64,000 nucleotides of DNA from an uncultured Planctomycetaceae bacterium (GTDB lineage Bacteria > Planctomycetota > UBA1135 > GCA-002686595), in NCBI GenBank assembly GCA_964591315.1, contig CAZQAT010000001.1, forward strand, positions 81,673 to 145,672, in the 5' to 3' direction. The position numbers and the translations under genes are program-made. Of this stretch, positions 1-64,000 are shown one piece after another (positions within the stretch are counted from its first letter, which is position 1; the number at the start of each line of letters is the position of its first letter). Under the pieces are notes generated by a model. It had not been told where the DNA came from. It was given only the letters and a program-made list of their open reading frames with translations, and ran no database searches.

Positions 1-1
1 C

Positions 2-508
2 TACCGAAGGCTCGGGAAGCCGCGGCTCCAGCAGCTCGCGGTTCTCGTCCTGTTTGCCGCGAGCCAGTTGCTCGTCGGCGCGCACCACGCCTTCGAGGAG
101 CACACCCTCTGCCCGGTCGACGGTCAGTGGGCCCACGGGGCGCACGAGCACGCCACGGCCTGCTGCCCGGTCGAAGAGGCCGAGACGGCCTGCTCCGACG
201 AGGAGTGCTCGGGAGGGGCCTGCGAGCTCCCCTTGGCCGCTCCCGGGGACGAGGAAGGGGAGCACGCCTCCCACTGCTCGGTGCCGACGCTCCGAGAGCT
301 CCGGCTGGTCGACTGGACACCACCGCCGGCTCTCGAAGTCGCGGCGGTCCGCGCCCTCGAGCCGGTGGCCCTGCGCGCTCAGGTTCGCGGGCCCCGTGAG
401 GAGCTGTATCGACTCGCACCCAAGAACTCGCCCCCCGCGGCGCGCTCCCTCTGCTCGACGGTCCTCCGTCGGGCGAACCGAGAGCGGCCGCACATGTCAG
501 AGGCGTAG
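2..508 (+). CDS. His/Cys-rich protein with a hydrophobic N-terminal segment; 5' end lies outside the window (partial)
   Basis: The frame is open from nt 2 with very strong GC3 bias and no in-frame start before the TTG at 68. It reads LQQLAVLVLFAASQLLVG (TM/signal-like), then HHAFEEHTLCPVDGQWAHGAHEHATACCPVEEAETACSDEECSGGACE. The stop is at 506-508. Confidence 0.4.
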   Translation, partial: YRRLGKPRLQQLAVLVLFAASQLLVGAHHAFEEHTLCPVDGQWAHGAHEHATACCPVEEAETACSDEECSGGACELPLAAPGDEEGEHASHCSVPTLRELRLVDWTPPPALEVAAVRALEPVALRAQVRGPREELYRLAPKNSPPAARSLCSTVLRRANRERPHMSEA

Positions 509-618
509 CGACTTCAGGGCTCCAGGTCCGATACCGGACAGGCCCGGAGAGTCGTGAACCCGTGGGCATGGGCTGCTCTGCACCCATCCCCACGATCCAC
601 GACTCACCCTGACTGTCC

Positions 619-1233
619 ATGCAATGCCCCCAACACCCGACCCATCACAGACCGACGAATCACCAGCCGCCCGAGAGACCGGGCGCTCCGGACCACCCCC
701 GTCCCCGACGGGGCTTCGACAGCCCCGAGGACTTCAATCGACGGGTCGAGCCCCACCTCCCGCGCATGTTCCAGGTGGCGCGCGCGGTCCTCTCGAGCGA
801 TGACCTCGCCTGGGACGCAGTCCAGGAGACCCTGCTGCGCATCTGGGTCGCGGGCTGGCTCCCCGACGAGCCCACCGGCGCTCTGGTGAAGCTCGTCCAG
901 GCGTCCAGCTTGCATCAGCGGCGCTGCGCATCGAGGCGCCGGCGCCACGAGCTGCTCTCGGAGCCCCAGGGCAAGGTCTGTTGCGAGGAGGATCCGCTCG
1001 CCTTCCTGGAGCAGAACGAGCGGGCGGCGGCCGTGCGTGCGGCCGTCCAGACGATGCCCCTCGACTTCCGCCGGGTCCTGGAGAAGTTCGAGTTCGACGG
1101 CGCGAGCTACCAGGAGATCGCGGCGGAGCTCGCGCTCCCGCTCGGGACCGTTCGCTCCCGCCTCAGCCGGGCGCGCGGGCTGGTCCGCAAGCAACTCCTG
1201 CGGGGGGGAGGGGAGAGCGTTGCGGCCTCCTGA
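619..1233 (+). CDS. ECF-type RNA polymerase sigma-70 family factor
   Basis: The region 2 signature is DLAWDAVQETLLRIW. The region 4 HTH is FEFDGASYQEIAAELALPLGTVRSRLSRARGLVRKQL. An unusual His/Pro-rich N-terminal extension of about 30 aa precedes them. Confidence 0.85.
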   Translation: MQCPQHPTHHRPTNHQPPERPGAPDHPRPRRGFDSPEDFNRRVEPHLPRMFQVARAVLSSDDLAWDAVQETLLRIWVAGWLPDEPTGALVKLVQASSLHQRRCASRRRRHELLSEPQGKVCCEEDPLAFLEQNERAAAVRAAVQTMPLDFRRVLEKFEFDGASYQEIAAELALPLGTVRSRLSRARGLVRKQLLRGGGESVAAS

Positions 1234-1440
1234 GTAGAAACCTCCGAGTTTCCGGGAACTCATCGCCGGCCGCCGGCATGAGACGGCTGGGAACCAAGCC
1301 CCTGGGGCTCACCGGGCTGCTATCGGAGAGCCACAGTGGGCGCATCTCGATTGATGAGCTTGTTTCTGAGCTCGCACGACTCTGCCGCAGCATCTGGATA
1401 GCACTCCACTTGAGGACTGCGGTCGGGCCCGTGCGACAAC

Positions 1441-1474
1441 GAGCCGGGGAGCCGTGACGGCGGCTCCCCGGCTC
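1441..1474 (+). terminator. Perfect 14-bp GC-rich inverted repeat (GAGCCGGGGAGCCG / CGGCTCCCCGGCTC, 6-nt loop) in the sigma-to-secreted-protein spacer
   Basis: The inverted repeat was read directly. It is followed by ACTTTCATCC, a weak T-tract. It could be a terminator or a 5'-UTR structure. Confidence 0.35.
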
Positions 1475-1630
1475 ACTTTCATCCGACCGATCACCTCATG
1501 GAGAGGCCGTCCGTGGGTTTCGCTGTGGAGCTGGGAACCCGGAGCGAGCGATGGGCATTCCCCGAGTGACCGCGGGGCGATGGTGCCACCGCGCTGGCTT
1601 GAACCAGGTCCGCTTCTCACTCATAGACCA

Positions 1631-3199
1631 ATGAACCTGCTCCGTTCGGCGAGTTTCGCCACCGTCATCACGCCTCTGCTCCTGAGCCCCAGCGCCTTTG
1701 CCCTCGACGAAGAGGAGGGCCTCTTTCCGATCTTCATCGTCGACGCGACCCACGACCAGGTGTACCGGGGGATCGACGGTGACGAGGACCGCACCTACAA
1801 CCAGGCCGGGGAGATGACCGTCTTCTACGACGACACCCTCGGGTCCCTGGACCTTGACACCCCGACCTCGCTCCACACGTCGCCGAACGACTTCCTCTTC
1901 ATCAGTGACAGCTCCCACCAGCGGATCGTCACGATGGAGGACCTGAACGACGACGGGACCTGCCACGACACCGGTGAGCACTTCGTCTTCGCGGACTCCA
2001 CCAACGCCTCCGGTGTCCCGCTGCCGAACCTGCGGAACGTCTACGTCCGCAACCTCGGGGAGCTGTGGGCCACGAGCTCGAACGCCGACATCACGGAGAG
2101 CGACGCGATCCTCTTCTTCAACGACGCGAACAACGACGGCGACGCGAATGACGCCGGCGAGGTCACGGAGTACTACATGATCGCGCCCGGCGGCGCCGTG
2201 AACGACAGCGACCCGACTGCGGTGATCCAGCACCCGGACGGGCTGGCCTACTACGTCGAGAACGGCAGCTCGGGCGCCATCGCGAAGGGCGTGTACTGCC
2301 TCGAGGACCTGAACAACAACGGCGTCATCGACGCGCCGCTCGAGGTCAGCCCCTACTACCTGCCCACGGGAACGGGCATGGAGCTGGTCGCCCTGGACGT
2401 GGACGAGGCGGGCGTGGTCTATCTCCTGGACAACGGCCTGGACCGGATCTTCCGCCTCGAGGACTCCAACATGGACGGCGTGATCACCCCGGGTAGCGAG
2501 GACTGCGTCTACTACACCGCCCCCTCGAGCCAGGACTCCCCCGACCTCTCCGTGTCGCTCGACGGTCACGAGCTGATGGCCCTGGAGATCGCCTCCCTGG
2601 ACCAGATGTGGCTGATGGAGGACGAGGACGACGACTGCAGCATCGTCCATGGCATCGAGCGCGCTGAGGCCTACAACGACGTCGGCGGGAGCGTCTCCTG
2701 GGGTGAGACCACGGGCATCGACTGGGACTTCCACGGCCACGAGGTGGTTGGCACCCCCTTCTGCTTCGCCGTGCGGGACCGCTGCCCCTGCTCCAACGAC
2801 TTCGGCTTCTCCGGCTGCGCCAACTCCACCGGTGGCGGCGCCATCCTCGAGGGCGAGGGGACCGCTTCGGTCTCCCTCGACGACCTGGCCTTCCACGCCG
2901 TCGGGATGCCCGCGGGCGTCTTCGCCGTCCTGTTCCAGGGCGACGCGATGGTCAACGGTGGTCTCGGCAACCCCTTCTTCGATGGCCTCTTCTGCGTGGA
3001 TACGAACATCCAGCGCCTGGGTGCCGAGCAGGTCAGCGCCGGCGGCGACGCCGAGTGGGGCCCGGGGCTGCTGGCCGGCCTGGGTGAGTGGTCCGTCGGT
3101 GAGACCAAGAACTTCCAGGTCTGGTACCGCGACGTGACCGGCCCCTGCGGCTCGGGCGCCAACACCACGAACGGGGTGAGCATCACCTTCGAGCAGTAG
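1631..3199 (+). CDS. Secreted protein with repeated Dx[DN]xDG calcium-loop-like motifs and a Cys-rich C-terminal domain
   Basis: I placed the start at the internal ATG because it gives a signal peptide, MNLLRSASFATVITPLLLSPSAFA. The repeats are DLNDDG, NDANNDGDANDAGE, DLNNNGVID and DSNMDGVITPG. The C-terminus reads RCPCSNDFGFSGCANSTGGGA...FQVWYRDVTGPCGSG. Confidence 0.7.
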   Translation: MNLLRSASFATVITPLLLSPSAFALDEEEGLFPIFIVDATHDQVYRGIDGDEDRTYNQAGEMTVFYDDTLGSLDLDTPTSLHTSPNDFLFISDSSHQRIVTMEDLNDDGTCHDTGEHFVFADSTNASGVPLPNLRNVYVRNLGELWATSSNADITESDAILFFNDANNDGDANDAGEVTEYYMIAPGGAVNDSDPTAVIQHPDGLAYYVENGSSGAIAKGVYCLEDLNNNGVIDAPLEVSPYYLPTGTGMELVALDVDEAGVVYLLDNGLDRIFRLEDSNMDGVITPGSEDCVYYTAPSSQDSPDLSVSLDGHELMALEIASLDQMWLMEDEDDDCSIVHGIERAEAYNDVGGSVSWGETTGIDWDFHGHEVVGTPFCFAVRDRCPCSNDFGFSGCANSTGGGAILEGEGTASVSLDDLAFHAVGMPAGVFAVLFQGDAMVNGGLGNPFFDGLFCVDTNIQRLGAEQVSAGGDAEWGPGLLAGLGEWSVGETKNFQVWYRDVTGPCGSGANTTNGVSITFEQ

Positions 3200-3221
3200 A
3201 GCTCTAGCAGGGCTCCAGTGC

Positions 3222-3253
3222 GGGGGGGTCGGGCGTTGGGGCCCGGTCCCCCC
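3222..3253. terminator. Imperfect GC-rich hairpin between convergent genes
   Basis: A GGGGGG..GGGC / GCCC..CCCCCC stem with one mismatch and one bulge, followed by ATTT. It lies between the stop at 3197-3199 (+) and the stop at 3266-3268 (-). Confidence 0.25.
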
Positions 3254-3265
3254 ATTTCGTGCCGC

Positions 3266-4306
3266 TCAGTCCGCTGGCGTCAGCTCCTCGCGGCAGAACT
3301 CCACGGCCTCGACCAGGCTCTTGGCCTCGTGGACACCGGTCACTGCGAGGCGTGCGATGCCCTCGCCTTCGAGGCCGAGCTCGAGGGTCTGACCGAGCTC
3401 GATGGCCTCGCTGCGGGAGATCTCGAGCTCGTCCTCCGCGACCAGCTCGCCGTGCGCGTCGAGGGCCCGCACCTGGAAGAGGATCAGGCGGTCGTTGAGG
3501 CCGGGGATCTGGTGTCCCGCCCGGTTGGCGACGCGCAAGACGACGCCGTCCTCGGTGCGCCGCGCGGAGAGCCCGAAGGCCTGGCGCAGGAAGCCCGGGT
3601 CGCGCGGGGTCTGCAGGGCGTGGCTGCGGCCCTTGCGGGGGGCGTACTCGGTCTTGCCTTCGGGGTCGTTGGCGATCGGCCGCTCGACCGGCGCCATGTG
3701 ACAGCCCACGCAGGAGAAGCCCCGCTCGCCGAGCTCCTCGTCGTCGAAGTCGCGGCCGATGCCGATCACCGGGCCCACGCTGCGAGAGTGGCAGGAGAGG
3801 CACAGCTCGTTGGAGCCGAGCTCGCTGAAGAGCTCGTCCTTCAAGCTGCCGTGGGCTTGCTGTTCCTCGCCCCAGGGGCCGTGGATCTCCCCGCCGGGGC
3901 CCAGGTGGCAGGTCAGGCAGTCGACCCCCCAGTGCACGTTCTCCGCGCGGGTCTTGGGCCGCTTCGTGATCCCCGCCACGAGCAAGGGCTCCGGGGCGTG
4001 GCAGGAGGTGCACTTGGACTTCTTGCGGATCTTGGCCAGCTCCTCCTGGTAGAGCTCCTCGTTCCAGGCCTGGCCGTGGCGGGTGCCGGCCCACTCGAGG
4101 GCGATCGTCCGGTGGCACTCCGCGCAGCTCTGCTCCTCCCAGGCGGGGTTGAGCTCGGTGGCCGGGCTCTCCGCGGGGGCGGGGGTCTCCAGCTTCCAGG
4201 CACGGCCCGGGAGCTCCTCCTCGGCCGCCCGTTGGGCGATGGCCACTCCGATGGCGCCCAGGGCGATGGCCAGACCGGGGGCGAGGCGAACGAAGGTGGG
4301 GGGCAC
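3266..4306 (-). CDS. Pentaheme c-type cytochrome, secreted or membrane-anchored
   Basis: There are five CXXCH motifs (CAECH, CTSCH, CLTCH, CLSCH, CVGCH). The N-terminal hydrophobic signal is MPPTFVRLAPGLAIALGAIGVAIAQ. Confidence 0.85.
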   Translation of the reverse strand: MPPTFVRLAPGLAIALGAIGVAIAQRAAEEELPGRAWKLETPAPAESPATELNPAWEEQSCAECHRTIALEWAGTRHGQAWNEELYQEELAKIRKKSKCTSCHAPEPLLVAGITKRPKTRAENVHWGVDCLTCHLGPGGEIHGPWGEEQQAHGSLKDELFSELGSNELCLSCHSRSVGPVIGIGRDFDDEELGERGFSCVGCHMAPVERPIANDPEGKTEYAPRKGRSHALQTPRDPGFLRQAFGLSARRTEDGVVLRVANRAGHQIPGLNDRLILFQVRALDAHGELVAEDELEISRSEAIELGQTLELGLEGEGIARLAVTGVHEAKSLVEAVEFCREELTPAD

Positions 4307-4325
4307 GGGCCGCCTGGGGCGCTCC

Positions 4326-4499
4326 CTACTTGTCGAAGATGTTCGTCTCGCTCGGGGAGAGCCGCTCGTCGACGCGCTCGACCGTCAGGTCGAGCTTGGA
4401 GAAGTCCAAGCCCTTGGTCTTGTCCGTGACCGTCTTCGTGGACTCGTCGCGGCGCTTCGAGGTCGGGTCCTGGGGAGTCTTGGTGTCGTCTTTCTTCAT
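4326..4499 (-). CDS. Small hydrophilic 57-aa protein; candidate precursor peptide of the adjacent radical SAM pair
   Basis: Translated by hand; not in the supplied track. ATG at 4499-4497, TAG at 4328-4326. Sequence: MKKDDTKTPQDPTSKRRDESTKTVTDKTKGLDFSKLDLTVERVDERLSPSETNIFDK. A GGAGGAG Shine-Dalgarno ends 4 nt before the ATG. GC3 bias is high. It lies 150 nt downstream of rSAM-1 and 19 nt upstream of the cytochrome gene, on the same strand. Confidence 0.5.
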   Translation of the reverse strand: MKKDDTKTPQDPTSKRRDESTKTVTDKTKGLDFSKLDLTVERVDERLSPSETNIFDK

Positions 4500-4650
4500 G
4501 ATCTCCTCCGAGTCGTAGACGCCGATTGGGCCACCTGAGTTCCGAGGGAGCTGGGGCTGATTGCGGCGCGCACCGACCCGGAACCCTCCGAGGGCCTGAG
4601 TCTAGCGGTCGCTGTACCCAGTTCCAGGGTCGCCCAGAGGTGGGAATTGG

Positions 4651-6930
4651 TCAAGGGGTCCAGCCCTGCGAGGCGGTTGCGAGGGGTCTGAGGACCCCCA
4701 GGCGGTGCAGCTCGCCCGCGAAGGTGTCCAGGCGGCCGAGGGCCTCGCGGCCGGCGGGCATGGCGGTGTCGATGGAGTCGCGCAGCTCCGCGAGGGAGCC
4801 GGCGTCCCGCAGGGCCTCCAGCGCCCGCAGGCCGTCGGGGCGCAGCTCGATGAACTCCGCCTCCTGGCCGGCGTAGATCAGGACGCTCTCGCGCGGCTCG
4901 AGGGCCGCCAGCTCGCGGGCCGCGATACGCGCGGCCTCGGCGTCGAAGGTGCCGGTCTGGTTCTCCGGCCGCGCGGCCAGGGCCAGGCGCGAGCGCAGGG
5001 TGCGGCGCGTCTCGCCGTGGCTGAAGGGGACCTCGATCACCTCCAGGTCGTCTCCCACGCCCAGGTCACCCCGGGCCCCGCGGGCGGTGCGGGCCTCTTC
5101 GCGCGCGCGGCAGGCGGCGCTGAACTCCGAGGGTGTGGCGCCCGCCGCCAGGTGAAGGAAGTAGTGGCTCTTCTGCATGAAGTAGAGCACGTTCTCCCCG
5201 TTGAAGATCGGCAGACAGGCCCGCAGGCGTGCCCGGGCCTCACCATGGAGGACCGCGGTCTCCTCCTGGCTCATGCCGGACTCCACGCTGTAGTCGTGGT
5301 ACAGCTGCAGGTCCGCCTCGGGGTCGTCGTGAATCGTGATCCCGTAGCGCTCGGGACAGCGGAAGACCTGGGCCACCTCGTCGATGTGGAAGGTCTGCAG
5401 GCTGACCTCCTGGATCGTGCCCGCGTGCTCCTCGATGAAGCGCAGGGTGGCCTCTGCTTCCTCCCGCGTCTCGGTGGGGAAACCGACCATCGCGTACCAG
5501 GTGACGCTGATGCCCGCGGCGTGGCAGGCCTCGGAGACGAAGGTCACGTCTTCCTTGGTCTGGCCCTTCTCCATCATCTGCAGGATGCGGGGCGTGACCG
5601 ACTCGAAGCCGAAGAGGAGCTTGCGGCAGCCGGCGTCGAACAGGAGTTGAGCCCCCCCGTCGTCGTAGGAGCGCCGCTCGACCTTCGCGTCGCAGGACCA
5701 GGTGATCCCGGCTCCGCGCTCGATCAGCTCCCGGGGCAGCTCGCGCAGGGTCGCCGGCGGCATGCAGTCGGTGATGAAGTAGAAGCGGGAGCGCCCGTGT
5801 CGCTCCTTGAGGGCCAGGATGTCGTCCACCATCTGGGTGATGCGCCGGGTGCGGAAGCCCGGGCCGATGACGGTGGGGAGGGTGCAGAAGGTGCACTCGG
5901 AGTAGTAGCAGCCCCGGTTGATGTCGTAGGGGATCACCACGTCCGGCGAGAAGTAGAGGTCCCAGGGCAGGTCCTCGAAGTCCGGGGTGGGCGCCTCGTC
6001 CAGGGAGACCGGGTGGCCGCGCAGGTTCGTCACGGGGACGGCTTCCGGTCCCGAGCGGTCGAGCCAGAAGAGGGAGCCGATCTCCGTCAGACCGCCCCCG
6101 TCCTCCGAGGGGGCGCCGTCCCGCAGGGTCCGGGCCAGGAGCTCGATCGGCCGCTCCCCCTCGTGCTCGACGATCGAGTCCAGGCAGGCGCCGATGCCCG
6201 GGGCGGCCATCAGCTTCTCGCCGATGTAGGCCAGGAAGCCGCCGCCCATGGTCACGTGGCAGTCGGGCAGCTCCTCCTTGATCATGCGACCCAGGCTCAG
6301 GGCCGGGATCAGCTGGCTGCCGTAGATCACGCTCATGCCCACCAGCCGGGGGCGGCGCGCCACCAGCCGCGGCAGCACCTGCGTTCGGAAGTAGGCGAGG
6401 TAGGGGTTCTCGGCCTCGTCCGTCGTCGCCGCCAGGACCTCCTCGGAGCGGTCGATGGCGTAGCGCATCGTGAAGTTGTGGGGCGTCAACGCCGTCGGGA
6501 AGTGGGCGGCGGAGACCAGGCGCAGGCCGTTGTAGATCGTGCGCAGCGCGGGCAGGTAGCGCTGCTCGTCGTAGAAGTCCTCGCCGCGCAGGACGGCCTT
6601 GGCGTCCTGGATGCGCTCGATCACCTGGCGCGCGCTGACCCGGGTCTCCACGGCGGCCCGGTAGGCGGCCATCTCATCGAAGGGCAGGCGGTCGCGTCCG
6701 CCGTAGCTCTCGACGTCGAGTCGCTCCTGGGCCCGCAGGGCCGCTCGCTCGAGGTAGGCGGGGGTCAGGAAGTGCTCGTAGGACTCGACCGAGAGGTCGA
6801 GCAGCTCCACGTCCTCGAAGCCTGCCCCCTGCAGCCAGGACTTCAGGCAGGGCAGGGCCAGGTAGGGCTGCGTGAAGTGCGCCTGGGGTGGGAAGATCAG
6901 GGTGATCGGGAAGTCGTCGCGCGAGCTCAT
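4651..6930 (-). CDS. B12-binding-domain radical SAM protein (class B-like) with a long C-terminal extension
   Basis: The N-terminal Rossmann-like B12-binding region reads ITLIFPP...LVGMSVIYGS...VTMGGG. The radical SAM cluster motif is RGCYYSECTFC (CX4CX2C). The extension ends in a wHTH-like segment, LRALEALRDAGSLAELRD...FAGELHRLGVL. The start overlaps the upstream stop (ATGA). Confidence 0.85.
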   Translation of the reverse strand: MSSRDDFPITLIFPPQAHFTQPYLALPCLKSWLQGAGFEDVELLDLSVESYEHFLTPAYLERAALRAQERLDVESYGGRDRLPFDEMAAYRAAVETRVSARQVIERIQDAKAVLRGEDFYDEQRYLPALRTIYNGLRLVSAAHFPTALTPHNFTMRYAIDRSEEVLAATTDEAENPYLAYFRTQVLPRLVARRPRLVGMSVIYGSQLIPALSLGRMIKEELPDCHVTMGGGFLAYIGEKLMAAPGIGACLDSIVEHEGERPIELLARTLRDGAPSEDGGGLTEIGSLFWLDRSGPEAVPVTNLRGHPVSLDEAPTPDFEDLPWDLYFSPDVVIPYDINRGCYYSECTFCTLPTVIGPGFRTRRITQMVDDILALKERHGRSRFYFITDCMPPATLRELPRELIERGAGITWSCDAKVERRSYDDGGAQLLFDAGCRKLLFGFESVTPRILQMMEKGQTKEDVTFVSEACHAAGISVTWYAMVGFPTETREEAEATLRFIEEHAGTIQEVSLQTFHIDEVAQVFRCPERYGITIHDDPEADLQLYHDYSVESGMSQEETAVLHGEARARLRACLPIFNGENVLYFMQKSHYFLHLAAGATPSEFSAACRAREEARTARGARGDLGVGDDLEVIEVPFSHGETRRTLRSRLALAARPENQTGTFDAEAARIAARELAALEPRESVLIYAGQEAEFIELRPDGLRALEALRDAGSLAELRDSIDTAMPAGREALGRLDTFAGELHRLGVLRPLATASQGWTP

Positions 6931-8831
6931 GAGGGGCGGGAGGAGTCGTGGGGGGCCGGGCGGCTCTCTACGAGCCCAGCCCGGTGCAGTGAGTCGAGGG
7001 CACGTGAGATTCCGGGGTGCTCGACCTCGAGCTCCTCCGGGGTGCGGGGCTCCCGCAGGAGCTCCAGCACGGCGGCGGCGCCCGGGGCGAGCCTGTCACT
7101 GCGCACGCCGCTGGGCGTGGGCGTGACCGCGAAGGCCGTCGGGCAGGGGCTGCGATCGAGCTGCGAGGCGCCCCGCGCCAGCTCTTCCACCGTGCGTGCC
7201 AGGTCGTGCTCGAGGTGGACCACACGGGCCCGAGAGACGATGGTGCCCGGGCGCCCGTCGCGCGGGGGTCCGCCCCCGAGCTCGCCCAGCTCGGCCGCCG
7301 CGGCCTCCCAGGCGAGGGCGTCGCGCACGAGCCCGTCGTCCACCTGGGCGGCGAACCGGGGGAAGTCGAGGCCCGAGTCGCTCCAGGCCCTGTACAGCTC
7401 GTGCTGGCCACGGCCGGTGGCGCGGCGCACGAGCTCCCAGCTGCGCGGGTAGCTCGCCAGCACCGTGGGCAGCTCGTTGGCGAGGCGCGCCAGGTACAGC
7501 CAGCGCTGCTCGTCGCCCGCCGGCAGGGCCCAGGAGCTGAACAGGTCCGGGTGCTCGGCGATCAGGGCCAGCTCCGGCCCGGTCTCCCCGGCGCCGAAGG
7601 CCATGTCCGGCGGCACGCCGTCGATCGGGCGCGCGCCCTCGCCGTGGGTCTCCGCCAGGCCGCAGCCCGGCTGGGGGTTGGGCAGGTGCAGGGAGACGAT
7701 CGCATCCACCCGCAGGCTGGCCTGGACCACGAGGTCGAGGGACGCCTCGAGCTCCGCCTCGCCCTCACCCGGCAGGCCGAGGATCAGGGAGAGGATCGGA
7801 CGTATACCCGCCCGGCCCAGGCGCTCGACGGTGCCGAGCACGTCCAGGTCCTCGGGCTGGCCCTTGTGCGCCGCCTCGCGCACGGAGTGGGCGGCGGACT
7901 CCACCCCGAGCAGCACGCGGTAGCAGCCGGCGGCGGCCATGCTCTCGATCAGCTCAGGGTCGAGGTGGTCGACCCGCGCGCGGCACTCCCAGGGGCGCAC
8001 GCCGGCCTCGACCAGGGCCGCGCAGAACTCGAGGGCGTGCTTGCGGTCGGCGCCGAAGATGTCGTGGCAGAGGTAGGCGTTCTTCGCGCCGGGGATCCCC
8101 TCGAGGGCGTGCACCTCCTCCACGAGCCGCGCGGCCGGCAGGACGCGCGAGCGGCGTGACCAGTAGCGGCCGATGGTGCAGAAGCTGCAGTCGTAGACGC
8201 AGCCCCGGCCCGAATCCAGGGGCACCAGGCCATCGGGCTCGCCGGTGATGTTCTTGTAGTCCTCGAGGGGCGGGAGCAGGTGCCAGGCGTAGGCGGGCAG
8301 TGCGCCCAGGTCCGCCAGGGGAGACCGCGCTGCCTCGCGCACCACGGCGCCCTGCTCGTCGCGCCAGAAGACGCCCGCGACGCCCCGTGCATCGCGGCCC
8401 GCGCCCCAGGCCTCGATCAGCTCCGGCAGGGTCTCCTCCGCCTCCCCGTCGACCACCGCGTCGATCCAGGGGAAGCGCTCGAGCAGGGCCGCGGCGGTGC
8501 CGGTCGTCCCGGGGCCGCCGAGCACCAGGCGCGCAGTCGGTTGCAGCTCCCGCAGGCGCCGGGCGATCAGGAGCGCCGCGGGCAAGGTCGCGCCCATGAC
8601 CGACAGGCCGATCAGGTCGAAGCTGCCGCGCTTGTGGACCAGGCGCGCGGCGCTCTCGCACAGGAGGCTGCCGCTCGCCAGCTCACCCCGGGCGGAGCGG
8701 AAGGCCAGGTCCTCCAGCTCCACCGCCAGGCTGCGCCGCTCGAGCTCCGCGCCCAGGCGCAGGAGGCCGGGGGGCGGCATCGAGTAGCCGAAGGTGTCTC
8801 GGAACGGGGCTTGGACCAGGAGGGTGCGCAT
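6927..8831 (-). CDS. B12-binding-domain radical SAM protein with a C-terminal wHTH-like extension
   Basis: I placed the start at MRTLLVQAPF. The B12-domain region reads FDLIGLSVMG...LVLGGPG. The canonical motif is GRGCVYDCSFC (CX3CX2C). The C-terminus reads AAAVLELLREPRTPEELEVEHPGISRALDSLHRAGLVE. Confidence 0.85.
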   Translation of the reverse strand: MRTLLVQAPFRDTFGYSMPPPGLLRLGAELERRSLAVELEDLAFRSARGELASGSLLCESAARLVHKRGSFDLIGLSVMGATLPAALLIARRLRELQPTARLVLGGPGTTGTAAALLERFPWIDAVVDGEAEETLPELIEAWGAGRDARGVAGVFWRDEQGAVVREAARSPLADLGALPAYAWHLLPPLEDYKNITGEPDGLVPLDSGRGCVYDCSFCTIGRYWSRRSRVLPAARLVEEVHALEGIPGAKNAYLCHDIFGADRKHALEFCAALVEAGVRPWECRARVDHLDPELIESMAAAGCYRVLLGVESAAHSVREAAHKGQPEDLDVLGTVERLGRAGIRPILSLILGLPGEGEAELEASLDLVVQASLRVDAIVSLHLPNPQPGCGLAETHGEGARPIDGVPPDMAFGAGETGPELALIAEHPDLFSSWALPAGDEQRWLYLARLANELPTVLASYPRSWELVRRATGRGQHELYRAWSDSGLDFPRFAAQVDDGLVRDALAWEAAAAELGELGGGPPRDGRPGTIVSRARVVHLEHDLARTVEELARGASQLDRSPCPTAFAVTPTPSGVRSDRLAPGAAAVLELLREPRTPEELEVEHPGISRALDSLHRAGLVESRPAPHDSSRPS

Positions 8832-8990
8832 GGGGGCACATGATCCGGAACGGTGGCGCGGCCGCCAAGGCGCGTCTTTTGGAAGCTTCGGCCGAATCTT
8901 AGAGTGGCGGGTCGTAATACGCCCTTCGCCACACCCTCTCTCCAAGGGCGGCCTCGGCCGCCGGGTGCCCACTCCCACGGAGCCAACTCG

Positions 8991-11900
8991 ATGTCCCATC
9001 GTCAATCGGTCAGCCTCTTCGTCGCCCTGTGCCTCCTCGCCGCCAGCACCTGCACCTACTTCGCCTTCTTCGAGGGCGACGACAGCGAGGTGGAGTCCTC
9101 CCTGCAGAAGGGGCAGACCTCGGCCGAGACGGTCCAGGCGCCTTCGACCGACCTGGTGGACCAGGAGGCCGCGCCGGAGGTCGCTCCGGAGGTCGGGGAG
9201 CTTCAGCCCCGGGAGCAGGAGGACGAGCGCGTCGACGCCACCAGCCTGGAGGAGCCGGTCGAGGACGAGCAGGAGCCGGCCGAGCTGACCTACGTCACCG
9301 GCCGCGTGGCCCTGGGCTTCGACCTGCCGGCGGACGAGGTCCTCTGGGTGGCCAGCGTGGACCGCGAGCGGGGAGCCAGGTCCCTCTACGGCAACAGGGG
9401 CGTGGTGGACCCGATCTGGTCCCCGGGCGAGGAGCACCATGGCCTGATCAGCCACGCCCGGGTGGAGCCGGACGGCAGCTTCCGGGTCGGCCTGTCCGCG
9501 GACGCCGACGAGGGCTTCCTGGCCCTCACGGGGCGCTACGTCATCTCCAAGCGCACGACCCGCGTGAGCACCGCCGAGGGCTCACCCGAGCCTGTACTGA
9601 CGGGGGAGCTCGGCTCCTGGATCACCGGTCAGCTGCGCGTCCCCAGCGGGCTGGCGGAGGACGTCCCCCTCGGGGGCATCGAGATGGAGCTGGGCGTCGA
9701 CATCACGGCGGCCTTCAACCCCATGGAGATGCCCGGGGTGGCCTACGACATGGAGGTCGAGACCGACGCCGAGGGGCGCTTCGAGTTTCGCGGCGTCTCG
9801 AGCGTGGTCAGCCACGGGATCATCGTCCACCACGAAGACCTGGCGGAGACCCTGATCCTGGGCCTGCGGCCGGAGCCGGGCGAGCACCGCGAGCTCAACG
9901 TGCGCCTGCAGGAGGGCGCGACCCTGAAGGGCATGGTGGTGGACGAGAGCGGCGCCGGCGTGCCGGGTGCGGAGCTCGAGGTGACCCTGCGCGGCACCCT
10001 GGGCGACTCCATCGGGGACATGCGCAAGGCCAGCACCGACGCCGAGGGCAACTTCGTCCTCGAGCACGTGGTCACCGGCCATCAGATCGAGATCCACGCG
10101 GAGGTCGAGGGCATGCGCCCGGGGGAGCTGAAGCTCGAGGACAAGCTCCGGGACGGACAGCTGCTGGAGGGCCTGCGGATCGAGCTGCGGGAGGGCCTCA
10201 GCATCGCGGGCCGCTTGCTCTACCCCGACGGCCAGCCCGTCTCGGAGGGGGAGGTCCGCGTCGTGAACGACCTGACCAGCTCGGACCTGGCCATGATGGG
10301 GGCCCGGGCCGCAGCCATGCGTCGCATGGAGGTGGAGAGCGACGAGGAGGGCCGCTTCGAGGTCAAGGGCCTGGACGAGGGGACCTACATGCTCGCGGTC
10401 AAGCACGAGAACGACGAGGGGGCTCACGAGGGCAAGTGGCGCGCCCGCCAGGGCGGCGTGACCGGCGGGACCACGGGACTCGTGCTGGAGCTCGAGGGCC
10501 TGACGCCCGTGGCCGGCTTCGTGACCACCGAGTCCGAGCGTGAGCTCGAGACCTTCACGGTGCAGATGACCCTCCAGGGCTCCGGGGGCATGATGGGCGT
10601 GGGGGCCGAGCGCCTGCGGGAGGAGTTCGATTACGACGCCGAGGGCGGCTTCGAGAAGGAGAACGTGCCCCCCGGGGTGTGGGACGTGACAGTCGTGGCG
10701 GCCGGCTTCGCCCGCTCCGAGACCCAGGAGGTCACGGTTCCTCAGGGTGAGGGGCTGCCCCTGCCCGAGTTCGCCCTCGTCCCGGCGGCCGGGGTCCAGG
10801 GCACGGTCTACGACACGGCCAACCAGCCCGTCGCCGGCGCCAAGGTGACCCTGGAGCTGGACCTCGCCTCACGCATCAACGTGGCCTTCAGCGGAGAGCA
10901 GCCCTCGGCGCTCTCGGACCACGAGGGTCGATTCACTCTCGGTGACCTCGACCCGGGCTCCCTCTCGGTGGTCGCTGGCCTCGACGGCTTCGCGGACAGC
11001 GAGCCCTTCGCCGTGGACCTCGAGCCGGGTCAGCTGGCCACGGACGTGAACCTGGTGCTGCGCCTGGGGGGCACGGTCTACGGGCAGGTGCTGGGCGCGG
11101 AGGGCAAGCCGGCCGTCGGCCGCATGGTCATCGTCCAGCGGTTGCCCAGCTACGCCTCTCAGCACATGGGCTCGAGCGACTCCGACGGCGAGTTCAGCTT
11201 CGAGCACCTCGAGCCCGGCCAGTGGCAGGTGGTGTCGATGCCGAACATGATGACGGGCGAGCTCGATGTGGGGTCCGGCGACGGCATGGGGGAGATGCTC
11301 AGCGACCTGAAGATGGACATGGTCGACGTCGTCGACGGGGGCGAGCACGAGGTCATCCTGGGCCAGCCGCCGGAGGACCCTGTCCAGGTCCTGGGCAGCG
11401 TGACCCACGACGGTGGGGGCATCCCCGGCGCGCTCGTGTCGTTCATCTCCGAGAAGTCCGAGGGGATCGGGGACCTCAAGATGACCACGACCAACGAGGA
11501 AGGAAACTTCTCCGTGCAGCTCGACAACCGGGGCCACTACATCGTCAATGTCCAGAACAACGTGGGCACCGGCCGGCAGAACAACCTGGAGTTCCAGGAG
11601 CGCATCCCTGAAGAGGGGGAGACTCATCGGCTCGAGCTGAAGCTGCCCAGGGCCGCCATCGCGGGCAAGGTGATCGGCCTGGACGGCAAGCCCGCGCCGA
11701 ACTGCCGCGTCTCCCTCAACGTGGACGGGGGCATCCCGTACGGCTCCCTGCTCGGAGGTCACTTCGCCGAGCTCGCCACGGACGCGGAGGGTCGCTATCA
11801 GTTCGACTACGTGCGCCCCGGGAGCTACACCGTCAGCGCCGGCGGAGCGACCATGGCGGGGGTGTTCGGTAACGACAGCCTGGGGGGCCGCGTGGTGCGC

Positions 11901-12506
11901 GACGGCATCCAGGTGGCCGAGGATCAGCTGGTCAAGGGGGTCGACTTCCGCCTGGAGGAGCCTGGCTCCTTGGGCGGTGTCGTCTACGGCCTCGACGGGC
12001 AGCCCGTGTCGGGGGCGGCGGTCTTCGTGCGCGACGCTGCAGGGCGCCGGCTGGAGCGTTTCTCGATGATCAACACCGACAACGCCGGCCGCTACGAGTA
12101 CCACGGGCTGGGCAAGGGGGAGTACAGCGTCGCGGCCCGCAAGGGGGGCTCCGTCAGCGAGGGCAGTGGGCTGGTCAGCGTGCGCGCCGGGGAGACCTCC
12201 AAGGCGGACGTCACCCTGGGGGACGGGACCGTCTTCCTGATCAGTGTCATCGACCGTACAGGCGCCACCGTCGACGCCCGCGTGCAGGTCATCAACGAGG
12301 CCGGCCACGAGATTGGGGGCATGCTGTCCCTGAACGAGATGATGAACTACATGGGCGGCGGCTTCTCGCACGACGAGCAGCGCGTGGGGCCCGTGCCCCC
12401 CGGCAAGTACCGGGTCGAGGTGACCCTGGAAGACGGGCGCTCCAAGCGCAAGAGCGTGCGCGCCTCGGGACAGTCGGAGCGCAAGCTGAAGATCCGGATC
12501 GACTAG
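8991..12506 (+). CDS. Large secreted protein made of repeated carboxypeptidase-regulatory-like (prealbumin-fold) domains
   Basis: The internal ATG gives the signal/anchor MSHRQSVSLFVALCLLAASTC. Many repeats follow the pattern G.V.D..G.PV.GA.V, for example GMVVDESGAGVPGAELEV, GTVYDTANQPVAGAKVTLE and GVVYGLDGQPVSGAAVFVRD. Confidence 0.8.
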   Translation: MSHRQSVSLFVALCLLAASTCTYFAFFEGDDSEVESSLQKGQTSAETVQAPSTDLVDQEAAPEVAPEVGELQPREQEDERVDATSLEEPVEDEQEPAELTYVTGRVALGFDLPADEVLWVASVDRERGARSLYGNRGVVDPIWSPGEEHHGLISHARVEPDGSFRVGLSADADEGFLALTGRYVISKRTTRVSTAEGSPEPVLTGELGSWITGQLRVPSGLAEDVPLGGIEMELGVDITAAFNPMEMPGVAYDMEVETDAEGRFEFRGVSSVVSHGIIVHHEDLAETLILGLRPEPGEHRELNVRLQEGATLKGMVVDESGAGVPGAELEVTLRGTLGDSIGDMRKASTDAEGNFVLEHVVTGHQIEIHAEVEGMRPGELKLEDKLRDGQLLEGLRIELREGLSIAGRLLYPDGQPVSEGEVRVVNDLTSSDLAMMGARAAAMRRMEVESDEEGRFEVKGLDEGTYMLAVKHENDEGAHEGKWRARQGGVTGGTTGLVLELEGLTPVAGFVTTESERELETFTVQMTLQGSGGMMGVGAERLREEFDYDAEGGFEKENVPPGVWDVTVVAAGFARSETQEVTVPQGEGLPLPEFALVPAAGVQGTVYDTANQPVAGAKVTLELDLASRINVAFSGEQPSALSDHEGRFTLGDLDPGSLSVVAGLDGFADSEPFAVDLEPGQLATDVNLVLRLGGTVYGQVLGAEGKPAVGRMVIVQRLPSYASQHMGSSDSDGEFSFEHLEPGQWQVVSMPNMMTGELDVGSGDGMGEMLSDLKMDMVDVVDGGEHEVILGQPPEDPVQVLGSVTHDGGGIPGALVSFISEKSEGIGDLKMTTTNEEGNFSVQLDNRGHYIVNVQNNVGTGRQNNLEFQERIPEEGETHRLELKLPRAAIAGKVIGLDGKPAPNCRVSLNVDGGIPYGSLLGGHFAELATDAEGRYQFDYVRPGSYTVSAGGATMAGVFGNDSLGGRVVRDGIQVAEDQLVKGVDFRLEEPGSLGGVVYGLDGQPVSGAAVFVRDAAGRRLERFSMINTDNAGRYEYHGLGKGEYSVAARKGGSVSEGSGLVSVRAGETSKADVTLGDGTVFLISVIDRTGATVDARVQVINEAGHEIGGMLSLNEMMNYMGGGFSHDEQRVGPVPPGKYRVEVTLEDGRSKRKSVRASGQSERKLKIRID

Positions 12507-12509
12507 CCC

Positions 12510-12527
12510 GGCGGGGGGCTCCCCGCC
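12510..12527. terminator. GC hairpin (GGCGGGG-GGCT-CCCCGCC) fitting between two convergent stop codons
   Basis: Read directly. It sits between the TAG at 12504-12506 (+) and the stop at 12528-12530 (-). There is no T-tract. Confidence 0.35.
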
Positions 12528-13421
12528 TCAGGGCTTCTTCGCCTTGCGCGGCGGCGGACCCATGCCGTCGAGGAAGGGCAGCGCCAGCCGCTGGGACTCC
12601 TCCTGCCGCATGCGGCCGGGGGCCCAGCGGTGGACGATCCGCTCCCGCAGCTTGAAGGCCTGCTTCTGGGCCTTCTTGCCGTTGGGGTCCAGGGCGCGCA
12701 TGCGCTGGAAGCCCCGCGGGTGGAGGGCCAAGGTCACCCGGGCCACGGCGGCCTTCTGGAAGTTGGCCAGGAAGCCCTTGGTGAGCTGGACCTTCTGGCG
12801 CGGATGGAGCTTGCTCATCATGCGCCGCCAGGAGTTCCGCTCGCTGACGAGCAGCACGTGGTTGAAGATGAGCTTGTTGGTGGTCATCGAGAGGGCCTTG
12901 CGGGGCACAGTGCGGTTGACCAGCTCGTCCAGCTCGTCGATCTCGTCCAGGCCCTTGAGCGTGGCGATGAGCTTCCAGCGGCTCTCGAGCACGTAGCGGT
13001 CCGCCGAGAGCTCCCAATACAGGTGCCCGAGCCCCTTGGTGCGCGCGAAGCGGCACAGGTGGTAGGGCACGAAGTGGTTGTGGGCGATGGTGTCCGCCGC
13101 CAGGTGCGCCAGGTAGCCGTAGATGAAGGCCTCCTTGGCCGGCGTGTCCGCCAGCTCGCGCATCTCGTCGATGATCGTCCAGCGGTGGCAGTGGTTGTAG
13201 TCGCCCCCGTAGGCCTTGAAGTTGATGATGTCCGCGGCGATCGAGCCGTAGCAGAAGGCCTTCTTCTCCTCGCTCAGGAGCTGAGCGACGTCCTTGGGCA
13301 GGGTCTCCCGACGGCGGCGGTGCACGCGCTCGGCGAACTCGAGGTGCTGGCCGGGGCCCCAGGGCAGGAGCAGGGTGACGAGCAGCACGCAGGCGAGGCC
13401 TGCAAGGAGAGGGAGGGTCAT
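12528..13421 (-). CDS. Zinc-dependent phospholipase C-like family membrane-anchored protein
   Basis: I placed the start at MTLPLLAGLACVLLVTLLLPW. His-rich motifs are YGSIAADI, NHCHRW and YLAHLAADTIAHNHFVPYH. The ATG overlaps the upstream stop (ATGA). Confidence 0.6.
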   Translation of the reverse strand: MTLPLLAGLACVLLVTLLLPWGPGQHLEFAERVHRRRRETLPKDVAQLLSEEKKAFCYGSIAADIINFKAYGGDYNHCHRWTIIDEMRELADTPAKEAFIYGYLAHLAADTIAHNHFVPYHLCRFARTKGLGHLYWELSADRYVLESRWKLIATLKGLDEIDELDELVNRTVPRKALSMTTNKLIFNHVLLVSERNSWRRMMSKLHPRQKVQLTKGFLANFQKAAVARVTLALHPRGFQRMRALDPNGKKAQKQAFKLRERIVHRWAPGRMRQEESQRLALPFLDGMGPPPRKAKKP

Positions 13422-14476
13422 CGGCGGGGGATCGTGCGCAGCGCCAGGCAGGCGGCCAGCACCCAACATAGACCACCGGCCCAGAGCTTCCAGCCCGCCC
13501 GCGCGCGGATCAGGGCCCAGGCCTCGGCCCGCGAGGGGCTGCTGCGGGCGCGGAACACCAGGCTGCGGTCCTGATAGACGCGCCCTCCCCTGGTCATGCC
13601 CAGGAGCGGGGGGGCCGGGGGCGTGCCGCCGTGGAAGGTCTTGAGGGACGGGCCGTACTCGAAGCCCACCAGGCGCGCCTCCTGGTCCACGGTCAGGCGG
13701 AAGCCCAGGTCCTTCCAGCGGCTGTCGGCGATGGGCTCGAACTGGAAGTAGGCGTAGCCGCCGCGGGTCGACTGCTGCACGTCGAGCAGGGCCACCCGCA
13801 GGGGCGGGTCCTGGGCCAGGTCGGCCCCCTCGTCGAAGACCTCCAGCCTGGCGCGGCCCCCGCGCACCGCCTCGAAGGCGAAGGCCACCGCCGCGAGGTG
13901 GGGGTGGGGCACGCGGCCCCAGGTGGGGCGCGAGCCGGGCGCAATCGAGTGGTCGAGCAGCTTCCCCTCGAAGACCGTGCCCGGGAGGATGCGATCGCCC
14001 CAGGGGGCGTCCGTGCCCGGCTGACCGTGGTAGCGGACCCAGGCCGAGTAGGGGCTCTGGACTCGCTCTCCGGGGACATCGAGCTCGAACCACAGCTCGC
14101 GGCCGGCGGAGTCGTCCAGGGGCTCGAAGGCAAAGGTCGTGAAGGCTCCACCGGCGGCCAGCTCGGCGGGTCCCAGCCGCGCGCGGCGCAGCAGCTCGCC
14201 GTGCGGGCCGTCCGCCCGCAGGACGAGTTCGAGCTCCGCCTCCGCAGCGGGGCCGAGGGGCGTCAGGGCCACCTCGATGCTCCGCAGGCCGTTCCAGCGG
14301 CAGCGGAAGCCCTGACCGACGGGGCTCTCGTCGAGCAGGCGCCCGGTCTGGGTGCGTCGGGGCGCCGTGCGCACCTCCACGTCGAGAACCTCGTCCAGGG
14401 CCGTGTGCAAGGGCCACAGCCCGAACAGGAGGCACAGGACGGAGCCCAGCAAGCAGGCGGAGAGGTTGCGCCTCAC
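13418..14476 (-). CDS. Hypothetical protein with N- and C-terminal TM segments and an internally duplicated module
   Basis: The GTG start overlaps the upstream stop (GTGA). The duplicated motif is FTTFAFEPLDDSAGRELWFELDV and YAYFQFEPIADSRWKDLGFRLTV. The terminal hydrophobic segments are LSACLLGSVLCLLFGLW and LWAGGLCWVLAACLAL. Confidence 0.55.
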   Translation of the reverse strand: MRRNLSACLLGSVLCLLFGLWPLHTALDEVLDVEVRTAPRRTQTGRLLDESPVGQGFRCRWNGLRSIEVALTPLGPAAEAELELVLRADGPHGELLRRARLGPAELAAGGAFTTFAFEPLDDSAGRELWFELDVPGERVQSPYSAWVRYHGQPGTDAPWGDRILPGTVFEGKLLDHSIAPGSRPTWGRVPHPHLAAVAFAFEAVRGGRARLEVFDEGADLAQDPPLRVALLDVQQSTRGGYAYFQFEPIADSRWKDLGFRLTVDQEARLVGFEYGPSLKTFHGGTPPAPPLLGMTRGGRVYQDRSLVFRARSSPSRAEAWALIRARAGWKLWAGGLCWVLAACLALRTIPRR

Positions 14477-15885
14477 GAGCCCCACACTCCGTACTGGTTC
14501 CAGACGAGGCCCGACCCGAGGAAGTAGGCGTCGAAGGCCAGCAGGGCGGCGACCACCAGCCCCACCGCCGCCCCGCGCCAGGCCCGCGGCAGGGGGAAGT
14601 AGAGCCCGCAACCGACCAGGGCCGCGCAGGCGGGCAGGACCGGGATCGCGTAGCGCCCGGCGGCCTGGCCGCGCAGGAAGACGAGCAGGAGCTGGGCGGC
14701 CACCGCGCTCAGGCAGAGCAGGAGCAGCCCGCGCCGCACCTCGTCCGTCCGGCGCAGCAGCACGAACAGCAGGCCCAGCCCGGAGAGGAGCAGGGTCCAC
14801 TCGACGGCTCGATGGACCGCCCCGGGCAGGTCTCGCGAGTACCAGTTGAAGGCGCCGATCGCCGTCCGCAGGAACTCCCCGCGGAACTCGGGCTGCACCG
14901 CGCGCTGCAGGCGCAGGAGGAAGTTGTCGAGGCGCAGGGGGATGGCCGGGTTGTTCGTGAACTGGTAGGCCACCGGGACCGCCAGCACGAGGCCGACGAC
15001 CGCGACCCACAGCCAGGGCCGGGCTCGCCCGGGAAGGAGCCTCCGGCCACGCCGCAGCCGCCACAGCACGGCCAGCCCGAGGGGCACCAGCACGCCCACC
15101 GCGGTGGTCTTGACCGCCAGTCCGCCCACGGCCAGCAAGAGGGCCAGCATCACCCGCCGGCGCGTGAAGCCCTCGGCAGCCAGGTCCAGGGCCACCACCA
15201 GGGTCCAGGCCGTCAGGACCTTGACCAGCACGTCGTTGTTCACCACCGCCGCCTGGCGGGCGTGCATCGGCCACCAGGCGACGAGCAGGCCCACCAGGAC
15301 CGCCCAGCGTCCGTCCGCCGCGATCCGCAGTGCCAGGGCGTGGGCCGCGAGCACCACCGCCAGGTAGCACAAGAGGGCCAGGCCGCGCACGACCCACATC
15401 TCCTGGAGCACGTCGCCGTCCCCGAGCAGACGCGCCAGGGTCCCGGCGAGCACGTAGTAGGCCGGCGGCTGGTGGGTGGCGGTGAAGTAGGGGGAGACCT
15501 GGTCGAAGCTCTCGGCCTGGCCGCCCCAGGCGGCCCAGTCCACTCGCTCCCAGAAGCCGTGGGCGCGCATGGAGTCGAGGATCGCGGTCTGGGTGCCCAC
15601 CAGCTCCTCGCGCTCGAGGCCGCCGAGCTCGCGCAGGACCTGCACCTGGGAGGGGGAGTACTCGGACAGGTCCTCGATCGAGATGGCGCGCCCGCCCCAG
15701 GGCATGTGCCCCTCCGCCACGTAGTGCACGTACTCCACGTGCCAGGGCTCGTCCTCACCCATCCAGGGCGGGAGCACGAACAGGTAGGCCAGCCCGTGAA
15801 GCAGAGCCGCGAGCAGGAGCAGCCAGGGCAGTCCCCCCCGCCCCTTGGCCACGGCGCTTGGTGCTTCGGGGGTCGGCTCGGTCAT
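14473..15885 (-). CDS. Polytopic membrane protein, GT-C/DUF2142-like putative glycosyltransferase
   Basis: It has many predicted TM helices. The acidic loop after TM1, PPWMGEDEPWHVEY, is typical of the ArnT/PMT-like GT-C fold. Confidence 0.55.
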   Translation of the reverse strand: MTEPTPEAPSAVAKGRGGLPWLLLLAALLHGLAYLFVLPPWMGEDEPWHVEYVHYVAEGHMPWGGRAISIEDLSEYSPSQVQVLRELGGLEREELVGTQTAILDSMRAHGFWERVDWAAWGGQAESFDQVSPYFTATHQPPAYYVLAGTLARLLGDGDVLQEMWVVRGLALLCYLAVVLAAHALALRIAADGRWAVLVGLLVAWWPMHARQAAVVNNDVLVKVLTAWTLVVALDLAAEGFTRRRVMLALLLAVGGLAVKTTAVGVLVPLGLAVLWRLRRGRRLLPGRARPWLWVAVVGLVLAVPVAYQFTNNPAIPLRLDNFLLRLQRAVQPEFRGEFLRTAIGAFNWYSRDLPGAVHRAVEWTLLLSGLGLLFVLLRRTDEVRRGLLLLCLSAVAAQLLLVFLRGQAAGRYAIPVLPACAALVGCGLYFPLPRAWRGAAVGLVVAALLAFDAYFLGSGLVWNQYGVWGS

Positions 15886-15972
15886 GGTCGGGCGCCGCGG
15901 CGCCCGACCAATCTAACCCGCGTCGCGTGAGGTTCCCTCACCCATTCGGCGCGGCCCGCGCCGCGGGCTGGC

Positions 15973-17145
15973 TCACACGTGGTGCTTCAGGCTCTCCCGG
16001 AGGGTCGGGTCCTGCACCGGCACCAGGGGGGCCCCGGAGAGGTTGCGCAGGGTCTGCCACAGGAACAGGCTGAGCAGGCCGACGACGGGGCCGATCTCCC
16101 ACAGCCCGAGCACGGGACCCTCCCGCATCAAGGCCGGCTCCACCAGCATGTACAGGTTGAGGGCCTGCCCCACGAGCATCACCCAGGCGATGCGCACCAG
16201 GGCCGTCTCGCTGCGACGCATGGCCCGGGGCATCAGGGCGAAGAAGGGGATCATCCAGTTGAGCAGCAGGTTGGCCGCCATCAGGTGCTTCCAGGCCCCC
16301 TGGCCCCGCAGCACGTAGTAGGGCGTCTCCTCGGGCATGTCCGTGTACCAGATCAGCATCCACTGGCAGTACCAGATGTAGCCCCAGAAGAGGGCCAGGC
16401 CGATGCCGATCCTGCCCAGATCGTCCAGGTGGTCCATACGGATCACGCCCCGCAGGGGACCGCGGCGCAGGTAGACCGCCAGCAGGATGCAGACCGCCAG
16501 GCCCGAGGTGCCGACCCCCGAGAGGGTCACCAGGCCGTAGATCGTGCTGAACCAGTGGGGCTCGATCGACTTCAGCCAGTCGATGCTCGCCAGCGAGAAG
16601 GTGACCGCGAAGATCGGCATGAAGAGCGCCGCCCACTTGACGCGCTCGCGGGAGTGGCGCCGGTCGCCGTCCAGGTCCTGGGCGTGAGAGGTGCGCACCA
16701 GCCTGCGGCAGATCCAGATCCAGAGGCTGAAGAAGAGCACCAGCCGCAGCAGGAAGAAGCCGGAGTTGAGGTACGGCGCCTTCGCCTGGAGGATCGGGTC
16801 CGCGATCACGGCCGAGTCGTGTGACCACTCGTAGAGGGAGTGCACGCCGCCCGCCAGGGCCACGCCGAACAGGGCCGCCACCGGCAGGGTGCCGCTCATG
16901 GCCTCGGGGATGCGCCGCAGCACCGTCGCCCAGCGGGCGTTGGAGAGGGTCAGGACCGAGATGAACAGCCCGCCCGAGAGGGCCAGGCCGACGAAGAAGG
17001 TGAAGCCGATCAGGTAGCCGGCCCAGGCGCGCTCGGGGGCCACGAAGAGCCCCAGGAGAAAGGCGAGCCCGCCGACGATGGCGGCGGCCCGCAGGCCCAG
17101 CATCGTGTCCCGCGGCGGGACGAAGGTCAGGGGGTGGGGGATCAT
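15973..17145 (-). CDS. actF: Alternative Complex III subunit ActF (NrfD-like membrane subunit 2)
   Basis: A polytopic membrane protein in the last position of the act cluster. Its start overlaps the actE stop (ATGA). Confidence 0.8.
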   Translation of the reverse strand: MIPHPLTFVPPRDTMLGLRAAAIVGGLAFLLGLFVAPERAWAGYLIGFTFFVGLALSGGLFISVLTLSNARWATVLRRIPEAMSGTLPVAALFGVALAGGVHSLYEWSHDSAVIADPILQAKAPYLNSGFFLLRLVLFFSLWIWICRRLVRTSHAQDLDGDRRHSRERVKWAALFMPIFAVTFSLASIDWLKSIEPHWFSTIYGLVTLSGVGTSGLAVCILLAVYLRRGPLRGVIRMDHLDDLGRIGIGLALFWGYIWYCQWMLIWYTDMPEETPYYVLRGQGAWKHLMAANLLLNWMIPFFALMPRAMRRSETALVRIAWVMLVGQALNLYMLVEPALMREGPVLGLWEIGPVVGLLSLFLWQTLRNLSGAPLVPVQDPTLRESLKHHV

Positions 17146-17720
17146 GGCGACTCCGACTGTTGCAGGGCGCGGATGTGCAGGACGACCTGCCAGCGCTCCT
17201 CGCGGGAGAGCTGGGCCGCGTAGGCGGCCATGTTCCCCTGGCCGTAGGTCAGGATGTGGAACAGCTCTCCGTCCGGGAGGGTCCTGGCGCGTGCCGAGTG
17301 GAGCGACGGGGGCGGCAGCACGCCGCGCTGGGTCACCTTCCCCTGGCCGTCACCGCCGGGGCCGTGGCAGAGGGTGCAGTAGATGCCGTAGAGCTCCCGG
17401 CCGCGGTCCACGTGGGAGCCGTCCGCCGGGTCGAGGGGGTTGGCCAGCTCGCGGCCCATGCGCTGGGCCTCCTCGGTGCCGGGGCCGTAGCGCAGGGGTA
17501 GCTCGCCGCGCGGCACGACCCCCGCCACCAGGGGCTGCTGGGTGATGCCGCCGGGCAGCACGCCGTTCTCGGAGAAGCTCTCGGCGGCCTTCGAGTACAC
17601 CATCTCGGTGAAGACCTCGAGGTTGCGCTGGGTCGGGTCCGTGCGCCACACGGCCCGCAGGCCGAGCGTCAGGAGCCCCACCAGGAGGGCGATCAGGACG
17701 TAGCCTCGCGCGCCGCTCAC
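17142..17720 (-). CDS. actE: Alternative Complex III monoheme cytochrome c subunit ActE
   Basis: The GTG start overlaps the actD stop. There is an N-terminal TM segment, a single CTLCH heme motif, and GNMAAYA as a Met-ligand region. Confidence 0.8.
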   Translation of the reverse strand: MSGARGYVLIALLVGLLTLGLRAVWRTDPTQRNLEVFTEMVYSKAAESFSENGVLPGGITQQPLVAGVVPRGELPLRYGPGTEEAQRMGRELANPLDPADGSHVDRGRELYGIYCTLCHGPGGDGQGKVTQRGVLPPPSLHSARARTLPDGELFHILTYGQGNMAAYAAQLSREERWQVVLHIRALQQSESP

Positions 17721-18247
17721 GACGTCACCTCCTCGGACTCCAGGCGGATCTCCACCGCCCCGTGGCGGTGCAGGAGCTCGTGGAACTCGCCGTCGCGGAA
17801 GGCGGCGTCCGCCTGCGCCAGGATCAGGGCGTGGCGGTCGTCGGTGGTGGCCTCGAGCCCCTCCGGCGCACGTCGACCCGGCCACAGCCCCGAGCGCAGG
17901 AGCAGCGCCGCGGCCGTCGCGAGCCCCGCGAAGAGGATCGTCAGCTCGAAGCCCACCACCGCGAAGGCGGCGAACGAGTTGAAGGGCTTGCCGCCCACGT
18001 TGATGGGCCAGCTCACGCCGCTGGACCAGTACTGGAACCAGAAGCCGAGCACGCAGCCGGTGGCCCCGCCGATCAGGGTCACCCAGGGCAGGCGCGAGCG
18101 GCGGATCCCGAGCACGTCGTCCAGGCCGTGGATGGGGAAGGGCGAGATCACGTCGACCACGGGGATGCTCCGCTCGCGGCACTCGGCCGCGGCGGCCAGC
18201 AGGGCGTGCTCGTCCTCGAAGAAGCCGGTGTGCAGGCGGCGGCTCAT
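17717..18247 (-). CDS. actD: Alternative Complex III subunit ActD (DUF3341-like)
   Basis: It begins MSRRLHTGFFEDEHALLAAAAECRERSIPVVDVISPFPIHGLDD and has two C-terminal TM helices. The start overlaps the actC stop (ATGA). Confidence 0.8.
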   Translation of the reverse strand: MSRRLHTGFFEDEHALLAAAAECRERSIPVVDVISPFPIHGLDDVLGIRRSRLPWVTLIGGATGCVLGFWFQYWSSGVSWPINVGGKPFNSFAAFAVVGFELTILFAGLATAAALLLRSGLWPGRRAPEGLEATTDDRHALILAQADAAFRDGEFHELLHRHGAVEIRLESEEVTS

Positions 18248-19659
18248 GCGACCTCCCGGTGGGCCGCGGCTGACCCGCTGCGCCGCTCGAGGTTCGGCTT
18301 GACCTCGAACATGGCGATCATGGGCACGTAGCGGCAGAAGAGCAGGAAGAGGGTGAAGAACAGGCCGAAGCCTCCCACCAGGGAGCCGACCTCGATCCAG
18401 GTGGGCACGTAGCCCGACCAGCTCGAGGGCAGGAAGTCCCGGTGCAGGGAGGTCACGATGATCACGAAGCGCTCGAACCACATGCCCACGTTGACCACCA
18501 GCGAGAGCAGGAAGAGGAGCAAGAGGTTGTTGCGCACCTTGCGGAACCACAGCAGCTGGGGCGAGATCACGTTGCAGGTCACCATGATCCAGAAGGACCA
18601 GGCCATCGGGCCGCGCATGCGGTTGAGGAAGACGAACTGCTCGTACTTGCTCTGGGAGTACCAGGCCACGAAGAACTCGGTCAGGTAGGCCAGGGCCACG
18701 ATGCTGCCGGTGAACACGAGCACCTTGCAGATGGCGTGGATGTGGCGCATCGTGATGTAGTCCTCGAAGCGCATGGTCTTGCGCGCCACGAGCATCAAGG
18801 TCAACACCATCGCGAAGCCCGAGAAGACGGCCCCGATCACGAAGTAGGGCGGGAAGACCGTCGTGTGCCACCCCGGGATGACCGAGGTGGCGAAGTCGGA
18901 GCTCACGACGCTGTGCACGGAGACCACCAGAGGCGTGGCCAGGGCCGCCAGCAGCACGCAGGCCGCCTCGTAGCGCGACCAGGTGCGGGCGGTGCCGCGC
19001 CAGCCGAGGCTGAGCAGGCTGAAGATCTTCTTGCGGAACCCCTTGGCCCGGTCGCGCACCGTGGCCAGGTCCGGGATCATGCCCACGTACCAGAACACCA
19101 ACGAGATCGTGAAGTAGGTCCCGATGGCGAAGACGTCCCACAGGAGCGCCGAGCGGAAGTTGACCCACAGGGGCCCGCGGAAGTTCGGGTAGGGGAAGAC
19201 CCAGTAGGCCAGCCACGGTCGCCCCATGTGGATCACCGGGTACAGGCCGGCGCAGATCACCGCGAAGATCGTCATCGCCTCCGCGGAGCGGTTGATCGAG
19301 GTGCGCCACTTCTGGCGGAACAGCAGCAGGACCGCGGAGATCAGGGTCCCCGCGTGGCCGATCCCGACCCAGAAGACGAAGTTCGTGATGTCGAACCCCC
19401 AGCCGACCGTGCGGTTGAGGCCCCAGGTGCCGATGCCGTTGGCGACCTGGTAGCCGACCGCGAGGACGCCCAGGAGCAGGGCCGAGAGGGCGGCCAGGAA
19501 GCCCGCGTACCACAGGCCCGTGGGCTTGCCCTCCAGGGGCCCGCACACGTCGCGCGTCATGTCCCCGGCGCTCTTTCCGCCGGTGATCAGCGGCGGCTCG
19601 TCCGGGGGCGCTGCAAGGGGCGGGGCGAGGGGCGCCGCCAGGTGCTGCTCAACCGTCAT
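18244..19659 (-). CDS. actC: Alternative Complex III quinol-interacting membrane subunit ActC (NrfD/PsrC family)
   Basis: A 471-aa polytopic NrfD-like protein that overlaps the actB stop by 11 nt. Confidence 0.9.
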   Translation of the reverse strand: MTVEQHLAAPLAPPLAAPPDEPPLITGGKSAGDMTRDVCGPLEGKPTGLWYAGFLAALSALLLGVLAVGYQVANGIGTWGLNRTVGWGFDITNFVFWVGIGHAGTLISAVLLLFRQKWRTSINRSAEAMTIFAVICAGLYPVIHMGRPWLAYWVFPYPNFRGPLWVNFRSALLWDVFAIGTYFTISLVFWYVGMIPDLATVRDRAKGFRKKIFSLLSLGWRGTARTWSRYEAACVLLAALATPLVVSVHSVVSSDFATSVIPGWHTTVFPPYFVIGAVFSGFAMVLTLMLVARKTMRFEDYITMRHIHAICKVLVFTGSIVALAYLTEFFVAWYSQSKYEQFVFLNRMRGPMAWSFWIMVTCNVISPQLLWFRKVRNNLLLLFLLSLVVNVGMWFERFVIIVTSLHRDFLPSSWSGYVPTWIEVGSLVGGFGLFFTLFLLFCRYVPMIAMFEVKPNLERRSGSAAAHREVA

Positions 19660-22600
19660 GGTGTCCGGCCTCCGGGCTCGCGTGCCCGTCGCTGGGTGGG
19701 TTCGTGATGCGTGCCAGGTAGTGCACCGAGGGCTTCACGTTGAGCTCCTCGAGCACTCGGTAGGAGCGCTGTCGGTGGGCGAGCTTCGAGACCTCGCTCT
19801 CGGGGTCGTTCAGGTCGCCGAAGACGATGGCGCGGGTCGGGCAGGACTGCTGGCAGGCCACCCTGATGTCCCCGTCCGCCAGGGGCACGCCCTTGCGCAC
19901 CGCCTCGGACCTCGCCTCCTGGATGCGCTGGGCGCAGAAGCTGCACTTCTCCATGACCCCGCGGGTGCGCACGGTCACGTCCGGATTGAGGGCCTGGTTC
20001 TCGAGCTCGTCCTCGTGCGGATAGTCGAACCAGTTGAAGCGCCGCACCTTGTAGGGGCACGTGTTCGCGCAGTAGCGGGTGCCGACGCAGCGGTTGTAGA
20101 CCTGCTGGTTGAGGCCGTCGGTCGAGTGCACGGTGGCCAGCACCGGGCAGACCGCCTCGCAGGGGGCGTGGTCGCACTGCTGGCAGAACATGGGCTGGTG
20201 GGCGGCGCCCAGGTCGTCCTCGCCGCCGGTGAAGTAGCGGTCGATACGCATCCAGCTCATCTCCCGGTGGCGCAGGACCTCGTCCTTGCCCACCACCGGC
20301 ACGTTGTTCTCCGCCTGGCAGCCCACCGCGCAGGCGGAGCAGCCGATGCAGCGGGTCAGGTCCACGCTCATGCCCCAGCGGGGGCCGTCGTTGGCGTGGT
20401 CGTCGGGCCACAGCTCTGCCTCCGGCAGGTGGTGGCCGTGGGCCAGGGCGTGCTCGGGGTCGTGCTGGAAGTCGGCGAAGGTGGCGGCCCGCACGGCGTT
20501 GCGCACCTCGCCGCCCTCCGGGGCGACGTGCGGCGGGACCTCGAGGGAGTGGTGGTCCTGGGTGGAGGCCAGGTCGACGCGCCCGCCGGCCGCCTCGACC
20601 CGCAGGCCGCCGCGCTGGTGGCGCAGGGCCCCGTCGCGCAGCTCGCTCAGGAGGGCCGCGTTGGCGCCGATGGTCTCGCCTCTCTCGATCGTCGGCTGGC
20701 CCTCGAGCCACTGCGGGCCGACCTTGGCGAAGCGGTCCGTCCCGATGCGTCCGTAGCCCAGGGCCACGGCCACCACGTCGTCGTGCTGGCCGCGCTGCAC
20801 CAGGGTCGGCAGCACGAGCTCCGGGCCGCCCTCGGCGGCCACCAGGCGCACCAGGTCGCCGTCCTCCAGGCCGAGCTGCTCGGCGCGAGCGGGGGAGAGG
20901 CTGGCCCAGTTGTCCCAGGTGACCTTGGTGATCGGGTCCGGCAGCTCCTGCAGCCAGGGGTTGTGGGCGTGGCGGCCGTCGAGCTGGGCCAGGTTGGCGT
21001 GCAGCACGAGGGTCAGCCCGCCCGCCGCGGCGCCGGTCGGCGCGGCGCCGAGGGCAGCGCCGTCGAAGGCAGGCTCCGCGGGCTGGCGCGCCTCCTGCAC
21101 GAAGCCGTCGTGCAGGGCGCGGTCGAAGAAGGCCTGGAAGTCCTCGCCGGCGGCGACCCGCGGGTGAACGTGCGCGCGCCAGGCGTCGCGCAGGAGGTCG
21201 TAGTCCTCGCGGGCGTCACCGATCCAGGAGGCCAGGAGGCGCGCCAGGCTGCGCGTCTGGCGCAGGGCCGGAAGGGCCGGCTGGGTCAGGGACCAGCGCC
21301 CGACCTCCGGCTCTCCGTCGCCCCAGGCCTCGAGGGCGTGGGGGCGGGGCAGGACGAGGTCCGCCAGGCCCACGGTCTCGTCGAGGCTCGCCGCGTGGGC
21401 CACGTGGGTGCCGGCCCTCTCGATCGCCGTCACGACGTCCGGCGGCAGGTCGTAGGCCGGGTTGACGCCGGAGGTGATCAGGAGCTCGACACTGCCCGCC
21501 TCGAGCTCCGCGCGCAGGTTGGCCAGGGCGCGGTCGTCCCCGCGCATCTGGTTCGAGGGGCGCGCGACCGACAGCGTTCGGCCGTAGGCCCCGAGCAGCT
21601 CGTTGGCGTAGGCGGTGTGGAGCTGGGCCTGAAGGTCGTTCTGACCGCAGACGACCAGGGCCTGCCCGCGGGCGCGCCAGAGCTCGTCCGCCAGCTCCTC
21701 GACCCAGGGCGCGGCCTCGACCTCGCCGTCCAGGCGGCCGCCTGCCCCCGCGCGCGTCTCGAGGGCGCGGCAGAGGGCGAAGAGCTGGGCGGGCACGTCG
21801 TCCGGGGCGACCCGCAGGCGCCGGTCGGCGACGGTGCCGGTGAGGGACACCCGCGCCTCGAGCTGCACGTGGCGGGACATCCAGCCCTCCTCGCGGTCGG
21901 GCCGGCGCCCCTCGGCGTAGGCGGCGGCGAAGGCCACGGGCGAGATCCAGGTGCCGAGGAAGTCCGCCTCGAAGGAGGCGATCACTTCGGCCTTGTCGAA
22001 GCGGAAGCTCGGCAGGGCGCGCACCCCCCGCGTCAACCCGTGGGCGTCGAGCAGGGCGGAGACCGAGAGGGCGTCGTAGGCGACGTGGCGGGCGTTCGGG
22101 TTCACCTCCAGGAAGGCCTCGAGCGCCGCCTGCTGGGCGGGGCCGTGGAGGCTGCCGGTCAGGAGGCGTACCGCGCCGCCGGAGGCCCGGGCCGCGTCGA
22201 GGCGCGCGGCGACGAAGGCGTCGGCCTCGGACCAGGTGGTGGCCTCGAAGCCGCCGCTGTCCGTGGCGCGCTGGGGTGCGGTGAAGCGCCTCGAGTCGTA
22301 GAGGGAGAGGACCTCTGCCTGGCCCACGGCGCACAGGCCGCCGCGGGAGAGGGCGTGGGTCTCGTTGCCCTCGAGCTTGATCGGGCGCCCGTCGCGGCAC
22401 TTGGCCAGCACCCCGCAGGCGGCGGAGCAGCCGGCGCAGGTGGTGGCCAGCCAGTAGGCCCGGCCAGCTACGGTGCCGACGGGGGCGAGCAGGTTCGGCA
22501 CCACGTGCCGCAGAGGCGCGCGGCTACAGCTGCTGAGGGCCCCGGCCGTCAGGCCGAAGCCGGTCAAGCGCAGGAAGGCGCGTCGGGAGACGTCCGTGTC

Positions 22601-22669
22601 CTCGCCGGGCAAGAGCAGGGAGGCCTCGGCCGCGCGGAGCTCGGGGGGCAGGGGGTCGTTCGGGCTCAC
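19649..22669 (-). CDS. actB: Alternative Complex III subunit ActB (molybdopterin-oxidoreductase-like domain fused to a 4Fe-4S ferredoxin domain)
   Basis: I placed the GTG start just after the actA stop. The Tat signal is SRRAFLRLTGFGLTAG. The C-terminal Fe-S motifs are CIGCSACAVGC, CQQCDHAPC and CVGTRYCANTCP. Confidence 0.9.
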   Translation of the reverse strand: MSPNDPLPPELRAAEASLLLPGEDTDVSRRAFLRLTGFGLTAGALSSCSRAPLRHVVPNLLAPVGTVAGRAYWLATTCAGCSAACGVLAKCRDGRPIKLEGNETHALSRGGLCAVGQAEVLSLYDSRRFTAPQRATDSGGFEATTWSEADAFVAARLDAARASGGAVRLLTGSLHGPAQQAALEAFLEVNPNARHVAYDALSVSALLDAHGLTRGVRALPSFRFDKAEVIASFEADFLGTWISPVAFAAAYAEGRRPDREEGWMSRHVQLEARVSLTGTVADRRLRVAPDDVPAQLFALCRALETRAGAGGRLDGEVEAAPWVEELADELWRARGQALVVCGQNDLQAQLHTAYANELLGAYGRTLSVARPSNQMRGDDRALANLRAELEAGSVELLITSGVNPAYDLPPDVVTAIERAGTHVAHAASLDETVGLADLVLPRPHALEAWGDGEPEVGRWSLTQPALPALRQTRSLARLLASWIGDAREDYDLLRDAWRAHVHPRVAAGEDFQAFFDRALHDGFVQEARQPAEPAFDGAALGAAPTGAAAGGLTLVLHANLAQLDGRHAHNPWLQELPDPITKVTWDNWASLSPARAEQLGLEDGDLVRLVAAEGGPELVLPTLVQRGQHDDVVAVALGYGRIGTDRFAKVGPQWLEGQPTIERGETIGANAALLSELRDGALRHQRGGLRVEAAGGRVDLASTQDHHSLEVPPHVAPEGGEVRNAVRAATFADFQHDPEHALAHGHHLPEAELWPDDHANDGPRWGMSVDLTRCIGCSACAVGCQAENNVPVVGKDEVLRHREMSWMRIDRYFTGGEDDLGAAHQPMFCQQCDHAPCEAVCPVLATVHSTDGLNQQVYNRCVGTRYCANTCPYKVRRFNWFDYPHEDELENQALNPDVTVRTRGVMEKCSFCAQRIQEARSEAVRKGVPLADGDIRVACQQSCPTRAIVFGDLNDPESEVSKLAHRQRSYRVLEELNVKPSVHYLARITNPPSDGHASPEAGHHDG

Positions 22670-22671
22670 GG

Positions 22672-23340
22672 CTACAGGTGGCAGGTGGTGCAGTTGGTGG
22701 AAACGTGGTCCCCGACGCGCTCGCCCTCGAGCGACGCCTCGCCGTGGACGGAGACCCGCCGGGTGCGGTGGCAGTCGATGCACCAGCCCATGCTCAGGCT
22801 CTCCTCCTGGCGCATGCGGTCCATGCTGCGCACGGGGCCGTGGCAGGACTCGCAGGCCACGTCCCGGGCCACGTGCACCCGGTGGTCGAAGTAGACGAAG
22901 TCCGCCATGTCGTGCACGCGCACCCACTCGATGGGGCGCGGCTCGGCGTCCGGACGGGGGTTCAGCTCCTCGTCCAGGCCCAGGGCGTCGTAGAGCTTGC
23001 GCAGCTCCGCCGACTCGATCCGCGCGGGCTCGCGGCCCTCCGCCTCGGCCCGGTCGCGCTCCTCGAGCACCGCGTCGAAGCCGGCGGTGACCGTCTTGTG
23101 GCAGTTCATGCAGAGATCCGCCGGAGGGACCCCCGCGTGGCGGCTGGAGCGGGCGCCGTAGTGGCAGTACAGGCAGTCCATCCCCAGCTCTCCCGCGTGC
23201 AGGCGGTGGGAGAACTCGATCGGCTGCACCGGCGCGTAGCCCTGGTGGTTGCCCGGCAGGCGGACCTCGCTGGTCAGGGCGACCACGACCAGGCCGAGCA
23301 GCAGGCTGCAGAGGCCGAAGATCACGTGGTTCATCGACAT
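22672..23340 (-). CDS. actA: Alternative Complex III pentaheme cytochrome c subunit ActA
   Basis: An N-terminal TM anchor followed by five CXXCH motifs (CLYCH, CMNCH, CESCH, CIDCH, CTTCH). Confidence 0.9.
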   Translation of the reverse strand: MSMNHVIFGLCSLLLGLVVVALTSEVRLPGNHQGYAPVQPIEFSHRLHAGELGMDCLYCHYGARSSRHAGVPPADLCMNCHKTVTAGFDAVLEERDRAEAEGREPARIESAELRKLYDALGLDEELNPRPDAEPRPIEWVRVHDMADFVYFDHRVHVARDVACESCHGPVRSMDRMRQEESLSMGWCIDCHRTRRVSVHGEASLEGERVGDHVSTNCTTCHL

Positions 23341-23352
23341 GGGCGCGTCACC

Positions 23353-24960
23353 TCAGGGGTTCTTGTGATCGGCCTTCGGGCCGAGGTAGTACCACCAGTT
23401 CAGGACCACGCAGACCGCGTAGAAGGCGGCCAGCCCGTACATGGCGTACTCGGGCGTCTTGGCCTTCATCTGCTCGCCGATCAGCTTCGGGATCAGGAAG
23501 GCGCCGTAGGCGGCCACGGCCGAGGTCCAGCCGAGCACCGGGCCCGCCTGCTCCTTGTCGAAGACGATCGAGATCGTGCGGAAGGTCGACCCGTTGCCCA
23601 CGCCGGTGGCGGCGAAGAGGATCACGATCAGCACGAAGAAGGGCATGAAGAACTCCTCCGGCGTCGCGGACTGGTAGGCCTGGGCGGAGTAGTAGCCCAC
23701 ACCGATGGCCGAGAGGGTCATCACGATCGCCACCACCTGGGTCACGATGGCGCCGCCCACCTTGTCGGAGATCATCCCCCCGATGGGCCGGATCAGGGCC
23801 CCGACGAAGGCGCCCACCCAGACGAACATGAAGGTGGCGGGGGCCTCGGGGTTGGGCGTGGTGTGGGTCATCACGCCGTCGACCTCGATGTGCTGGAAGC
23901 CGAAGATGAACTTGATCGCGAGGCCGACCGCGGCGGAGAACCCGATGAACGACCCGAAGGTCATCGTGTAGATGATCGTCATCACCCACGTGTGCTTGTT
24001 GCCGAAGATCTTGTACTGCCGCTCCAGGTTGCCCTTGATCTCCCCGGGGGAGAGGGCCTTCATCAGGACCACGGTCAGGGCGATCACGGCCGGCAGCACG
24101 ATCCACTTGACCCAGGTCAGCTCGGGGAACTGCAGGATCACATAGAGCCCGGCGCCGGCCGTGGCGAAGCCGATCAAGAGCAGCCACGAGATTCGCCCGA
24201 AGCACACCAGCGGGTTCTTGATGTTGGGCGTGACGTGCTCGGTGGTGATGTTGTTCAGCCGCGTCCAGCCCAGGATGGCCAGGGGGATGAGCCAGTACAT
24301 CCACACGAAGCCGGCGCTCGAGAGCCAGGTGTCCGAGCCGGCCTCGATGCGCTTGAAGATCGTGCCGCTCTTCGACGCCAGGGTCATCGGGTCGCCGCTC
24401 AGGGGGCCCACGATGGCTGCCGTCATCCCGAGCGGGATCAGGATCTGCATCGTCGTGACCCCGAAGTTCCCCAGCCCCGCGTTCATCCCGAGCGCGTAGC
24501 CCTGGACCTTCTTGGGGTAGAAGAAGCTGATGTTGGACATCGACGAGGCGAAGTTCCCGCCGCCGATGCCCGACAGGAAGGCCAGGGCCTGGAACACCCA
24601 CAGGGGCGTGTTCCTGTCCTGCAGGGTGATGGCCGCCCCGAGGGCGGGGATCATAAGCAGGGCCGTCGTGAAGACGATCGTGTTGCGCCCCCCGGCGAGC
24701 CGGATGAAGAAGGTGCTGGGGATGCGCAGGGTCGCGCCGGTCAGGCCCGCGATGGCGGTCAGGGTGAAGAGCTCCGACTGGGTGAAGTCGAAGCCCAGGT
24801 TCTTCATCTGGACCGTGATGATCCCCCACATCAGCCAGACGGCGAAGCCGCACAGGAGGCTGGGGATCGAGATCCACAGGTTTCGGTTGGCGATCTTCTT
24901 GCCGGTGGAGTCCCAGAACGTCTCGTCCTCGGGGTTCCAGGTCTTCAGGTCAGCACTCAT
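23353..24960 (-). CDS. narK: MFS nitrate/nitrite transporter NarK
   Basis: I placed the start at MSADLKTWNPEDETFWD. NarK signatures are GFAVWLMW, LTGATLRIP and FLSGIGGGNFASSM. The gene ends only 12 nt before the actA start. Confidence 0.9.
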   Translation of the reverse strand: MSADLKTWNPEDETFWDSTGKKIANRNLWISIPSLLCGFAVWLMWGIITVQMKNLGFDFTQSELFTLTAIAGLTGATLRIPSTFFIRLAGGRNTIVFTTALLMIPALGAAITLQDRNTPLWVFQALAFLSGIGGGNFASSMSNISFFYPKKVQGYALGMNAGLGNFGVTTMQILIPLGMTAAIVGPLSGDPMTLASKSGTIFKRIEAGSDTWLSSAGFVWMYWLIPLAILGWTRLNNITTEHVTPNIKNPLVCFGRISWLLLIGFATAGAGLYVILQFPELTWVKWIVLPAVIALTVVLMKALSPGEIKGNLERQYKIFGNKHTWVMTIIYTMTFGSFIGFSAAVGLAIKFIFGFQHIEVDGVMTHTTPNPEAPATFMFVWVGAFVGALIRPIGGMISDKVGGAIVTQVVAIVMTLSAIGVGYYSAQAYQSATPEEFFMPFFVLIVILFAATGVGNGSTFRTISIVFDKEQAGPVLGWTSAVAAYGAFLIPKLIGEQMKAKTPEYAMYGLAAFYAVCVVLNWWYYLGPKADHKNP

Positions 24961-25001
24961 GGCGCGGTGGGGAGGGAGGGCGTGGTGGTTCCGCGGGAGG
25001 G

Positions 25002-25691
25002 TCAGGAGGACTTCCGGATGCGCTTGCGGTCCCAGTTCCAGACGACGACCTGGGTCTTGCGCCACAGGTAGGGGTTGGGCACGACGAGGACGTGCACCAG
25101 CCGCGTGAACGGGAACACGAGGATGATCAGCCAGGCATTGATGATGTGCGCCTTCACGAGCCACGGCATGGGCGCGATGTAGGACACGTCAGGGTTGAAC
25201 TTCACCAGGGACCAGAGCCAGGGCGTCATGTTCGTTGCGAACCAGGAGCTGCCCCAGCTGTGCTGGATGGAGATCGCTATGCCGGTCACGACCTGGACCA
25301 GCAGGCCGCCGTAGATGAACCAGTCCCCGGGGGTGGTCACCCGGCGCGCCTTGCTGAAGCGGAAGCGCCGGATGACGATGTTCACCAGGCCCGCCAGGGT
25401 GAGCACGGCCACGGCCAGGCCAGTGACCTCCAGCAGCACCAGCCGGAAGGTGGAGGCGTTCCAGCTCAGCAGGGTCTCGGGCAGGAGGAAGGCGAAGATG
25501 TGCCCGGCCAGCACGGTCAGGATCCCGTAGTGGAAGGGGACCGAGGCCCAGAAGTGCTGCTGGTTCTCCAGGAACTGCGAGGACAGGCTCGAGTAGGAGA
25601 AGGAGGCCATCCGGTAGCGCCGAATCGTGACCAGGAAGAACACGACCAGGGAGACGTAGGGCAGGACGCCGAACCAGAGGTAGTCGTTCAT
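25002..25691 (-). CDS. narI: Respiratory nitrate reductase gamma subunit NarI (dihaem b, quinol-oxidising)
   Basis: The 229-aa protein begins MNDYLWFGVLPYVSLVVFFLVTIRRY and contains FHYGILTVLAGH. It follows narJ with a 4-nt overlap. Confidence 0.9.
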   Translation of the reverse strand: MNDYLWFGVLPYVSLVVFFLVTIRRYRMASFSYSSLSSQFLENQQHFWASVPFHYGILTVLAGHIFAFLLPETLLSWNASTFRLVLLEVTGLAVAVLTLAGLVNIVIRRFRFSKARRVTTPGDWFIYGGLLVQVVTGIAISIQHSWGSSWFATNMTPWLWSLVKFNPDVSYIAPMPWLVKAHIINAWLIILVFPFTRLVHVLVVPNPYLWRKTQVVVWNWDRKRIRKSS

Positions 25692-26269
25692 CGCTCGAGC
25701 TCGCTCGGGGCGCCCCCGGCGGGGGCGGCCTCTTCGGAGGGGGTGGAGTGGGCGCCGTCGACGAAGCGTTTCAGACCGCGCAGGACGCCGTAGTAGGGGT
25801 TGTCCTGGTCCCCGAATCCTTCGAGGACCTTGGCCAGGGCCGGGGAGACGACGCCGGAGGCGATCGCTCGGGCTGTGCCCGCGTCGGCACGCGCGAGCAC
25901 CAGGAGCACGTGGGAGATGTGGTCGGGTAGCTCGGCGTTCTCGGTCACGTCGTGCCGCCTCAGGAGGTCGCGCATGCGGACCATGAAGGCGCCGCGGGCG
26001 TAGCTCTCGCCGTACAGGTGCCAGCCCACCTCGAGGGCGCGCTCGGCGTTGGAGTCGAAGGTCCTGGTGAACACCTCCTCCAGGGCGCTGGGGCCGTTCT
26101 CCTGCAGGTACTCGAGCAGGGGCAGCAGGTCCGGACCACGCTCAGGGGCCTGCTCGAGGACCAGTCCGACGTGCTCGGAGAGGGCCGGGTCTTCCCCGCG
26201 GCCGGGGTAGCGCAGGAGCTCCGCCCAGGCGGCGTAGCAAGTGGCGTGGTCGGGCTCGACGCGCACCAT
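25688..26269 (-). CDS. narJ: Nitrate reductase molybdenum cofactor assembly chaperone NarJ
   Basis: A 193-aa acidic helical protein in the position between narH and narI. Confidence 0.8.
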   Translation of the reverse strand: MVRVEPDHATCYAAWAELLRYPGRGEDPALSEHVGLVLEQAPERGPDLLPLLEYLQENGPSALEEVFTRTFDSNAERALEVGWHLYGESYARGAFMVRMRDLLRRHDVTENAELPDHISHVLLVLARADAGTARAIASGVVSPALAKVLEGFGDQDNPYYGVLRGLKRFVDGAHSTPSEEAAPAGGAPSELER

Positions 26270-26272
26270 GGC

Positions 26273-27760
26273 TCAGCTCCGCTTGGGGGCCACACGCTCG
26301 CCGAAGCCCGCGTTGGAGCGGTGCTCGTGGGGGTCCTCGAGCATCTCGATCGCCATCTCGCGCTGGAAGGGCGGGACGACGAAGCGGTCCTCGAAGGTGG
26401 CCAGCGCCGACAGCTTGTAGATGTCCGTGGCCTCCTCCGCGGTCAGGTCGGCCTCCATCAGGGAGCGCTGGGCCTTCTCCTCGTCGATGTCACCGACGGT
26501 GACGTGCCGACGCCAGACCCGCACGGCGAGCTGCTTGCGCAGGGCGTAGCGCAGCTTGCCCAGGTTGCCGCCGGTGAACATGCTGCCCAGGTACTCCATC
26601 GGGGCCCGGGCCTTGTCGATGTCGGCGAAGAGCTCGTCCAGGTCGTTCTTGACCACGTCGCCCTGGGTCATCGACATGACCGGCAGGAGCGGCGGCACGT
26701 AGAAGAGCATCGGGAAGGTGCGGTACTCCACGTGCATCGGGAGAGCGATCTTCCAGTCCTTGACGTACTTGTAGACCGGCGACTTGCGGGCGCTGGCGAT
26801 CACGCCCTCCGGCACTCCGTTGCGCCGCGCCTCCCGGATGACCTGGGGGTCGTGGGGGTCGAGGATCATCTCGCGCTGGGCGTCCACGAGCTCCTCGTCC
26901 TTGAGGAGCGCCATCTCGTGGATCTTGTCCGCGTCGTAGAGCAGGTTGCCCAGGTAGCGGATGCGGCCCACGCAGGAGTGGAAGCAGGCCGGGGCCTGGC
27001 CCGACTCGAGGCGCGGGAAGCAGAGGATGCACTTCTCCGACTTGCCGGTGGACCAGTTGTAGTAGGTCTTCTTGTAGGGGCAGGCCGGGATGCAGGCGCG
27101 CCAGGCGCGGCAGACGTCCTGGTTGACGAGCACGATGCCGTCCTCCCCGCGCTTGTGGAGGGCGCCCGAGGGGCAGGCAGCCACGCAGGCCGGGTTGAGG
27201 CAGTGGTTGCAGATGCGCGGGGCGTAGAAGAACGCGATGCGCTCGATGGCAAGCATCTGCTCGCGCTGCTCGGCGGACAGCCCGTCCATGTTCGGGTCGT
27301 TCTTCGCGTAGACCTGCGAGCCCCCGAGGTCGTCGTCCCAGTTCGGGCCGGACTCCACGTCGATGTGCTCGCCGGTGATCATGGACACGGGCCGCGCCGT
27401 GGGCTGGTCGTCGCCCTCGGGGGCGTTGAACAGGTCCTCGTAGCGGTACGTCCAGGGCTCGTAGTAGTCGTCCATCGACGGCTGAGCCGGGTTGTGGAAG
27501 ATGTTCGGCACGAGCTTGGCCTTGCTCGTCGAGCGCAGCTCGAGCTGCTTGCCGTCGGTCTTCCAGCCGCCCTTGTAGGCATCCTGGTCCTCCCACTTCG
27601 TGGGGTAGCCGGTGCCGGGCTTGGTCTCGACGTTGTTCCACCACATGTAGTCCGTGCCTTCGCGGTCGGTCCACACGTTCTTGCAGGCGATGCTGCAGGT
27701 GTGGCAACCGATGCACTTGTCGAGGTGGAAGACCATCGACACTTGTGAGCGAACGTCCAT
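26273..27760 (-). CDS. narH: Respiratory nitrate reductase beta subunit NarH
   Basis: The N-terminus MDVRSQVSMVFHLDKCIGCHTCSIACKNVW is almost identical in pattern to enterobacterial NarH. Further Fe-S motifs are CNHCLNPACVAACP and CRAWRACIPACP. Confidence 0.95.
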   Translation of the reverse strand: MDVRSQVSMVFHLDKCIGCHTCSIACKNVWTDREGTDYMWWNNVETKPGTGYPTKWEDQDAYKGGWKTDGKQLELRSTSKAKLVPNIFHNPAQPSMDDYYEPWTYRYEDLFNAPEGDDQPTARPVSMITGEHIDVESGPNWDDDLGGSQVYAKNDPNMDGLSAEQREQMLAIERIAFFYAPRICNHCLNPACVAACPSGALHKRGEDGIVLVNQDVCRAWRACIPACPYKKTYYNWSTGKSEKCILCFPRLESGQAPACFHSCVGRIRYLGNLLYDADKIHEMALLKDEELVDAQREMILDPHDPQVIREARRNGVPEGVIASARKSPVYKYVKDWKIALPMHVEYRTFPMLFYVPPLLPVMSMTQGDVVKNDLDELFADIDKARAPMEYLGSMFTGGNLGKLRYALRKQLAVRVWRRHVTVGDIDEEKAQRSLMEADLTAEEATDIYKLSALATFEDRFVVPPFQREMAIEMLEDPHEHRSNAGFGERVAPKRS

Positions 27761-27783
27761 GGATCAGGTCCTTCTGGCTGGGG

Positions 27784-30700
27784 TTACCAGGTGAGCTTGG
27801 GGAGCTTGCGCACGAGGATGTGCGTGTCGCGGTTGCAGCCCGTGGGCCCCCAGTAGTTGAAGTGGTAGGTGAACTGCGCGTAGCCGCCGAGCATCAGGTT
27901 CGGCTTGAGGCGCGTTCGCACGAGGCTGTTGTGGCCGCCGGCGCGTCGGTTGCCCCTGAGGGGTGACTTCGGCACGGAGTAGGTGCGCTCCGGCGAGTGG
28001 TAGATGATGCAGATGCCGCGCGGGATCCTCGCGCTGACCGCGGCCCGCGTAACGACGACGCCGTGGTCGTTGTGGACCTCGACCCAGTCGTTGTCGACGA
28101 CCCCGATCTCCTCCGCGTCCTGGGGGTTGCACCAGAAGGGCTCGACGCCGCGCGAGAGGGTCGACATGCGCTGGTTGTCCCCGTACGTGGAGTGGATGTG
28201 CCACTTCCCGTGGGGGGTCAGGTAGTTCAGCATCAGCGTGCGGCCCTCCTGCTTGCTGAAGTTCAGGTCCGCGTACTGGTGCGGCTGAGGCTTCGGCTTG
28301 TAGGTGGGCAGGTGCTCGCCGAACTGGATGTAGCCCGGGTGGTCCAGGTAGAGGTGCTGGCGCCCGGTCAGGGTGCGCCAGGGCACCATGCGCTCGCGGT
28401 TGTAGGTGAAGGGCGCGTAGGGGCGGCCCTTGTCGCACAGGCCGGACCACATGGGGCTGTTGAGCAGGCGCCGCGGCTGGGCCTGAATGTCGGCGAAGCT
28501 CGTCCGCACGTCGCGGGTGTTCGCGGCCAGGTCGACCAGGGGCATGCCGGTCTTCTTCTCCATGCCCTCGTACGAGCGGTAGGCGAGCTCGCCATTCGTC
28601 ACCGTCGCGAAGCGCAGCACGATGTTGGCGGCGTCCTCCGCTTCCCGCAGGGAGGGGTAGGTGGTGTCGCCCCAGTGCTCCACCGGCGCCGTGGCCAGGG
28701 CCTCGTCGTAGAAGTCCTCGACCTCGTAGTGGGTGCCGTGGGCTCCTAGGCCGTTCTTGCGGACGTCTCGCCCGTAGGAGCAGAACTGCTTGTAGAGGTT
28801 CGGGTAGTCGCGCTCGACGACCTTGAAGCCCGGCATGGTCTTGCCCGGGATTGCCTCGCACTCACCATCGATCCAGCTCTCGATGCGCGGCTGGGCGATC
28901 TCGGCCGGGGAGTCGTGGGCCAGGGGCACGGCGACCACGTCCTTGGTCTTTCCGGGCAGGTGCTTCTCAGCCAGCTCGCTGAAGCGCTGCGAGATCTCGG
29001 CGAAGATGTCCCAGTCGCTCTTCGACTCCCAGCAGGGCGGCACGGCCGCCGAGAGGGGGTGGATGAACGAGTGCATGTCGGTCGAATTGAGGTCGCTCTT
29101 CTCGTACCAGGTGGCCGCCGGCAGGATGATGTCGGAGTACAGGGCCGTGGTGTCCATGCGGAAGTTGAGGTCCACCACCAGGTCCATCTTTCCGGCGGGG
29201 CCCTCCTCGACCCACTCGACGTCCTTCACGGAGTCCTGGGCCATGTCCTCGTTGATCTGGTTCGTGTGCGTCCCGAGGTAGTGGTGCAGGAAGTACTCGT
29301 GCCCCTTGGCGGAGGACATCAGGGCGTTGCCGCGCCAGATCCACCACAGCCGTGGCCAGCACTCCTCGGCGTCCGGACGCTCGATGGCGAACTTCAGGTC
29401 GCGCTTCTTGAGGCGCTCGACCAGGTGCTCGGGGACGTCCTTGCCGGCCTCCTCGGCCTGCTTGACGAGCTCGAGGGGGTTCTCGTCGAACTGGGGGTAG
29501 AACGGCAGCCAGCCGTTGCGCACCGCCCGCACGTTCGAGTCGATCGTGTGCTCGTCGACGATGTTCTTCTCGGGCTGGTCAGCGGGCACCGTGTGGTAGT
29601 CCCGGAAGCTCTTCTCGTAGCGCCACTGGTCCGAGTGCACGTAGTGCCAGCTCGGGCCGTTCTGGAGGCGCGAGGGTCCGTACCAGTCCTTCGAGAGGGC
29701 CACGCTGGCCCAGGACTCCATGGGCGCGAGCTTCTCCTGGCCGACGTAGTGGGCGAGGCCGCCGCCGTTGGTGCCCACGCAGCCGCAGAACACCAGGGCC
29801 TGGATGGCGGCCCGGTACATCAGGTTGGCGTGGTACCAGTGGTTGACGCCGGCGCCGATGATGACCGTGCACTTGCCCTCGGTCTTCTGGGCCGTCACGG
29901 CCCACTCGCGGGCGAAGCGGATCAGGGTGTCGCGGGAGATGCCCGTGTAGCGCTCGGCCCAGGCGGGGGTGTAGACCGTGTCGTCGTCGTAGCTCTCGGG
30001 GTAGTCGCCCTCGAGGCCGCGGCCGACGCCGTAGGTGGCCATCAAGAGGTCGAAGACCGTCGCCACGCGCACCGGACCGTCGGCGGTCTCGATCGTCCGC
30101 ACCGGGACGCCCCGGTGTGTGGTTCCGCCGGCGGCGAAGTCGTCGAAGGCGACCTGGAGCACCCCGTCGTTCTGGTCCAGGAAGGTCAGCTCCGGGTCGA
30201 TGGCGCTTCCGTCGACGCCGTCCTTCAGCTCGAGGTTCCACTTGCCCTGGGCCTCGCCCCAGCGGTGGCCGACGCTGCCCAGGGGCATCTTCGCCCGGCC
30301 GTCGCCGGCGTCCCACATGAGGAACTTCCAGTCCCCGTTCTCCTCGCCGTCGTAGCCCTCCACGCGGCCCGCCCGCAGGAGCTGCCCGGCCTTCCAGCCG
30401 TCGCCCGCCGGCTCGAGCTCGACCAGGAAGGGCGAGTCCGAGAACTGCTTCAGGTAGTCGAGGAAGAAGGGCGTCTTCTCCCCGTGGTGGAACTCGTTCA
30501 GGATCACGTGGTTGACGGCCATCCACCAGGCGCCGTCCTGCCCCGCGTTGAGGGAGATCCACTCGTCCGCGTACTTCGCGACCTGGTTGAAGTCCGGCGC
30601 GAAGACCACCATCTTCGACCCGTTCTGGCGCGCCTCGGCGGCGAAGTGCACGTCCGGGGTGCGGGTCATGTTCAGGTTGGCCCCCATGACCGCCAGGAAC

Positions 30701-31407
30701 TTGGCGTTGAACCAGTCCGCGGACTCGTTCACGTCCGTCTGCTCGCCCCAGGTCTCCGGGGAGGCGTTGGGCAGGTCGCAGTACCAGTCGTAGAAGGACA
30801 GGTTGACCCCGCCCATCAGCTGCAGCATGCGCGAGCCCGCCGCGTAGGAGAGCATCGACATGGCCGGGATGGGGGAGAAGCCGGTGATCCGGTCCGGGCC
30901 GTGGGCCTGGATGGTGTGCACCGCCGCGGCGGCCTGGATGTCGAGCACCGTGTCCCAGTCGGTGCGCCGCAGGCCGCCCTTGCCCCGGGCGCGCTGGTAG
31001 CGGGCGCGCTTCTCCGGGTCGTTCATCAGGCTGCGCCAGGCCTCGACCGGGTCGTCGTGGCGGGCACTCGCCTCACGCCACAGGTCGAGCAGCGCCCCGC
31101 GGATCATCGGGTACTTCACCCGCAGGGGGCTGTAGAGGTACCAGGAGTAGGAGATGCCGCGCTGGCAGCCGCGGGGCTCGTAGGGCGGGATGCCCTCCTG
31201 GATCGACGGGTAGTCCAGGGCTTGCATCTCCCAGGCGACGATCCCGTCCTTGACGTGGATGTTCCAGGAGCACGAGCCCGTGCAGTTCACGCCGTGGGTG
31301 CTGCGCACGACCCGGTCGTGCTGCCAGCGGTTGCGGTAGAACTCCTCCCACTTGCGGTTGGAGGGGTCGACGCGGTCGAGGATGAAGGGGTTCTTACCTT
31401 GGTCCAT
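27784..31407 (-). CDS. narG: Respiratory nitrate reductase alpha subunit NarG (cytoplasm-facing nNar type)
   Basis: The N-terminal signature is [35 protein letters not shown] (FS0 cluster). The protein is 1207 aa and has no functional twin-arginine signal. Confidence 0.95.
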
Positions 31408-31423
31408 GAGGCTCGTAGCAGGC

Positions 31424-32278
31424 TCAGCGTTGGGCGAGGAGGGCGCGGCGCACGGTGCGGAAGCGGCGGCGCCAGAGGACGTCGAAGAGCACCATCAGCA
31501 GGGCCGCCATCAGGATCCCGGCCAGCACGAACTCGAGGGCCGTGGTGGGGGCCTCCACCTGCCCGCTCTCGGCCTCGCGCTGCAGGTAGGCGACCAGGGC
31601 CAGGACCTCTTCGGAGTCCATGGGGCTGTCCGAGAACAGGGGCTGCATCACCACCGAGGGCGGGGAGCTGAGCCAGGCACCGAGGGCCTTGCGCCCCTCG
31701 AGGCGCGAGTAGGCGCCGGTCAGGTCGGGACCCAGGCGCCCGCCGCCGAGACCGTCGAGGCCGCCGACCGCGTGGCAGGAGATGCAGGCCGGGCCGCCGG
31801 CCTCGAACTGCTCCTGGCCGGTGAAGAGCGCCCGTCCGCGGGCCACGTCGACCTCGGTCAGGGGGCGGTCGCTGAGCTGCACGCCGGCGAAGCGCGAGGT
31901 CTCGAGGGCCGACTCGGCGTCGATCAGGTCGAGCAGCTTGCCCGCCAGCTCTCGGTCGCCGGCCAGGGGCGACATGACGGCCCCGTTCGCGTCGGCCAGG
32001 AGCTTCAGGGCGTAGGGATCGCCGCTGTCGATGACTCCCTGGGGATCGAGCATGAAGTCGACCAACCACGCGCGCTCCTGGCGGGTGGAGACGTCCTTCA
32101 GGTCCGGCCCGCTCAGGGCGCCGCCTCCGATCGTGTGGCAGCTCGAGCAGCTGGTCTTGAAGAACTTGATCGACTCCTCGGAGGGCGGGTCCTGGGCCGC
32201 GAGGGGCGCGGCGGTCAAGAGGACCGCGGAGAGGAGCGTGGGGAGGGGCGGTATTCGGAGTCCAGACACGGGGTGCAC
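31424..32278 (-). CDS. Membrane-anchored periplasmic dihaem cytochrome c, first gene of the nar operon (NarC-like architecture)
   Basis: GTG start. The signal peptide is [18 protein letters not shown]. There are two CXXCH motifs (CSSCH, CISCH) and a C-terminal TM segment, [20 protein letters not shown]. The stop lies 16 nt before the narG start. Confidence 0.75.
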
Positions 32279-32310
32279 CTCGGCGTGGGAGGGGAGGTCT
32301 GGACCCCCTT

Positions 32311-32327
32311 GTGCAAGGGGTGTGCCG
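32311..32327 (-). promoter_or_regulatory. Sigma-54 (-24/-12) promoter upstream of the narC-like gene
   Basis: The minus strand reads cGGCACaccccTTGCAc, with GG and GC in exact consensus spacing (TGGCAC-N5-TTGCW). The -12 element ends 34 nt before the GTG start. Confidence 0.6.
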
Positions 32328-32367
32328 CGGCGAGATCGCCAGTGGCGGTGCCCTCAGCGGGGGCGGC

Positions 32368-32408
32368 CTGCATACGCCCGTATGCAGCGGGCCGCGTGCC
32401 GTATGCAC
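32368..32408. promoter_or_regulatory. Candidate enhancer (UAS): perfect palindrome CTGCATAC-GCCC-GTATGCAG plus an extra GTATGCAC half-site
   Basis: Read directly. The palindrome centre is about 50 bp upstream of the -24 element. The same TGCATA(S)-N4-(S)TATGCA architecture recurs at 36181-36198. Confidence 0.5.
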
Positions 32409-32436
32409 TCGGCAGCTCGGCTCTGGCGGGGAGTGC

Positions 32437-33861
32437 CTAGCGGAACCTGCCCGGGTCGATCCCGAGCTGGCGCAGGATGCGCTGCAGGGCCGCGCGGGTC
32501 ATTCCGCAGCGCTGGGCCGCCTGGGAGACGTTGCCCCCGGTGCCCTCGAGGGCCCGCTGCACGAACTCCCGCTGGAAGGCCTCCACCGCCTGCTTCTTGC
32601 CCTGCGCGTAGTCGGTCACGTCCTGCGCGCCGCGCGCCGGCCCGGCCTGGCTCCAGCCCTGGGGGCTGAGCCCCAGGTGGTGGGGCAGGAGCTTCTGCCC
32701 ACCGCAGACCACCAGGGCCCGCACCATCGCGTTCTGCAGCTCGCGCACGTTCCCGGGCCAGGGGTGGTCCCGCAGGGCGTCGGTGGCGCTGGCGCTCAGC
32801 TGCGGGGACTCCGCGCCGGGGCCGAGGCAGGTGGCCGCGGCGTCGGAGAGGAAGCGCAGGGCCAGGGGCAAGACGTCCAGGGGCCGCTCGCGCAGGGGCG
32901 GCAGGTGAATGCGCACGACGCTGATCCGGTAGAAGAGGTCCTCGCGGAACTCGCCGCTCGCGATGCGCGCCTCCAGGTCGCGGTTCGTGGCGCACACCAG
33001 GCGAAAGTCGACGGGCACGTCCCGGTCGCCGCCCACCGGGCGTACGACCTTCTCCTCGAGCACCCGCAGGAGCTTGCCCTGGAAGCCGGCGGACATGGAG
33101 CACAGCTCGTCGAGGAAGACCGTGCCGCCCTGGGCCTGCTCGAACAGGCCGGGGTGGTCCCGGTCCGCGCCGGTGAAGGCGCCCTTGCGGTGCCCGAAGA
33201 GCTCGGACTCGAGCAGGGAGTCGGAGAGGGCCGCGGCGTTGACCGCCAGGAAGGGGCGCTCGGGGTGACCGCTGCGCGCGTGGATGGCCGAGGCCACCAC
33301 CTCCTTGCCCGTGCCGCTCTCGCCCTCGACCAGGACCGGGACCGGGCCCGCGGCCACGCGCTCGACGAGCTGCATGACCCGCTGCATGGCCGGGTCCTCC
33401 GCCACCAGCTCGGGCCGCTCGGCGTCCGGGTCCTGGGTCTGGCGCGCAGCAAGGAGCTGGCGCCCGAGCCGCTCGACCAGGGACAGCACCTCGCGGTTCT
33501 CGAAGGGCTTGGTCATGAAGTGCGCGGCCCCGTTCTGCAGGCAGGAGACCGCGGTCTGGATCGTGCCGAAGCCGGTCAGCACCACCACCTCGACCTCCGG
33601 CGCGCGCTCCTTGACCGCCGGCAAGAGCTCGGTGCCGGTCATACGCGGCATCATCAGGTCCGTCAGCACCAGGTCCGGCTGGAAGCGGTCGAGGACCTCG
33701 AGGGCCTCGAGGCCGTCGGCGGCGGTGGCGACCCTTGCGCCGAGGGTGCCGATCAGCTTCTCCAGCCCGCGGCGGATGTCCGTCTCGTCGTCGACCACCA
33801 GCACGCGCAGGCCGGTGATGGGGGGGGAGCTCACGGAGGTCTTCGGGACCGTCTGGGTCAT
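32437..33861 (-). CDS. Sigma-54-dependent response regulator (NtrC family: REC + AAA+ + Fis-type HTH)
   Basis: REC domain: VLVVDDETDIRRGL...LVLTDLMMP. Walker A: GESGTGKEV. Sigma-54 contact loop: GAFTGA. Also present are FLDEL, NVRELQN, and the C-terminal HTH NVSQAAQRCGMTRAALQRILRQLG. Confidence 0.9.
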   Translation of the reverse strand: MTQTVPKTSVSSPPITGLRVLVVDDETDIRRGLEKLIGTLGARVATAADGLEALEVLDRFQPDLVLTDLMMPRMTGTELLPAVKERAPEVEVVVLTGFGTIQTAVSCLQNGAAHFMTKPFENREVLSLVERLGRQLLAARQTQDPDAERPELVAEDPAMQRVMQLVERVAAGPVPVLVEGESGTGKEVVASAIHARSGHPERPFLAVNAAALSDSLLESELFGHRKGAFTGADRDHPGLFEQAQGGTVFLDELCSMSAGFQGKLLRVLEEKVVRPVGGDRDVPVDFRLVCATNRDLEARIASGEFREDLFYRISVVRIHLPPLRERPLDVLPLALRFLSDAAATCLGPGAESPQLSASATDALRDHPWPGNVRELQNAMVRALVVCGGQKLLPHHLGLSPQGWSQAGPARGAQDVTDYAQGKKQAVEAFQREFVQRALEGTGGNVSQAAQRCGMTRAALQRILRQLGIDPGRFR

Positions 33862-36116
33862 GGGGTGGTGGGGAGCGCCGTGGATTCGTGGACGGGGGCC
33901 GTGTCGAGCAGCAGCCGCACCCGGAAGTGGCTGCCGCGGGGGGAGCTGTCCAGGAGCTGGAGGGTGCCCCCGTGCATCTCGGTGATGCGCCGCGCAGTGG
34001 GGAGGCCGAGGCCGGTGCCCTCGCCGCGCTCCTTGGTGGAGTAGAAGGGGCGGAAGATCTTCTGGCGCGCCTCCTCGGGGATGCCGGCGCCGGTGTCGTG
34101 GATGTCGACCACCGCATAGCCCTCCTCGGCGCGGGTCGCCACGCGCACCTCGCCGCCGTCGGCGCCGATGGCCTGGATGGCGTTCACCAGGAGGTTGACG
34201 AAGACCTGCCGGAGCTGGATCTCGTCCATGTTGACCTCCAGGGACCGCTCGGCGAGGTCGAGCTCGATGCGGACGTTCGAGCGCTCCCGCAGGAGGCGCA
34301 GGAAGCCCGTCACGTCCTCGACGGTCGTGTTGACGTCCACCGCCCCCAGGTCCGGGGTCTGGTTGTTCGAGTAGTCGAGCAGGTCGCGGATCGTGCGCTT
34401 GCAGGACTCCACGTTGCGCTGGATGACCTCCACGTTCTCCTGCAGCCCCGGGTGTTGTGGGAGCTCGGTGGCCAGCATCTGGTTGTAGAGGCTGATGGCC
34501 GCCAGGGGGTTGTTGAGCTCGTGGGCCATGACCGCCGCCACCTCGCCCAGCACCGCCAGGCGCTCCTGGTGGATCTGGCGCTCGTCCTGGGTGATCCGGT
34601 CGCCGATGTCGCGGCTGACCAGCACGCGACCCGAGAGGCCGCGGGCGTCCGGGGCCAGGCGCGTGGCGTGGATCTCGAAGACGCCGCCTCCGATCTCGAC
34701 CACGCAGGAGCGCGAGCCGACGTCCGGCGAGAAGAGGCAGGTGCGGCAGGCGGTGCGCTCCTCCTCCGCGTTGGCGCAGGTGTGGTGGGAGGTCAGCTCC
34801 ACGCGCTCCGTGCGCAGGGCCTCGAGCAGGGGCTCGGCGGCGTCGTTGTGGACCACGAGCTGACCCTCGGGGTCGAGCACCACCAGCCCGTCGCGCATGG
34901 AGGAGATCACCTTGCGCAGGCGGTCGCGCTCGAAGGCCAGGGCCTCCTGGCCCTCGCGCAGGGCGTCGGCCGTGCTCTCCAGGTGGTGGGTGCGCTGCTC
35001 GATGGCGCCCGCCATCATGTTGAAGGCCGAGGCCAGCTCGCCGAACTCGTCCTTCTGGTCGAGCTCCACCCGCACCTCCAGGTCGCCCCCCGCCAGCCGC
35101 CGGGCCGCGCTCGCCAGGTGTTGCAGGGGCCGGGTCAGGAAGCTCATCGGCAGCAGGAACAGCACGCAGGCGACCACGCTCAAGATGGCCCCGAAGCCCA
35201 TGAAGCGGCTCTGCAGGCCGGCCACCGCGGCGCGGATGCCCTCGCCCGGCAGCGCCACGTGCACGGCCCAGCCCGCGGCGGGCATGGGAAAGCTGTGGTG
35301 CAGGGCGTCCGCGCTGTCCTGGCTGCCCTGGGCGTTCACCAGCCGCAGGCCGAAACCGGAGCGCACCAGCTCCGAGTCCGGGCCCGGTCCGTGGCTCGTG
35401 GTCAGATCGGGATGCACGGCCAGGCGCTGGCCCCCGGCGTCCTGCAGCTCGAGCCCCGGGCGGCCGCTGGAGGCCTCGGAGTCGAAGCCGCTGGTCTGCA
35501 GGGCCCCGACGATCCAGACCCCGGGGTGCACCCAGGCGATCAACTGGCCCAGCGGCTGGCGCCCCTCCCGGCTGTGGAGAGGGGTGCCGAGGGCGATGCG
35601 CGGGTGGGGGGCCTCCTCCCCGGCGGGGATCCAGTTGGAGAACCAGGGGGAGCCCTCGCGGTGCGGGCCCCGGGGGAGGTCGGCGGGGGAGGACCCGGTG
35701 GTGTGCACCAGGGCACCGTCCGGCCCGACGATCGCCAGGTCCATGAAGGCCGGCTCGATCGAGAGCTTGTTCTGGACGAGGTGCTGCTGCAGCTCCCCCT
35801 CGAGCACCGCGCGCACCCGGTCGCCCTCCAGGAGGGCCTCCGCGTGGTCGCGGATGAAGCCGTCGGAGGCGAAGTCCTGCAGGCGCGAGCCCAGGAGGTC
35901 CAGCCGCCCGTCGAGGGCGGTGGCGTAGGCCCGGGCCTGGAACTCGAGCCGGCCGCCGACCTCCAGCTCGAGGGCCTCCTTGGCGGAGGCCGACACGAAG
36001 TACCCCCCGACCCCGAAGGTCGCCACGCAGACGCTGACGAACATCAGCGCCAGCTTGCTGCGGAGGGTCATTCCACGCATGGGGATCATCTTATCGTCTT
36101 GCTGGTGGAGGGGCAC
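33858..36116 (-). CDS. Membrane sensor histidine kinase (periplasmic domain, HAMP, PAS-like segment with four Cys, HisKA/HATPase)
   Basis: There are two TM segments and the HAMP sequence PLQHLASAARRLAGGDLEVRV...EFGELASAFNMM. H-box: MAHELNNPLAAI. N/G boxes: NLLVNAIQA, DTGAGIPEE, GTGLGLP. The stop overlaps the regulator start (ATGA). The exact start is uncertain: GTG at 36116, or ATGs at 36089, 36080 or 36071. Confidence 0.85.
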   Translation of the reverse strand: MPLHQQDDKMIPMRGMTLRSKLALMFVSVCVATFGVGGYFVSASAKEALELEVGGRLEFQARAYATALDGRLDLLGSRLQDFASDGFIRDHAEALLEGDRVRAVLEGELQQHLVQNKLSIEPAFMDLAIVGPDGALVHTTGSSPADLPRGPHREGSPWFSNWIPAGEEAPHPRIALGTPLHSREGRQPLGQLIAWVHPGVWIVGALQTSGFDSEASSGRPGLELQDAGGQRLAVHPDLTTSHGPGPDSELVRSGFGLRLVNAQGSQDSADALHHSFPMPAAGWAVHVALPGEGIRAAVAGLQSRFMGFGAILSVVACVLFLLPMSFLTRPLQHLASAARRLAGGDLEVRVELDQKDEFGELASAFNMMAGAIEQRTHHLESTADALREGQEALAFERDRLRKVISSMRDGLVVLDPEGQLVVHNDAAEPLLEALRTERVELTSHHTCANAEEERTACRTCLFSPDVGSRSCVVEIGGGVFEIHATRLAPDARGLSGRVLVSRDIGDRITQDERQIHQERLAVLGEVAAVMAHELNNPLAAISLYNQMLATELPQHPGLQENVEVIQRNVESCKRTIRDLLDYSNNQTPDLGAVDVNTTVEDVTGFLRLLRERSNVRIELDLAERSLEVNMDEIQLRQVFVNLLVNAIQAIGADGGEVRVATRAEEGYAVVDIHDTGAGIPEEARQKIFRPFYSTKERGEGTGLGLPTARRITEMHGGTLQLLDSSPRGSHFRVRLLLDTAPVHESTALPTTP

Positions 36117-36169
36117 CTGCAGGCGGACGGATCCCGGCAGGCAGAGCGAGGTTCCCCTCTGCCGCCCCC

Positions 36170-36198
36170 GCTATGCGGGGTGCATAGCGGGCTATGCA
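36170..36198. promoter_or_regulatory. Candidate enhancer (UAS): GCTATGC-GGGGT-GCATAGC overlapping TGCATAG-CGGG-CTATGCA
   Basis: Read directly. There are three TGCATA-type half-sites about 60 bp upstream of the sigma-54 promoter at 36250-36266. Confidence 0.5.
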
Positions 36199-36249
36199 GC
36201 CGGCGGCCCCGCGCCGCCCGTGTCGGGGCCAGGGAGGGGGGCGGCGGCG

Positions 36250-36266
36250 CGGCACAGGGCTTGCGT
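36250..36266 (+). promoter_or_regulatory. Sigma-54 (-24/-12) promoter upstream of the narK-DoxX fusion gene
   Basis: The sequence is cGGCACagggcTTGCgt with consensus GG/GC spacing. It lies 46 nt upstream of the ATG at 36311, which has a GGAGA Shine-Dalgarno. Confidence 0.6.
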
Positions 36267-36310
36267 ACCAGCGGCGAGTCGCCCCTTCACCCCTCCCGGA
36301 GACACCGTCC

Positions 36311-38101
36311 ATGGAAGTCCAGAACAAGGCCACGCGCATCGAGCTCTTCAGCCTGCGGACCCCGCAGATGCGGGCCTTCCACATGTCGTGGTTCTCCTTC
36401 TTCCTCTGCTTCTTCGCCTGGTTCGGCATCGCCCCCTTGATGCTGGTCGTCAAGGAGGAGCTCGGGCTGACGAAGGCCCAGGTCGGGAACACGATCATCG
36501 CCTCGGTGGCGATCACGATCCTGGCGCGCTTCGTGATCGGGGCCCTGTGCGACCGGGTCGGACCACGCAAGAGCTACACCTTCCTGATGGTCCTGGGGTC
36601 GATCCCGGTGATGTGCATCGGGCTGGCGGACAGCTACACCACCTTCCTCTTGTTCCGGCTCGGGATCGGGGTGATCGGTGCCTCCTTCGTCATCACCCAG
36701 TACCACACCTCGGTGATGTTCGCCCCCAACTGCGTGGGGACGGCCAACGCCACCAGCGCGGGCTGGGGAAACCTGGGTGGGGGGGTGACCCAGATGGTCA
36801 TGCCGCTCGTGTTCGCTGGCTTCCTCGGGCTGGGCTTCGACGAGAGCGCGAGCTGGCGGCTGGCGATGGTGGTCGCAGGCGCGGTCTGCTTCCTGGTGGG
36901 CATCGCCTACTACTTCTTCACCCAGGACCTGCCCGACGGCAACTTCAAGGACCTGCGGGCCCAGGGCAGGCTCACGGCCAAGGAGAAGTCCAACGGGACC
37001 TTCTGGCTGGCGGCCCGGGACAAGCGGGTCTGGGCCCTGTTCCTGATCTACGGCGCCTGCTTCGGCATCGAGCTGACGATCAACAACATCGCCGCGATCT
37101 ACTACGCCGAGAAGTTCGAGCTGGGGCTGAAGTCCGCCGGGCTCGTGGCCGGCCTCTTCGGCCTGATGAACATCTTCGCCCGCACCACGGGGGGCATCAT
37201 CGGGGACAAGTTCGGCCAACGGGGGGGCCTCAAGGGCCGCGTGCGCTGGCTGTTCATCGCGGTCTTCGTCGAGGGCATCGCCCTGATCCTCTTCTCGCGC
37301 ATGGACGTCCTGCCCGTGGCGATCGGCACGATGATCGTGTTCAGCCTCTTCGTGCAGATGTCCGAGGGGGCCACCTACTCGGTGGTGCCCTTCGTCAACA
37401 AGAAGGCCCTGGGCTCGATCTCGGGCATCGTCGGCGCCGGCGGCAACATGGGCGCCGTGGCGGCGGGCTTCCTGCTGCGGGCCGAGGGGCTGACCTACTC
37501 AACGGCGCTCATGATCCTGGGCTGCATCGTGCTGCTGTTCTCCTTCGCGACCTTCCTGGTGCGCTTCAGCGCCGAGGACGAGGAGGCGGCCGCCGCGGAG
37601 CACGCCAAGGCCCTCGAGGAGCGGGCGCGCACGCGCAAGAAGCCGCGCTTCGAGCTGCCCCGGCCGCGGCCGACCCGCCGCCGCCTGACGCCCATGACCG
37701 TCCTGCGGGTCTACCTGGGTGTGGCGCTCATGATCAAGGGCATCTACTACATCACCAACATGGGCGACCTCGAGGCCCAGCTCGGCGAGAACTTCGGGGA
37801 GACCCAGAACGTGATCGCCTGGTTCGTGGTCTTCGCCCACGCGGTGGGGGGCGCGAGCCTGGCCCTGGGCTTCGCCACCCGCTGGGTCTCGGCCCTCAAC
37901 GCAGTCGTCCTGGCGGGGGCCACGGTGCTGCACCTGGTGGGCTCGGAGCTGATGATGGTGGAGAACCTCGAGCTCCAGTTCGCGGCCCTGGTGCTGATGA
38001 CCCTGATCGTCTTCACCTGGCAGGGAGCGGGCCGCTTCTCCCTCGACACGCTGGTGTGGGGGGACGAGAACGGACAGGGCGCACCACCGGCGCAGGCCTG
38101 A
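36311..38101 (+). CDS. narK: NarK/NRT2-type MFS nitrate transporter fused in frame to a C-terminal DoxX-like four-TM domain
   Basis: I placed the start at MEVQNKATRIELFS. MFS/NarK motifs are FHMSWFSFFLCFFAWFG and GWGNLGGGVTQ. A basic linker (RKKPRFELPRPRPTRRR) leads into LRVYLGVALMIKG...HAVGGASLALGFATRW...WQGAGRFSLD, typical of the DoxX family. Confidence 0.85.
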   Translation: MEVQNKATRIELFSLRTPQMRAFHMSWFSFFLCFFAWFGIAPLMLVVKEELGLTKAQVGNTIIASVAITILARFVIGALCDRVGPRKSYTFLMVLGSIPVMCIGLADSYTTFLLFRLGIGVIGASFVITQYHTSVMFAPNCVGTANATSAGWGNLGGGVTQMVMPLVFAGFLGLGFDESASWRLAMVVAGAVCFLVGIAYYFFTQDLPDGNFKDLRAQGRLTAKEKSNGTFWLAARDKRVWALFLIYGACFGIELTINNIAAIYYAEKFELGLKSAGLVAGLFGLMNIFARTTGGIIGDKFGQRGGLKGRVRWLFIAVFVEGIALILFSRMDVLPVAIGTMIVFSLFVQMSEGATYSVVPFVNKKALGSISGIVGAGGNMGAVAAGFLLRAEGLTYSTALMILGCIVLLFSFATFLVRFSAEDEEAAAAEHAKALEERARTRKKPRFELPRPRPTRRRLTPMTVLRVYLGVALMIKGIYYITNMGDLEAQLGENFGETQNVIAWFVVFAHAVGGASLALGFATRWVSALNAVVLAGATVLHLVGSELMMVENLELQFAALVLMTLIVFTWQGAGRFSLDTLVWGDENGQGAPPAQA

Positions 38102-38131
38102 CGGGATCGCGGCCGTCCGGCCCTGGTGGCG

Positions 38132-38151
38132 GGCGGCGGGGAGCCGCCGCC
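38132..38151. terminator. GC hairpin GGCGGCGG-GGAG-CCGCCGCC between convergent genes
   Basis: A perfect 8-bp stem read directly, with no T-tract. Confidence 0.3.
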
Positions 38152-38188
38152 TGCTGCCGCTCCTCGCTCCGTGATCGAGTGAGGGCTG

Positions 38189-41100
38189 CTACTCCCTCAG
38201 GTGCAGCTCCACCTCTGAGGTCGCGCCCGCCGCCACGTGGACCGTCACGGACTCCGACTCCAGGCCGTCGCTGAGCCAGGCGCGAATCGAGAGCTTCTCC
38301 GCCGGCATGCGCCGCGCCGTGAAGCGGCCGGTCTCGTCCGTGACGGCGACACCCCAACGGGAGAGCTCGCGGCCCTGGGCATCCTTGGCGTAGATCTGCG
38401 CGCCGATGGCGGGGGAGCCGTCGGGATGGCTGACGACGCCGCTGATGCGACCAGCGGGCTCGAGGCGGATTCGCAGGTCGGTGCGCTGCTCACCTTTCTC
38501 GAGGTGGACGGCGTCGATCCGCTTGATCGCGTAGCCTCCGTCGGCGCCCTGCAGCCACCAGTCGGACTGGCCCACCTGGAGGCTGTGCTCCCCCGGGTGA
38601 AGGAAGCGCAGCTCGAAGGTGCCGTCGGAGCGGGTTGCGCCGTTGCGGGTCTTGGAGCTGTGGTCCTCGGATTCGCCCTCGACCAGCGTCAAGGTCAGGT
38701 CGACGCCCTCCAGCGGGTCTCCGTCCGGGCCCAGCACGATGCCCGCCAGGCTGGCAGCGGGCAGCTCGATGTCCAGCCGTTGCTCCTCGGGGCCCGTGAT
38801 CTCACGACGCAGGTCGAAGCGGGAGCTCTCCCCAGTCACGGAGAACGAGTGTCGGCCGGGGCCCTCGACCTCGAGCTGGTAGTTGCCGTTCGCGTCCGTG
38901 GTGACCAGGTCCTTGTGCTCCAGGCTGCGGGACTGCACGGTCAGGCCGGCCGCGGGCGCGCCGCCGTGGGTCACGCGGCCGAAGACGCGGATCGGGTTCT
39001 CCGGGGGCCCGCCGAGCACCACGTGCACGCTGCCCGCCTCGGGCACCTCCACCTTGACCCGGTCCGAGAGCGCTTCGCGCTGGGCGGAGCTGAGCTCCTC
39101 ATCGGAGTCCGGCGGGTACAGGCGCACGTTGATCTCGCCCGGGGGCAGGCCCTCCACCTCGAAGGCGCCGCTCGCATCGCTGCGGGTCCGGCGGCTGAAG
39201 GTCTTGCCCCTGACGCTGATCTGGCGGCCCGCGACCGGGTTGGCGTTGGGGTGCACGGTGCCGGTGATGCGGCCCCCCGTGCGCAGGGCGAGGGCCTGGC
39301 CGGTGACCTCGGCACCCGGGTCGAGCTGCACGAGCACCAGCTCGCTGCTGCCCCAGCCCTCGGCCTCGGCGTGCAGCTCGTACTTGCCGGGGGTGACGCC
39401 CTCGAACTGGAAGGCGCCCGTCTCGTCCGTGGTCCGGCGCTCGTCGGGGTCGAGCAACCAGCTACCCACACGGTGGTCCCTGACCGGCTCGATCTCGACC
39501 CTCGCGTCGGGGACGAGCTCCCCGGTGGGGGTGCGCACCACGCCGCTCAGGGTCGCGCCCCGGGGAACCACCAGCTCGACGGGGCCGGAGCCAGGTAGCT
39601 GCGCCTCGACCCAGGCGCCCTCGCTGCCCTTGCGCTCGCTGGCGCGCAGTTGCCAGATGCCCTCGCTCAGGCCGCTCAGCTCGAAGACGCCCGCGTCGTC
39701 CCGGAAGCTGCGGCTCTTGAGCCCCTGCCCGACGAGGAGCAGGCCCTGACCCTCCCGCACGGGCTTGGCCTCGACCAGGAAGCTGGTCAACGGCTGGCCG
39801 CGGTCGTCCATCACGTGGCCCGTGAGGTCCAGGCCCTCGGTCAGGGTCAGGACCAGTCCAGCGGTGCCCGGCTGAACCTCCTCGGTTCGCTGGGTCAGGC
39901 GCGGGCGCTTCCTGCGCTCCCCGGTGGGTGTGTCCTCTCTTGCCGTCAGCCGGGCGCTGGCCTCGACGATCACGGGCCGGTCATCGAGCCCCTCGACGCG
40001 GAAGGCACCCTGGCCGTCGGTCTCGCTCAGGAACTCGCGCGCCTGCCAGTCGAACAAGCCGTCCTCGGAGGCCTGCTTGATCTTGACCGTGGCTCCGGCC
40101 GCGGGGCTGCCGTCGGGCCAGTGGACGGTTCCGGCCAGGAAGCTCCCGGTGCTCGGGGTCAGGAGGAGCCCGAGCCGCTCGTCGCCGTCCTCGAGCTTGC
40201 CGAGGTCGAGCACCACCTCCGAAAAGCCCTCCGCCCGGGCGGTCAGGGTCGCGGAGCCGGGCTGGAGTCCACGCAGGTCGAAGGCGGACTTCTCGTCCAG
40301 GGGCACCGGCCGCATGTGCGTGGTCCGGCCTCCGTTCGCCTTGACGTTCAGCTCGAGCTCGAGGCTGGCCTTCTTCACGGGCCGCCCGGCCCCGTCGACG
40401 ATGCTGCCGCTGATGCGTGCGCCGCGGCTGAAGGCGAGCTCCACCCGGGTGTCCTCACCACGCCTCACGACCTGGTCCTCGAGGGTGGCGCCGGCCCACC
40501 GGCCCGACTCGATGCGGATGTCGTACTCGCTGCCGGCGGGGACAGTGTCCAGGTGGAAGGTGCCGTCGGCGGCGATCTGTGCTTTGCGCCGCACCTGCCT
40601 GCCGCCGCCGCCGTTCCAGGCGAAGAGCGAGGCCCGGGCCCCCTCGAAGGTCTCCGCGTCCGGCTGCAGTCCGAGGGGCGGCAGCACCCGGCCGAGGATG
40701 CGCCCCCCGAGCCGGGGCTCGAGCACGACCGGGCCCTCCTGCTTCTTGGGCTCGACCTTGACCCGCGAGGAGAGGTAGAGGTAGCGCGCCTCCAGCTTCA
40801 GCCAGCCCTTGCGAGTCGACTCCGAGAAGGGGACGCGGAAGTTCCCGCTCGGCTCCACCTCGACCACCATCTCCCGCGGGCTGCCCTTGGCCTTGCCGAA
40901 GCGCCGGCCGCGTGCTTCGACCCGGAGCACCTCGCCCATCGGCGTCTCCGGCGGGAGCACCACCCGGCCCTCGACCCACAGGGCGTCGTCGGGGGCCACG
41001 AAGGCGGCCGGCTCCGGCGGGGCGGTCTCGACCGGCGCCTCGACGCGCTCGGCCGTCGTGTCGGCCGCGAGGGTCGGGAGCTCCTCCGCGGCCGGCGCGG

Positions 41101-41245
41101 CCTCCTCGAGCACCTCCTCGGCTCCTGCGCCCAGGGCCTCCTCCTCGAGGGGAGCCTCCGGGGCCGGGTCCGAGCCCGCGAAGTAGAGGAAGGCGGCGGC
41201 GAGCAGGCCGAGGAGCAGCAGCAGGGGGAGTGAGCGGCGGGTCAT
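38189..41245 (-). CDS. Large secreted protein made of repeated carboxypeptidase-regulatory-like domains
   Basis: Signal/anchor: MTRRSLPLLLLLGLLAAAFLYFAG. Repeats include GSIVDGAGRPVKKASLELE, GHVMDDRGQPLTSFLVE, GVVRTPTGELVPDARVEIE and GVVSHPDGSPAIGAQIYAKD. Confidence 0.8.
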   Translation of the reverse strand: MTRRSLPLLLLLGLLAAAFLYFAGSDPAPEAPLEEEALGAGAEEVLEEAAPAAEELPTLAADTTAERVEAPVETAPPEPAAFVAPDDALWVEGRVVLPPETPMGEVLRVEARGRRFGKAKGSPREMVVEVEPSGNFRVPFSESTRKGWLKLEARYLYLSSRVKVEPKKQEGPVVLEPRLGGRILGRVLPPLGLQPDAETFEGARASLFAWNGGGGRQVRRKAQIAADGTFHLDTVPAGSEYDIRIESGRWAGATLEDQVVRRGEDTRVELAFSRGARISGSIVDGAGRPVKKASLELELNVKANGGRTTHMRPVPLDEKSAFDLRGLQPGSATLTARAEGFSEVVLDLGKLEDGDERLGLLLTPSTGSFLAGTVHWPDGSPAAGATVKIKQASEDGLFDWQAREFLSETDGQGAFRVEGLDDRPVIVEASARLTAREDTPTGERRKRPRLTQRTEEVQPGTAGLVLTLTEGLDLTGHVMDDRGQPLTSFLVEAKPVREGQGLLLVGQGLKSRSFRDDAGVFELSGLSEGIWQLRASERKGSEGAWVEAQLPGSGPVELVVPRGATLSGVVRTPTGELVPDARVEIEPVRDHRVGSWLLDPDERRTTDETGAFQFEGVTPGKYELHAEAEGWGSSELVLVQLDPGAEVTGQALALRTGGRITGTVHPNANPVAGRQISVRGKTFSRRTRSDASGAFEVEGLPPGEINVRLYPPDSDEELSSAQREALSDRVKVEVPEAGSVHVVLGGPPENPIRVFGRVTHGGAPAAGLTVQSRSLEHKDLVTTDANGNYQLEVEGPGRHSFSVTGESSRFDLRREITGPEEQRLDIELPAASLAGIVLGPDGDPLEGVDLTLTLVEGESEDHSSKTRNGATRSDGTFELRFLHPGEHSLQVGQSDWWLQGADGGYAIKRIDAVHLEKGEQRTDLRIRLEPAGRISGVVSHPDGSPAIGAQIYAKDAQGRELSRWGVAVTDETGRFTARRMPAEKLSIRAWLSDGLESESVTVHVAAGATSEVELHLRE

Positions 41246-41484
41246 GGGTGTGGCGCGCGGTGTGGGAGGCGGGTGGGAGGGCCGGGGTCCAGCACGAACC
41301 TAGCGGGGAGTCCTGCGCACGGGCGACTCCGTAATTCGCGGGCCTCGCCCGACTCCAGCCCCGATCCGGGGTGCGACCCGACCAGGCGCGCCCCCGCGCT
41401 GGTCTCGGCCGGCCCATTCGCTACCCTCACGCCCGCTGGCGGTTGCGGGGCGTGCGCGGCGCGCCCCCGAGCGCCCCCCTCGAC

Positions 41485-43776
41485 ATGGGATCCCTCCACC
41501 GACTGCCCGTCTGGACCGTCGCCCTCGTGGTCGCCGGGACCCTCGGTTGCTCGGAGCGACCCTCGCGCTCGTCTCCGGCCACCTGGCGCCAGGCCCTGGA
41601 GCGGGCGGAGGCCCTGGAGCTGCAGCTGGTCGGGGTGCCGGGGGACTCGCTCATCCACGAGCGCATCGGGCGGGCGGCCCGCAGCGCGCAGGCGCGCACC
41701 GGCCGCCCCGTGCGGATCGGCAGCTACGTGGACCAGGGCACCTGGCCGCGGATCGTCGTCGGCGCCTCGGGGGCGCCTGAGATCGCGCCCCTCCTGCAGC
41801 GCCTCGGCTTCGAGTGGGACGGCGATGCCCTCCTCCTGGGCAGCGCAGTGATGGCCGGGAGGGGCCTGGTGCTCGACCTGTGCGTCGCCGACCCGACCCG
41901 ACCGGGCTTTCCGCTGCAGCTCCTCCTGGCCGCCGACCCCGAGCAGCTCGCGGAGCGGATCGAGGATCTCACGCCCCGGGCGCGGCCCGGCCTGGTGCTC
42001 TCCCACAAGCGACTGCCCCCGCGCCGCTTCGACACCGCGGGCCGGCCCCTGGGCCCGGAGGCCCTGGAGCTGGAGAGGGCGCCCTTCGAGCTGATCGAGA
42101 GTACCGACGCCCTGGCGCTCCTGGCTCAGCCGGACGTGGACCCCGCGCGCCTCGAGCGCTACGAGACGGACAGCCGCTCGGCCCTGGCGCGAGTGCTCGA
42201 GTGGACCGGTGCGGCCACCGGCGAGCGGCTCGAGCTCCTGGCGGTGGCGAGCGTCGACCGCCTGCGCGCCCACACCGACCGCGCCGAGCTGACCGCCGCC
42301 GAGGGACCGCGCTCGCGGCGCGTCGTCTTGCTGGCGCCCGGCGTTCCGGACGACCGCGGCCTGGCCGCCGCCCGCTGGGCCGTGGCCTGGGGCGTGGAGC
42401 CGGCGGACGACTGGTGGCTCGACGGCCTGGCCGTCGACGCGGTCGGCCAGTGGTGGGGGAGGGCGCTCGTCTCGTGGGGCGGCCACCTGCGTCGCGCCGG
42501 GCTGATGCCCTCGCCGGCGGAGATCGTCGACCCCCGCAGCGTCGATCGACTCTCCCAGCACGTGCTCGCGCCCGCCCGCGGGCTCCTCTCTCGCTTCCTG
42601 CGCTCGACCCGTGGCGAGGCCTGGACGCGGCTCGTGCGCGGCGAGGAGGAGCTCGTCTGCGACGACGACCTGCGCCTGGCCTTCGAGGCCTGGCTGGGCG
42701 GCGAGGCCTTCGCGGCGGATGCCCAGGCCCGAGCCCGGGCCTGGGACGAGCGCCGCGGTCGGCTCCTGGCGCTGCCCTTCCAGACGGGGGTGGCCATCGA
42801 CTCGAACGCGCGGCTCGGTGGCGGCTTCGACGACCGGCGCCTCGAGGCCAGCCTGGTGGGTGCCGTCCAGCTCGGCGCGGACGCGGTCTCGATCACGAGT
42901 GACTTCGCGGAGGTCGCACCGGAGGCGACCCACTTCGGTGGCCGCCTGCCCGCGGGCCGTACGAGTCTCGAGGGGGATGCGACCCTGGCCCAGGCCGTGG
43001 CCTGCGCCCGGCGCGCGGGTGCACGGGTGGTCGTGCTGCAGCCGCACCTGCTCCTGTCCGAGAGCGCCGGTCACTCGGCCTGGCTGAGACGGGCGACCCT
43101 CGAGCACTGGGAGGAGTTCTTCGCGGCCTTCACGCCCATGTCGACCCACTACGCACTCCTCGCGGAGCTGCTCGAGGTGGACCTCTTGTGCGTCGGCACG
43201 AACCTCTCCACCTCGAACAAGGCCGGCGGCCTCGACCCGGAGACCCGCGAGCACCACGACCGGCGCTGGGGGGAGCTGCTGGCCCTGGCCCGCGGAGCCT
43301 ACGGAGGCGCCCTGACCTACGCCGCCGGGGGCGCGGACGAGGCGGAGGGCTGGGCCCACTGGGAGCCCCTCGACTACCTGGGCGTCTCCCTCTTTCCGCG
43401 CTTCGCGACCCTGAACGAGGCGCCGCCCCCGACCCCCAGGCTGCGCCACCAGTGGGGCGCCCAGCTCGATCGCCTGGGAGCCCTGGCCGCGCAGGTGGAC
43501 AGACCCCTCCTGCTGGTGGAGGTCGGTCTGCGCTCGACGGAGAGAGCGGGCACCGAGACCACCATCGGCTCCGGCGCCGCCGACGGGGCCGAGCAGGCGC
43601 GCCTGTGGGGGGCCTTCGCCGCTGCCCTCGACGAGCGGCGCGCGGCGGCGAACGCGCCGGCGGGGGTCTACCTCTGGAAGTGGCCCGCCCGCCCGGGCGA
43701 GGACGAGGCCCGGGGCTGGGCCGTGCGCGGCAAGCCCGCCGAGCCGCTCCTGCGCGCCCTTTCGGGCGAGAAGTGA
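41485..43776 (+). CDS. Putative lipoprotein; the C-terminal half looks like a TIM-barrel glycoside-hydrolase-like domain (weak call)
   Basis: The internal ATG gives MGSLHRLPVWTVALVVAGTLGC, a lipobox-like signal. In the C-terminus, alternating beta/alpha patterns with GARVVVLQPHL, LLCVGTNL and PLLLVEVGLRS suggest a (beta/alpha)8 hydrolase. Confidence 0.5.
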   Translation: MGSLHRLPVWTVALVVAGTLGCSERPSRSSPATWRQALERAEALELQLVGVPGDSLIHERIGRAARSAQARTGRPVRIGSYVDQGTWPRIVVGASGAPEIAPLLQRLGFEWDGDALLLGSAVMAGRGLVLDLCVADPTRPGFPLQLLLAADPEQLAERIEDLTPRARPGLVLSHKRLPPRRFDTAGRPLGPEALELERAPFELIESTDALALLAQPDVDPARLERYETDSRSALARVLEWTGAATGERLELLAVASVDRLRAHTDRAELTAAEGPRSRRVVLLAPGVPDDRGLAAARWAVAWGVEPADDWWLDGLAVDAVGQWWGRALVSWGGHLRRAGLMPSPAEIVDPRSVDRLSQHVLAPARGLLSRFLRSTRGEAWTRLVRGEEELVCDDDLRLAFEAWLGGEAFAADAQARARAWDERRGRLLALPFQTGVAIDSNARLGGGFDDRRLEASLVGAVQLGADAVSITSDFAEVAPEATHFGGRLPAGRTSLEGDATLAQAVACARRAGARVVVLQPHLLLSESAGHSAWLRRATLEHWEEFFAAFTPMSTHYALLAELLEVDLLCVGTNLSTSNKAGGLDPETREHHDRRWGELLALARGAYGGALTYAAGGADEAEGWAHWEPLDYLGVSLFPRFATLNEAPPPTPRLRHQWGAQLDRLGALAAQVDRPLLLVEVGLRSTERAGTETTIGSGAADGAEQARLWGAFAAALDERRAAANAPAGVYLWKWPARPGEDEARGWAVRGKPAEPLLRALSGEK

Positions 43777-43826
43777 CCGTCGGGGTGCGAGCGGCGTTAG
43801 CTTGGGGCGAGCCCCGGAGGTCCGCG

Positions 43827-44012
43827 ATGAAAGCCCAGCTCCCTGCCCCGCTCTCGACCCTACCCGCCGCGCCCGCGACGGGTGACGAGGTGGAGGAGCC
43901 GGTCGAGCTCGGCGGGCCGGGGCTCGCCGTCGTCGGCCCGGGCGCCGAGTGCTGGCAGACCCTCCAGCGGGAGGGCTGGCTGCGCGCTGCCCTCCTGGAG
44001 GTCGCGGAGTAG
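43827..44012 (+). CDS. Small hypothetical protein (61 aa) upstream of recG
   Basis: The ATG has a GGAGG 7 nt upstream and the frame has high GC3. Sequence: MKAQLPAPLSTLPAAPATGDEVEEPVELGGPGLAVVGPGAECWQTLQREGWLRAALLEVAE. I recognise no family. Confidence 0.35.
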   Translation: MKAQLPAPLSTLPAAPATGDEVEEPVELGGPGLAVVGPGAECWQTLQREGWLRAALLEVAE

Positions 44013-44027
44013 GAGCGGCGGGGCGGC

Positions 44028-46052
44028 TTGGAGGACGAGCGACAGCCCGGCGACCCCCTCGAGGTCCCGGTCACCGTCCTGCGCGGGGTGGGGCCGGCGC
44101 GGGCGGTCCTGCTCGAGCGGCTCGGGATCGAGCGCCTGCGGGACCTGGTGCTGCTGGTGCCCCGGCGCATGGAGTCGAGCGGCAGCGCGTGCACTCTGCC
44201 CCAGGCCCGCGAGGCGGCCCGTGACGAGGTGGTCGTCTTCAGCGGCACCGTCGCCCGCCACCGCTTCTCGCGCTTCGGCCGGCGCTCGACCCTGCGCCTG
44301 ACGATCGCCGACGGGGAGCAGGAGCTGGAGGTCGTCTACTACAACCAGCCCTGGCAGCGAGAGCGCTTCGCGAAGGGCGAGACGCACACCTTCGCGGGGC
44401 GCGTCACGAGGTCGGACAAGGGTCCGCTCGTCGTCGCGCCGCGCTCCGCGCCCGGCGCGGACAGCCTGCCGGTGGACCGCTGGGAGCCGGTCTACGGGAC
44501 GACTGAGGGACTGGGCCAGGAGCTCCTGCGGGGCTGGGTGCGGGAGGCGACCGAGCGCGCGGGCGACGGGCTCGCTGAGCACCTCGAGGCCGCGTTGCTC
44601 GCGCGCCTGGAGCTGCCCGCCCTGCCCGAGGCCGTGCGCGCATTGCACGAGCCCGCGGACCCAGCCGAGTTCCTCGCCGCGCGCCGGCGGGTGCTGTTCG
44701 AGGAGCTGCTCGCGATCCAGGCGCGCGTGCTCGGTCGCGCTCGCGCCGGCCGCGCCGGTGGGGGAGCCCTGGCCGTCCCCGTGGACGCCGAGGTGCGCGC
44801 GCGGGTGGCCGGGGCCCTGCCGTTCCGCCTGACCGCCGGCCAGGAGGCCTGCCTCGACGAGCTGGCGGCCGACCTGGAGAGCGGCGCCCCCACGCGCCGT
44901 CTGCTCCAGGGCGACGTGGGCTCGGGCAAGACCGTGGTCGGCCTGACCGCCTGTGCCGCGGTCGCCGCCGCCGGGGCCCAGGCGGCCTTCATGGCGCCCA
45001 CCGAGCTCCTGGCGGAGCAGCACTTCGACGGGGCGCGGCCGCTGCTCGAGGCCCTCGGCCTGCGCGCGGAGCTCCTGACCGCCTCCCTGCGGCCGGCGGC
45101 GAGGCGCAAGCTGCTCGGGCGCCTCGAGGCCGGCGCCATCGACCTGCTCTTCGGCACCCACGCGCTGTTCTCACGCGACGTGCGCTTCGCGCGCCTGGCC
45201 CTGGCGGTGATCGACGAGCAGCAGCGCTTCGGCGTGGCCCAGCGCGCGCGGCTGGTGGAGAAGGGCGAGCACGTGCACCTGCTCCTGATGACGGCCACGC
45301 CCATCCCGCGCACCCTGGCCCACACGCTCTACGGCGACCTGGACGTGAGCCTGCTGCGTGAGAAGCCGCCCGGGCGCGGGGCCGTGCGCACCCGCTGGCT
45401 GCGACCGAAGGACCGGGACCGCGTTCCGGAGTTCCTGGCCGAGCGCCTGGCCGCCGGGGAGCAGGTCTACTGGGTCTCGCCCCGCATCGGGGCCGAGGAG
45501 GAGACTGGCGCGACCCGGGCCTTCGAGAAGCTCGAGGGCTCGGCCCTCGCGCAGCACGGCCTCGAGCTGGTGCACGGCCGCCTCGAGGCCGGCGAGCGGG
45601 CGCGGCGCCTCGAGCGCTTCCGCCGCGGCGAGGTACGCCTGCTGGTGGCGACGACGGTGATCGAGGTGGGCGTCGACGTGCCGCGAGCCACCGTGATGGT
45701 GATCGAGGAGGCGGAGCGCCTGGGCCTGGCGCAGCTGCACCAGCTGCGCGGCCGCGTGGGGCGCGGCGAGCTCGAGTCCTGGTGCCTGCTGTACGGCAAG
45801 CCGAGCTCGAGGGAGCGCTTCGAGCTGCTCGAGGGCTGCGACGACGGCTTCGAGCTGGCGGAGGCGGACCTCGCCCGGCGCGGCATGGGGGAGCTGGCGG
45901 GGCGCCGGCAGTCGGGGGAGCTGGGCGGCCTGCTGGCGAGCCTGACCGACGACGTCGACCTCCTGACCGCGGCTCGGGACGTGCTCGCGGCGGATCCCGA
46001 CCTGCGCGACCACCTGGCGGGCGGCGCGGTGGGGACGATGGCGACGCCCTAG
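44028..46052 (+). CDS. recG: ATP-dependent DNA helicase RecG
   Basis: The TTG is the only available start. Motifs: VLRGVGPARAVLLERLGIERLRDLV, Walker A GDVGSGKTVV, DEQQRFGV, LLMTATPIPRTL and QLHQLRGRVGRG. Confidence 0.9.
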   Translation: MEDERQPGDPLEVPVTVLRGVGPARAVLLERLGIERLRDLVLLVPRRMESSGSACTLPQAREAARDEVVVFSGTVARHRFSRFGRRSTLRLTIADGEQELEVVYYNQPWQRERFAKGETHTFAGRVTRSDKGPLVVAPRSAPGADSLPVDRWEPVYGTTEGLGQELLRGWVREATERAGDGLAEHLEAALLARLELPALPEAVRALHEPADPAEFLAARRRVLFEELLAIQARVLGRARAGRAGGGALAVPVDAEVRARVAGALPFRLTAGQEACLDELAADLESGAPTRRLLQGDVGSGKTVVGLTACAAVAAAGAQAAFMAPTELLAEQHFDGARPLLEALGLRAELLTASLRPAARRKLLGRLEAGAIDLLFGTHALFSRDVRFARLALAVIDEQQRFGVAQRARLVEKGEHVHLLLMTATPIPRTLAHTLYGDLDVSLLREKPPGRGAVRTRWLRPKDRDRVPEFLAERLAAGEQVYWVSPRIGAEEETGATRAFEKLEGSALAQHGLELVHGRLEAGERARRLERFRRGEVRLLVATTVIEVGVDVPRATVMVIEEAERLGLAQLHQLRGRVGRGELESWCLLYGKPSSRERFELLEGCDDGFELAEADLARRGMGELAGRRQSGELGGLLASLTDDVDLLTAARDVLAADPDLRDHLAGGAVGTMATP

Positions 46053-46255
46053 GGCAGGCCCGTGGAAGCCGTCGGCTCCGCGGCCCTCGTCATCCCTGCC
46101 CCTGCGGACCCTTGCGGCCCATTTCGTCGAGCGGCGTGCTCCCGGGCCTGAGTGACGGGATCGGCCGGGCAGATCCGGGCTCGCTTGGTATCCTCTCGGG
46201 CTTCCCAGGGTAGCCCCCGCACCCTCAGGACCCCCTTCGCCACAGGACTCCCCAC

Positions 46256-49200
46256 ATGTCGCGTCCCCACCGCAGCCGGCTCCTCGCCGGCGCCCTGGCC
46301 CTCGCCTGCCTGCTCCTGGGCTCGGCCACGGCCTCGGCCCAGCTCAAGCTGCCGAAGAACCGCAAGAAGGACCAGGGCACCGAGGCCGGGACGGGGGGCG
46401 CACAGGGCGAGGCCGACAAGAAGGGCGGCCCCAAGCCCGGCAAGGACGTCAACCGCCCGCCCCAGAAGCCGGAGCCGGGCCACAACGGGCTCGTTCCGCA
46501 CCTCGTGTGCGTGGTCTGCGGGGAGCACAACTACATCTCGAACTTCAACCGGCCCCAGCCGGACGGGACCTTCCTGGCCCACTGCTCCTTCTGTCGGCGG
46601 GATCAGAAGCACGCCCGCTCCCAGGAGGTCGAGGAGAGCGAGAAGCTGAGCCTGCCGGGCAAGGGCCGCAGGTCGCGGAGCTCGAGCTCGGTGCCGACCG
46701 CCGGGCTCGGCGGCCTCCAGCGCTACGGCGACACGGCCGCCGGCTTCATCCTGCGCCAGGTGGCGGAGGCGGATGACGCCTCGGCCTCGATCGTCGGCAA
46801 GGCGGTCGAGTCCCTGCTCGGGCTCGGCGAGGACGGCCTGGTGGTGGCGCGCATCGTGCTGCACGACGAGGTGCCGACCGTGGTCGTGACCGCCGGCCGT
46901 GTCCTGATCCGCGCCGGCTACGCGGAGGACTCCGAGCGTGTGGTGGCGCGCCTGCGCGGCACCACCCCGGGCCGCAGCGGCGTGCTGCTCCTCAACGAGC
47001 TGGTCGAGCGCAACCCGGTCGCCGCCTCGCCGCGCTTCCTGATCGAGCTCCTGTCCCACGAGAACAAGCCCCTGCGCACGGCCGCCCTGCGGCACCTGAA
47101 GGGCAAGGTCGGGAGCGCCGAGCTGCCCCTGATCAAGCAGGCCCTGGACTCGCCGCGTTCGGACAGTCGCGCCTACGCCCTCGAGCTGCTCGAGGGCATC
47201 GACGACCCCGAGGTGCTGGACGTCCTGCTCGAGCACCTGGACGATCGCTCCACGAGGGTGGCCGAGCAGGTGATCGAGATCCTGGCCGGCTACACGAATG
47301 AGCGCACGGACCTGGAGCTGCTCGCGCGCGGCCTGTCGAGCAAGTGGATCCTGCGCGAGAACGCCTACGCCCTGCTCGCCATCCTCGAGCGGGAAGACGC
47401 GACCCTGCGGCCGATCCTCGACGACCGCCACGCCGACGCCCTCCTGGCCGGCCTGCGCTCGAGCGACCTCTTCGTGCAGGGCACCTGCGCCGCGGCCCTG
47501 GCGGGCATCGGCTACCGCAGCGCGCGGCCCTTCGACACTCCCTGGCTCGACCGCGAGGTCACCGGGACCATGGTCGGGGCGATCTCCGGCCGCCGCTTCC
47601 ACAGCGACTTCGCCACCATGCAGCCCCGGGTGCTGCGCCGCCTGCGGCTGCTGTCCGGCGCGGACTTCGGCACGGACGGCCCGCGCTGGGCCGAGTGGTG
47701 GGTCGGTCAGCGCTCGAGCTTCTACGCCCACCGGGCCTACCTCAAGGTGCCCGAGGGCGGCGAGTCCAAGCTCGAGGTGCACTACCGCGGCAGCGGCCGG
47801 GCCGCGGCGGCCTTCTCCCTGATGGGCGCCCAGGCGGCGGGCTTCGAGGCCCACAAGCGCGCCGGCGCGGGGGAGAGGCTCTTCCTGACCCTGCGCGAGT
47901 GCCAGGACCTGATCGCCCTGATGGAGCGCGAGGGCGTGCTCGGTCCCGAGCAGCCCCCGGGCATCCGCGGCTCGCGCGGCGTGGGCCAGCGGGAGGTCGA
48001 GGTCGTGCTCGACGGCCGCGGCAAGACCTTCCTGTTCGGGCCCGGCCGTCAGGAGGCCTGGTTCGAGAAGCTCAACGCGGCCCTGTTCGACCTGCGCGAG
48101 CGCAACCGCTGGCAGCGCTTCCCGAACACGCTGCGCTACGACACGGCCCTGGCCTTCTGGGAGGAGGAGTCGGGCTGGTGGGCCGGCGAGCACTCGCAGC
48201 TCGAGCGCGGCCTGCGCATGAAGGAGCTGATCTTCGCCTCGGTCCAGCAGCTGCCGCCCTCCCGGCGCAACATCGCCCTGCGCGAGCTGGAGAGCGCCTA
48301 CGACGTGCCCGGCGTCACGCAGGAGGCGGACTTCGTCTTCCTGATGGACCTGCTGCGCGACGAGGGCTTCTACGCCGAGCGGGCCGAGCTGCTGGTGGCC
48401 CTGGCCCTGCGGGCCGGCGGCGTGGAGCTCGACAGACCCGATCGCATCCGTCCGGAGCTCGGAAGCCAGTTGGTCGACCTGCTCCTGGCGCGCTTCGCCC
48501 GCACGGCCCTGCCGGCCATGGGGCGCGTGGCCCGCGCCTGCGGCGAGAGCCACCTGCGCGACCTGGCCCGCGACGAGCGCCCGATCCTGCGCGCCGTTGC
48601 CGCCGCCGAGCTGTCGCGGGATCCCGGTCAGGAGGACGTGGCCCTGCTGCTCCAGATGCTCGAGGACGAGGAGGTCGTCGTCGAGGCCGCCGCGGTCGCC
48701 TCCCTCGGCACCGCGCGGGTCGAGGAGGCGCGCACGGAGCTCTTGCTGCGCGCGCGCCTGGCGGATCCGCTCGTGCGCGCCGCCGCCCTGCGGGCGGTGG
48801 GGGAGCTGGGGGGTGAGTACGTGCTCGAGGCCCTGGTGCTCGGGGTCAGCGACCCGAGCGCCGAGGTCAAGCGTGGCGCGGCTGAGGGGCTGGCGGCCCT
48901 GGGGGATCCCCAGTCCGCACCGCTCCTGATCTCCCTCCTGCGCCAGGGGCGCGACTCGGAGACCTACGCGACCGCGCGCCAGGGCCTGATCGACCTGGGC
49001 GAGGCGGCCAGGACCGACCTGCTGCGGGTGGTGGGCTCCCCGGCCCACGCGGCGCGCCGCGAGTGCGCGCTGCTCCTGGCCCAGATGAGCGCACCGGAGG
49101 TGGCGCCGGCCCTGATCCAGATGGTGACCCTCGACCCGAGCGACGCCGAGGTGTCCTTCGAGCTGGCGGTGCTGACCTGCTTCGACGCCCGCGGCGAGGA

Positions 49201-49522
49201 GGACCCGGGGGGCCGCTGGAGCGAGTGGTTCGACGGCGTGACCCACACCGACTCCCTGGCCTGGCTCCTGGCCGCCATGGAGCGCCGCGGCATCCCCGCC
49301 AGCATGACCGCCTCCTTCGACGGGGGCCCGGGCACCCGCGAGGGGGCCCTCTTCCTGCTCGAAGTGCTCGGCGGCGAGGAGGACTTCCTGGTGGAGCGCG
49401 CGCGCCGCGAGCTCTCGCGCCTGTTCGGCGCGGACATCGGCGAGATCCCCACCGCCAGCGGCGAGCGCATCCCCTGGATGGCCGCCCTGCGGGAGACGAT
49501 CCTCGAGCGCTTCGAGGCCTGA
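46256..49522 (+). CDS. Secreted HEAT-repeat protein with an N-terminal CxxC...CxxC zinc-ribbon-like motif
   Basis: Signal peptide: MSRPHRSRLLAGALALACLLLGSATASAQ. Zinc-ribbon-like motif: CVVCGEHNY...HCSFCRRDQKH. Multiple HEAT/PBS-lyase-type repeats follow (DPLVRAAALRAVGELG, SAEVKRGAAEGLAALGDPQSAPLL). Confidence 0.75.
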   Translation: MSRPHRSRLLAGALALACLLLGSATASAQLKLPKNRKKDQGTEAGTGGAQGEADKKGGPKPGKDVNRPPQKPEPGHNGLVPHLVCVVCGEHNYISNFNRPQPDGTFLAHCSFCRRDQKHARSQEVEESEKLSLPGKGRRSRSSSSVPTAGLGGLQRYGDTAAGFILRQVAEADDASASIVGKAVESLLGLGEDGLVVARIVLHDEVPTVVVTAGRVLIRAGYAEDSERVVARLRGTTPGRSGVLLLNELVERNPVAASPRFLIELLSHENKPLRTAALRHLKGKVGSAELPLIKQALDSPRSDSRAYALELLEGIDDPEVLDVLLEHLDDRSTRVAEQVIEILAGYTNERTDLELLARGLSSKWILRENAYALLAILEREDATLRPILDDRHADALLAGLRSSDLFVQGTCAAALAGIGYRSARPFDTPWLDREVTGTMVGAISGRRFHSDFATMQPRVLRRLRLLSGADFGTDGPRWAEWWVGQRSSFYAHRAYLKVPEGGESKLEVHYRGSGRAAAAFSLMGAQAAGFEAHKRAGAGERLFLTLRECQDLIALMEREGVLGPEQPPGIRGSRGVGQREVEVVLDGRGKTFLFGPGRQEAWFEKLNAALFDLRERNRWQRFPNTLRYDTALAFWEEESGWWAGEHSQLERGLRMKELIFASVQQLPPSRRNIALRELESAYDVPGVTQEADFVFLMDLLRDEGFYAERAELLVALALRAGGVELDRPDRIRPELGSQLVDLLLARFARTALPAMGRVARACGESHLRDLARDERPILRAVAAAELSRDPGQEDVALLLQMLEDEEVVVEAAAVASLGTARVEEARTELLLRARLADPLVRAAALRAVGELGGEYVLEALVLGVSDPSAEVKRGAAEGLAALGDPQSAPLLISLLRQGRDSETYATARQGLIDLGEAARTDLLRVVGSPAHAARRECALLLAQMSAPEVAPALIQMVTLDPSDAEVSFELAVLTCFDARGEEDPGGRWSEWFDGVTHTDSLAWLLAAMERRGIPASMTASFDGGPGTREGALFLLEVLGGEEDFLVERARRELSRLFGADIGEIPTASGERIPWMAALRETILERFEA

Positions 49523-49592
49523 CTCGGCTGCTGAGACGTAGAATCCTCGACCCGCGGCGAGGGCTCCCGACCTCGCCTGCGCTCTCGGAGGC

Positions 49593-50264
49593 ATGACGCC
49601 CGCACACGAACCCCTGGCCGCCGAGCGGCGCCGCAGGCGCTGGCCCTGGGGGGGCCTCTTGCTGCTGCTGGTGGTGGGCTCCGGCCTGGCGGGCTACCTC
49701 TGGCCCCGGGAGGCTCGCGCCCTGCTGCGCCGCATGGCGGACCCGATCGTGTTCGCCCGGGTGGAGGCCTTCGCCGAGGAGATCGACGCCGCGGCCCGGG
49801 AGTCGGGGCTCGACCCGAACCTGGTGGCGGCCATCGTCTACGCCGAGTCGAGCGGCCGGCCGGCCGCGGTCTCGAAGGCGGACGCCCTGGGTTTGATGCA
49901 GCTCAAGGAGGACGCCGCCAACGACGCCGCGCGCCGCCTGGGCCTCGAGGCTCCGTCGCGCGAGGCCCTGCTCGAGGACCCGGCCCTCAACCTGCGCCTG
50001 GGGGCGTCCCAGTACGCCTGGACCCTGCGCAACGAGGAGGCCGACCCCCTGCGCGCCCTCGTCGCCTACAACGCGGGCCGCACCAAGCTGCGGCGCTGGA
50101 TCCGCAAGGCGGGCAGCTACGAGGCCTGGTACGCCGAGCAGCGCCTCGACGGCGACTCGGGGGTCCTGGCCTACGCGGACAAGGTGCTCGAGTACACGGA
50201 GCTCTTCCGCGAGCGGGGCCGAATCGGCGGTCCGGCGCCCATTCCGGTCGAGCTCGTGGAGTAG
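49593..50264 (+). CDS. Membrane-anchored lytic transglycosylase (SLT domain)
   Basis: An N-terminal TM segment followed by the SLT motifs AIVYAESSG, ALGLMQL and AYNAGRTK. Confidence 0.85.
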   Translation: MTPAHEPLAAERRRRRWPWGGLLLLLVVGSGLAGYLWPREARALLRRMADPIVFARVEAFAEEIDAAARESGLDPNLVAAIVYAESSGRPAAVSKADALGLMQLKEDAANDAARRLGLEAPSREALLEDPALNLRLGASQYAWTLRNEEADPLRALVAYNAGRTKLRRWIRKAGSYEAWYAEQRLDGDSGVLAYADKVLEYTELFRERGRIGGPAPIPVELVE

Positions 50265-50363
50265 GCCGACGGCCCCGGGTCGAATATCCGGCGGCCCGGC
50301 CCTACGGACCGGGGATCCGAGGCGGTAGCTTCCGGGGGTCGGATCTCCCCCTCAGGGACTGCA

Positions 50364-52217
50364 ATGAGCGCCGCCATGAACCGGACCCCGATCCTCCACG
50401 CCCTGGGGCGCCTCGCCCTCTGTCTCTGCCTCTTCCTGGCCCCGACCGCCGCGGTCGTGGTCGCCGCGCCCCAGGACGAGGGCGCGCCGACTCAGGAACA
50501 GCCCGCGGTCGTCCACGCCAGCCCAGAGGCGGTGGTGCAGGCCTTCCTGTCGGGGATGAAGCGCTACCACGCGCTCAAGTCCTACGACGACGCGGACCTG
50601 CGCCTCGCCCTGTCGGCCTTCGACAACCGAGACGGGGCCAGGTCGAAGGAGGAGCTGACGCGGCTGGCGATCGAGTTCTACGACACACTGAACCGCATGA
50701 CGCGGGTGGACGTGGAGAGCGTCCTCACGCCCAGGTCGGGCTCGAAGGCCCACATCTGGCGCGTCGCCGCGGACGACATGTCGGGCAGCGCCGAGGTGGT
50801 CTTCGTCCGCATCCAGGAGCCGGTGGACGGCAAGCCGGCCAACTGGCGCTTCGCACCTGTCGTCCTGGAACGTATCCCGGAGTGGTACGAGGCCCACAAG
50901 GACAAGGAGGAGGTCGAGGAGTTTCGCGAGGAGGTGGAGGCGGCCAAGGCCAAGCTGTCCCTCTTGAACCGACTCGGCCACTGGGTCGAGGGTGCCGCGC
51001 CTCCGTCCCTGCGCGAGCGGGGCTTCCTGCTCGAGAACTGGCAGTGGCTCGGCCTGCTGGCCCTGGCCCTGATCGGCACGGTCCTGGGGCGCATCGCCAA
51101 CTACCTCGGCCGCTGGCTCTCCGCGCGCCTCGAGCGCAGCGAGCGCCTCCAGGTCGACAAGGCGGTGCTACAGGGATTCGAGCGGCCCTTCGGCCTGTGG
51201 GTCATGGCCTGGATCGTCTTCCTGATGCTCCCGGCCCTGCACCTGGACCCGCGCTTCTTCAACGTGTTGCGCCTGGCGGTGGCCTTCTTCCTGTCGGTCA
51301 CGGGCGTCTGGTCGGCCTACCGCCTGGTGGACGTGGGGGCCTCGGTGCTGCAGTCGAAGGCGCGCCGCACCCACAACAAGTTCGACGACATGATCGTGCC
51401 GCTCCTGCGGCGCATGGCGAAGATCTTCCTGACCTTCGTTGGCATCGTGTACGTGGCCTCCTTCCTGTCCGACGACCTGTACGGGATCGTGGCCGGACTC
51501 TCGATCGGCTCTCTGGCCATCGGCTTCGCCGCCAAGGACTCGATCGAGAACCTCTTCGGCACCCTGACGGTCCTGCTCGACAAGCCCTACGAGCTCGGGG
51601 ACTGGATCACGGTGGGGGACATCGACGGCACCGTGGAGGAGGTGGGCTTCCGCTCCACGAAGGTGCGCACCTTCTACAACTCGATCATCAGTGTCCCCAA
51701 CAGCCGCTTCATCTCGGCCCACATCGACAACTGGGGGGCGCGGCGCTACCGGCGCATCAAGACCAACGTGGGCCTCGCCTACGACACGAGTCCCCTGGAC
51801 ATCGAGGCCTTCTGCGAGGGGGTGCGCGAGCTGGTCCGCAGGCACCCCTACACCCGCAAGGACTACTACCACGTCTACCTGAACAACCTCGGGGCCTCGT
51901 CCCTGGACGTCCTGGTCTACTGCTTCGTGGAGACCCCGGACTGGTCGACGGAGCTGCGTGAGAAGCACCGCCTGTACCTGGACATCCTGCGCGTGGCCGA
52001 GGGGCTCGGCGTGGAGATCGCCTTCCCGACCCAGACCCTCCACGTGCACTCCACGGACGGTGCCGCCGGCGGGGGGGACGACGGCCCGCCCGTGCCCCAT
52101 CCGCCCGAGGACTCCCGCGGAGCCCAGCGCCTGGGCCGTGAGCTGGGCAACCTGATCGTCAAGGAGGGCCTGACGGAGTACGACGGCCAGAAGCCGCCGC
52201 CGGTGGTGATCGACTGA
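50364..52217 (+). CDS. MscS-family mechanosensitive channel with an N-terminal periplasmic domain
   Basis: A signal peptide and TM helices, then the MscS core SIGSLAIGFAAKDSIENLFGTLTVLLDKPYELGDWITVGDIDGTVEEVGFRSTKVRT. Confidence 0.85.
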   Translation: MSAAMNRTPILHALGRLALCLCLFLAPTAAVVVAAPQDEGAPTQEQPAVVHASPEAVVQAFLSGMKRYHALKSYDDADLRLALSAFDNRDGARSKEELTRLAIEFYDTLNRMTRVDVESVLTPRSGSKAHIWRVAADDMSGSAEVVFVRIQEPVDGKPANWRFAPVVLERIPEWYEAHKDKEEVEEFREEVEAAKAKLSLLNRLGHWVEGAAPPSLRERGFLLENWQWLGLLALALIGTVLGRIANYLGRWLSARLERSERLQVDKAVLQGFERPFGLWVMAWIVFLMLPALHLDPRFFNVLRLAVAFFLSVTGVWSAYRLVDVGASVLQSKARRTHNKFDDMIVPLLRRMAKIFLTFVGIVYVASFLSDDLYGIVAGLSIGSLAIGFAAKDSIENLFGTLTVLLDKPYELGDWITVGDIDGTVEEVGFRSTKVRTFYNSIISVPNSRFISAHIDNWGARRYRRIKTNVGLAYDTSPLDIEAFCEGVRELVRRHPYTRKDYYHVYLNNLGASSLDVLVYCFVETPDWSTELREKHRLYLDILRVAEGLGVEIAFPTQTLHVHSTDGAAGGGDDGPPVPHPPEDSRGAQRLGRELGNLIVKEGLTEYDGQKPPPVVID

Positions 52218-52381
52218 GGTCCGCGCCCGTTCGAGGGTCGTAAGCGGGCGGGGCCGAGTGCGCGGGGCCGCCTGCGCCCTGCCGATGGGCTCTCTCGCAC
52301 GCTATCCTGTCGGGCTCGATCCCCGGGACGGGAGCCGAGCGCTCGGGCCAACAGAGGCCGGCGTGCTCCGTAGCCCCGCCC

Positions 52382-53404
52382 ATGCCCACCCCCCTCACTG
52401 CCGCCATGACGAGCCAAGCCGTCCCGCCCCCCGAAGCCGCCGAGGTCGAGCGCGAGAGCGCCTGGATGCGCGAGCTCGAGGACTCCCTGAGCGAGGTCAT
52501 CGTCGGCCAGCGGGGCCTGGTCCGGGGCCTCTTGATCGGCCTCGTCAGCGGCGGGCACGTGCTGCTGGAGGGGGTGCCGGGCCTGGCCAAGTCCCTGGCG
52601 GTCTCGGGCATCGCCCAGGCGGTGCACGGGGAGTTCGCGCGCCTGCAGTTCACGCCGGACCTGTTGCCCTCGGACCTGATCGGCACGGAGGTCTACAACG
52701 CGAAGGAGCACAGCTTCTCCGTCCGCAAGGGTCCGATCTTCGCCAACTTCGTCCTGGCGGACGAGATCAACCGCGCCCCGGCCAAGGTCCAGTCGGCCCT
52801 GCTCGAGGCCATGCAGGAGCGCCACGTCTCCATCGGCGGCGAGACCTTCGCCCTGCCGGAGCCGTTCCTGGTGCTCGCCACCCAGAACCCCCTCGAGCAG
52901 GAGGGCACCTATCCCCTGCCCGAGGCCCAGCTCGACCGCTTCGCCCTCAAGGTGGTCGTGGAGTATCCCGACCGCGGCGAGGAGCTCGAGATCCTCAACC
53001 GCATGGCCAACACCGCGCCGGTGCCCGAGGTGCGGCGCGTGGTGGAGCTCGACTCGATCCTCTCGGCCCGGCGCTTCGTGGACCAGGTCACCATCGACGA
53101 GCGCTTGCGGCAGTACATCGTCTCCCTGGTGTTCGCGACCCGCGAGCCCCAGAAGGTCGGCCTCGAGGAGCTGGTGCCCCACATCCAGTACGGCGGCTCG
53201 CCCCGTGCGACGATCTGGCTGGCCCTCTGCGCGCGGGCCAACGCCTTCGTCTCCGGCCGCGGCTTCGTGACGCCCGGAGACATCAAGGCCGTGGCCCCCG
53301 AGGTCCTGCGCCACCGCGTCGTGCCCACCTACGAGGCGGAGGCCGAGGGCCTCGACTCCGACGCCCTGGTGGCGCGCGTGCTCGAGACGGTCCCCGTCCC
53401 GTAG
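52382..53404 (+). CDS. moxR: MoxR-family AAA+ ATPase
   Basis: Walker A: LLEGVPGLAKS. Walker B plus sensor: VLADEINRAPAKVQSALLEAMQERHVSIGGETF. Also LVLATQNPLEQEGTYPLPEAQLDRF. Confidence 0.9.
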   Translation: MPTPLTAAMTSQAVPPPEAAEVERESAWMRELEDSLSEVIVGQRGLVRGLLIGLVSGGHVLLEGVPGLAKSLAVSGIAQAVHGEFARLQFTPDLLPSDLIGTEVYNAKEHSFSVRKGPIFANFVLADEINRAPAKVQSALLEAMQERHVSIGGETFALPEPFLVLATQNPLEQEGTYPLPEAQLDRFALKVVVEYPDRGEELEILNRMANTAPVPEVRRVVELDSILSARRFVDQVTIDERLRQYIVSLVFATREPQKVGLEELVPHIQYGGSPRATIWLALCARANAFVSGRGFVTPGDIKAVAPEVLRHRVVPTYEAEAEGLDSDALVARVLETVPVP

Positions 53405-53410
53405 CGGCCG

Positions 53411-54403
53411 GTGGGGAAGGAGGCGGTGAAGCGGCGCGGCAAGCGGGAGGGCGCCGACCCGGCCCCCGGCGACGCCCTGCTCGTGCCGGAGCTGATGGCG
53501 CGCGTGCAGCAGCTCCACCTGCGCACCCACAAGCGCGTCAACACGGCCCTGGCCGGGGCCTACCGCTCCACCTTCCACGGTACTGGCCTCGAGTTTCAGG
53601 AGGTGCGCCTGTACCAGCCCGGGGACGACGTGCGCGCCATCGACTGGAACGTCACGGCGCGCACGGGTGAGCCCTTCATCAAGAAGTACGCCGAGGAGCG
53701 CGAGCTGACCGTGCACCTGCTGGTGGACCAGAGCGCGACCATGGACTTCGGCAGCGCCCGCTGGACCAAGCGCGAGGCCGCGGCCCAGTTCGCGGCCCTG
53801 GTGTCCTTCGTCGCCATGCGCAACCAGGACCGGGTGGGGCTCGGCCTCTTCGGCGAGGAGCCCGGCCTGCACCTGGACGCCCGCAAGGGCAACCGCCACG
53901 TGCTGCGCGTGATCCGCGAGGTGATCGCCGCGCGTCCGAGCGAGGGGCGCAAGGACCTGGCTGCGATCCTGGAGCACAGCGTGCGCGGCCTGCACCGGCG
54001 CGGGATGGTGTTCCTGATCAGCGACTTCATCGGCGCCCCGGCCGAGGCCGGCGACCAGGAAGGGGAGCACGGCTTCTGGGGCGACCACCTGCGCCACCTG
54101 GGCCGGCTCCACGACCTGATCTGCGTGCGCGTGGTGGATCCCCTCGAGGAGCGCCTGCCCAGGGCGGGGCTGATCGAGACCCTGGAGGCGGGCAGTGGCC
54201 GGCGACTGGAGCTCGACTCCCGCTCGCAGGCCGTGCGCGCGGCCTGGGCCGCGGCCGCCGACCGGCGGCGGGCGGACCACGAGCAGGTGCTGAACGCGGC
54301 CCGGGTGGAGGGCATCGAGCTGCGCACGGACGGCGACCTGGCGGACCCGCTGCAGCGCTTCTTCCGGCGTCGCACCCTCAAGCACGGGGGGCACGTGGCG
54401 TGA
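53411..54403 (+). CDS. DUF58-family protein (MoxR partner, VWA-like)
   Basis: EFQEVRLYQPGDDVRAIDWNVTARTGEPFIKKYAEERE is the typical DUF58 signature. It is positioned after moxR. Confidence 0.85.
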   Translation: MGKEAVKRRGKREGADPAPGDALLVPELMARVQQLHLRTHKRVNTALAGAYRSTFHGTGLEFQEVRLYQPGDDVRAIDWNVTARTGEPFIKKYAEERELTVHLLVDQSATMDFGSARWTKREAAAQFAALVSFVAMRNQDRVGLGLFGEEPGLHLDARKGNRHVLRVIREVIAARPSEGRKDLAAILEHSVRGLHRRGMVFLISDFIGAPAEAGDQEGEHGFWGDHLRHLGRLHDLICVRVVDPLEERLPRAGLIETLEAGSGRRLELDSRSQAVRAAWAAAADRRRADHEQVLNAARVEGIELRTDGDLADPLQRFFRRRTLKHGGHVA

Positions 54404-55338
54404 GGCTTGCTCCGGCCGTCACCGCTCTCCTGCTCGCCCTGCCGGCTCCTGGAGCCTTCGGCCAGGAGGCGACCCTGCGCGCCTGGTGCGAGCCGGCCGA
54501 GGTCGTCATCGGCGAGCCCTTCGACCTGTACGTGGACGTGGTGCACCCGAGCGAGCAGCGCGTCTTCCTCGACCGTCCGGCGGAGGGAGAGGAGGAGTCC
54601 CTCGGCGACGCCTGGATCACCCTCGCGGAGCGGCGCGTGCTGCAGCTGCCCCTCGCGGACGAGCCGGGCCGCAGCCTGACCCAGGCGCGCTGGCGGTTCC
54701 TGGCCCTCGAGCCGGGGGAGCACGAGCTCCCGACCGTGGGCGCCGACCTGATCCTGGGCGGCGCGGTGGAGCGCCTCGAGGCCGGCACCTTCCGGCTCCG
54801 GGTGCTGCCCGAGCTGGCGGAGGGCGAGGACGAGCCGCGCCCCCTGACCGGCTTCCGGGAGCCCCCCGAGCCGGTGGCCTCGCCCCCGCGGCGCTGGGGG
54901 CTCTTCACCGCTGCGCTGCTGTTCCTGCTCGGCGCGCGCACGCTCTTGCGCCTGGCCCGCCGCATCGCCGGCGCCGATCGGCGAGAGACCGCCGGGTCCG
55001 GCCCCACGCCCCGCGAGCGCCTGGCGGTGCTCGAGGCGCGGGACGGCGAGGAGCGCGAGACCTTCTACACCCTCTCGCGCGTGGTGCGCGAGGCCCTCGA
55101 CGCCGAGGCCACCGAGCCCGAGGCCCTGGACGGCCTGACCGACGAGGAGTGGGTCGCACGGCGTCGCGGGCGCAACGGCCTCGCCCCCGAGCGCATCGAG
55201 CGGGCTGCCCAGCTGCTCGCCACCTGCGAGGGGGTCAAGTACGGGGCCCGGCGGCCGACGCGCTTCGCCGTGGAGGAGGCCCTGCGCGAGGCCCGCGAGC
55301 TGTGCCGGGCGGAGCCGGAGGGGGAGGGGCGCGCATGA
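54400..55338 (+). CDS. Bat-operon-associated membrane protein (BatD-N-like beta domain, one TM, DUF4381-like tail)
   Basis: The GTG overlaps the DUF58 stop. It has a signal peptide, a central TM segment (WGLFTAALLFLLGARTLL), and occupies the usual position between DUF58 and batA. Confidence 0.55.
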   Translation: MRLAPAVTALLLALPAPGAFGQEATLRAWCEPAEVVIGEPFDLYVDVVHPSEQRVFLDRPAEGEEESLGDAWITLAERRVLQLPLADEPGRSLTQARWRFLALEPGEHELPTVGADLILGGAVERLEAGTFRLRVLPELAEGEDEPRPLTGFREPPEPVASPPRRWGLFTAALLFLLGARTLLRLARRIAGADRRETAGSGPTPRERLAVLEARDGEERETFYTLSRVVREALDAEATEPEALDGLTDEEWVARRRGRNGLAPERIERAAQLLATCEGVKYGARRPTRFAVEEALREARELCRAEPEGEGRA

Positions 55339-56426
55339 TCCAGCTCGCACTCCTCGCCGCTCCGCAAGGACCTGGCCTGCCGTCGATGGCGGTCGAGGGC
55401 ACCAAGAGCGCCGCCGAGGGCCGGCTGCACCTGTGGGGCGACCTGTTCCTGGCGGACCCGCTCTTCCTCGTGCTCTTGCCGGTGGTCGTGCTGGGGCTCC
55501 TGTACGGACGGGCGCGCAAGGCCCGGGCCCGGGCGCGCTTCTCGGTCCTGCCCGAGGTCCGTCTGCCCCGCTCCTGGGCGCAGCGCCTCGCCTGGCTGCC
55601 GCCCCTCTTGCAGCTGGCCGCCCTCTCGCTGGTGGTCGTCGCCCTGGCGCGCCCCCTGCGCGGGGACGTGGAGACCAACTCCATCTCCGAGGGCGTCGAC
55701 CTGGCGCTCCTGATCGACCGCTCGAGCTCGATGGGCCACACGGACCTGGAGCGTGGGCGCACGCGACTCGAGGTGGTCAAGGACGTGGTGGCCGACTTCG
55801 CCACCCGCCGCATGACCGACCGCGAGGGGGCCAGCGACTACGTGGGGCTCTTCAGCTTCGCGCGCTACCCCGAGGAGCTGTGCCCCTTCACCCTCGACGT
55901 GGACGCGGTCACGGGCTTCCTCGAGGGCGTCGAGCTGGCCCGCGACCGGGCCGAGGACGGCACCGCCATCGGCATCGCCCTGGCCAAGGCGGTGGCCGTG
56001 CTCAAGGAGAGCGAGGCCAAGTCGCGGGTGGTCGTGCTGCTCACCGACGGGGAGAACAACATCGATCTGATCACTCCTGCTCAGGCCGCGGAGCTGGCGG
56101 CCGAGGAGGGCATCCGGGTCTACACGGTCTTCGCCGGCAGCTTCGTGATGGACGCCTTCGGCCGCATGCGGGAGGTGGTGCCCGAGTACGACACGAAGGA
56201 GCTGCAGGACATCGCCGACCTGACCGAGGGGAGGTTCTTCCGGGCCCGGGACCGCGTCGCGCTCGAGGAGGCCTACGCGGAGATCGAGGCCCTCGAGCGG
56301 ACCGAGCGCCAGGAGAGGCGCTTCGTGGAGCACTACGACCTCTACCCGCGCTTCCTGCTCCTCGCGCTCCTCTCCTACGTGGGCGCCTGGCTGTGCCTCT
56401 CGACCTGGGCCCGGAGGATGCCGTGA
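55335..56426 (+). CDS. batA: VWA-domain membrane protein BatA
   Basis: ATGA overlap with the upstream gene. There are two N-terminal TM segments, the MIDAS motif DLALLIDRSSSM, the VWA core VVVLLTDGENN, and a C-terminal TM segment. Confidence 0.85.
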   Translation: MIQLALLAAPQGPGLPSMAVEGTKSAAEGRLHLWGDLFLADPLFLVLLPVVVLGLLYGRARKARARARFSVLPEVRLPRSWAQRLAWLPPLLQLAALSLVVVALARPLRGDVETNSISEGVDLALLIDRSSSMGHTDLERGRTRLEVVKDVVADFATRRMTDREGASDYVGLFSFARYPEELCPFTLDVDAVTGFLEGVELARDRAEDGTAIGIALAKAVAVLKESEAKSRVVVLLTDGENNIDLITPAQAAELAAEEGIRVYTVFAGSFVMDAFGRMREVVPEYDTKELQDIADLTEGRFFRARDRVALEEAYAEIEALERTERQERRFVEHYDLYPRFLLLALLSYVGAWLCLSTWARRMP

Positions 56427-57481
56427 ACGAGCCTGTCTTCCTGGGCTTCAGCTGGCTGCGGCCGGCGGACCTCGCCTGGCTCCTGCTGGCGCCCCTGCTG
56501 GTGGGCTTCGGCCTGTGGAGCCTCACGGCCCGGCGCCGGAGTCTCGACCGGCTGGTGGACGCGCGGCACCTCGAGCGCTTCGCGCCCCGCCGCTCGCGCC
56601 TGGTGCACCTGGCGCGGGTGCTGCTCGCGGTGGCGGCGACCTTCTTCCTGGCCCTCTCCCTGGTGGGGCCGGTGCGGGGCTACAGCCTGCGGGAGGTGGA
56701 GCGCAAGGGCCTCGACCTGGTCGTGTGCCTCGACACCTCGCGCTCGATGCTGGTGGAGGACCTGCGGCCGAACCGCCTCGAGCGCGCCAAGCGCGAGATC
56801 CAGGGCCTGCTCGAGAAGCTCGAGGGCGACCGCGTCGCGGTGCTGGCCTTCGCCGGCGACGTGCGCCGCGTGGCGCCCCTGACCCACGACCGCCACACCC
56901 TCTCGGCCTTCGTCTCGACCCTCTCGCCGCGGGACAATCTGGTGGGGGGCACGAACCTGGGCGCGGCCCTCGAGGCTGCCCTGGAGCTCTTCGACGGGCG
57001 CACCGGCTCCCACGAGGCGGTCGTGCTGCTGACCGACGGCGAGGACCTGGAGGGCCGCGGCCTCGAGGTGGCGATGACCGCCGCCGAGCGCGGCATCCGC
57101 GTCTACGTGGTGGGCATGGGCACCGAGGGCGGCGGCAAGATCTCCGACGGTGTGGCCGGCTTCGTGCGCGACGAGGCGGGCGACGAGGTGGTCTCGGCCC
57201 TGGACGGCACCACCCTCGAGGCGATCTCCGACGAGACCGGCGGCGCCTACCTGTCGGCCGCCAGGAGCGCCCTGCCCCTGGAGGAGCTCTACGACAAGCG
57301 TATGTCCCAGCTCGAGGCCCGCGCCCTGTGGGCCGGCCGCGAGCGGATCCCGCACGACCGCTACCAGTGGCCCCTGGTGCTGGCCTTCGCCTGCATGTTG
57401 ATCGAGGTGTCCCTGCGCGAGCGCCGGCCCGAGGTCCGCGCCACGACCCCGTCCGAGGAGGTGCGTGATGCGCTGGCTTGA
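56423..57481 (+). CDS. batB: VWA-domain membrane protein BatB
   Basis: GTGA overlap with the upstream gene. TM segments, the MIDAS motif DLVVCLDTSRSM, and the VWA core AVVLLTDGEDLEG. Confidence 0.85.
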   Translation: MNEPVFLGFSWLRPADLAWLLLAPLLVGFGLWSLTARRRSLDRLVDARHLERFAPRRSRLVHLARVLLAVAATFFLALSLVGPVRGYSLREVERKGLDLVVCLDTSRSMLVEDLRPNRLERAKREIQGLLEKLEGDRVAVLAFAGDVRRVAPLTHDRHTLSAFVSTLSPRDNLVGGTNLGAALEAALELFDGRTGSHEAVVLLTDGEDLEGRGLEVAMTAAERGIRVYVVGMGTEGGGKISDGVAGFVRDEAGDEVVSALDGTTLEAISDETGGAYLSAARSALPLEELYDKRMSQLEARALWAGRERIPHDRYQWPLVLAFACMLIEVSLRERRPEVRATTPSEEVRDALA

Positions 57482-58589
57482 GGCCCTGGCCTTGGTGACG
57501 AGCCTGGCGGTCTTCGTCGCCACGCTCCTGTTCACCGACCCCGTGAGCTCCCCGGGGCTCCGCACGGGCCTGGAGGAGGTGCGTGAGCTGGCCGAGGCGG
57601 GGGAGACCGACGCCGCCCTGCTCCGTGGCCACGTCCTGCTGGCGCCGAACGCCTTCGCCGGGTGGCGGCGGACCCTCGAGCTCGAGGAGGCTGGCCTCGT
57701 CCTGTCGGCGGTCGAGGCCCTCGACCCGCTCTTCACGCTGCTGCGGCTCTCAGGGCTCTCGCGGCGCGAGCGGGCCCACGTGCAGTTCGCCCTCGCCACG
57801 GTCCACGCGGGCGCAGAGGAGGACGAGGAGAATCCGGGGGGCCACCGGGCCGCCGCCCGCCGCGAGCTGGGCTCCGCCCTGGCCGGCGCCGGATCGGGGG
57901 ACCTGCGCCTCGACGCCCAGTACGACCTCGGCACCCTGTCGCTCCTCGAGGGCGAGGAGTGGCGCGCGCAGCTCCCCGAGCTCGGCGGCCAGCCGCCGGC
58001 CGGCGCCCAGGCCACGGTGCCCATGGGCGCGCCCCCCGCGCCCGGCGCCGACGCGCCGGAGCCCCCGGATCCCCTCGAGCAAGCGCGTCGTGCCTACCTC
58101 GAGGCGAAGGACCACCTCGTCGTGCGCCTGCGCCTCGACTTCGAGGACGCGGACACCCGCGCCAACACGGAGCTGGTGATGCGCCGCCTGCGCGAGCTCG
58201 ACGAGATCGAGCAGCAGCGCCAGGAGCAGCAGCAAGAGCAAGAGGACCAGCAGCAGGATCCCCAGGAGCAGGAGGATCAACAGGACTCCCAGCAGGACGA
58301 GCAGCAACCAGAGGAGCAGCAGGACCAGCAGGACTCCCAGGAAGAAGGCCAGGACCCTCGACAGGAGGAGCCCGAGCCCCAGGAGCCCCCGGAGGAGCCC
58401 GAGCCCCAGGAGCCCGAGGACCAACCGGGCGAGGAAGAGACCGAGGAGCAACCCCCCGAGGAGCGCTTCCTGACCAAGGAGGAGGTGCAGCGCCTGCTCG
58501 AGCGCCTCAAGGAGCACGAACAGCGGGGCGAGGAGCTGCGCGAGCGCATGCGCGCCCGGCGCCGTCGTCCCACCGCCAGGGACTGGTGA
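57465..58589 (+). CDS. BatC-position protein: N-terminal TM segment, helical region, and a long acidic Q/E/P low-complexity tract
   Basis: It occupies the position between batB and batD. The N-terminal TM segment is LEALALVTSLAVFVATLLF. A Q/E/D/P-rich tract of roughly 85 aa is followed by FLTKEEVQRLLERLKEHEQRGEELRERM. Confidence 0.5.
   Translation: MMRWLEALALVTSLAVFVATLLFTDPVSSPGLRTGLEEVRELAEAGETDAALLRGHVLLAPNAFAGWRRTLELEEAGLVLSAVEALDPLFTLLRLSGLSRRERAHVQFALATVHAGAEEDEENPGGHRAAARRELGSALAGAGSGDLRLDAQYDLGTLSLLEGEEWRAQLPELGGQPPAGAQATVPMGAPPAPGADAPEPPDPLEQARRAYLEAKDHLVVRLRLDFEDADTRANTELVMRRLRELDEIEQQRQEQQQEQEDQQQDPQEQEDQQDSQQDEQQPEEQQDQQDSQEEGQDPRQEEPEPQEPPEEPEPQEPEDQPGEEETEEQPPEERFLTKEEVQRLLERLKEHEQRGEELRERMRARRRRPTARDW
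58365..58415 (+). repeat. 24-bp direct repeat GAGGAGCCCGAGCCCCAGGAGCCC x2 (27-bp period) inside a CAG/GAG-rich low-complexity coding tract (about 58209-58464)
   Basis: Read directly. It encodes EEPEPQEP twice. Confidence 0.8.
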
Positions 58590-58594
58590 TCGCC

Positions 58595-60361
58595 ATGAAT
58601 CGACGAACCCACGACGCACTCCGATCGACCTGGGCCCGCCTCCTCGCGGTCCTCTTCCCGGCGCTCCTCTCGGGCGCCGCCGCGCCCCAGGGCAGGACGC
58701 CCGAGGTCACCGCTCAGCTCGCCACCGGGGTGGTCAAGCTCGGCGCGGTCGTCAGCTGCGTGGTGCAGGTGGGGGACGCCCGCGAGGCGACCATCCGCGA
58801 GGTGCCCACGGTGGACGGCCTGCCCCTCGAGCGCATCAGCGGCCCCAGCGTCAACCGCTCGATGAGCCAGATCGGCGGCCGCATCCGCCAGCGCACGGTC
58901 CTCTCCTGGGTGGTCACCTTCCGGCCCCAGCGCAAGGGCGACTTCGTGATCCCGCCCATGGAGCTCGACGTGGACGGCAAGGCCGCCTACACCCGCGAGC
59001 TGACCCTGAGCGTGGTCGAGGACCTGGTGGGGGAAGAGCTGGGACACTTCGAGTTCCTCGGCGCCCCCGAGACGGTCTACGAGGGCCAGCCCTTCACCCT
59101 GCGCATGCAGTTCGGCTGGGACACCAAGCTCGAGGGGATGGTGAACTACGCCAACCTGATCCTGCCCTGGTGGAACGAGCTGCCCGGCACCCTCGAGGTT
59201 GACGGCGGCGCCGACCAGCCCGGCGCACGCTACGTGGAGGTGCAGGTCAACTCCCGCTCTCGCGTGCGCGCGATCGAGCTCGGCGAGCGGGAGCTGGACG
59301 GCACGCGCTTCCGCGTCCTCGAGCTCTCGCGCTCCTTCGTGGCGACCCGCTCGGGGCGCCTGGACTTTCCCCAGAGCTGGCTGGAGTTCGGCAGCATCCG
59401 CACGCGGGTCTTCAGCGAGAAGCGCGAGACCTATCACGTCGGTGTGCCCGCCTTCGCCGTGGAGGTGCGCACCTTGCCCGAGGCGGGGCGGCCGCCGGAG
59501 TTCTCCGGTGGCGTGGGGCGCTTCGAGGTCCAGGGGGACGTCAACCGCCGGGACCTGGACCTGGGGGAGTCGATCAAGCTGACCGTCGACTGGACCGGCG
59601 AGGCCAACCTCGAGTTCTTCGAGCTCCCCAACCCCGCGCGCCTCGACGCCTTCGACGGCTTCCGGGTCTACGGCACGACCAACGAGCGCTTCTACGGAGA
59701 CCGGCGCCGCGTGGTCTACGACCTGGCGCCCAAGACCAGCGACGTCTTCGAGGTCCCGGCCCTGCCGCTGGTGGTCTTCGACCCCGAGGCCGGCGCCTAC
59801 CTGACCGTGGCCACACGCCCGATCCCGATCCGCGTTCGCGCTCCGGAGGGCGAGATGGGGCTCAGCCTCGAGGGAGAGGGGGCCGGACCGGTGCTGGCGG
59901 CCCGGGACATCCAGACGCGGCCGGACGAAGGGCAAGGCGCCGGCGCCGTCGGTGGGGGGGTCCTCGCCGCCGGCTGGTTCGGTCTGCCGTTGGCCTGGCT
60001 CGTGACCCGCGTCCTCGTGCGCCGCCGCGGCGATCCGGACGCTCCCGCCGCGCGTCGCCGCCGGGCGGCGCTCAGGCGCCTGCGCAAGCAGCTGCGCCGG
60101 GCGGGGTCGGCCGGCGAGCAGGCCCGGGCCCTGGCCTGCTTCCTGGCGGACCGCACGGACGAGGAGCCCGAGGCCTGGGAGGGGCGCGACCCGGTCGGCT
60201 GGTGCCGCGAGGTGGAGCTCGAGCTCCACCCGGCGGCCCTGCAAGAACTCGTGGACCTGAACGTCGAGCTCGACCGCCGGCGCTGGGCCGAGGACGACGG
60301 CAGGCTCGAGAGCGGTCGCTTCGAGCGCGTGGCGGATGCCCTGCTGGCGGGGGGGCTGTGA
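58595..60361 (+). CDS. batD: BatD-family (oxygen-tolerance) protein
   Basis: I placed the start at MNRRTHDALRS, which gives a signal peptide. Repeated beta-sandwich modules carry VGDAREATI and GDFVIPPMELDVDG. A C-terminal TM segment reads VLAAGWFGLPLAWLV. Confidence 0.8.
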   Translation: MNRRTHDALRSTWARLLAVLFPALLSGAAAPQGRTPEVTAQLATGVVKLGAVVSCVVQVGDAREATIREVPTVDGLPLERISGPSVNRSMSQIGGRIRQRTVLSWVVTFRPQRKGDFVIPPMELDVDGKAAYTRELTLSVVEDLVGEELGHFEFLGAPETVYEGQPFTLRMQFGWDTKLEGMVNYANLILPWWNELPGTLEVDGGADQPGARYVEVQVNSRSRVRAIELGERELDGTRFRVLELSRSFVATRSGRLDFPQSWLEFGSIRTRVFSEKRETYHVGVPAFAVEVRTLPEAGRPPEFSGGVGRFEVQGDVNRRDLDLGESIKLTVDWTGEANLEFFELPNPARLDAFDGFRVYGTTNERFYGDRRRVVYDLAPKTSDVFEVPALPLVVFDPEAGAYLTVATRPIPIRVRAPEGEMGLSLEGEGAGPVLAARDIQTRPDEGQGAGAVGGGVLAAGWFGLPLAWLVTRVLVRRRGDPDAPAARRRRAALRRLRKQLRRAGSAGEQARALACFLADRTDEEPEAWEGRDPVGWCREVELELHPAALQELVDLNVELDRRRWAEDDGRLESGRFERVADALLAGGL

Positions 60362-61134
60362 TGGTGTCGCGCACTCTCTTCATCCTCGCGCTCCTGCTCA
60401 CCCTCGCGTCGGGCGTCGCCCGGGCCCAGGTCGAGTCCTCCGCTCCCGACAGTTCGGCCGTCGCGGCCTACCGCGACGGCGACCTGGAGACCGCACGCCA
60501 CCTGTGGCTGGAGGCCCTCGAGGAGACCGAGCCGGCCCTCTCCGACGCCGAGCGCGGACGGCTCTGCTACAACCTCGGCAACCTCGCTGCCCGCGAGGAG
60601 GCTCATCTGGAGGCGGTCGCCTGGTACACGGCCTCCCTGCGCCTGCGACCCCGGGACCCGGACACCTGGGCCAACCTGGAGCTGGCCCGACAGAGGGCCG
60701 AGCTCGACCCCGCGGACCGGGGCGACCTGGCCGCGACGGTGGAGCGCCTGCTGGGCTCCTGGACCCCGGCGGAGGCCTCCTGGCTCGCGCTCCTCGGGCT
60801 CCTGCCCCTGACCGTCTGCCTGCTCCTCGAAGCCCTGCGTGGCGGCCGCCGCTGGCGCTGGCTCGCCCTCCTGGCCGCGGGCCTGACCCTGATCTGTGCG
60901 GGTCCCTGGTTGCGGCACGCCCTGGGCGCGGGCGACGCGCCACAGATGGTGCTCGCGACCGATGGCGCCGGCGTCCACGCCGAACCTCGCGCTGACGCGG
61001 AGCGCATCGCCGAGCTGGACGCGGCCGAGGTCGTGTTGCGCACCGACGGCCTGCCCGAGTGGATCGAGGTCCAGCTCGATGACGACCGACGCGGCTGGAT
61101 GAGGAGCGAGGGCCTGTTCCCTCTGAGCCGCTAG
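60361..61134 (+). CDS. batE: BatE-like TPR plus SH3b protein
   Basis: Signal peptide; TPR-like CYNLGNLAAREEAHLEAVAWYTASLRLRP; two TM segments; SH3b-like tail VHAEPRADAERIAELDAAEVVLRTDGLPEWIEVQLDDDRRGWM. Confidence 0.7.
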   Translation: MVSRTLFILALLLTLASGVARAQVESSAPDSSAVAAYRDGDLETARHLWLEALEETEPALSDAERGRLCYNLGNLAAREEAHLEAVAWYTASLRLRPRDPDTWANLELARQRAELDPADRGDLAATVERLLGSWTPAEASWLALLGLLPLTVCLLLEALRGGRRWRWLALLAAGLTLICAGPWLRHALGAGDAPQMVLATDGAGVHAEPRADAERIAELDAAEVVLRTDGLPEWIEVQLDDDRRGWMRSEGLFPLSR

Positions 61135-61247
61135 CCCGGAGTCAGCCGCGGAGCTCGGAGTTCGGACACTCCGGTAGGGAGTTCCGGGGGCGTGTTCTCC
61201 AGAGATCCCCTCAACCGCGGTCGATCTATCCGGGTAATAACGTCATA

Positions 61248-61619
61248 ATGGTGGACGGGCCAATCGGCTTCCTGACCCCACGTTTCGATACGCCTCCATC
61301 CATGTCCAAGGACCTCAAGCGCCACGTCTTCGTGTGCATCGCGAACCGCCCGCCCATGGCCGGGGCCTCTTGCGGATCCAACGGCTCCGCAGCGGTGATC
61401 GAGAAGCTGCAGTTCGCCTTGCTCGAGGGCGGCCTGATGGACCGCGTGCGGATCAACGGCTGCACCTGCCTCGGCCCCTGTGACGACGGGCCCAACCTGG
61501 TGATCTACCCCGAGGGCGTCTTCTACGCCCGGGTCACCCCCGAGGACGTGGACGAGATCGTGGAGAAGCACCTGGCTGGCGGCGAGCCGGTGGGGCGATT
61601 GGTCTACAAGGGCGAGTAG
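61248..61619 (+). CDS. Thioredoxin-like [2Fe-2S] ferredoxin
   Basis: Four Cys sit in the typical context: HVFVCIANR, GASCGSNG, CTCLGPCDDGPNLVIYPEG. The true start may be the in-frame ATG at 61302 (MSKDLKRH). Confidence 0.75.
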   Translation: MVDGPIGFLTPRFDTPPSMSKDLKRHVFVCIANRPPMAGASCGSNGSAAVIEKLQFALLEGGLMDRVRINGCTCLGPCDDGPNLVIYPEGVFYARVTPEDVDEIVEKHLAGGEPVGRLVYKGE

Positions 61620-61628
61620 ACGATCTCC

Positions 61629-62993
61629 TTGAAGGTCCTCCTGGTCTGCAACGGCTTTCCACCCAGCGGGCAGTGGGGGACGGAGTACTACACCCACCAG
61701 CTCGCGACGGGGCTCGAGCGCCAGGGCGACGAGGCCCTGGTGCTGCATCCCGTGCGTGACCCCCGGCGCCCGCGCTTCGACCTGCGCGAGGAGGAGCGCT
61801 ACGGCTTACGGGTGCTCGAGGTGGCCAACAGCGGGGATCCGCGCAAGGCCTTCGCCGACAGCTACCGCTGCGAGGGCATCGAGCGCGTCTTCGGGGAGGT
61901 CCTCGAGCGGGAGCGCCCGGACGTGGTGCACTTCATGCACCTCCTGTGGGGGCTCTCGGTGCGCCTGCCGCTCCTGGCCCGTGAGAGAGGCATCCGGACC
62001 GTGGTGACGCCCACGGACTTCGGGCTGATCTGTCACCGCGGGCAGCTCCGGGACTGGCGCGCCAGCGACTGCTCCGGGCCCACGGACCTGGAGCTCTGCG
62101 CCCGCTGCGTGCGCGAGCCCGGGCGCTGGGACCGTGGCCCCCTCTTGCGCCAGGCCAAGCGCCTGGCGGTCCACGGGCTGGCTGGTCTGGGGGGCTTCGG
62201 CCGCGTCGTCGTACGAGGCGACATCGAGGACCGGCATCGCTGCATCGCGGAGGCCAGCGCCGCGGTCGATCACTGGATCCTGCCCACTCGCACCCTGGGG
62301 GCGGCCCTCGAGCAGTTCGGCATCGGCCGCGAGAACTCCACCCAGCTGTACTACGGCATCGACGAGAGCAAGTACGCCCGGCGGGTTGAACAACCCCGGC
62401 GGGACGGCGTGCACTTCGTCTACATGAGCCAGTACATGCCCCACAAGGGGCTGGTGCGCCTGCTCGAGGCCGCTCGCATCCTCGAGCGACGGCTGCCCGA
62501 GTCGGTCGAGCCCTGGAGCCTGTCCCTGCACGGCAACGGCACTCGCGACCGGGACCGGCTCTACGCCCGCACGGTTCTGGCGGGGCCCCTGCCCCGGCAC
62601 GTGACCGACTGCGGCCCCTTCGAGCCCCTGAGGGCGCCGGAGATCCTGGCGGGAACGGACTGCGTGGTGGTGCCCTCGGAGTGGCACGAGAACGCGCCCC
62701 TGACCGTGCTGCAGGCCCGGGCGGCCGGGGTGCCGGTGATCGCCAGCGACGTGCCCGGCGTGCGGGAGATTCTCGAGCCCGGCCGCCACGGGCAGCTCTT
62801 TCCGGTGGGAGACGTGGAGACCCTGGCGGACCACATGGGCGCGGTCATCCGCGGCGAGTTCGGGCGCTACAGGCCCGCGCCCCTGGTGCGCTGGGAGGAG
62901 CACCTGGAGGCGGTGCGCAGGATCCACGCCGGCGAGGTGGGGCCCGTGCGCGTCCCGCAGCGCGCTCCCGCCCTGGCGGGTCAGGGGGGCTGA
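61629..62993 (+). CDS. GT4-family (GT-B fold) glycosyltransferase
   Basis: TTG start. MKVLLVCNGFPPSGQWGTEYY at the N-terminus. The C-terminal E-x7-E region is VVPSEWHENAPLTVLQARAAGVPVIASDVPGVREIL. Confidence 0.85.
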   Translation: MKVLLVCNGFPPSGQWGTEYYTHQLATGLERQGDEALVLHPVRDPRRPRFDLREEERYGLRVLEVANSGDPRKAFADSYRCEGIERVFGEVLERERPDVVHFMHLLWGLSVRLPLLARERGIRTVVTPTDFGLICHRGQLRDWRASDCSGPTDLELCARCVREPGRWDRGPLLRQAKRLAVHGLAGLGGFGRVVVRGDIEDRHRCIAEASAAVDHWILPTRTLGAALEQFGIGRENSTQLYYGIDESKYARRVEQPRRDGVHFVYMSQYMPHKGLVRLLEAARILERRLPESVEPWSLSLHGNGTRDRDRLYARTVLAGPLPRHVTDCGPFEPLRAPEILAGTDCVVVPSEWHENAPLTVLQARAAGVPVIASDVPGVREILEPGRHGQLFPVGDVETLADHMGAVIRGEFGRYRPAPLVRWEEHLEAVRRIHAGEVGPVRVPQRAPALAGQGG

Positions 62994-63009
62994 CCGGGGG
63001 CAGGCGCGC

Positions 63010-64000
63010 ATGGGGGCCCGAGGAGACACGCCGCCGCCGCAGCTGCGGATCGGCTTCCTGGTCTCCGGCTGGTGGCCCGAGCCGGGAGGCGTGCAGCGCC
63101 ACACGGCGGAGCTGGCCCAGGCCCTCGCCTGCCGCGGGCACCGGGTGTCGGCCCTGGCCTTCGGTGCCCGCGGGGCAGAGCCGGAGGAGTCGCAGGTGGG
63201 CGGGACCTGGCTGCGTCGGCTGCCCGATGACTGGCGCAGGCTGCGCGGCGCCGCGGACCTGCGCGGTCGAGCGCGGCTCGCCCGCGAGGTGGCGGCCTGG
63301 TGCGTGGAGCAGGGCCTCGACCTCCTGCACGTGCACGACACCGGGGGCTTCGGGACGGGCTGGATCCCGTCCCAGGCCAGGCGCCTGCCGGTCTTCTGGA
63401 CCTGGCACGACTACGGCGCCCTGTGTCCCCGCGGTCAGCTCTGGCACGTGGACGGTCGAGCCTGCGAACGCGCCGAGCCCAAGGAGTGCGCCGGCTGTGT
63501 GGCCCGCACCTGGACCGCGGTCGCCGGGGACGAGGAGCTGGAGACGCAGCTCGCCGCGCGCCTGGAGGACGGCCGTCGTGCGGCCGGGGCCTGCGCGCGG
63601 GTCTTCGCTCCTTCCGAGGCGGCCCGGGCCGTCTTCGGTCGCCACGGCCACGTGCAGGAGGGGGTCGAGTGGGCGGAGAACGCCACCGCCGTCGACGCCG
63701 TGCCCGTGCCGCGGCGGGCGCCGGACCCCGAACGCCTGGTGGTGGGCGTGCTCGGCAGCCTGCAGCCCTCCAAGGGCGTGCTCCAGCTCGCTCGCTGGAT
63801 CGCGGAGCTGGGGCCGCCCTTCGAGCTCGAGCTGCACGGTCCCGGGGTCGCCTACCACGGCGACGACGACACCCTCCGGAGCCTGCGGGCCCTGGTGGCC
63901 GAGGGCGCGCCCCTGCGCCTCGCCGGCGCCTTCGCTCCCGAGGAGCTGGACGATGTCCTGGGGCGCCTCGACCTGGTGGCCGTGCCGTCCCTGTGGGAGG
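63010..64000 (+). CDS. GT4-family glycosyltransferase, paralogue of the preceding gene; 3' end outside the window
   Basis: Hand-translated from the ATG at 63010; not in the track because it has no stop in the window. It reads RIGFLVSGWWPEPGGVQRHTAELAQAL...LDLVAVPSLWE. The Cys4 insertion is similar to that in the upstream paralogue. Confidence 0.7.
   Translation, partial: MGARGDTPPPQLRIGFLVSGWWPEPGGVQRHTAELAQALACRGHRVSALAFGARGAEPEESQVGGTWLRRLPDDWRRLRGAADLRGRARLAREVAAWCVEQGLDLLHVHDTGGFGTGWIPSQARRLPVFWTWHDYGALCPRGQLWHVDGRACERAEPKECAGCVARTWTAVAGDEELETQLAARLEDGRRAAGACARVFAPSEAARAVFGRHGHVQEGVEWAENATAVDAVPVPRRAPDPERLVVGVLGSLQPSKGVLQLARWIAELGPPFELELHGPGVAYHGDDDTLRSLRALVAEGAPLRLAGAFAPEELDDVLGRLDLVAVPSLWE

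Follow-up and report, generated by a model that had tools for sequence, protein, structure and literature searches.

Two putative B12-dependent radical SAM enzymes and a small conserved peptide gene form a planctomycete module that likely represents a new RiPP-like family

Introduction

B12-dependent radical SAM (B12-rSAM) enzymes alkylate unactivated carbons, and few of the members that modify peptides have been characterised. ApyD, a B12-rSAM with an RRE of its own, places a beta-methyl group on the penultimate Tyr of a C-terminal GYLYD motif (PMC10635010). In bottromycin biosynthesis, beta-methylation of Pro, Val and Phe is the work of several B12-rSAM methylases, and the core peptide includes V-F-D. 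Precedent for a physiological product comes from the clavusporins, a widespread, lineage-conserved RiPP with B12-rSAM C-methylations that plays a developmental and not an antibiotic role (PMC10849626). In quinohaemoprotein amine dehydrogenase (QhpC/QhpD/QhpA), a radical SAM enzyme modifies a small polypeptide that functions with a c-type haem subunit from the same operon; QhpC acquires Cys thioethers and a quinone derived from Trp, and the system has a SPASM enzyme and a dedicated exporter. Here we compare with these systems a planctomycete locus in which two B12-binding radical SAM genes (rSAM1 and rSAM2) are followed by a small peptide gene and a multihaem cytochrome gene.

Results

Layout of the locus

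Positions below are those of the window, that is, the whole stretch of 64,000 nucleotides that was analysed.

8832..8990 (.), divergent intergenic region upstream of rSAM1 (ORF layout)
6927..8831 (-), rSAM1, B12-binding radical SAM enzyme of 634 aa with the canonical cluster motif CVYDCSFC
8178..8201 (-), rSAM1 [4Fe-4S] cluster motif C211-x3-C215-x2-C218, columns invariant in the rSAM1 homologue alignment
6957..7145 (-), RRE-like winged-helix module at the C-terminus of rSAM1, roughly residues 563-625 (AF2, weak profile matches)
6927..6930 (-), ATGA stop/start overlap of rSAM1 and rSAM2 (ORF coordinates)
4651..6930 (-), rSAM2, B12-binding radical SAM enzyme of 759 aa with a CX4CX2C variant motif and a helical insertion within its B12 domain
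5884..5910 (-), rSAM2 cluster motif C341-x4-C346-x2-C349 (GCYYSECTFC), invariant in the rSAM2 homologue alignment
4681..4893 (-), putative PqqD-like RRE module at the C-terminus of rSAM2, roughly residues 680-750 (AF2, weak PqqD profile matches)
4503..4509 (-), Shine-Dalgarno sequence GGAGGAG of the peptide gene (read from the sequence)
4326..4499 (-), gene for the precursor-like peptide, 57 codons and a stop
4362..4409 (-), leader-like segment LDFSKLDLTVERVDER, residues 31-46 of the peptide (column conservation)
4329..4361 (-), almost invariant tail LSPSETNIFDK, residues 47-57 of the peptide (seven positions fixed across 73 unique sequences)
3266..4306 (-), pentahaem cytochrome c bearing a signal peptide, facultative neighbour (ORF, Pfam)

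The original prediction, made from sequence alone, had described a compact co-directional minus-strand unit comprising an ATGA-coupled radical SAM pair, a small ORF and a pentahaem cytochrome gene; this layout was confirmed, and the coordinates given for all four genes held. The rSAM1 gene sits within an ORF spanning 6927-9455, its true start being the ATG at 8831 (MRTLLVQ...), in agreement with the N-termini of homologues, and its 4-nt overlap with rSAM2 recurs in two related loci (L001 and L002). The peptide gene begins 151 nt after rSAM2 and has a strong Shine-Dalgarno sequence, with GGAGGAG ending 3 nt before the ATG and the GGAGG core lying 5 nt before it; the cytochrome gene begins 19 nt past the peptide stop codon. 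Plus-strand genes flank the four-gene block (divergent, 8853-12506; convergent, 1454-3199). Judging from the ORF layout, 8832..8990 is probably the promoter region of the block; no match to the sigma-70 consensus was found there.

Two class B radical SAM folds

Current annotations label these genes 'BchE', 'YgiQ' or 'hypothetical'.

Pfam domains and confident AF2 models (pLDDT 89 for rSAM1 and 85.8 for rSAM2) indicate that both enzymes have class B (cobalamin) radical SAM folds; cobalamin binding and radical chemistry are inferred. Matches to B12-binding and Radical_SAM exceeded the gathering score in each protein (46.2 and 62.5 bits in rSAM1; 34 and 60.5 bits in rSAM2), and the solved structures closest to the two models are class B enzymes (TsrM, OxsB, TokK, CysS, MgmA and AprD4). 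With rSAM1, Foldseek returned TsrM at 2e-21 and also AprD4, TokK, CysS and MgmA; with rSAM2 it returned OxsB and TsrM at 1e-12. The enzymes are only 28% identical to one another. The CX3CX2C cluster motif of class B radical SAM enzymes is present in canonical form in rSAM1, whereas rSAM2 carries a one-residue insertion that gives a non-canonical CX4CX2C. The helical insertion of rSAM2 is about 110 aa long, and this enzyme has six extra invariant Cys.

Neither protein reached the cut-off of any NCBIfam named family. The nearest such families are RiPP C-methylases: ApyD (NF050148) for rSAM1, at 189.9 bits (E 7e-56) against an equivalog cut-off of 750 bits, and TIGR03975 for rSAM2, at 112.9 bits (E 1.5e-32) against a cut-off of 281.85 bits. 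The ApyD alignment covers model positions 24-429 of 645 and is limited to the B12 and rSAM core. Scores for the converse pairings also fell short (rSAM1 with TIGR03975, 85.7 bits; rSAM2 with ApyD, 78.3 bits). With scores so far under the ApyD and TIGR03975 cut-offs, function cannot be transferred by membership. Placement in a lipid or cofactor methylase clade was not supported: against HpnR, HpnJ, the ladderane family TIGR04072, BchE, BzaD and PhpK the two enzymes scored 38-93 bits where the cut-offs are 360-650, that is, 4-10 fold under every one.

According to confident AF2 predictions, each enzyme terminates in a beta-beta-alpha-alpha-alpha(beta) module. In rSAM1 this comprises E565-572, E575-581, H583-591, H598-604, H608-617 and E621-623 (pLDDT mostly 84-95), and in rSAM2 E682-687, E692-696, H698-710, H713-718, H725-743 and E747-749 (pLDDT 92-95). 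Profile support for an RRE assignment is weak, and in the whole-protein sense the Pfam gathering score is reached by none of the A5 members. Seven of 18 rSAM2 homologues matched Pfam PqqD (best E 1.2e-3) and 7 of 18 matched the PqqD-family chaperone TIGR04353 (best E 9.8e-5), both weakly. The rSAM1 module gave weak Pfam matches to MarR_2/GntR winged helices and weak NCBIfam matches to PqqD_rel_X, ApyI, PqqD and MftB2, weaker than those of rSAM2; hhalign of the two C-terminal domains against each other returned only 40% probability.

A small peptide under protein-level selection

Across related loci the peptide ends ...LDLxVExVEERISPSETNVFDK-stop. It is strongly acidic and hydrophilic and has three parts: a disordered, acidic, unconstrained N-terminus; LDFxKLDLTVExVEER, whose pattern by column conservation is [LI]D[LF]xxLDLx[VI]ExV[ED]ER; and a near-invariant R-I/L-S-P-S-E-T-N-V/I-F-D-K. 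We infer that the second, leader-like part is the strand recognised by the RRE, for which there are no binding data, and that the tail is the site of modification, which is likewise an inference.

The P, E, T, N, F, D and K of the tail are invariant among 73 unique peptide sequences in which synonymous codons vary, and 65 peptides yielded only 10 distinct last-12-mers. Codon usage was CTC 33, CTG 28 and TTG 9 at Leu(-20), CCG 46 and CCC 24 at Pro(-9), and ACC 39 and ACG 33 at Thr(-6). Because residues are invariant while synonymous codons vary freely, the peptide is under purifying selection at the protein level. This supports a coding gene, with expression inferred from the codon pattern; together with its occurrence once per related locus and its invariant C-terminus, the synonymous variation places the case for a real gene far beyond chance.

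A profile search with the peptide recovered only about 60 cluster representatives, nearly all of 50-76 aa and ending in ETNVFDK. The peptide has no Pfam or NCBIfam match at E <= 0.01, including no NHLP/Nif11 leader, and lacks an export signal. In the literature and family databases searched, no paper or profile describes it, nor was any description of the enzyme-peptide system as a family found in the literature and profile databases searched.

Distribution of the module

Species-level genomes with relatives number 117, nearly all of them from Planctomycetota and among them the cultured Engelhardtia mirabilis; 80 loci were fetched out of these 117 genomic matches. The peptide gene was present in 75/75 informative genome loci and in 71 metagenome loci, and it was single-copy in all 146. 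The rSAM2 gene lies directly upstream of it in 49/52 informative metagenome loci, and the rSAM1-rSAM2-peptide trio is co-linear in every informative locus. The trio is thus a real conserved module within one Planctomycetota lineage, and it satisfies the expectation for a RiPP system that a short precursor gene co-occurs with modifying enzymes. Neighbour-gene clustering over the 80 loci revealed no conserved protease or transporter/exporter near the trio; a leader peptidase or exporter is not obligatory for RiPPs.

A facultative cytochrome neighbour

The cytochrome contains five CXXCH motifs, starts with a signal-like segment, matches Pfam Cytochrome_C554 at 41.3 bits (cut-off 20.8) and distantly matches the pentahaem c552 structure 5ze8; five haem motifs are found in 28/30 orthologues and a signal-like N-terminus in all. 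Its gene adjoins the peptide gene in 25 genome loci, lies within 3.2 kb in 4 more and is absent in about 36, E. mirabilis being among those that lack it nearby. Overall, adjacency is seen in roughly 40-45% of loci, on deep scattered branches, with peptide-cytochrome spacers of 6-25 nt. In the loci where other genes separate rSAM2 from the peptide gene (L008/L084, L044 and L054), the latter remains beside the cytochrome. Linkage of the two is old and tight where present, yet not obligatory. In many loci the block lies on the same strand as, and directly upstream of, a VWA gene and nuoA-F. A respiratory or redox role for the module is possible, but these neighbours offer only a hint of it and do not establish it.

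Discussion

We favor the reading that the locus represents a new family of RiPP-like systems, whose two B12-rSAMs, each fused to a putative RRE, modify and probably C-methylate the invariant tail of the peptide; modification, chemistry and binding are all inferred. In this scenario the conserved peptide segment would dock as a beta-strand on the PqqD-like RRE of each enzyme. Each enzyme would then cleave SAM at its [4Fe-4S] cluster to yield a 5'-deoxyadenosyl radical, which would abstract a hydrogen from an unactivated tail carbon, and methylcobalamin would donate the methyl group. Our reasoning for radical methyl transfer rests on the class B fold and the nearest characterised relatives. The most likely target of rSAM1 would be Phe(-3), the sole aromatic of the tail and followed by Asp, as its nearest relative ApyD acts on a Tyr preceding a C-terminal Asp. 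For rSAM2, whose closest family is the TIGR03975 RiPP C-methyltransferases, the most likely target would be an aliphatic side chain, for example Val/Ile(-4). Peptide-RRE binding, methyl transfer, the modified residues and the function of the product are all inferences.

The original prediction, an undescribed RiPP-like peptide-modification operon, is supported, with one correction: it had counted the cytochrome as an operon member, which held only in part, for the cytochrome is present here but stands outside the invariant module. The enzyme-enzyme-peptide order is conserved and the cytochrome position is not; the redox role that had been offered as speculation stays at the level of a hint. 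The proposal that both enzymes end in winged-helix-like segments is supported by the AF2 models and the repeated weak PqqD/RRE matches. None of the following, any of which would have counted as a refutation, was found: (i) related radical SAM pairs without an adjacent small ORF, in the informative genome or metagenome loci; (ii) C-terminal domains unlike a wHTH or RRE, the predicted topology being confident; or (iii) membership of a characterised lipid or cofactor methylase clade, by NCBIfam scores.

Several observations stand against the RiPP reading. No modification of the peptide has been observed, an invariant core is unusual in natural-product RiPPs, there is no conserved leader protease or exporter, the RRE profile matches are weak and the rSAM2 cluster motif is non-canonical. 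With regard to methylation specifically, B12-rSAMs also carry out cross-linking, ring contraction, dehydration and P-methylation.

As to the product, an invariant tail, a single-copy gene, a clade-wide module and the lack of a linked protease or exporter lead us to think that it is probably a housekeeping factor (a modified small protein or a peptide-derived molecule) and not a variable antibiotic. A bolder version, which we consider improbable, is that this clade-wide modified peptide is functionally tied to respiration, either as a new peptide-derived cofactor or mediator or as a C-methylated small-protein partner of the pentahaem cytochrome and the adjacent complex I cluster. If true, B12-radical-SAM RiPP chemistry would gain a biological role not previously assigned to it.

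Of the alternatives, one keeps the peptide as substrate and has one or both enzymes install a C-C or C-heteroatom cross-link in place of a methyl group, for example a cyclophane-type link within N-V-F-D-K, either Phe-x-Lys or centred on Val/Phe. Biphenomycin-like peptides provide documented cases of aromatic residues cross-linked by B12-rSAMs (PMC12257519), the tail contains an aromatic-x-Lys triad, and rSAM2 is an outlier (variant cluster motif, extra invariant Cys, a 113-bit RiPP methylase match). We nevertheless regard cross-linking as unlikely: the nearest families by score are methyltransferases and the structural neighbours are mostly methylases (TsrM, TokK, CysS, MgmA). Known three-residue cyclophane formation uses SPASM-type and not B12-type enzymes.

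Alternatively, the small protein may not be a substrate at all but an independent regulator or accessory factor of the cytochrome/respiratory cluster, with the radical SAM enzymes acting on a lipid, a cofactor, the cytochrome or another protein. In favor of this are (i) the loci in which inserted genes part the peptide from rSAM2 and leave it with the cytochrome; (ii) the lack of a linked protease or exporter; and (iii) the many lipid and cofactor enzymes among class B radical SAMs, to some of which (HpnJ, BchE, ladderane) weaker matches were seen. We doubt this explanation: in no locus does the peptide gene lie more than a few kb from the enzymes, not even in the 55-60% or so without the cytochrome, both enzymes are predicted to bear a domain of peptide-recognition type that lipid or cofactor methylases do not need, and every lipid or cofactor family score was 4-10 fold under its cut-off.

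Least credible is excision of the modified tail as a redox cofactor or mediator for the cytochrome or complex I, as in PQQ or mycofactocin: an invariant core in an otherwise variable peptide is typical of cofactor precursors, the cytochrome adjacency is ancient, scattered and closely spaced, and the block often precedes VWA-nuoA-F on the same strand, but the tail has no Tyr, Trp or Cys (the sources of known quinone-type cofactors), the cytochrome is absent near the trio in more than half of loci, including E. mirabilis, a linked peptidase is lacking, the peptide carries no export signal whereas the cytochrome is periplasmic, and synteny within one clade may simply be inherited.

Returning to the RiPP-like reading, the system couples two divergent, putatively RRE-fused B12-rSAMs with a defined, invariant tail of 11-12 residues as the inferred substrate, and its presence in the cultured E. 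mirabilis Pla133 makes it directly testable. The invariant core, the single gene copy and the spread across the clade suggest physiology and not chemical warfare, a role that is rare among RiPPs, with parallels in PQQ, mycofactocin and systems of the clavusporin type. That the module recurs beside a multihaem cytochrome and the nuo operon provides a concrete hypothesis on planctomycete respiration. Annotation resources would gain one precursor family and two enzyme families.

Comparison with known systems

The ApyD/aminopyruvatide pathway resembles the arrangement proposed for this locus: its cobalamin-dependent radical SAM enzyme contains an RRE and modifies a ribosomal peptide at an aromatic residue before Asp near the C-terminus (Y-D in ApyA; F-D-K here). 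It differs in its unrelated precursor, its single B12-rSAM where there are two here, its Burkholderia and actinomycete hosts (Planctomycetota here) and its MNIO (ApyHI), P450 and ApyS methyltransferase, all absent from this locus. The proteusin/NHLP-associated TIGR03975 enzymes are also B12-binding radical SAMs encoded beside a precursor peptide, whereas our peptide has no NHLP or Nif11 leader and rSAM2 has its variant motif and helical insertion. The tail shares P...N-V-F-D with bottromycin, a short-motif resemblance that is a lead only, and the locus is without YcaO, an amidohydrolase or a follower peptide. The QhpC/QhpD/QhpA system likewise combines a small ribosomal polypeptide, a radical SAM enzyme and a nearby c-type haem gene, while its Cys thioethers, Trp quinone, SPASM enzyme and exporter are missing here. 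Clavusporins are hydrophobic surfactants from actinomycetes that need DUF5825, in contrast to the acidic hydrophilic peptide found here without a DUF5825 gene; they share with it lineage conservation and a B12-rSAM basis, and their role is physiological (developmental). Lastly, PQQ (PqqA/D/E) and mycofactocin (MftA/B/C) rely on SPASM-type rSAMs, Tyr-containing cores and dedicated peptidases or oxidases that are absent here, yet they have a small precursor with an invariant C-terminal core presented to a radical SAM enzyme by a PqqD-type domain, as is inferred here, and they are clade-conserved housekeeping systems, as this one probably is.

Gene arrangement and regulatory signals

Within a window of approximately 70% G+C, four co-directional genes occupy the minus strand from 3266 to 8831, between a divergent gene on one side and a convergent gene on the other. 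What the original prediction had said about the structure of this unit, namely the coordinates of its open reading frames and their layout, held in full.

Genes of the four-gene unit and its flanks
6927-8831 (-): rSAM1, a B12-binding radical SAM protein; start taken as ATG 8831 (MRTLLVQAPFRD...), in agreement with the N-termini of 19 homologues
4651-6930 (-): rSAM2, a second B12-binding radical SAM protein; ATGA overlap with rSAM1 at 6927-6930
4326-4499 (-): peptide gene of 57 codons, 151 nt 3' of rSAM2, preceded by GGAGGAG
3266-4306 (-): pentahaem cytochrome of 346 aa, beginning 19 nt past the peptide stop; five CXXCH motifs and a signal-like N-terminus
8853-12506 (+): CarboxypepD_reg repeat protein gene, divergent
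1454-3199 (+): convergent gene

The rSAM1 frame is open as far as 9455, beyond the chosen start. No cobalamin riboswitch or other known RNA was matched in the window (Rfam, gathering threshold), and on the relevant strand between 3000 and 9300 no sigma-70 promoter or intrinsic terminator consensus rose above shuffled expectation. With a fold z-score of -0.35, the 151 nt separating rSAM2 from the peptide gene contain no attenuator or other structured RNA.

Among the products of the window are two secreted CarboxypepD_reg repeat proteins of very large size, encoded at 8853-12506 (+) and 38189-41245 (-). An orthologue of the former is also the divergent upstream neighbor of the rSAM pair in three loci from other genomes or metagenomes (L004, L007 and L008).

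Occurrence of the module

rSAM1, rSAM2 and the peptide form an invariant module. A search with rSAM2 found 296 relatives with at least 55% identity along the full length, the majority from Planctomycetota MAGs and Engelhardtia mirabilis Pla133. When one genome per species was scanned (185,579 species), the genomes of 117 species were found to encode a relative, and 80 loci were fetched. Every locus with sequence 3' of rSAM2 has a single small ORF there (51-87 aa, median 58); six loci stop right after rSAM2, and the peptide copy of L061 is broken by Ns. rSAM1 lies immediately 5' of rSAM2 in nearly all loci, with insertions of 1-4 kb in a few. Scanning metagenomes with a DNA pattern brought in 71 further loci, and rSAM2 is directly 5' of the peptide in 49 of the 52 with enough upstream sequence; the other three belong to sub-lineages with inserted genes, where the enzymes are 4-7 kb off.

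The neighboring genes of the fetched loci include no conserved protease, exporter of the ABC or MATE type, or additional tailoring enzyme. Found there instead are a secreted Ca-repeat protein, Zn-phospholipase C, CarboxypepD_reg giants, a VWA protein, nuo genes and DUF1501/DUF1800, among others. A homocysteine S-methyltransferase-family gene (PF02574, E 3e-53) lies directly 3' of the peptide in L002 (10493-11317) and also in L018, L125 and L127, all of a marine TARA lineage; it was rejected as a module member because it is confined to that one lineage. The E. mirabilis entry (L001) covers, at 1-1330 and 14147-15520, FecCD/Peripla_BP_2 genes and a group II intron reverse transcriptase. The former (BtuCF-like ABC uptake) lie approximately 5 kb upstream of the rSAM pair, and the latter is downstream, at the place of the nuo operon in other genomes.

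The peptide family

Ala, Glu, Lys, Pro, Asp and Thr abound in the N-terminal 25-45 residues of the peptides, which cannot be aligned; the last 27 residues follow the pattern [LI]D[LF]xxLDLx[VI]ExV[ED]ERI[S]P[S]ETN[VI]FDK-stop. Among 65 peptides there are only 10 distinct last-12-mers and two distinct last-7-mers. Synonymous codons vary at the invariant residues, several being used, which shows that selection acts at the protein level rather than on DNA or RNA; conservation and codon pattern together reject a chance ORF as the origin of the gene. The peptides lack Trp and Tyr and essentially lack Cys, and Phe(-3), counted from the C-terminal end, is the sole aromatic residue of the tail.

The family is narrow, given that a peptide profile run against 1.84 billion cluster representatives produced just 64 matches, nearly all of 50-76 aa with an ETNVFDK end. 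A word-index search with the window peptide was limited to its 27 closest relatives because this peptide has the rarer ETNIFDK variant, and the whole family is visible only through HMM search combined with the DNA-pattern scan. Neither Pfam nor NCBIfam contains a model for the peptide, and the tail motif was not found in the literature searched.

In one sub-lineage (L070, L061, L098, L114, L134, L138 and others) the leader-like segment is remodeled, with IALELANRKLEIRKVDER replacing LDFxKLDLTVExVEER and the tail IAPSETNVFDK retained. This sub-lineage would be handy for testing co-evolution of the leader with the putative RRE (the RiPP recognition element, a PqqD-like winged helix). In a leader/RRE covariation analysis, common ancestry of the sequences would act as a confounder.

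Family and fold of the two enzymes

Both enzymes contain B12-binding and Radical_SAM domains above the Pfam gathering score, and neither reaches any NCBIfam family cut-off. The best NCBIfam match of rSAM1 is ApyD (190 bits, cut-off 750; E 7e-56) and that of rSAM2 is TIGR03975, the RiPP maturation radical SAM C-methyltransferase family (113 bits, cut-off 282; E 1.5e-32); the lipid and cofactor families HpnR, HpnJ, ladderane, BchE, BzaD and PhpK score below these. The two enzymes share only 28% identity, across the B12 and rSAM core. The cluster motif of rSAM2, CX4CX2C, has one residue inserted, and this variant is invariant throughout the rSAM2 family. AF2 models of both are confident (rSAM1, pLDDT 89.0 and pTM 0.87; rSAM2, pLDDT 85.8 and pTM 0.88), and the closest solved structures are class-B enzymes, namely TsrM, OxsB, AprD4, TokK, CysS and MgmA.

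Six Cys of rSAM2 outside the cluster motif (28, 224, 249, 389, 435 and 469) are invariant in 19 homologues; an auxiliary cluster or a redox role is conceivable, and there are no data on their spatial proximity. rSAM2 also has a long helical insertion within its B12-binding domain (residues ~46-175, window ~6405-6795, minus strand), with helices 84-115 and 122-143 at high pLDDT. It is missing from rSAM1 and lies outside the TIGR03975 match.

Both models end in a helical linker region followed by a beta-hairpin, three helices and a short strand (pLDDT ~90-95).

C-terminal modules in the AF2 models (E, strand; H, helix)
rSAM1: E565-572, E575-581, H583-591, H598-604, H608-617, E621-623
rSAM2: E682-687, E692-696, H698-710, H713-718, H725-743, E747-749

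The predicted order of elements in both is that expected of a PqqD-type RRE; that these domains bind a peptide is inferred. When the C-terminal segments of 18 homologues were isolated and scanned one by one, the rSAM2 domain gave weak matches to Pfam PqqD (7 of 18, best E 1.2e-3) and to the PqqD-family chaperone TIGR04353 (7 of 18, best E 9.8e-5), with one homologue matching the lasso-peptide PqqD family. The rSAM1 domain gave weak MarR/GntR winged-helix matches and scattered weak matches to PqqD_rel_X, PqqD, MftB2 and ApyI, the last being the RRE protein of the ApyD pathway. The RRE-type profile signal is weak in both domains, yet consistent and of a single kind. Searches of the PDB with the domain sequences returned only marginal winged-helix matches (FurB, GdmN, and PbtF at E 0.9), and profile-profile comparison of the two domains with each other reached only 40% probability.

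The cytochrome and respiratory neighbors

The original prediction counted the cytochrome as the fourth member of the unit, and it proves to be a real and ancient neighbor, but a dispensable one. An orthologue lies 3' of the peptide on the same strand in part of the loci, including 14 of 38 metagenome loci; E. mirabilis is among those without it.

Distance of the cytochrome gene from the peptide stop
500 nt or less: 23 genome loci and the window
0.5-1 kb: 2 genome loci
2.6-3.2 kb: 4 genome loci
Absent, with a flank of at least 1.5 kb: about 36 genome loci

Cytochrome-linked loci are spread across all deep branches of a neighbor-joining tree of rSAM2, a scatter that fits a linkage present in the ancestor and repeatedly lost or rearranged since. 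Three lineages have 2-3 kb of unrelated genes inserted between rSAM2 and the peptide, which is still beside the cytochrome; in L008 and L084 the peptide-cytochrome gap is 10 nt despite the genes inserted after rSAM2. Five CXXCH motifs are retained in 28 of 30 orthologues; signal-like N-termini are present in all, and a C-terminal RSHxLQTPRDP...NxxGHxxPGL region is conserved. Identity with ActA, the pentahaem subunit of alternative complex III, was not supported, as sequence comparison with the PDB gave no match to ActA chains.

A gene for a VWA-domain protein (~540 aa) is next downstream on the same strand in approximately 30 loci, and in approximately 18 the block is continued, across short gaps, by nuoA, B, C/D, E and F. 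L026, L027, L036, L039, L058 and L079, among others, have the rSAM-peptide-cytochrome block directly upstream of VWA and then nuoA-F, all on one strand. This supra-operonic order is conserved as an arrangement and is so far without explanation; the window itself has no VWA or nuo genes. Other respiratory genes of the window form a nitrate reductase cluster (23353-32278, minus strand), followed by a regulatory pair, and an apparent alternative-complex-III-like pair, beside which no ActA-type cytochrome was identified.

Respiratory genes elsewhere in the window
27784-31407 (-): NarG-like
26273-27760 (-): NarH-like
23353-25164 (-): MFS transporter
31424-32278 (-): c-type cytochrome with two cytochrome c domains
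32437-36116: sigma-54 two-component pair
18244-22927 (-): ActB-like 1092-aa molybdopterin-Fe4S4/4Fe-4S dicluster protein and ActC-like NrfD-family membrane subunit

A probable modified-peptide system

We favor a RiPP-type relation of enzymes and substrate within the trio as the best explanation, although we have no modification data. This is considered likely because: (i) the trio co-occurs strictly; (ii) each enzyme bears a domain predicted to be of the peptide-recognition type; (iii) the nearest relatives are RiPP C-methylases and (iv) the conserved part of the peptide is a beta-strand-like amphipathic segment with an invariant tail. ApyD is an RRE-containing B12-rSAM enzyme that beta-methylates the Tyr before the C-terminal Asp of ApyA (PMC10635010). 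By analogy, and as inference only, rSAM1 would beta-methylate Phe(-3), likewise ahead of an Asp near the C-terminus, and rSAM2 may methylate an aliphatic position.

Some other B12-rSAM chemistry on the peptide, such as the cross-linking known from biphenomycin-like peptides, cannot be excluded. A respiratory link is a hypothesis that we consider improbable; it is weakened by the absence of an export signal from the peptide and of redox-prone residues from its tail.

RRE-guided modification of peptides by B12-rSAM enzymes is already a known kind of system. The enzyme pair, the precursor family and their genomic setting are probably undescribed, since no NCBIfam or Pfam model covers them and nothing was found in the literature searched; database labels for these genes are generic ('radical SAM protein', 'BchE', 'YgiQ', 'hypothetical protein') or lacking. 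Unlike typical natural-product RiPPs, the putative RiPP-type system described here has an invariant core, is single-copy and clade-wide, and comes without export or protease genes. In these respects it is closer to RiPPs with a cofactor or physiological role, for example PQQ, mycofactocin and the clavusporins.

Follow-up and report, generated by a model that had tools for sequence, protein, structure and literature searches.

A conserved peptide gene beside two B12-binding radical SAM genes in Planctomycetota: a probable RiPP-type precursor

The present analysis points to a 57-codon open reading frame from an uncultured Planctomycetaceae bacterium as the probable source of a ribosomal precursor peptide, one belonging to a previously undescribed RiPP-type pathway of the Planctomycetota. 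The frame lies on the minus strand at 4326-4499 of the window, by which is meant the whole stretch of 64,000 nucleotides that was analyzed, and follows the genes for two B12-binding radical SAM proteins, here termed rSAM1 and rSAM2. As this pair, with its predicted RRE-type domains, almost always precedes the peptide gene, the peptide is most likely a RiPP substrate.

The peptide gene and its conservation

The frame had been proposed in a first-pass annotation as a 57-codon gene missing from the supplied track, and it exists with exactly the translation given there: 57 aa and a TAG stop (4326-4328), read from an ATG at 4497-4499, without Cys and with abundant K, D, T and E. The GGAGGAG reported ahead of the ATG was likewise confirmed, at a spacing of 3 nt (4503..4509, minus strand). 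Motifs of this Shine-Dalgarno type accompany 38 of 81 homologous peptide genes; the motif backs the start in this genome and is no family-wide feature. The GC content of the frame is 0.48, 0.38 and 0.97 at first, second and third codon positions in a host genome of 70% GC, an antisense frame (4330-4518) likewise reaches 0.97 at third positions, and 81 ORFs of 40 aa or more lie in the first 14 kb of the window. Neither the Shine-Dalgarno motif nor the GC3 nor the size stands above chance on its own, and it is on conservation across genomes that the frame is taken as real. The plus-strand antisense ORFs at 4330-4518 and 4083-4538 were judged to be by-products of GC-rich coding DNA. In the window the peptide is unannotated, and in other genomes it is carried as “hypothetical.”

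A search of 5.8 billion proteins returned 27 homologues of the peptide (E 2e-26 to 6e-8), a profile search of 1.84 billion proteins returned 63 cluster representatives of the family, and an identical copy of the peptide gene occurs on 19 public contigs. The first-pass annotation had envisaged a conserved small ORF with the same C-terminal tail in other genomes or, should its reading be wrong, frames broken in relatives or conservation at the nucleotide level only. Such an ORF was found in 81 distinct gene copies, one per locus, with the frame intact in 81/81. The residue counts given below refer to 116 distinct tails of the family, and the codon statistics to the last 28 codons of 78 distinct nucleotide versions. 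In those codons the variable columns number 19, 11 and 28 at first, second and third positions, so that third positions vary in 28/28 tail codons against 11/28 for second positions, and the Ser residues at -10 and -8 are encoded by both AGY and TCN. This third-position variation and the switching between Ser codon families indicate a translated peptide on which purifying selection acts strongly. Conservation lies at the amino-acid level, and the ORF, judged by its substitution pattern, is a translated, conserved gene. All members are about 51-80 aa long, none contains Cys, and the family is apparently common across many Planctomycetota.

Two conserved elements follow an N-terminal half that is hypervariable. 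The first, drawn from the tail alignment, is a box at residues 31-41 (LDFSKLDLTVE; 4377..4409, minus strand) with the consensus L-D-hydrophobic-x-x-L-D-L, extending to x-[VI]-E, in which L-27 is kept in 95, D-26 in 105, L-22 in 106, D-21 in 114, L-20 in 116 and E-17 in 109 of the 116 tails. The hydrophobic position is F in 53/116 and L in 38/116, and over half of the tails have L, V or I in place of F; the central box singled out earlier is indeed conserved, but not as the F-(N/D)-L-D type to which it had been likened. The second element is the C-terminal tail at residues 42-57 (RVDERLSPSETNIFDK; 4329..4376, minus strand), which reads R-[ILMV]-x-P-x-E-T-N-[VI]-F in 116/116 and ends in D-K-stop in 114/116. 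R-12, P-9, E-7, T-6, N-5 and F-3 are invariant (116/116), D-2 and K-1 are each kept in 115/116, and the stop codon directly follows the last residue in every copy; the codons of the invariant residues all vary synonymously. Tyr, Trp and Cys are all absent from the tail. The pattern of box and tail is consistent with a recognition sequence followed by a core, in line with the earlier nomination of the tail as candidate core: the LDxxxLDL box would be a putative recognition sequence for RRE-type domains and the tail the putative core, where modification would take place. Invariance is highest in this putative core and variability in the N-terminus, the reverse of most RiPPs.

The family has no match among Pfam or NCBIfam families or in papers, and is in this sense undescribed. 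The window peptide had zero matches in either database, an NCBIfam scan of the 63 family members gave only scattered chance-level matches, and a PDB profile search with the family gave no meaningful match. TmoA, a pearlin carrier (E 0.014), and an ammosamide leader (E 0.044) were each matched once in NCBIfam, and these matches were treated as noise. Literature searches found ETNVFDK, ETNIFDK and TNVFDK in no paper and returned none combining Planctomycetota, RiPP, radical SAM and cobalamin; on the mining of B12-radical SAM RiPPs, only ApyD, clavusporin and ocean-microbiome work was found.

The radical SAM pair and its surroundings

Operon linkage of the peptide gene, which consistently runs in the same direction as the enzyme genes, is seen over about 80 loci. 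An rSAM2 homologue lies upstream of the peptide in 43 of the 45 loci with at least 2.6 kb of upstream flank, its end at most 500 nt from the peptide start in 39 of them, and rSAM1 is present in 36/38 loci with enough flank. Between the rSAM2 stop and the ATG of the peptide lie a median of 15 nt, many copies overlapping, and in the window rSAM1 and rSAM2 share 4 nt at the stop of the first and the start of the second. The same gene order is found in the cultured Engelhardtia mirabilis, where the peptide, encoded by Pla133_35680 (QDU68471.1), is annotated “hypothetical protein,” and is also kept in distant MAGs whose rSAM2 is only 55-60% identical. In two loci, L082 and L073, the peptide adjoins the cytochrome gene without an rSAM gene in the flank examined, which for L082 reaches 8 kb upstream. 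No leader peptidase or exporter is conserved near the cassette (39 long loci) or present among the window proteins scanned, no immunity genes are conserved near it, and within it the peptide gene is the only candidate substrate gene that is conserved. Several further genes were set aside: an extra 57-aa ORF between rSAM2 and the peptide in L005 is of unrelated sequence and was judged spurious; the genes at this place in L026, L028, L053 and L086 look like insertions without relation to the cassette, part of them in opposite orientation, and are uninformative as to the pathway; and a large CarboxypepD_reg-repeat protein divergent from rSAM1 is kept only in close relatives. The E. mirabilis gene at the position of the latter is non-homologous, ORF clustering having joined the two through antisense ORFs.

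Downstream in the window, 19 nt past the peptide stop, begins a gene for a pentahaem c-type cytochrome of 346 aa (3266..4306, minus strand), recognized by five CxxCH motifs and by PF13435 and PF09699 and provided with an N-terminal membrane anchor or signal. In 27/57 loci the peptide is followed, on its own strand, by a cytochrome homologue, which is thus frequent without being universal. A nuo operon and a VWA/HEAT protein follow the peptide in several loci, ACIII-like module and nitrate reductase genes occur elsewhere in the window, and the respiratory neighbors of the cassette differ among lineages. No promoter-like site was found; one terminator-like site lies on the plus strand inside the peptide ORF, at a frequency as in shuffles.

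Both enzymes are B12-binding radical SAM proteins by Pfam and NCBIfam. rSAM1 (6927..8831, minus strand; 634 aa, starting MRTLLVQ) exceeds the Pfam thresholds for PF04055 (61.8 bits) and PF02310 (46.0 bits), and its cluster motif GCVYDCSFC is a canonical CX3CX2C. Its best NCBIfam model is the equivalog ApyD (NF050148), matched over the catalytic part with E 1.6e-55 and 188.7 bits, below the cut-off of 750, profile positions 24-429 of 645 being aligned; TIGR03975 gave 84.7 bits against a cut-off of 281.85. rSAM2 (4651..6930, minus strand; 759 aa) likewise exceeds the Pfam thresholds, with 60.5 bits for PF04055 and 34.0 bits for PF02310 (cut-off 32.1), and its cluster motif GCYYSECTFC is a non-canonical CX4CX2C that is conserved in 44 sequences. 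The best NCBIfam model for rSAM2 is TIGR03975, a RiPP maturation radical SAM C-methyltransferase (E 1.5e-32), at 112.9 bits also below the 281.85 cut-off. Neither enzyme has a SPASM family match in Pfam or NCBIfam. As neither comes near the curated cut-off of any named family, the chemistry of those families is not confidently transferable. Radical SAM enzymes of this cassette carry misleading automatic names, among them BchE cyclase, YgiQ and RimO.

The C-terminal domains of both proteins, which the first-pass annotation had put forward as possible binders of the peptide, do have an RRE-type look in structure models. The last 205 residues of rSAM1 (6930-7544, minus strand) are modeled (pLDDT 93) as a helical domain plus a winged helix, with a Foldseek match to TglHI chain 8hi7_A (E 1.5e-4, probability 1.00; TMq 0.61 over 220 columns). 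On its topology, and not by its chain label, this chain A is taken by us to be TglI and not TglH. Sequence-only RRE detection with the rSAM1 domain gave only MarR-type winged-helix matches, and no sequence similarity to TglI was detectable; the domain is nonetheless predicted to be a peptide-recognition domain of the RRE type and of TglI architecture. In rSAM2, the C-terminal ~90 residues (about 4654-4920, minus strand) form, by model and homologue scan, a predicted PqqD-like winged-helix domain (pLDDT 84), whose best meaningful folds are the lasso-peptide RREs TbiB1 (probability 0.93, TM 0.57-0.60) and 6jx3_B; leader-bound lasso RREs were matched, all with statistically weak values (E 0.2-2). 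Pfam PqqD matches 10 of 26 homologous rSAM2 C-terminal domains, the best at E 2.7e-5, whereas a sequence-only RRE search with the window domain gave no match. This domain, too, is predicted to be of the RRE type. PDB sequence searches found no RRE in the C-terminal domain of either window protein; it took structure prediction and a scan across many homologues to bring out the signal.

A model of the pathway and its alternatives

These data allow a model in which the peptide would be made from one operon together with two class-B (cobalamin-binding) radical SAM enzymes. Its disordered, hypervariable N-terminal half would act as a spacer, while the L-D-hydrophobic-x-x-L-D-L-x-[VI]-E box may be bound by the C-terminal winged-helix RRE-type domain of each enzyme, which would place the tail ...[DE]-[ED]-R-[IL]-x-P-x-E-T-N-[VI]-F-D-K-COOH in the active sites. 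rSAM1 and rSAM2 could then each install a modification of their own, the likeliest chemistry being, by analogy, methylation of unactivated side-chain carbons near the peptide C-terminus. Since ApyD and the PoyC-type C-methyltransferases are the nearest characterized relatives, it is C-methylation that the tail would probably undergo.

Of the known systems, ApyA/ApyD of Burkholderia thailandensis is close in that ApyD, like rSAM1 and rSAM2, is a class-B radical SAM enzyme fused to a peptide-recognition domain; this RRE-containing B12 enzyme is a Tyr C-beta-methyltransferase whose target is the penultimate residue of ApyA, within a conserved C-terminal motif (PMC11117315), and the invariant part of the present peptide is also its extreme C-terminus. 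However, ApyA ends in Y-L-Y-D and the present peptide in F-D-K, aminopyruvatide has one B12-radical SAM enzyme where two are found here, in the phylum Planctomycetota, and genes for the MNIO (ApyH), ApyI, the P450 ApyO and the SAM methyltransferase are absent from the window and related loci. In 3-thiaglutamate (pearlin) biosynthesis by TglA/TglHI, TglI has a helical domain at its N-terminus and an RRE domain at its C-terminus and recruits the scaffold peptide TglA, at whose C-terminal residue the chemistry takes place (PMC10880893); it is this two-domain architecture that is predicted for the end of rSAM1. TglI partners a multinuclear iron (DUF692) enzyme, whereas the TglI-like module predicted here forms the C-terminus of a radical SAM enzyme; the PEARL/LanB-like aminoacyl-tRNA ligase of the Tgl pathway is absent. 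The enzymes of TIGR03975 (rSAM_ocin_1; PoyB/PoyC-like, proteusin-type) have ribosomal peptides as substrates and share with rSAM2 a B12 domain and a radical SAM core. rSAM2 differs by its CX4CX2C motif and its predicted C-terminal PqqD-like domain, and the present peptide is without a nitrile-hydratase-like or Nif11-like leader.

An unlikely alternative has the peptide as the scaffold of a small molecule or cofactor, for which the invariant C-terminal residues would be the starting material and which would be cut out once complete; the cell would use this product in redox or respiratory metabolism of its own, in place of secreting a bioactive peptide. The first steps, recognition and modification by the radical SAM enzymes, would be as in the RiPP-type model, and only the end product would differ. 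Peptide-derived products of this kind are PQQ, made from PqqA, mycofactocin, made from the C-terminus of MftA, and 3-thiaglutamate, made on TglA. As in PqqA/PqqD/PqqE and MftA/MftB/MftC, a short precursor with an invariant C-terminal part is found over a wide lineage with a PqqD-type domain, a radical SAM enzyme and a redox neighborhood, and without exporter or immunity genes. The single copy per locus, the fixed C-terminus and the housekeeping-like setting (the cytochrome c of 27/57 loci, the nuo operon, VWA/HEAT, ACIII-like and nitrate reductase genes) would agree with an excised product, as would the predicted resemblance of the rSAM1 C-terminal domain to TglI of a scaffold-peptide pathway and the action of ApyD at the C-terminal end of its substrate. 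However, no excising peptidase is conserved near the cassette, where PQQ and mycofactocin have a dedicated one; the modified residues of those systems are Glu/Tyr or Val-Tyr, and the tail lacks Tyr, Trp and Cys, the residues found in known peptide-derived redox cofactors. The enzymes are of the B12 type without SPASM, whereas the radical SAM enzymes of PQQ and mycofactocin have a SPASM domain and no B12 domain. Further, the cytochrome is missing from about half of the loci and the neighbors vary, such that the context may be coincidental synteny. In a more specific form, which also seems improbable, Planctomycetota would derive a new cofactor or small metabolite for their respiration or redox metabolism from ...P-x-E-T-N-V/I-F-D-K, with the two RRE-fused B12-dependent radical SAM enzymes assembling it on the peptide scaffold; a conservation of vertical, housekeeping-like type would then be accounted for, as would the lack of genes for export and immunity and the recurrence of cytochrome c and respiratory genes nearby.

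It is similarly doubtful that the peptide functions by itself as a small protein and not as an enzyme substrate, either as an accessory or assembly factor of the cytochrome or as a regulator, with the radical SAM genes adjacent through shared regulation only. The 19-nt gap to the cytochrome gene in the window would fit such a role, as would the two loci that keep peptide and cytochrome without an rSAM gene in the flank examined, and the conservation of the tail resembles that of a protein-protein interaction motif. However, the radical SAM pair is a far steadier neighbor (43/45) than the cytochrome (27/57), both of its members carry predicted peptide-binding domains while no other substrate gene is conserved, and an N-terminal anchor or signal is present on the cytochrome, but the peptide lacks any signal sequence. 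The haem-binding sites of a c-type cytochrome imply a location outside the cytoplasm.

Two readings retain almost no likelihood. That the frame is a chance one in GC-rich DNA, with the conservation due to a structured RNA or UTR that separates the rSAM2 and cytochrome genes, could draw on the abundance of such ORFs here and on the antisense frame of equal GC3, but is refuted by the coding-type substitutions and by a frame that is open to the same end residue in all copies; Rfam gave no match above noise over 3000-10000 of the window, and the 156-nt region upstream of the peptide ORF folds no better than its shuffles (z = -0.46). The first-pass suggestion that the peptide is a precursor of class I lanthipeptides with a leader box of the FNLD type, to which LDFSKLDL bears a loose likeness as an acidic Leu/Asp-rich box upstream of the putatively modified region, is refuted by a family without Cys, by the lack of LanB and LanC, or any dehydratase or cyclase, among the window proteins scanned and in related loci, by the failure of any lanthipeptide-leader model to match the 63 members at E up to 1 and by the frequent loss of the box F; the peptide is not a lanthipeptide. 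LD-rich boxes are often contained in RiPP leaders in general, and the likeness is generic to them.

Implications

Current annotation misses the RiPP-type system proposed here, the peptide being unannotated or hypothetical and the enzymes misnamed. Its architecture is unusual, with two distinct class-B radical SAM enzymes that each have their own fused, predicted peptide-recognition domain; to our knowledge, a TglI-like module has so far been known as the partner of multinuclear iron enzymes. B12-dependent radical SAM enzymes carry out chemically difficult reactions on unactivated carbons, which makes rSAM1 and rSAM2 candidates for new peptide chemistry, and the core on which they may act is constant over a wide evolutionary range. 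The cultured carrier Engelhardtia mirabilis makes the system testable, as the tryptic peptide ...ETNVFDK would report a modification. If the present reading is true, the peptide and its enzymes would represent a new and apparently common RiPP-type family in the Planctomycetota, a phylum whose natural-product chemistry has been little explored.

The peptide gene and its genomic setting

The 57-residue ORF that the first-pass annotation had read from the sequence alone proved to be the exact translation of positions 4326-4499 (-), with the ATG at 4497-4499 and a TAG stop at 4326-4328, and the other features claimed for it, a Shine-Dalgarno-like GGAGGAG (4503-4509, -) 3 nt ahead of the ATG, the lack of Cys and an abundance of K, D, T and E, were likewise found in the window. 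GC per codon position is 0.48/0.38/0.97; since the region is ~70% GC, the antisense frame has an identical GC3 and the first 14 kb of the window contains 81 ORFs that reach 40 aa or more, these features do not rise above chance, and the standing of the ORF depends on other genomes. Searched against 5.8 billion proteins, the peptide matched 27 homologues, mostly 57 aa long (E 2e-26 to 6e-8), and a profile run against 1.84 billion cluster representatives gave 63 matches at E <=1e-3. Scanning genomes and metagenomes for the sequence pattern yielded 85 loci; together with loci from protein look-up these amount to 81 non-redundant gene copies encoding 51-80 aa. Their N-terminal half is hydrophilic and can hardly be aligned, strong conservation being confined to the last ~27 residues: among 116 distinct 28-residue tails, L-20, R-12, P-9, E-7, T-6, N-5 and F-3 (numbered backwards from -1) are invariant, D-2 and K-1 each occur in 115, and the stop codon directly follows the final residue in every gene copy. 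Across 78 distinct nucleotide versions of the 28 tail codons, 19 first, 11 second and all 28 third positions vary, and the serines at -10 and -8 are encoded by AGY as well as TCN codons; the pattern was also examined in a close-relative subset. Because of this third-position variation and serine codon switching, the peptide gene is judged to be a real, translated gene under purifying selection on the protein. Neither Pfam nor NCBIfam contains a family for it, and its tail motif occurs in no searchable paper. The last ~10-23 profile positions are also matched in 18 stretches of P0198 (1554 aa) and 6 of P0207 (667 aa), which are probably unrelated repeat proteins.

Directly upstream lie two B12-binding radical SAM genes, rSAM1 (6927-8831, -; 634 aa, true start MRTLLVQ) and rSAM2 (4651-6930, -; 759 aa), which overlap by 4 nt, with 151 nt separating rSAM2 from the peptide gene. 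A same-strand upstream rSAM2 homologue is present in 43 of the 45 loci with enough flank, with its end within 500 nt of where the peptide gene begins in 39, and rSAM1 was found in 36 of 38; the median distance from rSAM2 stop to peptide ATG is 15 nt, many copies overlap, and four loci carry unrelated insertions between the two. At one locus (L005, 9831-10004) the public record lists a 57-aa gene in the interval from rSAM2 to the true peptide gene; it shows no resemblance to the family and seems to be a spurious call. The order rSAM1-rSAM2-peptide is kept even where rSAM2 identity is only 55-60%, as in Engelhardtia mirabilis (CP036287.1), a planctomycete in culture; its peptide (QDU68471.1, WP_419191655.1; annotated as a hypothetical protein) ends in ...LDLENLDLTVEQVDERISPRETNVFDK. 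In that genome (locus L015), FecCD permease and Peripla_BP_2 genes of B12/siderophore-type ABC uptake (1-1330) precede the B12-dependent enzymes by ~5 kb, and ~4 kb downstream there is a reverse transcriptase of a group II intron (RVT_1 and GIIM; 14147-15520).

Beyond these three genes the neighbourhood is less constant. In the window a pentahaem c-type cytochrome gene (3266-4306, -) follows the peptide gene, and a multihaem cytochrome is a frequent, not universal, companion (27 of 57 loci). In several lineages the cassette stands just upstream of a gene for a VWA/HEAT protein of ~540 aa and of the nuo (complex I) operon (L004 19325-20189; L023 10754-11926; L045 13282-13857; L060 13092-14537; L079 10622-15184), a setting that suggests a stable, housekeeping-like place in the chromosome rather than a gene cluster that is mobile. 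Divergent from rSAM1 is a very large secreted-type CarboxypepD_reg-repeat protein (8853-12506, +), its position kept only in close relatives and taken in E. mirabilis by an unrelated 629-aa protein; a second such protein is encoded at 38189-41299 (-). On the other side, which is not common to related loci, an ECF-type sigma factor gene (619-1233, +) and the gene of a 581-aa protein (1454-3199, +) with no Pfam or NCBIfam match converge on the cytochrome gene. Respiratory genes are abundant in the window (15973-23347 and 23353-32353, both -). They comprise an ACIII-like or polysulfide-reductase-like module, whose NrfD membrane subunit is encoded at 18244-19734 (-) and whose Fe4S4/molybdopterin-type subunit of 1232 aa is encoded at 19649-23347 (-), genes for a NarH-like (26273-27763, -) and a NarG-like (27784-31494, -) subunit of nitrate reductase, and a gene for a dihaem cytochrome c (31424-32353, -); an MFS transporter gene accompanies them. 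The window proteins scanned, which cover this ACIII-like module, nitrate reductase, transporters and housekeeping functions, yielded no peptidase, exporter or immunity protein, and no gene of these kinds is conserved across related loci.

Two radical SAM enzymes with predicted recognition domains

Both enzymes match the B12-binding and Radical_SAM domains above Pfam thresholds and, at 28% identity across the catalytic region, are distant paralogues. Their best NCBIfam matches are both RiPP enzymes, ApyD for rSAM1 (188.7 bits against a curated cut-off of 750) and TIGR03975, a RiPP maturation radical SAM C-methyltransferase, for rSAM2 (112.9 against 281.85), scores so far under the cut-offs that both enzymes fall outside every named family; database labels such as BchE cyclase, YgiQ and RimO are generic automatic names. 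The solved structures closest by sequence are AprD4, TokK, TsrM and CysS. The cluster motif of rSAM1 is the canonical CX3CX2C (GCVYDCSFC), and that of rSAM2 is CX4CX2C (RGCYYSECTFC, near residue 340), a spacing kept in all 44 aligned homologues.

The C-terminal regions were modelled confidently with AlphaFold from alignments of 41-44 homologues (pLDDT 93 for rSAM1 residues 430-634, 84 for rSAM2 residues 560-759). The rSAM1 model consists of a helical bundle and, after it, a beta/alpha winged-helix unit; its match is TglHI holoenzyme chain A (E 1.5e-4, probability 1.00, TMq 0.61, 220 columns). In the published description TglH is a TIM barrel, whereas TglI has a helical N-terminal domain and a C-terminal peptide-recognition (RRE) domain and recruits the TglA scaffold peptide (PMC10880893); from its topology the matched chain would be TglI, a type of module otherwise known from partners of multinuclear-iron enzymes. 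For rSAM2 the best meaningful matches are leader-bound lasso-peptide RREs, TbiB1 (probability <=0.93, TM 0.57-0.60) and 6jx3_B, at weak E values (0.2-2); this fold reading is backed by independent sequence evidence, as 10 of 26 homologous rSAM2 C-terminal segments match Pfam PqqD (best E 2.7e-5). The two domains also align weakly with each other in their strand-helix-helix-helix part (hhalign E 5.5e-4), and the fold matches, PqqD matches and mutual alignment together indicate that each enzyme has its own RRE-type module, in line with the peptide-binding test that the first-pass annotation had proposed for these domains.

A proposed pathway and its alternatives

In the most likely model the peptide would be the ribosomal substrate of both rSAM1 and rSAM2, a role we consider probable. 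The box L-D-hydrophobic-x-x-L-D-L-x-[VI]-E (residues 31-41) would serve as recognition sequence, held by the winged-helix domains, while the invariant tail (residues 42-57, RVDERLSPSETNIFDK) would be offered to the B12/SAM active sites for two modifications that differ in position or in kind, with the variable N-terminal half acting as a spacer. Among possible chemistries, the leading, if tentative, candidate is C-methylation close to the C-terminus, at side-chain carbons that are not activated, favoured by analogy with ApyD and PoyC-type enzymes. Translation, selection, operon linkage, enzyme domains and RRE-like folds are shown by the data, and we infer from them that the peptide is bound, where and how it is modified, and what becomes of the product.

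After the same first steps, the invariant C-terminus could instead be converted into a cofactor or other small molecule that is excised and serves the redox metabolism of the cell itself, as with PQQ, mycofactocin or the pearlins. The invariant core, housekeeping-like synteny, missing export and immunity genes, and cytochrome and respiratory neighbours fit such a product; however, with peptidase, Tyr/Trp/Cys and SPASM enzymes all absent, we regard it as unlikely. It is likewise unlikely that the peptide is a stand-alone small protein tied to the cytochrome, as the 19-nt spacing between the two genes in the window might suggest, together with two loci, L082 (7880-9398) and L073 (3050-4210), in which a multihaem cytochrome comes after the peptide gene and no rSAM gene lies upstream within the fetched flank (8 kb and 3 kb, respectively), an Rrf2-like regulator and a molybdopterin oxidoreductase taking their place in L082; linkage to the rSAM pair is far stronger, and both enzymes carry RRE domains. 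A chance ORF or RNA element is refuted: the frameshifts, stops or nucleotide-only conservation that the first-pass annotation had named as signs against the ORF were looked for and ruled out by the codon-wise substitution pattern and purifying selection on the protein, Rfam gave no match for an RNA element at the locus, and RNA folding upstream of the ORF was unremarkable. The likeness of the box to a class I lanthipeptide leader did not survive either, and membership in that class is refuted, as Cys is missing from the peptide, the window proteins scanned and the related loci yielded no Lan enzymes, no lanthipeptide-leader model matches and the F of the box is variable.

Relation to known systems and significance

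The cassette resembles an RRE-dependent radical SAM RiPP pathway in its working, and the closest known system is the ApyA/ApyD step of aminopyruvatide biosynthesis, in which ApyD, an RRE-containing B12-radical SAM enzyme, methylates the C-beta of the precursor's penultimate Tyr (PMC11117315). When compared for membership, it falls outside the ApyD, TIGR03975, lanthipeptide, PQQ and mycofactocin systems alike, and we rate it as new: a precursor family whose C-terminal core is unusually invariant, accompanied by two new class-B radical SAM subfamilies, each with a fused RRE. Although the general logic of the pathway is already familiar, new peptide chemistry is likely involved; the presence of the cassette in a cultured organism permits immediate testing, and the system is common in the Planctomycetota, an under-explored phylum.

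Follow-up and report, generated by a model that had tools for sequence, protein, structure and literature searches.

Organization of the nar locus

The window (the whole stretch of 64,000 nucleotides that was analyzed) carries genes for nitrate respiration on both sides of a sensor kinase–response regulator pair. The gene assignments are based on Pfam matches, supplemented by start comparison for the narC-like gene and by direct translation for the regulator. The distinguished genes of the minus strand are as follows:

33858..36116, minus strand: cognate sensor histidine kinase with periplasmic Cache-like, HAMP, PAS-like, HisKA and HATPase domains
32437..33861, minus strand: NtrC-family response regulator (enhancer-binding protein)
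31424..32269, minus strand: NarC-like dihaem cytochrome c, first gene of the operon
25002..31407, minus strand: narG (31407..27784), narH (27760..26273), narJ (26269..25688) and narI (25691..25002)
15973..24877, minus strand: narK (24877..23348; MFS transporter), followed by ACIII-type genes
22672..23340, minus strand: actA, followed by actB (to 19649) and actC (19659..18244)
17142..18182, minus strand: cytochrome c gene, followed by the last membrane gene (17145..15973)

The predicted NarG protein scores 1502 bits against the equivalog model TIGR01580 (cut-off 1084) and its gene is followed by those of proteins matching PF14711, PF02613 and PF02665, which identifies the complex as a NarGHI respiratory nitrate reductase. 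A scan of positions 14000 to 32300 revealed neither terminator-like nor sigma-70-like sites. In the absence of such a break, the label "nar-ACIII operon" used in the sequence-only reading seems reasonable for this putatively co-transcribed cluster, and narK and the ACIII genes probably lie on the same transcript as narC-narGHJI. The narK-act gene order also occurs in relatives.

The gene preceding narC had been described as encoding a GAFTGA-containing sigma-54 activator, and its product is indeed a complete response regulator of the REC-AAA+(GAFTGA)-HTH_8 type. It contains the domains PF00072, PF00158 (219.6 bits), PF25601 and PF02954 that define the NtrC class, a phosphoacceptor candidate Asp68 within the motif DLMMP, the Walker A sequence GESGTGKE, the GAFTGA loop and a C-terminal HTH of the Fis type. 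When compared with the NCBIfam equivalogs NtrC, AtoC, ZraR, GlrR, NtrX and NorR, the protein remained below all cut-offs, the best match being NtrC (396.5 bits versus a cut-off of 558.6). Since it falls below the cut-off of every named equivalog, we assign it to an unnamed subfamily and do not consider it an NtrC ortholog.

The kinase gene overlaps the activator gene by 4 nt. Within the PAS-like segment of the kinase, Cys447, Cys457, Cys460 and Cys471 (H-H-x-C...C-x2-C-L-F...R-S-C) are invariant in all 24 orthologs compared, and this four-cysteine segment could be an Fe-S or metal sensor. Residues 447-471 correspond to positions 34704-34778 of the window and follow the pattern C-Xn-C-X2-C-X10-C, in which the stretch between the first and the second cysteine varies from 9 to about 40 residues across the orthologs. 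Cys572 is also invariant in 24/24 orthologs.

The proposal of sigma-54 control had been made dependent on the presence of rpoN, and the genome encodes two such genes. Both were recognized by PF04552 matches above the cut-off, and both proteins contain region I, the HTH and the RpoN box. The paralogs are located at C57:27211-27687 and C146:4767-5234 of the genome (G000) and comprise about 538 and 443 aa, respectively, counted from the first start codon.

The probable promoter region upstream of narC

The activator gene, whose stop codon occupies positions 32439..32437 of the minus strand, is separated from narC by 160 nt. Three elements were distinguished within this region:

32311..32327, minus strand: predicted sigma-54 (-24/-12) promoter PnarC, C-GGCAC-ACCCC-TTGCA-C
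32368..32387, both strands: predicted enhancer (UAS) dyad CTGCATAC-N4-GTATGCAG, centred 51.5 nt upstream of the -24 GG
32401..32408, minus strand: third half-site GTGCATAC, starting 21 nt upstream of the first half-site of the dyad and in the same orientation

Direct reading of the strand verified the element cGGCAC-N5-TTGCAc at 32327..32311, for which -24/-12 spacing had been claimed. Its doublets are arranged as GG-N10-GC, i.e. one helical turn apart, which is the canonical sigma-54 spacing. Compared with TGGCACG-N4-TTGCW, the element (CGGCACA-CCCC-TTGCA) matches at 14 of the 16 counted positions (12 specified, 4 N), and the two departures are T to C at -26 and G to A at -20. PnarC is correctly oriented towards narC and is conserved in the orthologous promoters. 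The distance of 34 nt to the narC-like start given in the sequence-only reading had to be revised, to 32 nt if translation begins at GTG 32278 (the start of the longest ORF) or to 41 nt if it begins at GTG 32269. The latter is probably the true start, because the closest relative has a TTG start at this position, preceded by GAGGTGCCCC, and because a GAGG ribosome site is located at 32281..32278; GTG 32278 overlaps this probable ribosome site. Transcription from PnarC is predicted to start near 32300-32303 of the minus strand.

With up to one mismatch the sigma-54 core was found twice in the 64-kb window versus 2.8 expected occurrences, so there is no enrichment, and the exact sequence GGCAC-N5-TTGC occurs 21 times in the whole genome. 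As a chance control, spacings N2-N9 of GGCAC...TTGC were compared genome-wide, and N5 was not favoured over the others. The core taken alone is therefore without statistical weight, and the argument rests on its pairing with the palindrome and on conservation.

The palindrome at 32368-32387 is perfect, as had been reported, with an 8-4-8 structure that reads CTGCATAC-GGGC-GTATGCAG from 32387 to 32368 on the minus strand. Its described position "about 50 bp upstream" of the promoter holds for the distance from the dyad centre to GG, while the gap between the palindrome itself and GG is 41 nt. The additional half-site was also found where it had been placed (GTGCATAC, 32408..32401 of the minus strand), and its offset of 21 nt from the first half-site of the dyad equals two helical turns. 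The dyad is a predicted docking site for a dimer of the adjacent activator.

The signals of a classical nar promoter were sought in the same DNA. No FNR box (TTGAT-N4-ATCAA) was detected at up to 3 mismatches, in agreement with the sequence-only reading; no NarL 7-2-7 heptamer pair was present at fewer than 4 mismatches in the promoter regions scanned, and neither intergenic region contained sigma-70 -35/-10 elements. The locus thus does not have the features of an FNR/NarL-controlled sigma-70 nar promoter. The accompanying remark that nar operons are classically controlled by sigma-70/FNR plus NarL/NarP holds for enterobacteria only. Sigma-54 is already known to control related respiratory reductases (PMC3884062, PMC4641369).

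A second predicted promoter upstream of narK-DoxX

On the other side of the kinase gene the same pair of elements precedes a divergently oriented transporter gene:

36170..36198, both strands: predicted sister enhancer GCTATGC-GGGG-TGCATAG-CGGG-CTATGCA, a dyad with an adjacent third half-site
36250..36266, plus strand: second predicted sigma-54 promoter C-GGCAC-AGGGC-TTGCG (core 36251-36265)
36311..38101, plus strand: divergent NarK-family nitrate/nitrite transporter fused to DoxX (Pfam), starting at ATG 36311

The sister dyad TGCATAG-CGGG-CTATGCA (36181-36198) is abutted by a half-site at 36170-36176, a layout that is repeated before narK in genome G007 and others. It is situated 52 nt upstream of the second core, or 61.5 nt when counted from the dyad centre. 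The transporter scores 311.1 bits against NCBIfam TIGR00886, 0.6 below the cut-off of 311.7, and is a likely member of this family although the formal cut-off is missed. Its N-terminus, MEVQNKATRIELFSLRTPQMRAFH by direct translation, agrees with that of the narK genes found behind the same motif pair in relatives. The C-terminal DoxX domain (PF07681) is in frame, and several relatives have, at the same position, a gene whose product has a matching N-terminus. We infer that narK-DoxX is the second target of the proposed regulon.

When the genome (4.93 Mb, 70.5% G+C) was searched for TGCATAC-N4-GTATGCA with up to 2 mismatches, only two sites were found, both at this locus, whereas about 0.01 sites per genome are expected by chance from base composition. 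Within 130 nt of each of the two palindromes lies one of the 21 cores of the genome, in the correct orientation, a coincidence with a chance probability of about 8e-8. The palindrome-to-core distance is 40-53 nt for both copies, and both cores lie ahead of the nitrate genes that flank the kinase-regulator pair. An enhancer of this class is expected to comprise more than one dyad-symmetric site, roughly 50-150 nt upstream of -24, and to be restricted to its regulon; here a dyad and a half-site are combined, the dyad centre has the required distance from GG, and the motif is confined to two loci in the genome.

Conservation of the element pair in Planctomycetota

Orthologs of the activator (52-70% identity) were identified in 26 of 174 genomes of the family and in 31 of 401 sampled genomes of the phylum, representing at least 11 families. 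One of them, of 61% identity and located on a contig of G080, was the only true ortholog retrieved by a search of genome contigs with the regulator, in which generic enhancer-binding proteins predominated. The gene order HK-EBP-(narK)-narC-narGHJI-narK-act is retained in 21 of the 25 fetched loci, and in most relatives the narC-like gene lies behind the promoter. The order regulator, dyad, -24/-12, narC was also seen in three other families (f54, f69 and f72).

We tabulated 31 palindrome–promoter pairs from about 25 genomes, 20 before narC, 8 before narK and 3 unclassified, using a selection rule that itself imposed GG, TG and no more than 2 mismatches; the promoters compared are phylogenetically related, and the counts are not independent events. 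Their dyad consensus is TGCATAS-N4-STATGCA. The GCATA and TATGC cores are kept in 29-31 of the 31 sites and the GGCAC and TT-G cores in 28-31, with the GG-N10-G register conserved. Variation is seen in the 4-nt spacer, in the DNA that separates the elements and in how far the dyad centre lies from GG (50.5-115.5 nt). The palindrome, the additional half-site and the -24/-12 element persist together in orthologous promoters from many genera and several families. At least 19 of 21 narC promoters have a half-site [T/C]GCATA[C/G] 21 nt upstream of the dyad; narK promoters lack a half-site at this offset, and those of the window and of G007 have an abutting one instead.

The two promoter classes also differ in the -12 element, which is TTGC in 8/8 narK promoters and in 7/20 narC promoters, the remaining narC promoters departing from the sigma-54 consensus with TTGA, TTGT or TTGG (e.g. 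G068, G069, G083, G084, G133 and G134). The regulator gene of G011 (C10, about 9035-10730) is separated from narC by about 1.9 kb of additional sequence containing an opposite-strand ORF, and the dyad, the half-site and the promoter have remained with narC.

The dyad-to-promoter distances cluster near 50, 60, 71, 81, 93, 106 and 115 nt, with a period of 11-11.5 nt (Rayleigh p about 1e-6). Because the compared promoters are related, this phasing is only suggestive of a dependence on the face of the helix.

Alternatively, the palindrome might act at the RNA level instead of as a DNA site, by folding into a hairpin that terminates or stabilises the regulator mRNA at its 3′ end or that serves as a leader structure. 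It lies 50 nt past the regulator stop codon and could fold into an 8-bp stem closed by a 4-nt loop. A scan, however, revealed neither a terminator nor a T-run at the palindrome, and conservation applies to the sequence rather than to the pairing: at position 7 the arms are complementary in 15 of the 31 sites and non-complementary in 16. Such independent variation of this position in the half-sites fits a protein site and not an RNA hairpin. Moreover, the dyad is also found in the divergent intergenic region ahead of narK, where it is behind no gene, and upstream of nar operons that are unlinked from the regulator. We therefore consider a hairpin extremely improbable and a protein-binding site the preferred interpretation.

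Another possibility is that the palindrome is the operator of a dimeric regulator acting with sigma-70, for example a CRP/FNR-family or Rrf2/NsrR-type protein of altered specificity, and that the -24/-12 element is fortuitous. The 7-N4-7 geometry of the dyad does resemble FNR-type sites, and the number of -24/-12 cores alone does not exceed chance. Yet -35/-10 elements are missing from both intergenic regions, and the spacing between dyad and promoter ranges from 50 to 116 nt, unlike the fixed positions of class I/II activator sites or operators. Furthermore, the -24/-12 element is conserved in register at 31 promoters, and the motif tracks an enhancer-binding protein, as described below. An operator of this kind is very improbable in our judgement, and a site for a sigma-54 activator is favoured.

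The motif follows the activator

The dyad (up to one mismatch) was detected in 22 of the 26 family genomes that encode a regulator ortholog and in 14 of the 148 that do not (Fisher p 9e-15). The former contain 38 sites and the latter 17, or 0.115 per genome, which equals the rate obtained with a reversed-pattern control (0.13 per genome). The 4 regulator-positive genomes without a dyad at this threshold are represented by fragmented assemblies or have diverged sites. The dyad of G044, counted among the regulator-negative genomes, is on a short contig that also carries part of narG, and the regulator gene may just be missing from the assembly. Another regulator-negative genome has two identical copies of a near-match to the dyad, TGCATACCCGCGTAGGCA, separated by 3.5 kb (G043:C45:56922-56939 and 60475-60492). 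NarG is encoded in all 26 regulator-positive genomes (p 1e-20).

This association does not depend on linkage. G007, G080, G053 and G155 encode the kinase and the regulator away from nar, and their narC-narG operons nevertheless keep the dyad and the -24/-12 element; in G155 narK also carries both. Conversely, both elements are absent from nar operons in genomes or at loci without a regulator ortholog, as observed in G138 and for members of a second clade of NarG in the same family, with about 60% identity (G018, G102, G110, G115 and the second copy of G068). The loci of this clade (G018:C39, G110:C22, G115:C96, G102:C99 and G068:C43) have the order narK-cytochrome-narG. G068 contains both nar types, and in G110 a different enhancer-binding protein (41% identity) is encoded upstream. 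The occurrence of the motif is thus tied to its presumed cognate activator, as expected of an enhancer.

Since the genome encodes about 12 enhancer-binding proteins, the assignment of the palindrome to this particular activator rests on adjacency and co-occurrence. The promoter could be sigma-54-dependent while its palindrome is read by another of these proteins, with the adjacent two-component system controlling something else. On the other hand, enrichment of the palindrome is limited to genomes that encode an ortholog of the adjacent regulator, the palindrome stays with nar even where the regulator is unlinked, and synteny of the regulator with nar or narK is seen in 21/25 loci. Both partners of the proposed contact are also conserved: the recognition helix GLTRAALQRI[LM]RQ is nearly invariant across the orthologs, to the same degree as the core of the half-site. 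Co-variation of the helix with the variant half-site TGCATTC of family f72 was looked for, and the helix was found to be nearly invariant. Control by a different enhancer-binding protein is, in our opinion, quite improbable, and the adjacent regulator is the preferred candidate.

Proposed mechanism

Every prediction made at the sequence level by the sigma-54/enhancer interpretation holds, and the support comes entirely from comparative genomics. We conclude that the 160-nt region is very probably the sigma-54 promoter and enhancer of the nar operon, activated by the adjacent two-component regulator. What we infer is that the regulator is phosphorylated and binds the DNA, where transcription starts and which signal is sensed.

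According to the proposed mechanism, the membrane histidine kinase (36116..33858) would phosphorylate Asp68 of the NtrC-type regulator (33861..32437). The activated regulator would then bind the dyad TGCATAC-N4-GTATGCA together with the additional half-site 21 nt upstream of it, occupying three half-sites that face the same side of the helix, and oligomerisation would follow, with assembly of the AAA+ ring. Its GAFTGA loop could contact the closed complex of sigma-54 RNA polymerase at GGCAC-N5-TTGCA, about 50 nt downstream, and ATP hydrolysis would open the promoter, allowing narC-narGHJI-narK and, probably, the ACIII genes to be transcribed. The second sigma-54 promoter, that of the divergent narK-DoxX gene, is predicted to be driven by this regulator as well, which would make this a two-promoter regulon in the genome.

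The invariant cysteines and the Cache-like domain of the kinase make a redox or oxygen input, perhaps together with a periplasmic ligand, plausible. The signal is probably anoxia or redox state, perceived through the four-cysteine PAS-like segment, and the Cache-like domain may possibly respond in addition to a ligand in the periplasm, for instance nitrate or nitrite.

A broader and distinctly tentative reading is that, throughout Planctomycetota, one dedicated two-component system replaces both the FNR and the NarXL halves of nitrate regulation. It is conceivable, if doubtful, that the kinase integrates oxygen or redox state via an Fe-S or metal centre (NreB-like in principle) with periplasmic nitrate/nitrite via the Cache-like domain. 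Equally speculative is an output in the form of an ATP-dependent, tightly off sigma-54 switch. This switch might, again tentatively, co-express nitrate import, NarGHI, the NarC cytochrome and the ACIII-type complex. Finally, the non-canonical -12 sequence (TTGA) at many narC promoters might tune leakiness differently from the narK promoters, which we likewise regard as a doubtful possibility.

Comparison with known systems

At enteric glnAp2, which is controlled by NtrB-NtrC, the activator site is TGCACCA-N3-TGGTGCA, several sites are located upstream of a -24/-12 promoter, and oligomerisation is driven by phosphorylation. The planctomycete activator shares the domain architecture of NtrC, and the dyads of both are bounded by TGCA...TGCA. 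The half-site and the N4 spacer are different, however, the kinase is a membrane protein whose PAS-like segment is rich in cysteines, and the targets serve respiration and not nitrogen assimilation.

PcrS/PcrR(/PcrP) of Azospira suillum PS, which acts with RpoN on pcrABCD, likewise consists of a histidine kinase and a REC-AAA+-HTH_8 regulator encoded beside the operon of a Nar-type reductase, and its target, like nar here, is a respiratory reductase of the Nar type (type II DMSO-reductase family) (PMC3884062). The pcrABCD promoter has an RpoN motif, and rpoN and the regulator are genetically required (PMC3884062). The Pcr system differs in that it controls a periplasmic perchlorate reductase in Betaproteobacteria, includes an extra PAS protein (PcrP) and has no reported TGCATA dyad (PMC3884062). 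In Desulfovibrio vulgaris, the GAFTGA response regulator DVU0621 (NrfR-type) also activates a respiratory nitrogen-oxide reductase operon, nrfHA (DVU0624-0625), from a sigma-54 promoter, but the target is a cytochrome c nitrite reductase, the context is nitrite stress, and the binding motif and the kinase differ (PMC4641369).

NmpRSTU of Myxococcus xanthus resembles the planctomycete system in having an NtrC-like regulator, NmpR, with paired dyads upstream of sigma-54 promoters of respiratory-chain genes (PMC11841059). These dyads, GCGCA-N5-TGCGC, are about 14-15 bp apart and serve a response to oxygen status; the motif, the signalling proteins and the oxidase-related targets are different, and nitrate reductase is not involved (PMC11841059). 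NorR is a further close functional analogue (PMC1274295).

In Escherichia coli the same structural genes, narGHJI and narK, are controlled by FNR and NarXL/NarQP at sigma-70 promoters, and there, too, a two-component system is dedicated to nitrate respiration (PMC1274295). The planctomycete locus differs in its regulator, which is of the NtrC and not the NarL/FixJ class, in its predicted ATP-dependent sigma-54 activation, and in having no FNR box, NarL pair or sigma-70 promoter.

No description of a sigma-54-dependent narGHJI promoter was found in full-text literature searches. In a survey of Planctomycetota MAGs, genes labelled "s54" and "flgS" are shown next to nar-ACIII-like clusters in the legend of a figure, with no analysis of promoters (PMC10732223), and narGHJI is not reported in a 2025 cross-phylum survey of sigma-54 regulons (PMC12316311). 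Planctomycetota are abundant in sediments, wastewater and soils and carry nar-ACIII clusters (PMC10732223). The predicted regulon, activator subfamily and site motif are new, and the device itself, an NtrC-class enhancer combined with a sigma-54 promoter, is a standard one. Judging from the conserved element pairs, this wiring appears to recur across Planctomycetota.

Significance

To our knowledge, nearly all information on how nitrate respiration is regulated comes from Proteobacteria, Firmicutes and Thermus, and we know of nothing for Planctomycetota. The cis-element pair and its candidate regulator provide a testable regulon, and the pair may serve as a sequence signature to predict narG expression in metagenomes and metatranscriptomes. 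The region would also constitute a compact anoxia- or nitrate-responsive promoter module that is probably very tightly controlled. With the predicted promoters, respiratory nitrate reductase would join the list of sigma-54 targets, through a mechanism that is itself conventional, and a gap in the understanding of how nitrate respiration is controlled outside the model phyla would be filled.

Follow-up and report, generated by a model that had tools for sequence, protein, structure and literature searches.

A probable sigma-54 enhancer-promoter of narK-DoxX in the predicted regulon of a neighbouring NtrC-type two-component system in Planctomycetota

The window, meaning the whole stretch of DNA that was analysed, is 64,000 nucleotides long and comes from an uncultured Planctomycetaceae bacterium. 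Its genome (G000) comprises 4.93 Mb at 70.5% GC in a 95%-complete assembly, and the regulon size given below holds for that assembly. Genes for a sensor kinase and an NtrC-family activator lie between a narC-first nitrate reductase operon and a divergent narK-DoxX gene (Table 1). In the operon, narG is an equivalog match (1502 bits). The product of narK-DoxX covers the full length of the TIGR00886 model (311.1 bits, cut-off 311.7), and its C-terminal DoxX domain reaches 40.4 bits (cut-off 23.6). The start codon, ATG 36311, agrees with the N-termini of narK-DoxX orthologues, and as the next gene is convergent, narK-DoxX appears to form a single-gene unit. A 509-aa ORF at 23348-24877 was considered as a gene and rejected, since it has no family matches and lies in the wrong frame; the true gene is a NarK-family MFS gene in the frame 23353-25164, and it is this gene that the off-frame tblastn matches of the ORF in relatives mark.

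Table 1. Features of the window around the two putative enhancer-promoter modules.
Feature	Position	Strand	Basis
narC operon: narC (dihaem cytochrome c), narG, narH, narJ, narI, NarK-family MFS gene, alternative complex III (ACIII) genes actA-F	15973..32278	-	domain and family matches
Second NarK-family MFS gene, between narI and actA	23353 to ~24960	-	TIGR00886 261 bits; NarU-like 270 bits
Putative sister sigma-54 promoter of narC-narGHJI-narK-actABCDEF, cGGCAC-acccc-TTGCa	32312..32327	-	core match
Putative sister enhancer of the narC operon: proximal TGCATAC-GCCC-GTATGCA (32369-32386) and distal site (32390-32407)	32369..32407	.	pattern and matrix matches
NtrC-family response regulator/enhancer-binding protein: REC, AAA+ with GAFTGA, Fis-type HTH	32437..33861	-	PF00072, PF00158, PF02954
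Sensor histidine kinase: dCache, HAMP, PAS-like segment with CX9CX2CX10C, HisKA, HATPase	33858..36089	-	domain matches
Distal degenerate palindrome TGCCGCC-CCCG-CTATGCG	36160..36177	.	same register in G004, G007, G364, G013, G017, G006
Proximal palindrome TGCATAG-CGGG-CTATGCA, putative activator site	36181..36198	.	28.6 bits, top site of the genome; 7/7 narK-DoxX promoters
Putative sigma-54 (-24/-12) promoter of narK-DoxX, cGGCAC-agggc-TTGCg	36250..36265	+	consensus match and orthologue conservation
Ribosome-binding site GGAG	36298..36301	+	9 nt before ATG, read off the sequence
narK-DoxX: probable NarK-family nitrate/nitrite MFS transporter fused to DoxX domain	36311..38101	+	MFS_1 and DoxX domain matches

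The kinase is likely to start at ATG 36089, with GTG 36116 as an alternative. The four Cys residues of its PAS-like segment and the His preceding them (window 34704-34778, around HHTCANAEEERTACRTCLFSPDVGSRSC) are kept in 12 of 12 aligned orthologues, a motif that suggests a metal or Fe-S cofactor. This conserved segment, taken with the periplasmic dCache domain, points to a signal that is probably redox state, anoxia or oxygen, or nitrate/nitrite as a periplasmic anion, or both. The domains that define NtrC-family bEBPs (REC, AAA+ with GAFTGA, HTH_8) are all present in the activator, and both the GAFTGA and the Walker A motif (GESGTGKE) can be read in its sequence. It scores below every named NCBIfam equivalog cut-off tested (NtrC, AtoC, ZraR, NorR and GlrR). 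NtrC matches best, with 396.5 bits where the cut-off is 558.6, a shortfall which argues that the activator is not NtrC itself; AtoC is second (362.3 vs 714). For the kinase, the best NCBIfam match is AtoS (227 vs 646). The genome also encodes sigma-54 twice, with two rpoN genes scoring above cut-off for PF04552 (202.9 and 175.5 bits); these are located at C57:27211-27687 and C146:4767-5234.

An initial annotation had described a sigma-54 core and an 18-bp palindrome in front of narK-DoxX, and both were recovered as described, together with the distance from core to ATG (46 nt). The GG (36251-36252) and GC (36263-36264) of the GGCAC-N5-TTGC core (36251-36264) are separated by exactly 10 nt. Nine of the 11 specified positions of TGGCAC-N5-TTGCW agree, the mismatches being a C for T preceding the GG and a G following the -12 GC. 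The element lies in non-coding DNA, where codon periodicity is low, and faces the gene start. With transcription taken to begin ~12 nt past the -12 GC (11-13 nt downstream of 36264), the start is predicted near 36275-36277. Tandem palindromes together with a -24/-12 element are found at 7/7 narK-DoxX genes of the family (G000, G004, G006, G007, G013, G017 and G364), and the elements of these orthologous promoters match the consensus at 9-11 of 11 positions. The annotated promoter is therefore well supported by its exact GG-N10-GC spacing, the presence of rpoN, its position and its conservation, and narK-DoxX is predicted to be sigma-54 dependent.

It is very improbable that the -24/-12 match is no working promoter, with narK-DoxX being transcribed instead from a sigma-70-type or ECF promoter and the palindrome serving a conventional activator or repressor. 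The two mismatches to consensus would speak for this, as would the weak significance of the core in the window (2 matches vs 0.52 expected, with 10 of 100 shuffles reaching 2). However, sigma-70 promoter and terminator scans found nothing in 35950-36400 or 38000-38300, and all seven orthologues retain the element between palindrome and start codon despite drift of the surrounding sequence. Across the genome, the exact core is three-fold depleted (21 copies vs ~61 expected), and most of the 21 copies lie in non-coding DNA preceding genes, suggesting that the sequence is counter-selected inside genes and away from promoters. The elements of an FNR/NarL-type sigma-70 nar promoter (FNR box, -35/-10) are lacking at narK-DoxX, with no FNR box (TTGAT-N4-ATCAA) in 36090-36310.

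Upstream of the putative sigma-54 promoter, the two 18-bp dyads of Table 1 have the arrangement of an enhancer, that is, tandem dyads ~70-200 bp upstream of a -24/-12 element. Their centres are 21 bp apart, at ~86 and ~107 bp before the predicted start, compared with ~76 and ~97 bp at narC. The enhancer is separated from the -24 element by a short, GC-rich spacer of 52 nt in which no site for a bending protein is obvious. The half-site GCTATGC (36170-36176), previously reported as a third half-site overlapping the palindrome, does exist, but it adjoins the proximal palindrome with a gap of 3 nt and does not overlap it. It is the right, inner arm of the distal palindrome and is conserved as well as the left arm of the main one, so that it is best read as part of a second dimer site. 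When the sites of the family are oriented to their promoters, each enhancer is seen to be a tandem pair of 7-4-7 dyads spaced 21 bp from centre to centre (20 bp in two cases), and the distal dyad retains its inner arm at narK promoters and its outer arm at narC promoters. Aligned with MAFFT, six narK promoters have TATGC-N5-GCATAG (36172-36176 plus 36182-36187) as their sole invariant block, while the 4-nt centres, flanks and spacing to the -24 element (41-100 nt) drift freely.

The narC operon is preceded by a similar module on the opposite side of the two-component genes. Its sigma-54 core, GGCACACCCCTTGC (32313-32326, minus strand), is 34 nt from the gene start, and the outer arm of the distal site, GTATGCA, is at 32401-32407. 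The narC and narK-DoxX sites are alike in their arms and 7-4-7 geometry and are the only two members of the palindrome family in the genome, in agreement with the earlier assignment to one family. The two-component operon is likewise bracketed as proposed, by enhancer-promoters that both face outward.

Both palindromes are rare. Within the window, the pattern with up to one mismatch has 2 matches and none in 100 shuffles (expected 0.00). With up to two mismatches, TGCATA-N6-TATGCA occurs in the whole genome only at narK-DoxX and narC, where composition predicts 0.017 sites. Scored with a weight matrix derived from orthologous sites, the two reach 28.6 and 26.1 bits, and the next-best site of the genome has 13.6 bits. 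Even the hexamer TGCATA has just 40 genomic copies on both strands, and five of the 30 STATGCA half-sites fall within these two loci. The genome search suggested with the initial annotation, for the palindrome upstream of a sigma-54 core, returned exactly two promoters, and copies elsewhere that have no link to sigma-54 promoters, which would have spoken against the module, do not occur.

This rarity also bears on the idea that the inverted repeats form hairpins in RNA or DNA, as a terminator or processing signal would, or belong to a dispersed repeat family, which is scarcely credible. The narC-side palindrome does lie 51 nt past the stop codon of the activator gene, a possible place for a terminator. 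However, a T-run follows neither repeat, no terminator was called, and the narK-side copy is in a divergent promoter region with no gene upstream of it to terminate. Between genera, the arms are conserved but the 4-nt centre drifts, a pattern of protein recognition and not of base pairing, and there are only 2 copies per genome. A hairpin or terminator function was thus rejected on position and conservation pattern.

To place the window among its relatives, 41 genomes of the family, mostly metagenome-assembled, were compared. Activator orthologues (59-70% identity, with paralogues at 46% or less) are found in 8/41, the window's own genome included, and NarG is present in 8/8 of these vs 3/33 of the others (p = 1.7e-6). 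Five loci have the order kinase-activator, palindrome, -24/-12, narCGHJI, and two have the order narK-DoxX, -24/-12, palindrome, kinase-activator. The sites are not confined to such neighbours: in G004, G006 and G017, narK-DoxX and the regulator are on separate contigs and the sites are still present. Elsewhere in the genomes of G004 and G017, the palindrome occurs solely before narK-DoxX orthologues (77-79% identity) on other contigs, with a 10-of-11 sigma-54 element between palindrome and gene. The G007 narC operon, 45 kb away from the regulator, retains CGCATAGCGGCCTATGCA plus GGAAC-N5-TTGC, with CGCATAGCGGCCTATGCA identical to the 18-mer at narK in the same genome.

The palindrome also tracks the regulator. 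The pattern YGCATA-N6-TATGCR has nine sites in 6/8 genomes with the orthologue, all at narC or narK-DoxX, and a single site in 1/33 genomes without it (Fisher p = 4e-5); the reversed control pattern has 4 matches across the 41 relatives. As the modules persist at unlinked narK-DoxX and narC genes and the palindrome follows the activator orthologue, a regulon acting in trans is supported. The small regulon that had been claimed (nitrate uptake, nitrate reductase and ACIII) is therefore probable, with genome uniqueness, orthologous and unlinked promoters, and co-occurrence with the activator all in agreement. The palindrome is absent from G027 and G018, which have nar genes and no activator orthologue. 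The narC operon of G027 (L097) has a perfect TGGCACATCATTTGCA promoter at 9520-9535 (minus strand) and no TGCAT-N8-ATGCA, and this promoter is presumably served by another activator.

As the region between narK-DoxX and the kinase gene must also hold the promoter of the kinase operon, autoregulation had been suggested. Across 12 orthologous loci, the site follows narK-DoxX and not the kinase gene: 4/4 loci with a divergent narK-DoxX neighbour have a strong palindrome ahead of the kinase gene, compared with 1/8 loci without such a neighbour, where it is weak (13.8 bits). Conserved autoregulation of the kinase operon was thus rejected as unsupported, although the operon may still regulate itself in this genome. 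A scan of 35950-36400 found neither a sigma-70-like nor a sigma-54-like site for the kinase operon. A weak palindrome, TGCGTACGGCGTGATGCA, is at 6748 upstream of the kinase gene in G011 (L024), a locus where a 574-aa opposite-strand ORF (10531-12255, minus) also separates the activator gene from the narC enhancer.

At the level of the phylum, sampled with 401 genomes from 288 genera, activator orthologues are found in 38/401 genomes and 31/288 genera. The activator gene is directly upstream of narC in 34/45 loci, and TGCAT-N8-ATGCA (up to one mismatch) occurs in 19 of the 27 activator-narC spacers of 600 bp or less, at 117 times the background density. The spacers of L061, L063 and L067 have two full palindromes ~68 bp apart, an arrangement that is common outside the family, vs the 21-bp tandem of the window's family. 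Full-length narK-DoxX is found in 21 genomes, and the activator is present in 19 of these vs 19 of the 380 genomes without narK-DoxX (p = 4e-20). The palindrome was not found at NarK genes lacking DoxX in genomes without the activator. In the families f69 and f92, the narCGHJI-narK-actABCDEF cluster ends with narK-DoxX, for the most part without a separate palindrome in front of that gene; co-directional clusters ending in narK-DoxX are seen at L137 (G422), L138 (G118) and L139 (G384). This position is a functional link between the NarK-DoxX fusion and both nitrate reductase and ACIII. Since several other families keep the gene at the cluster end without a palindrome, the separate narK-DoxX promoter appears to be lineage-specific. 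Gene order and sites together suggest one functional unit, held together in f69/f92 by operon membership and in the window's family by duplication of the enhancer-promoter.

The dyads of f69 keep the 7-4-7 geometry with other arms: TGCCAAC-GGGC-GTTGGCA and TGACAAC-GGCT-GTTGGCA, in the activator-narC spacers of L077 (G250) and L070 (G355). The recognition helix of the activator, GNVxxAAxxCG[LM]TRAALQRI, is near-invariant across orthologues, as would be expected with a conserved operator, and the f69 activators with changed arms have TRVALQKI or TRAALQKI in place of TRAALQRI. The joint change of arms and helix, seen at few loci, may reflect co-evolution of operator and protein and fits the activator as the reader of the site.

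These data also bear on whether the palindromes are operators of an unlinked nar-specific factor, for instance Rrf2/NsrR-, Crp/Fnr- or NarL-like, with the activator binding elsewhere or free of any site. The palindromes accompany nar genes wherever they accompany the activator, as would be seen with such a factor, and E. coli NsrR sites contain ATGCAT-like arms. A separate factor is nevertheless disfavoured and improbable. At 76-107 bp ahead of the predicted sigma-54 starts, the sites have the usual position of an enhancer and not of a repressor operator, and their 7-4-7 geometry with TGC...GCA ends resembles that of NtrC-class sites. The palindrome is missing from the nar promoters of both genomes mentioned above that lack the orthologue, and from 32/33 genomes without it in all. 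The region 36090-36310 has no FNR box for a Crp/Fnr-like protein, and the arms change to TGCCAAC-N4-GTTGGCA in f69 where the recognition helix of the activator changes. The presumed reader of the palindromes is therefore the activator encoded at 32437-33861.

Together, 36160-36265 is very probably the enhancer-promoter of narK-DoxX and part of the regulon of the neighbouring kinase and NtrC-type activator. In the proposed mechanism, sigma-54 RNA polymerase would sit on the -24/-12 element as a closed complex, and two activator dimers would occupy the tandem palindromes on one face of the helix. Phosphorylation of the activator by the adjacent kinase would lead the bound dimers to build an AAA+ ring, which would touch sigma-54 via GAFTGA, and ATP hydrolysis would remodel the closed complex and open the promoter. 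The same activator would act at the mirror-image module (32312-32407) before narC-narGHJI-narK-ACIII, so that a single signal would jointly induce nitrate import and exchange, nitrate reduction and the quinol-oxidising complex.

In its mode of action, the module would resemble NtrC (NR-I) at glnAp2 of enteric bacteria and AtoC at atoDAEB. With the first it shares a REC, AAA+ (GAFTGA) and Fis-type HTH activator and tandem dyads ~80-140 bp upstream of GG-N10-GC. The NtrC consensus is TGCACCA-N3-TGGTGCA, with TGCA at both dyad ends as in the window. However, the NtrC operator is 17 bp long vs the 18 bp of TGCATAS-N4-STATGCA, and its targets are in nitrogen assimilation, whereas those predicted here are in respiratory nitrate reduction and transport. 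The kinase also differs from NtrB in being a membrane protein with dCache, HAMP and the four-Cys segment. Classical nar control (FNR with NarXL/NarQP in E. coli, NreABC in Staphylococcus, DnrS/DnrT in Thermus) uses sigma-70 promoters with NarL/FixJ- or Crp-type activators. The output predicted here, coordinated induction of nitrate reductase and a NarK transporter, is that of these systems too, Thermus narCGHJIK shares the narC-first operon, and the four-Cys PAS-like segment recalls NreB, which is an oxygen sensor. Unlike in the classical systems, both promoters described here appear to depend on sigma-54 and an AAA+ activator. No sigma-54/NtrC-type regulator of respiratory nar genes turned up in a literature search, an absence that is no proof. 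The sites of E. coli AtoC have been defined experimentally as two inverted 20-mers, GCTATGCAGAAATTTGCACA and GCTATGCAGAAAATTGCGCA (PMC3118216). They open with GCTATGCAG, a word also found at 36191-36199, possibly by coincidence; the rest of the site and the geometry of AtoS-AtoC/atoDAEB differ from the window, and the target of AtoC is short-chain fatty-acid catabolism.

What is new is the orthologous group of the activator, its predicted operator and its target set in respiratory nitrate reduction, while the mechanism is that of a textbook enhancer-binding-protein/sigma-54 module. A broader reading, held with moderate confidence, is that a dedicated two-component master switch of nitrate respiration, undescribed so far, replaces FNR and NarXL in Planctomycetota. 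It would consist of a membrane kinase (dCache, four-Cys PAS-like) and an NtrC-type sigma-54 activator, with an operator, TGCATAS-N4-STATGCA, that co-evolves with the recognition helix (to TGCCAAC-N4-GTTGGCA in another family) and a regulon assembled through operon fusion or duplicated modules. A whole lineage of mostly uncultured Planctomycetota appears to run nitrate reductase, alternative complex III and NarK-DoxX from sigma-54 promoters under one NtrC-type system. The clean computed operator and the minimal regulon of two promoters make this a testable regulator-operator pair, and operator and regulator could serve in metagenomes as a predictor of nitrate-respiring capacity and its regulation. 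The unstudied NarK-DoxX fusion also gains a functional link to respiratory nitrate reduction. A contig search with the activator agreed with the assignment to this phylum, recovering mostly paralogues (34-45% identity) and one orthologue, at 61% identity, in a Planctomycetota MAG.
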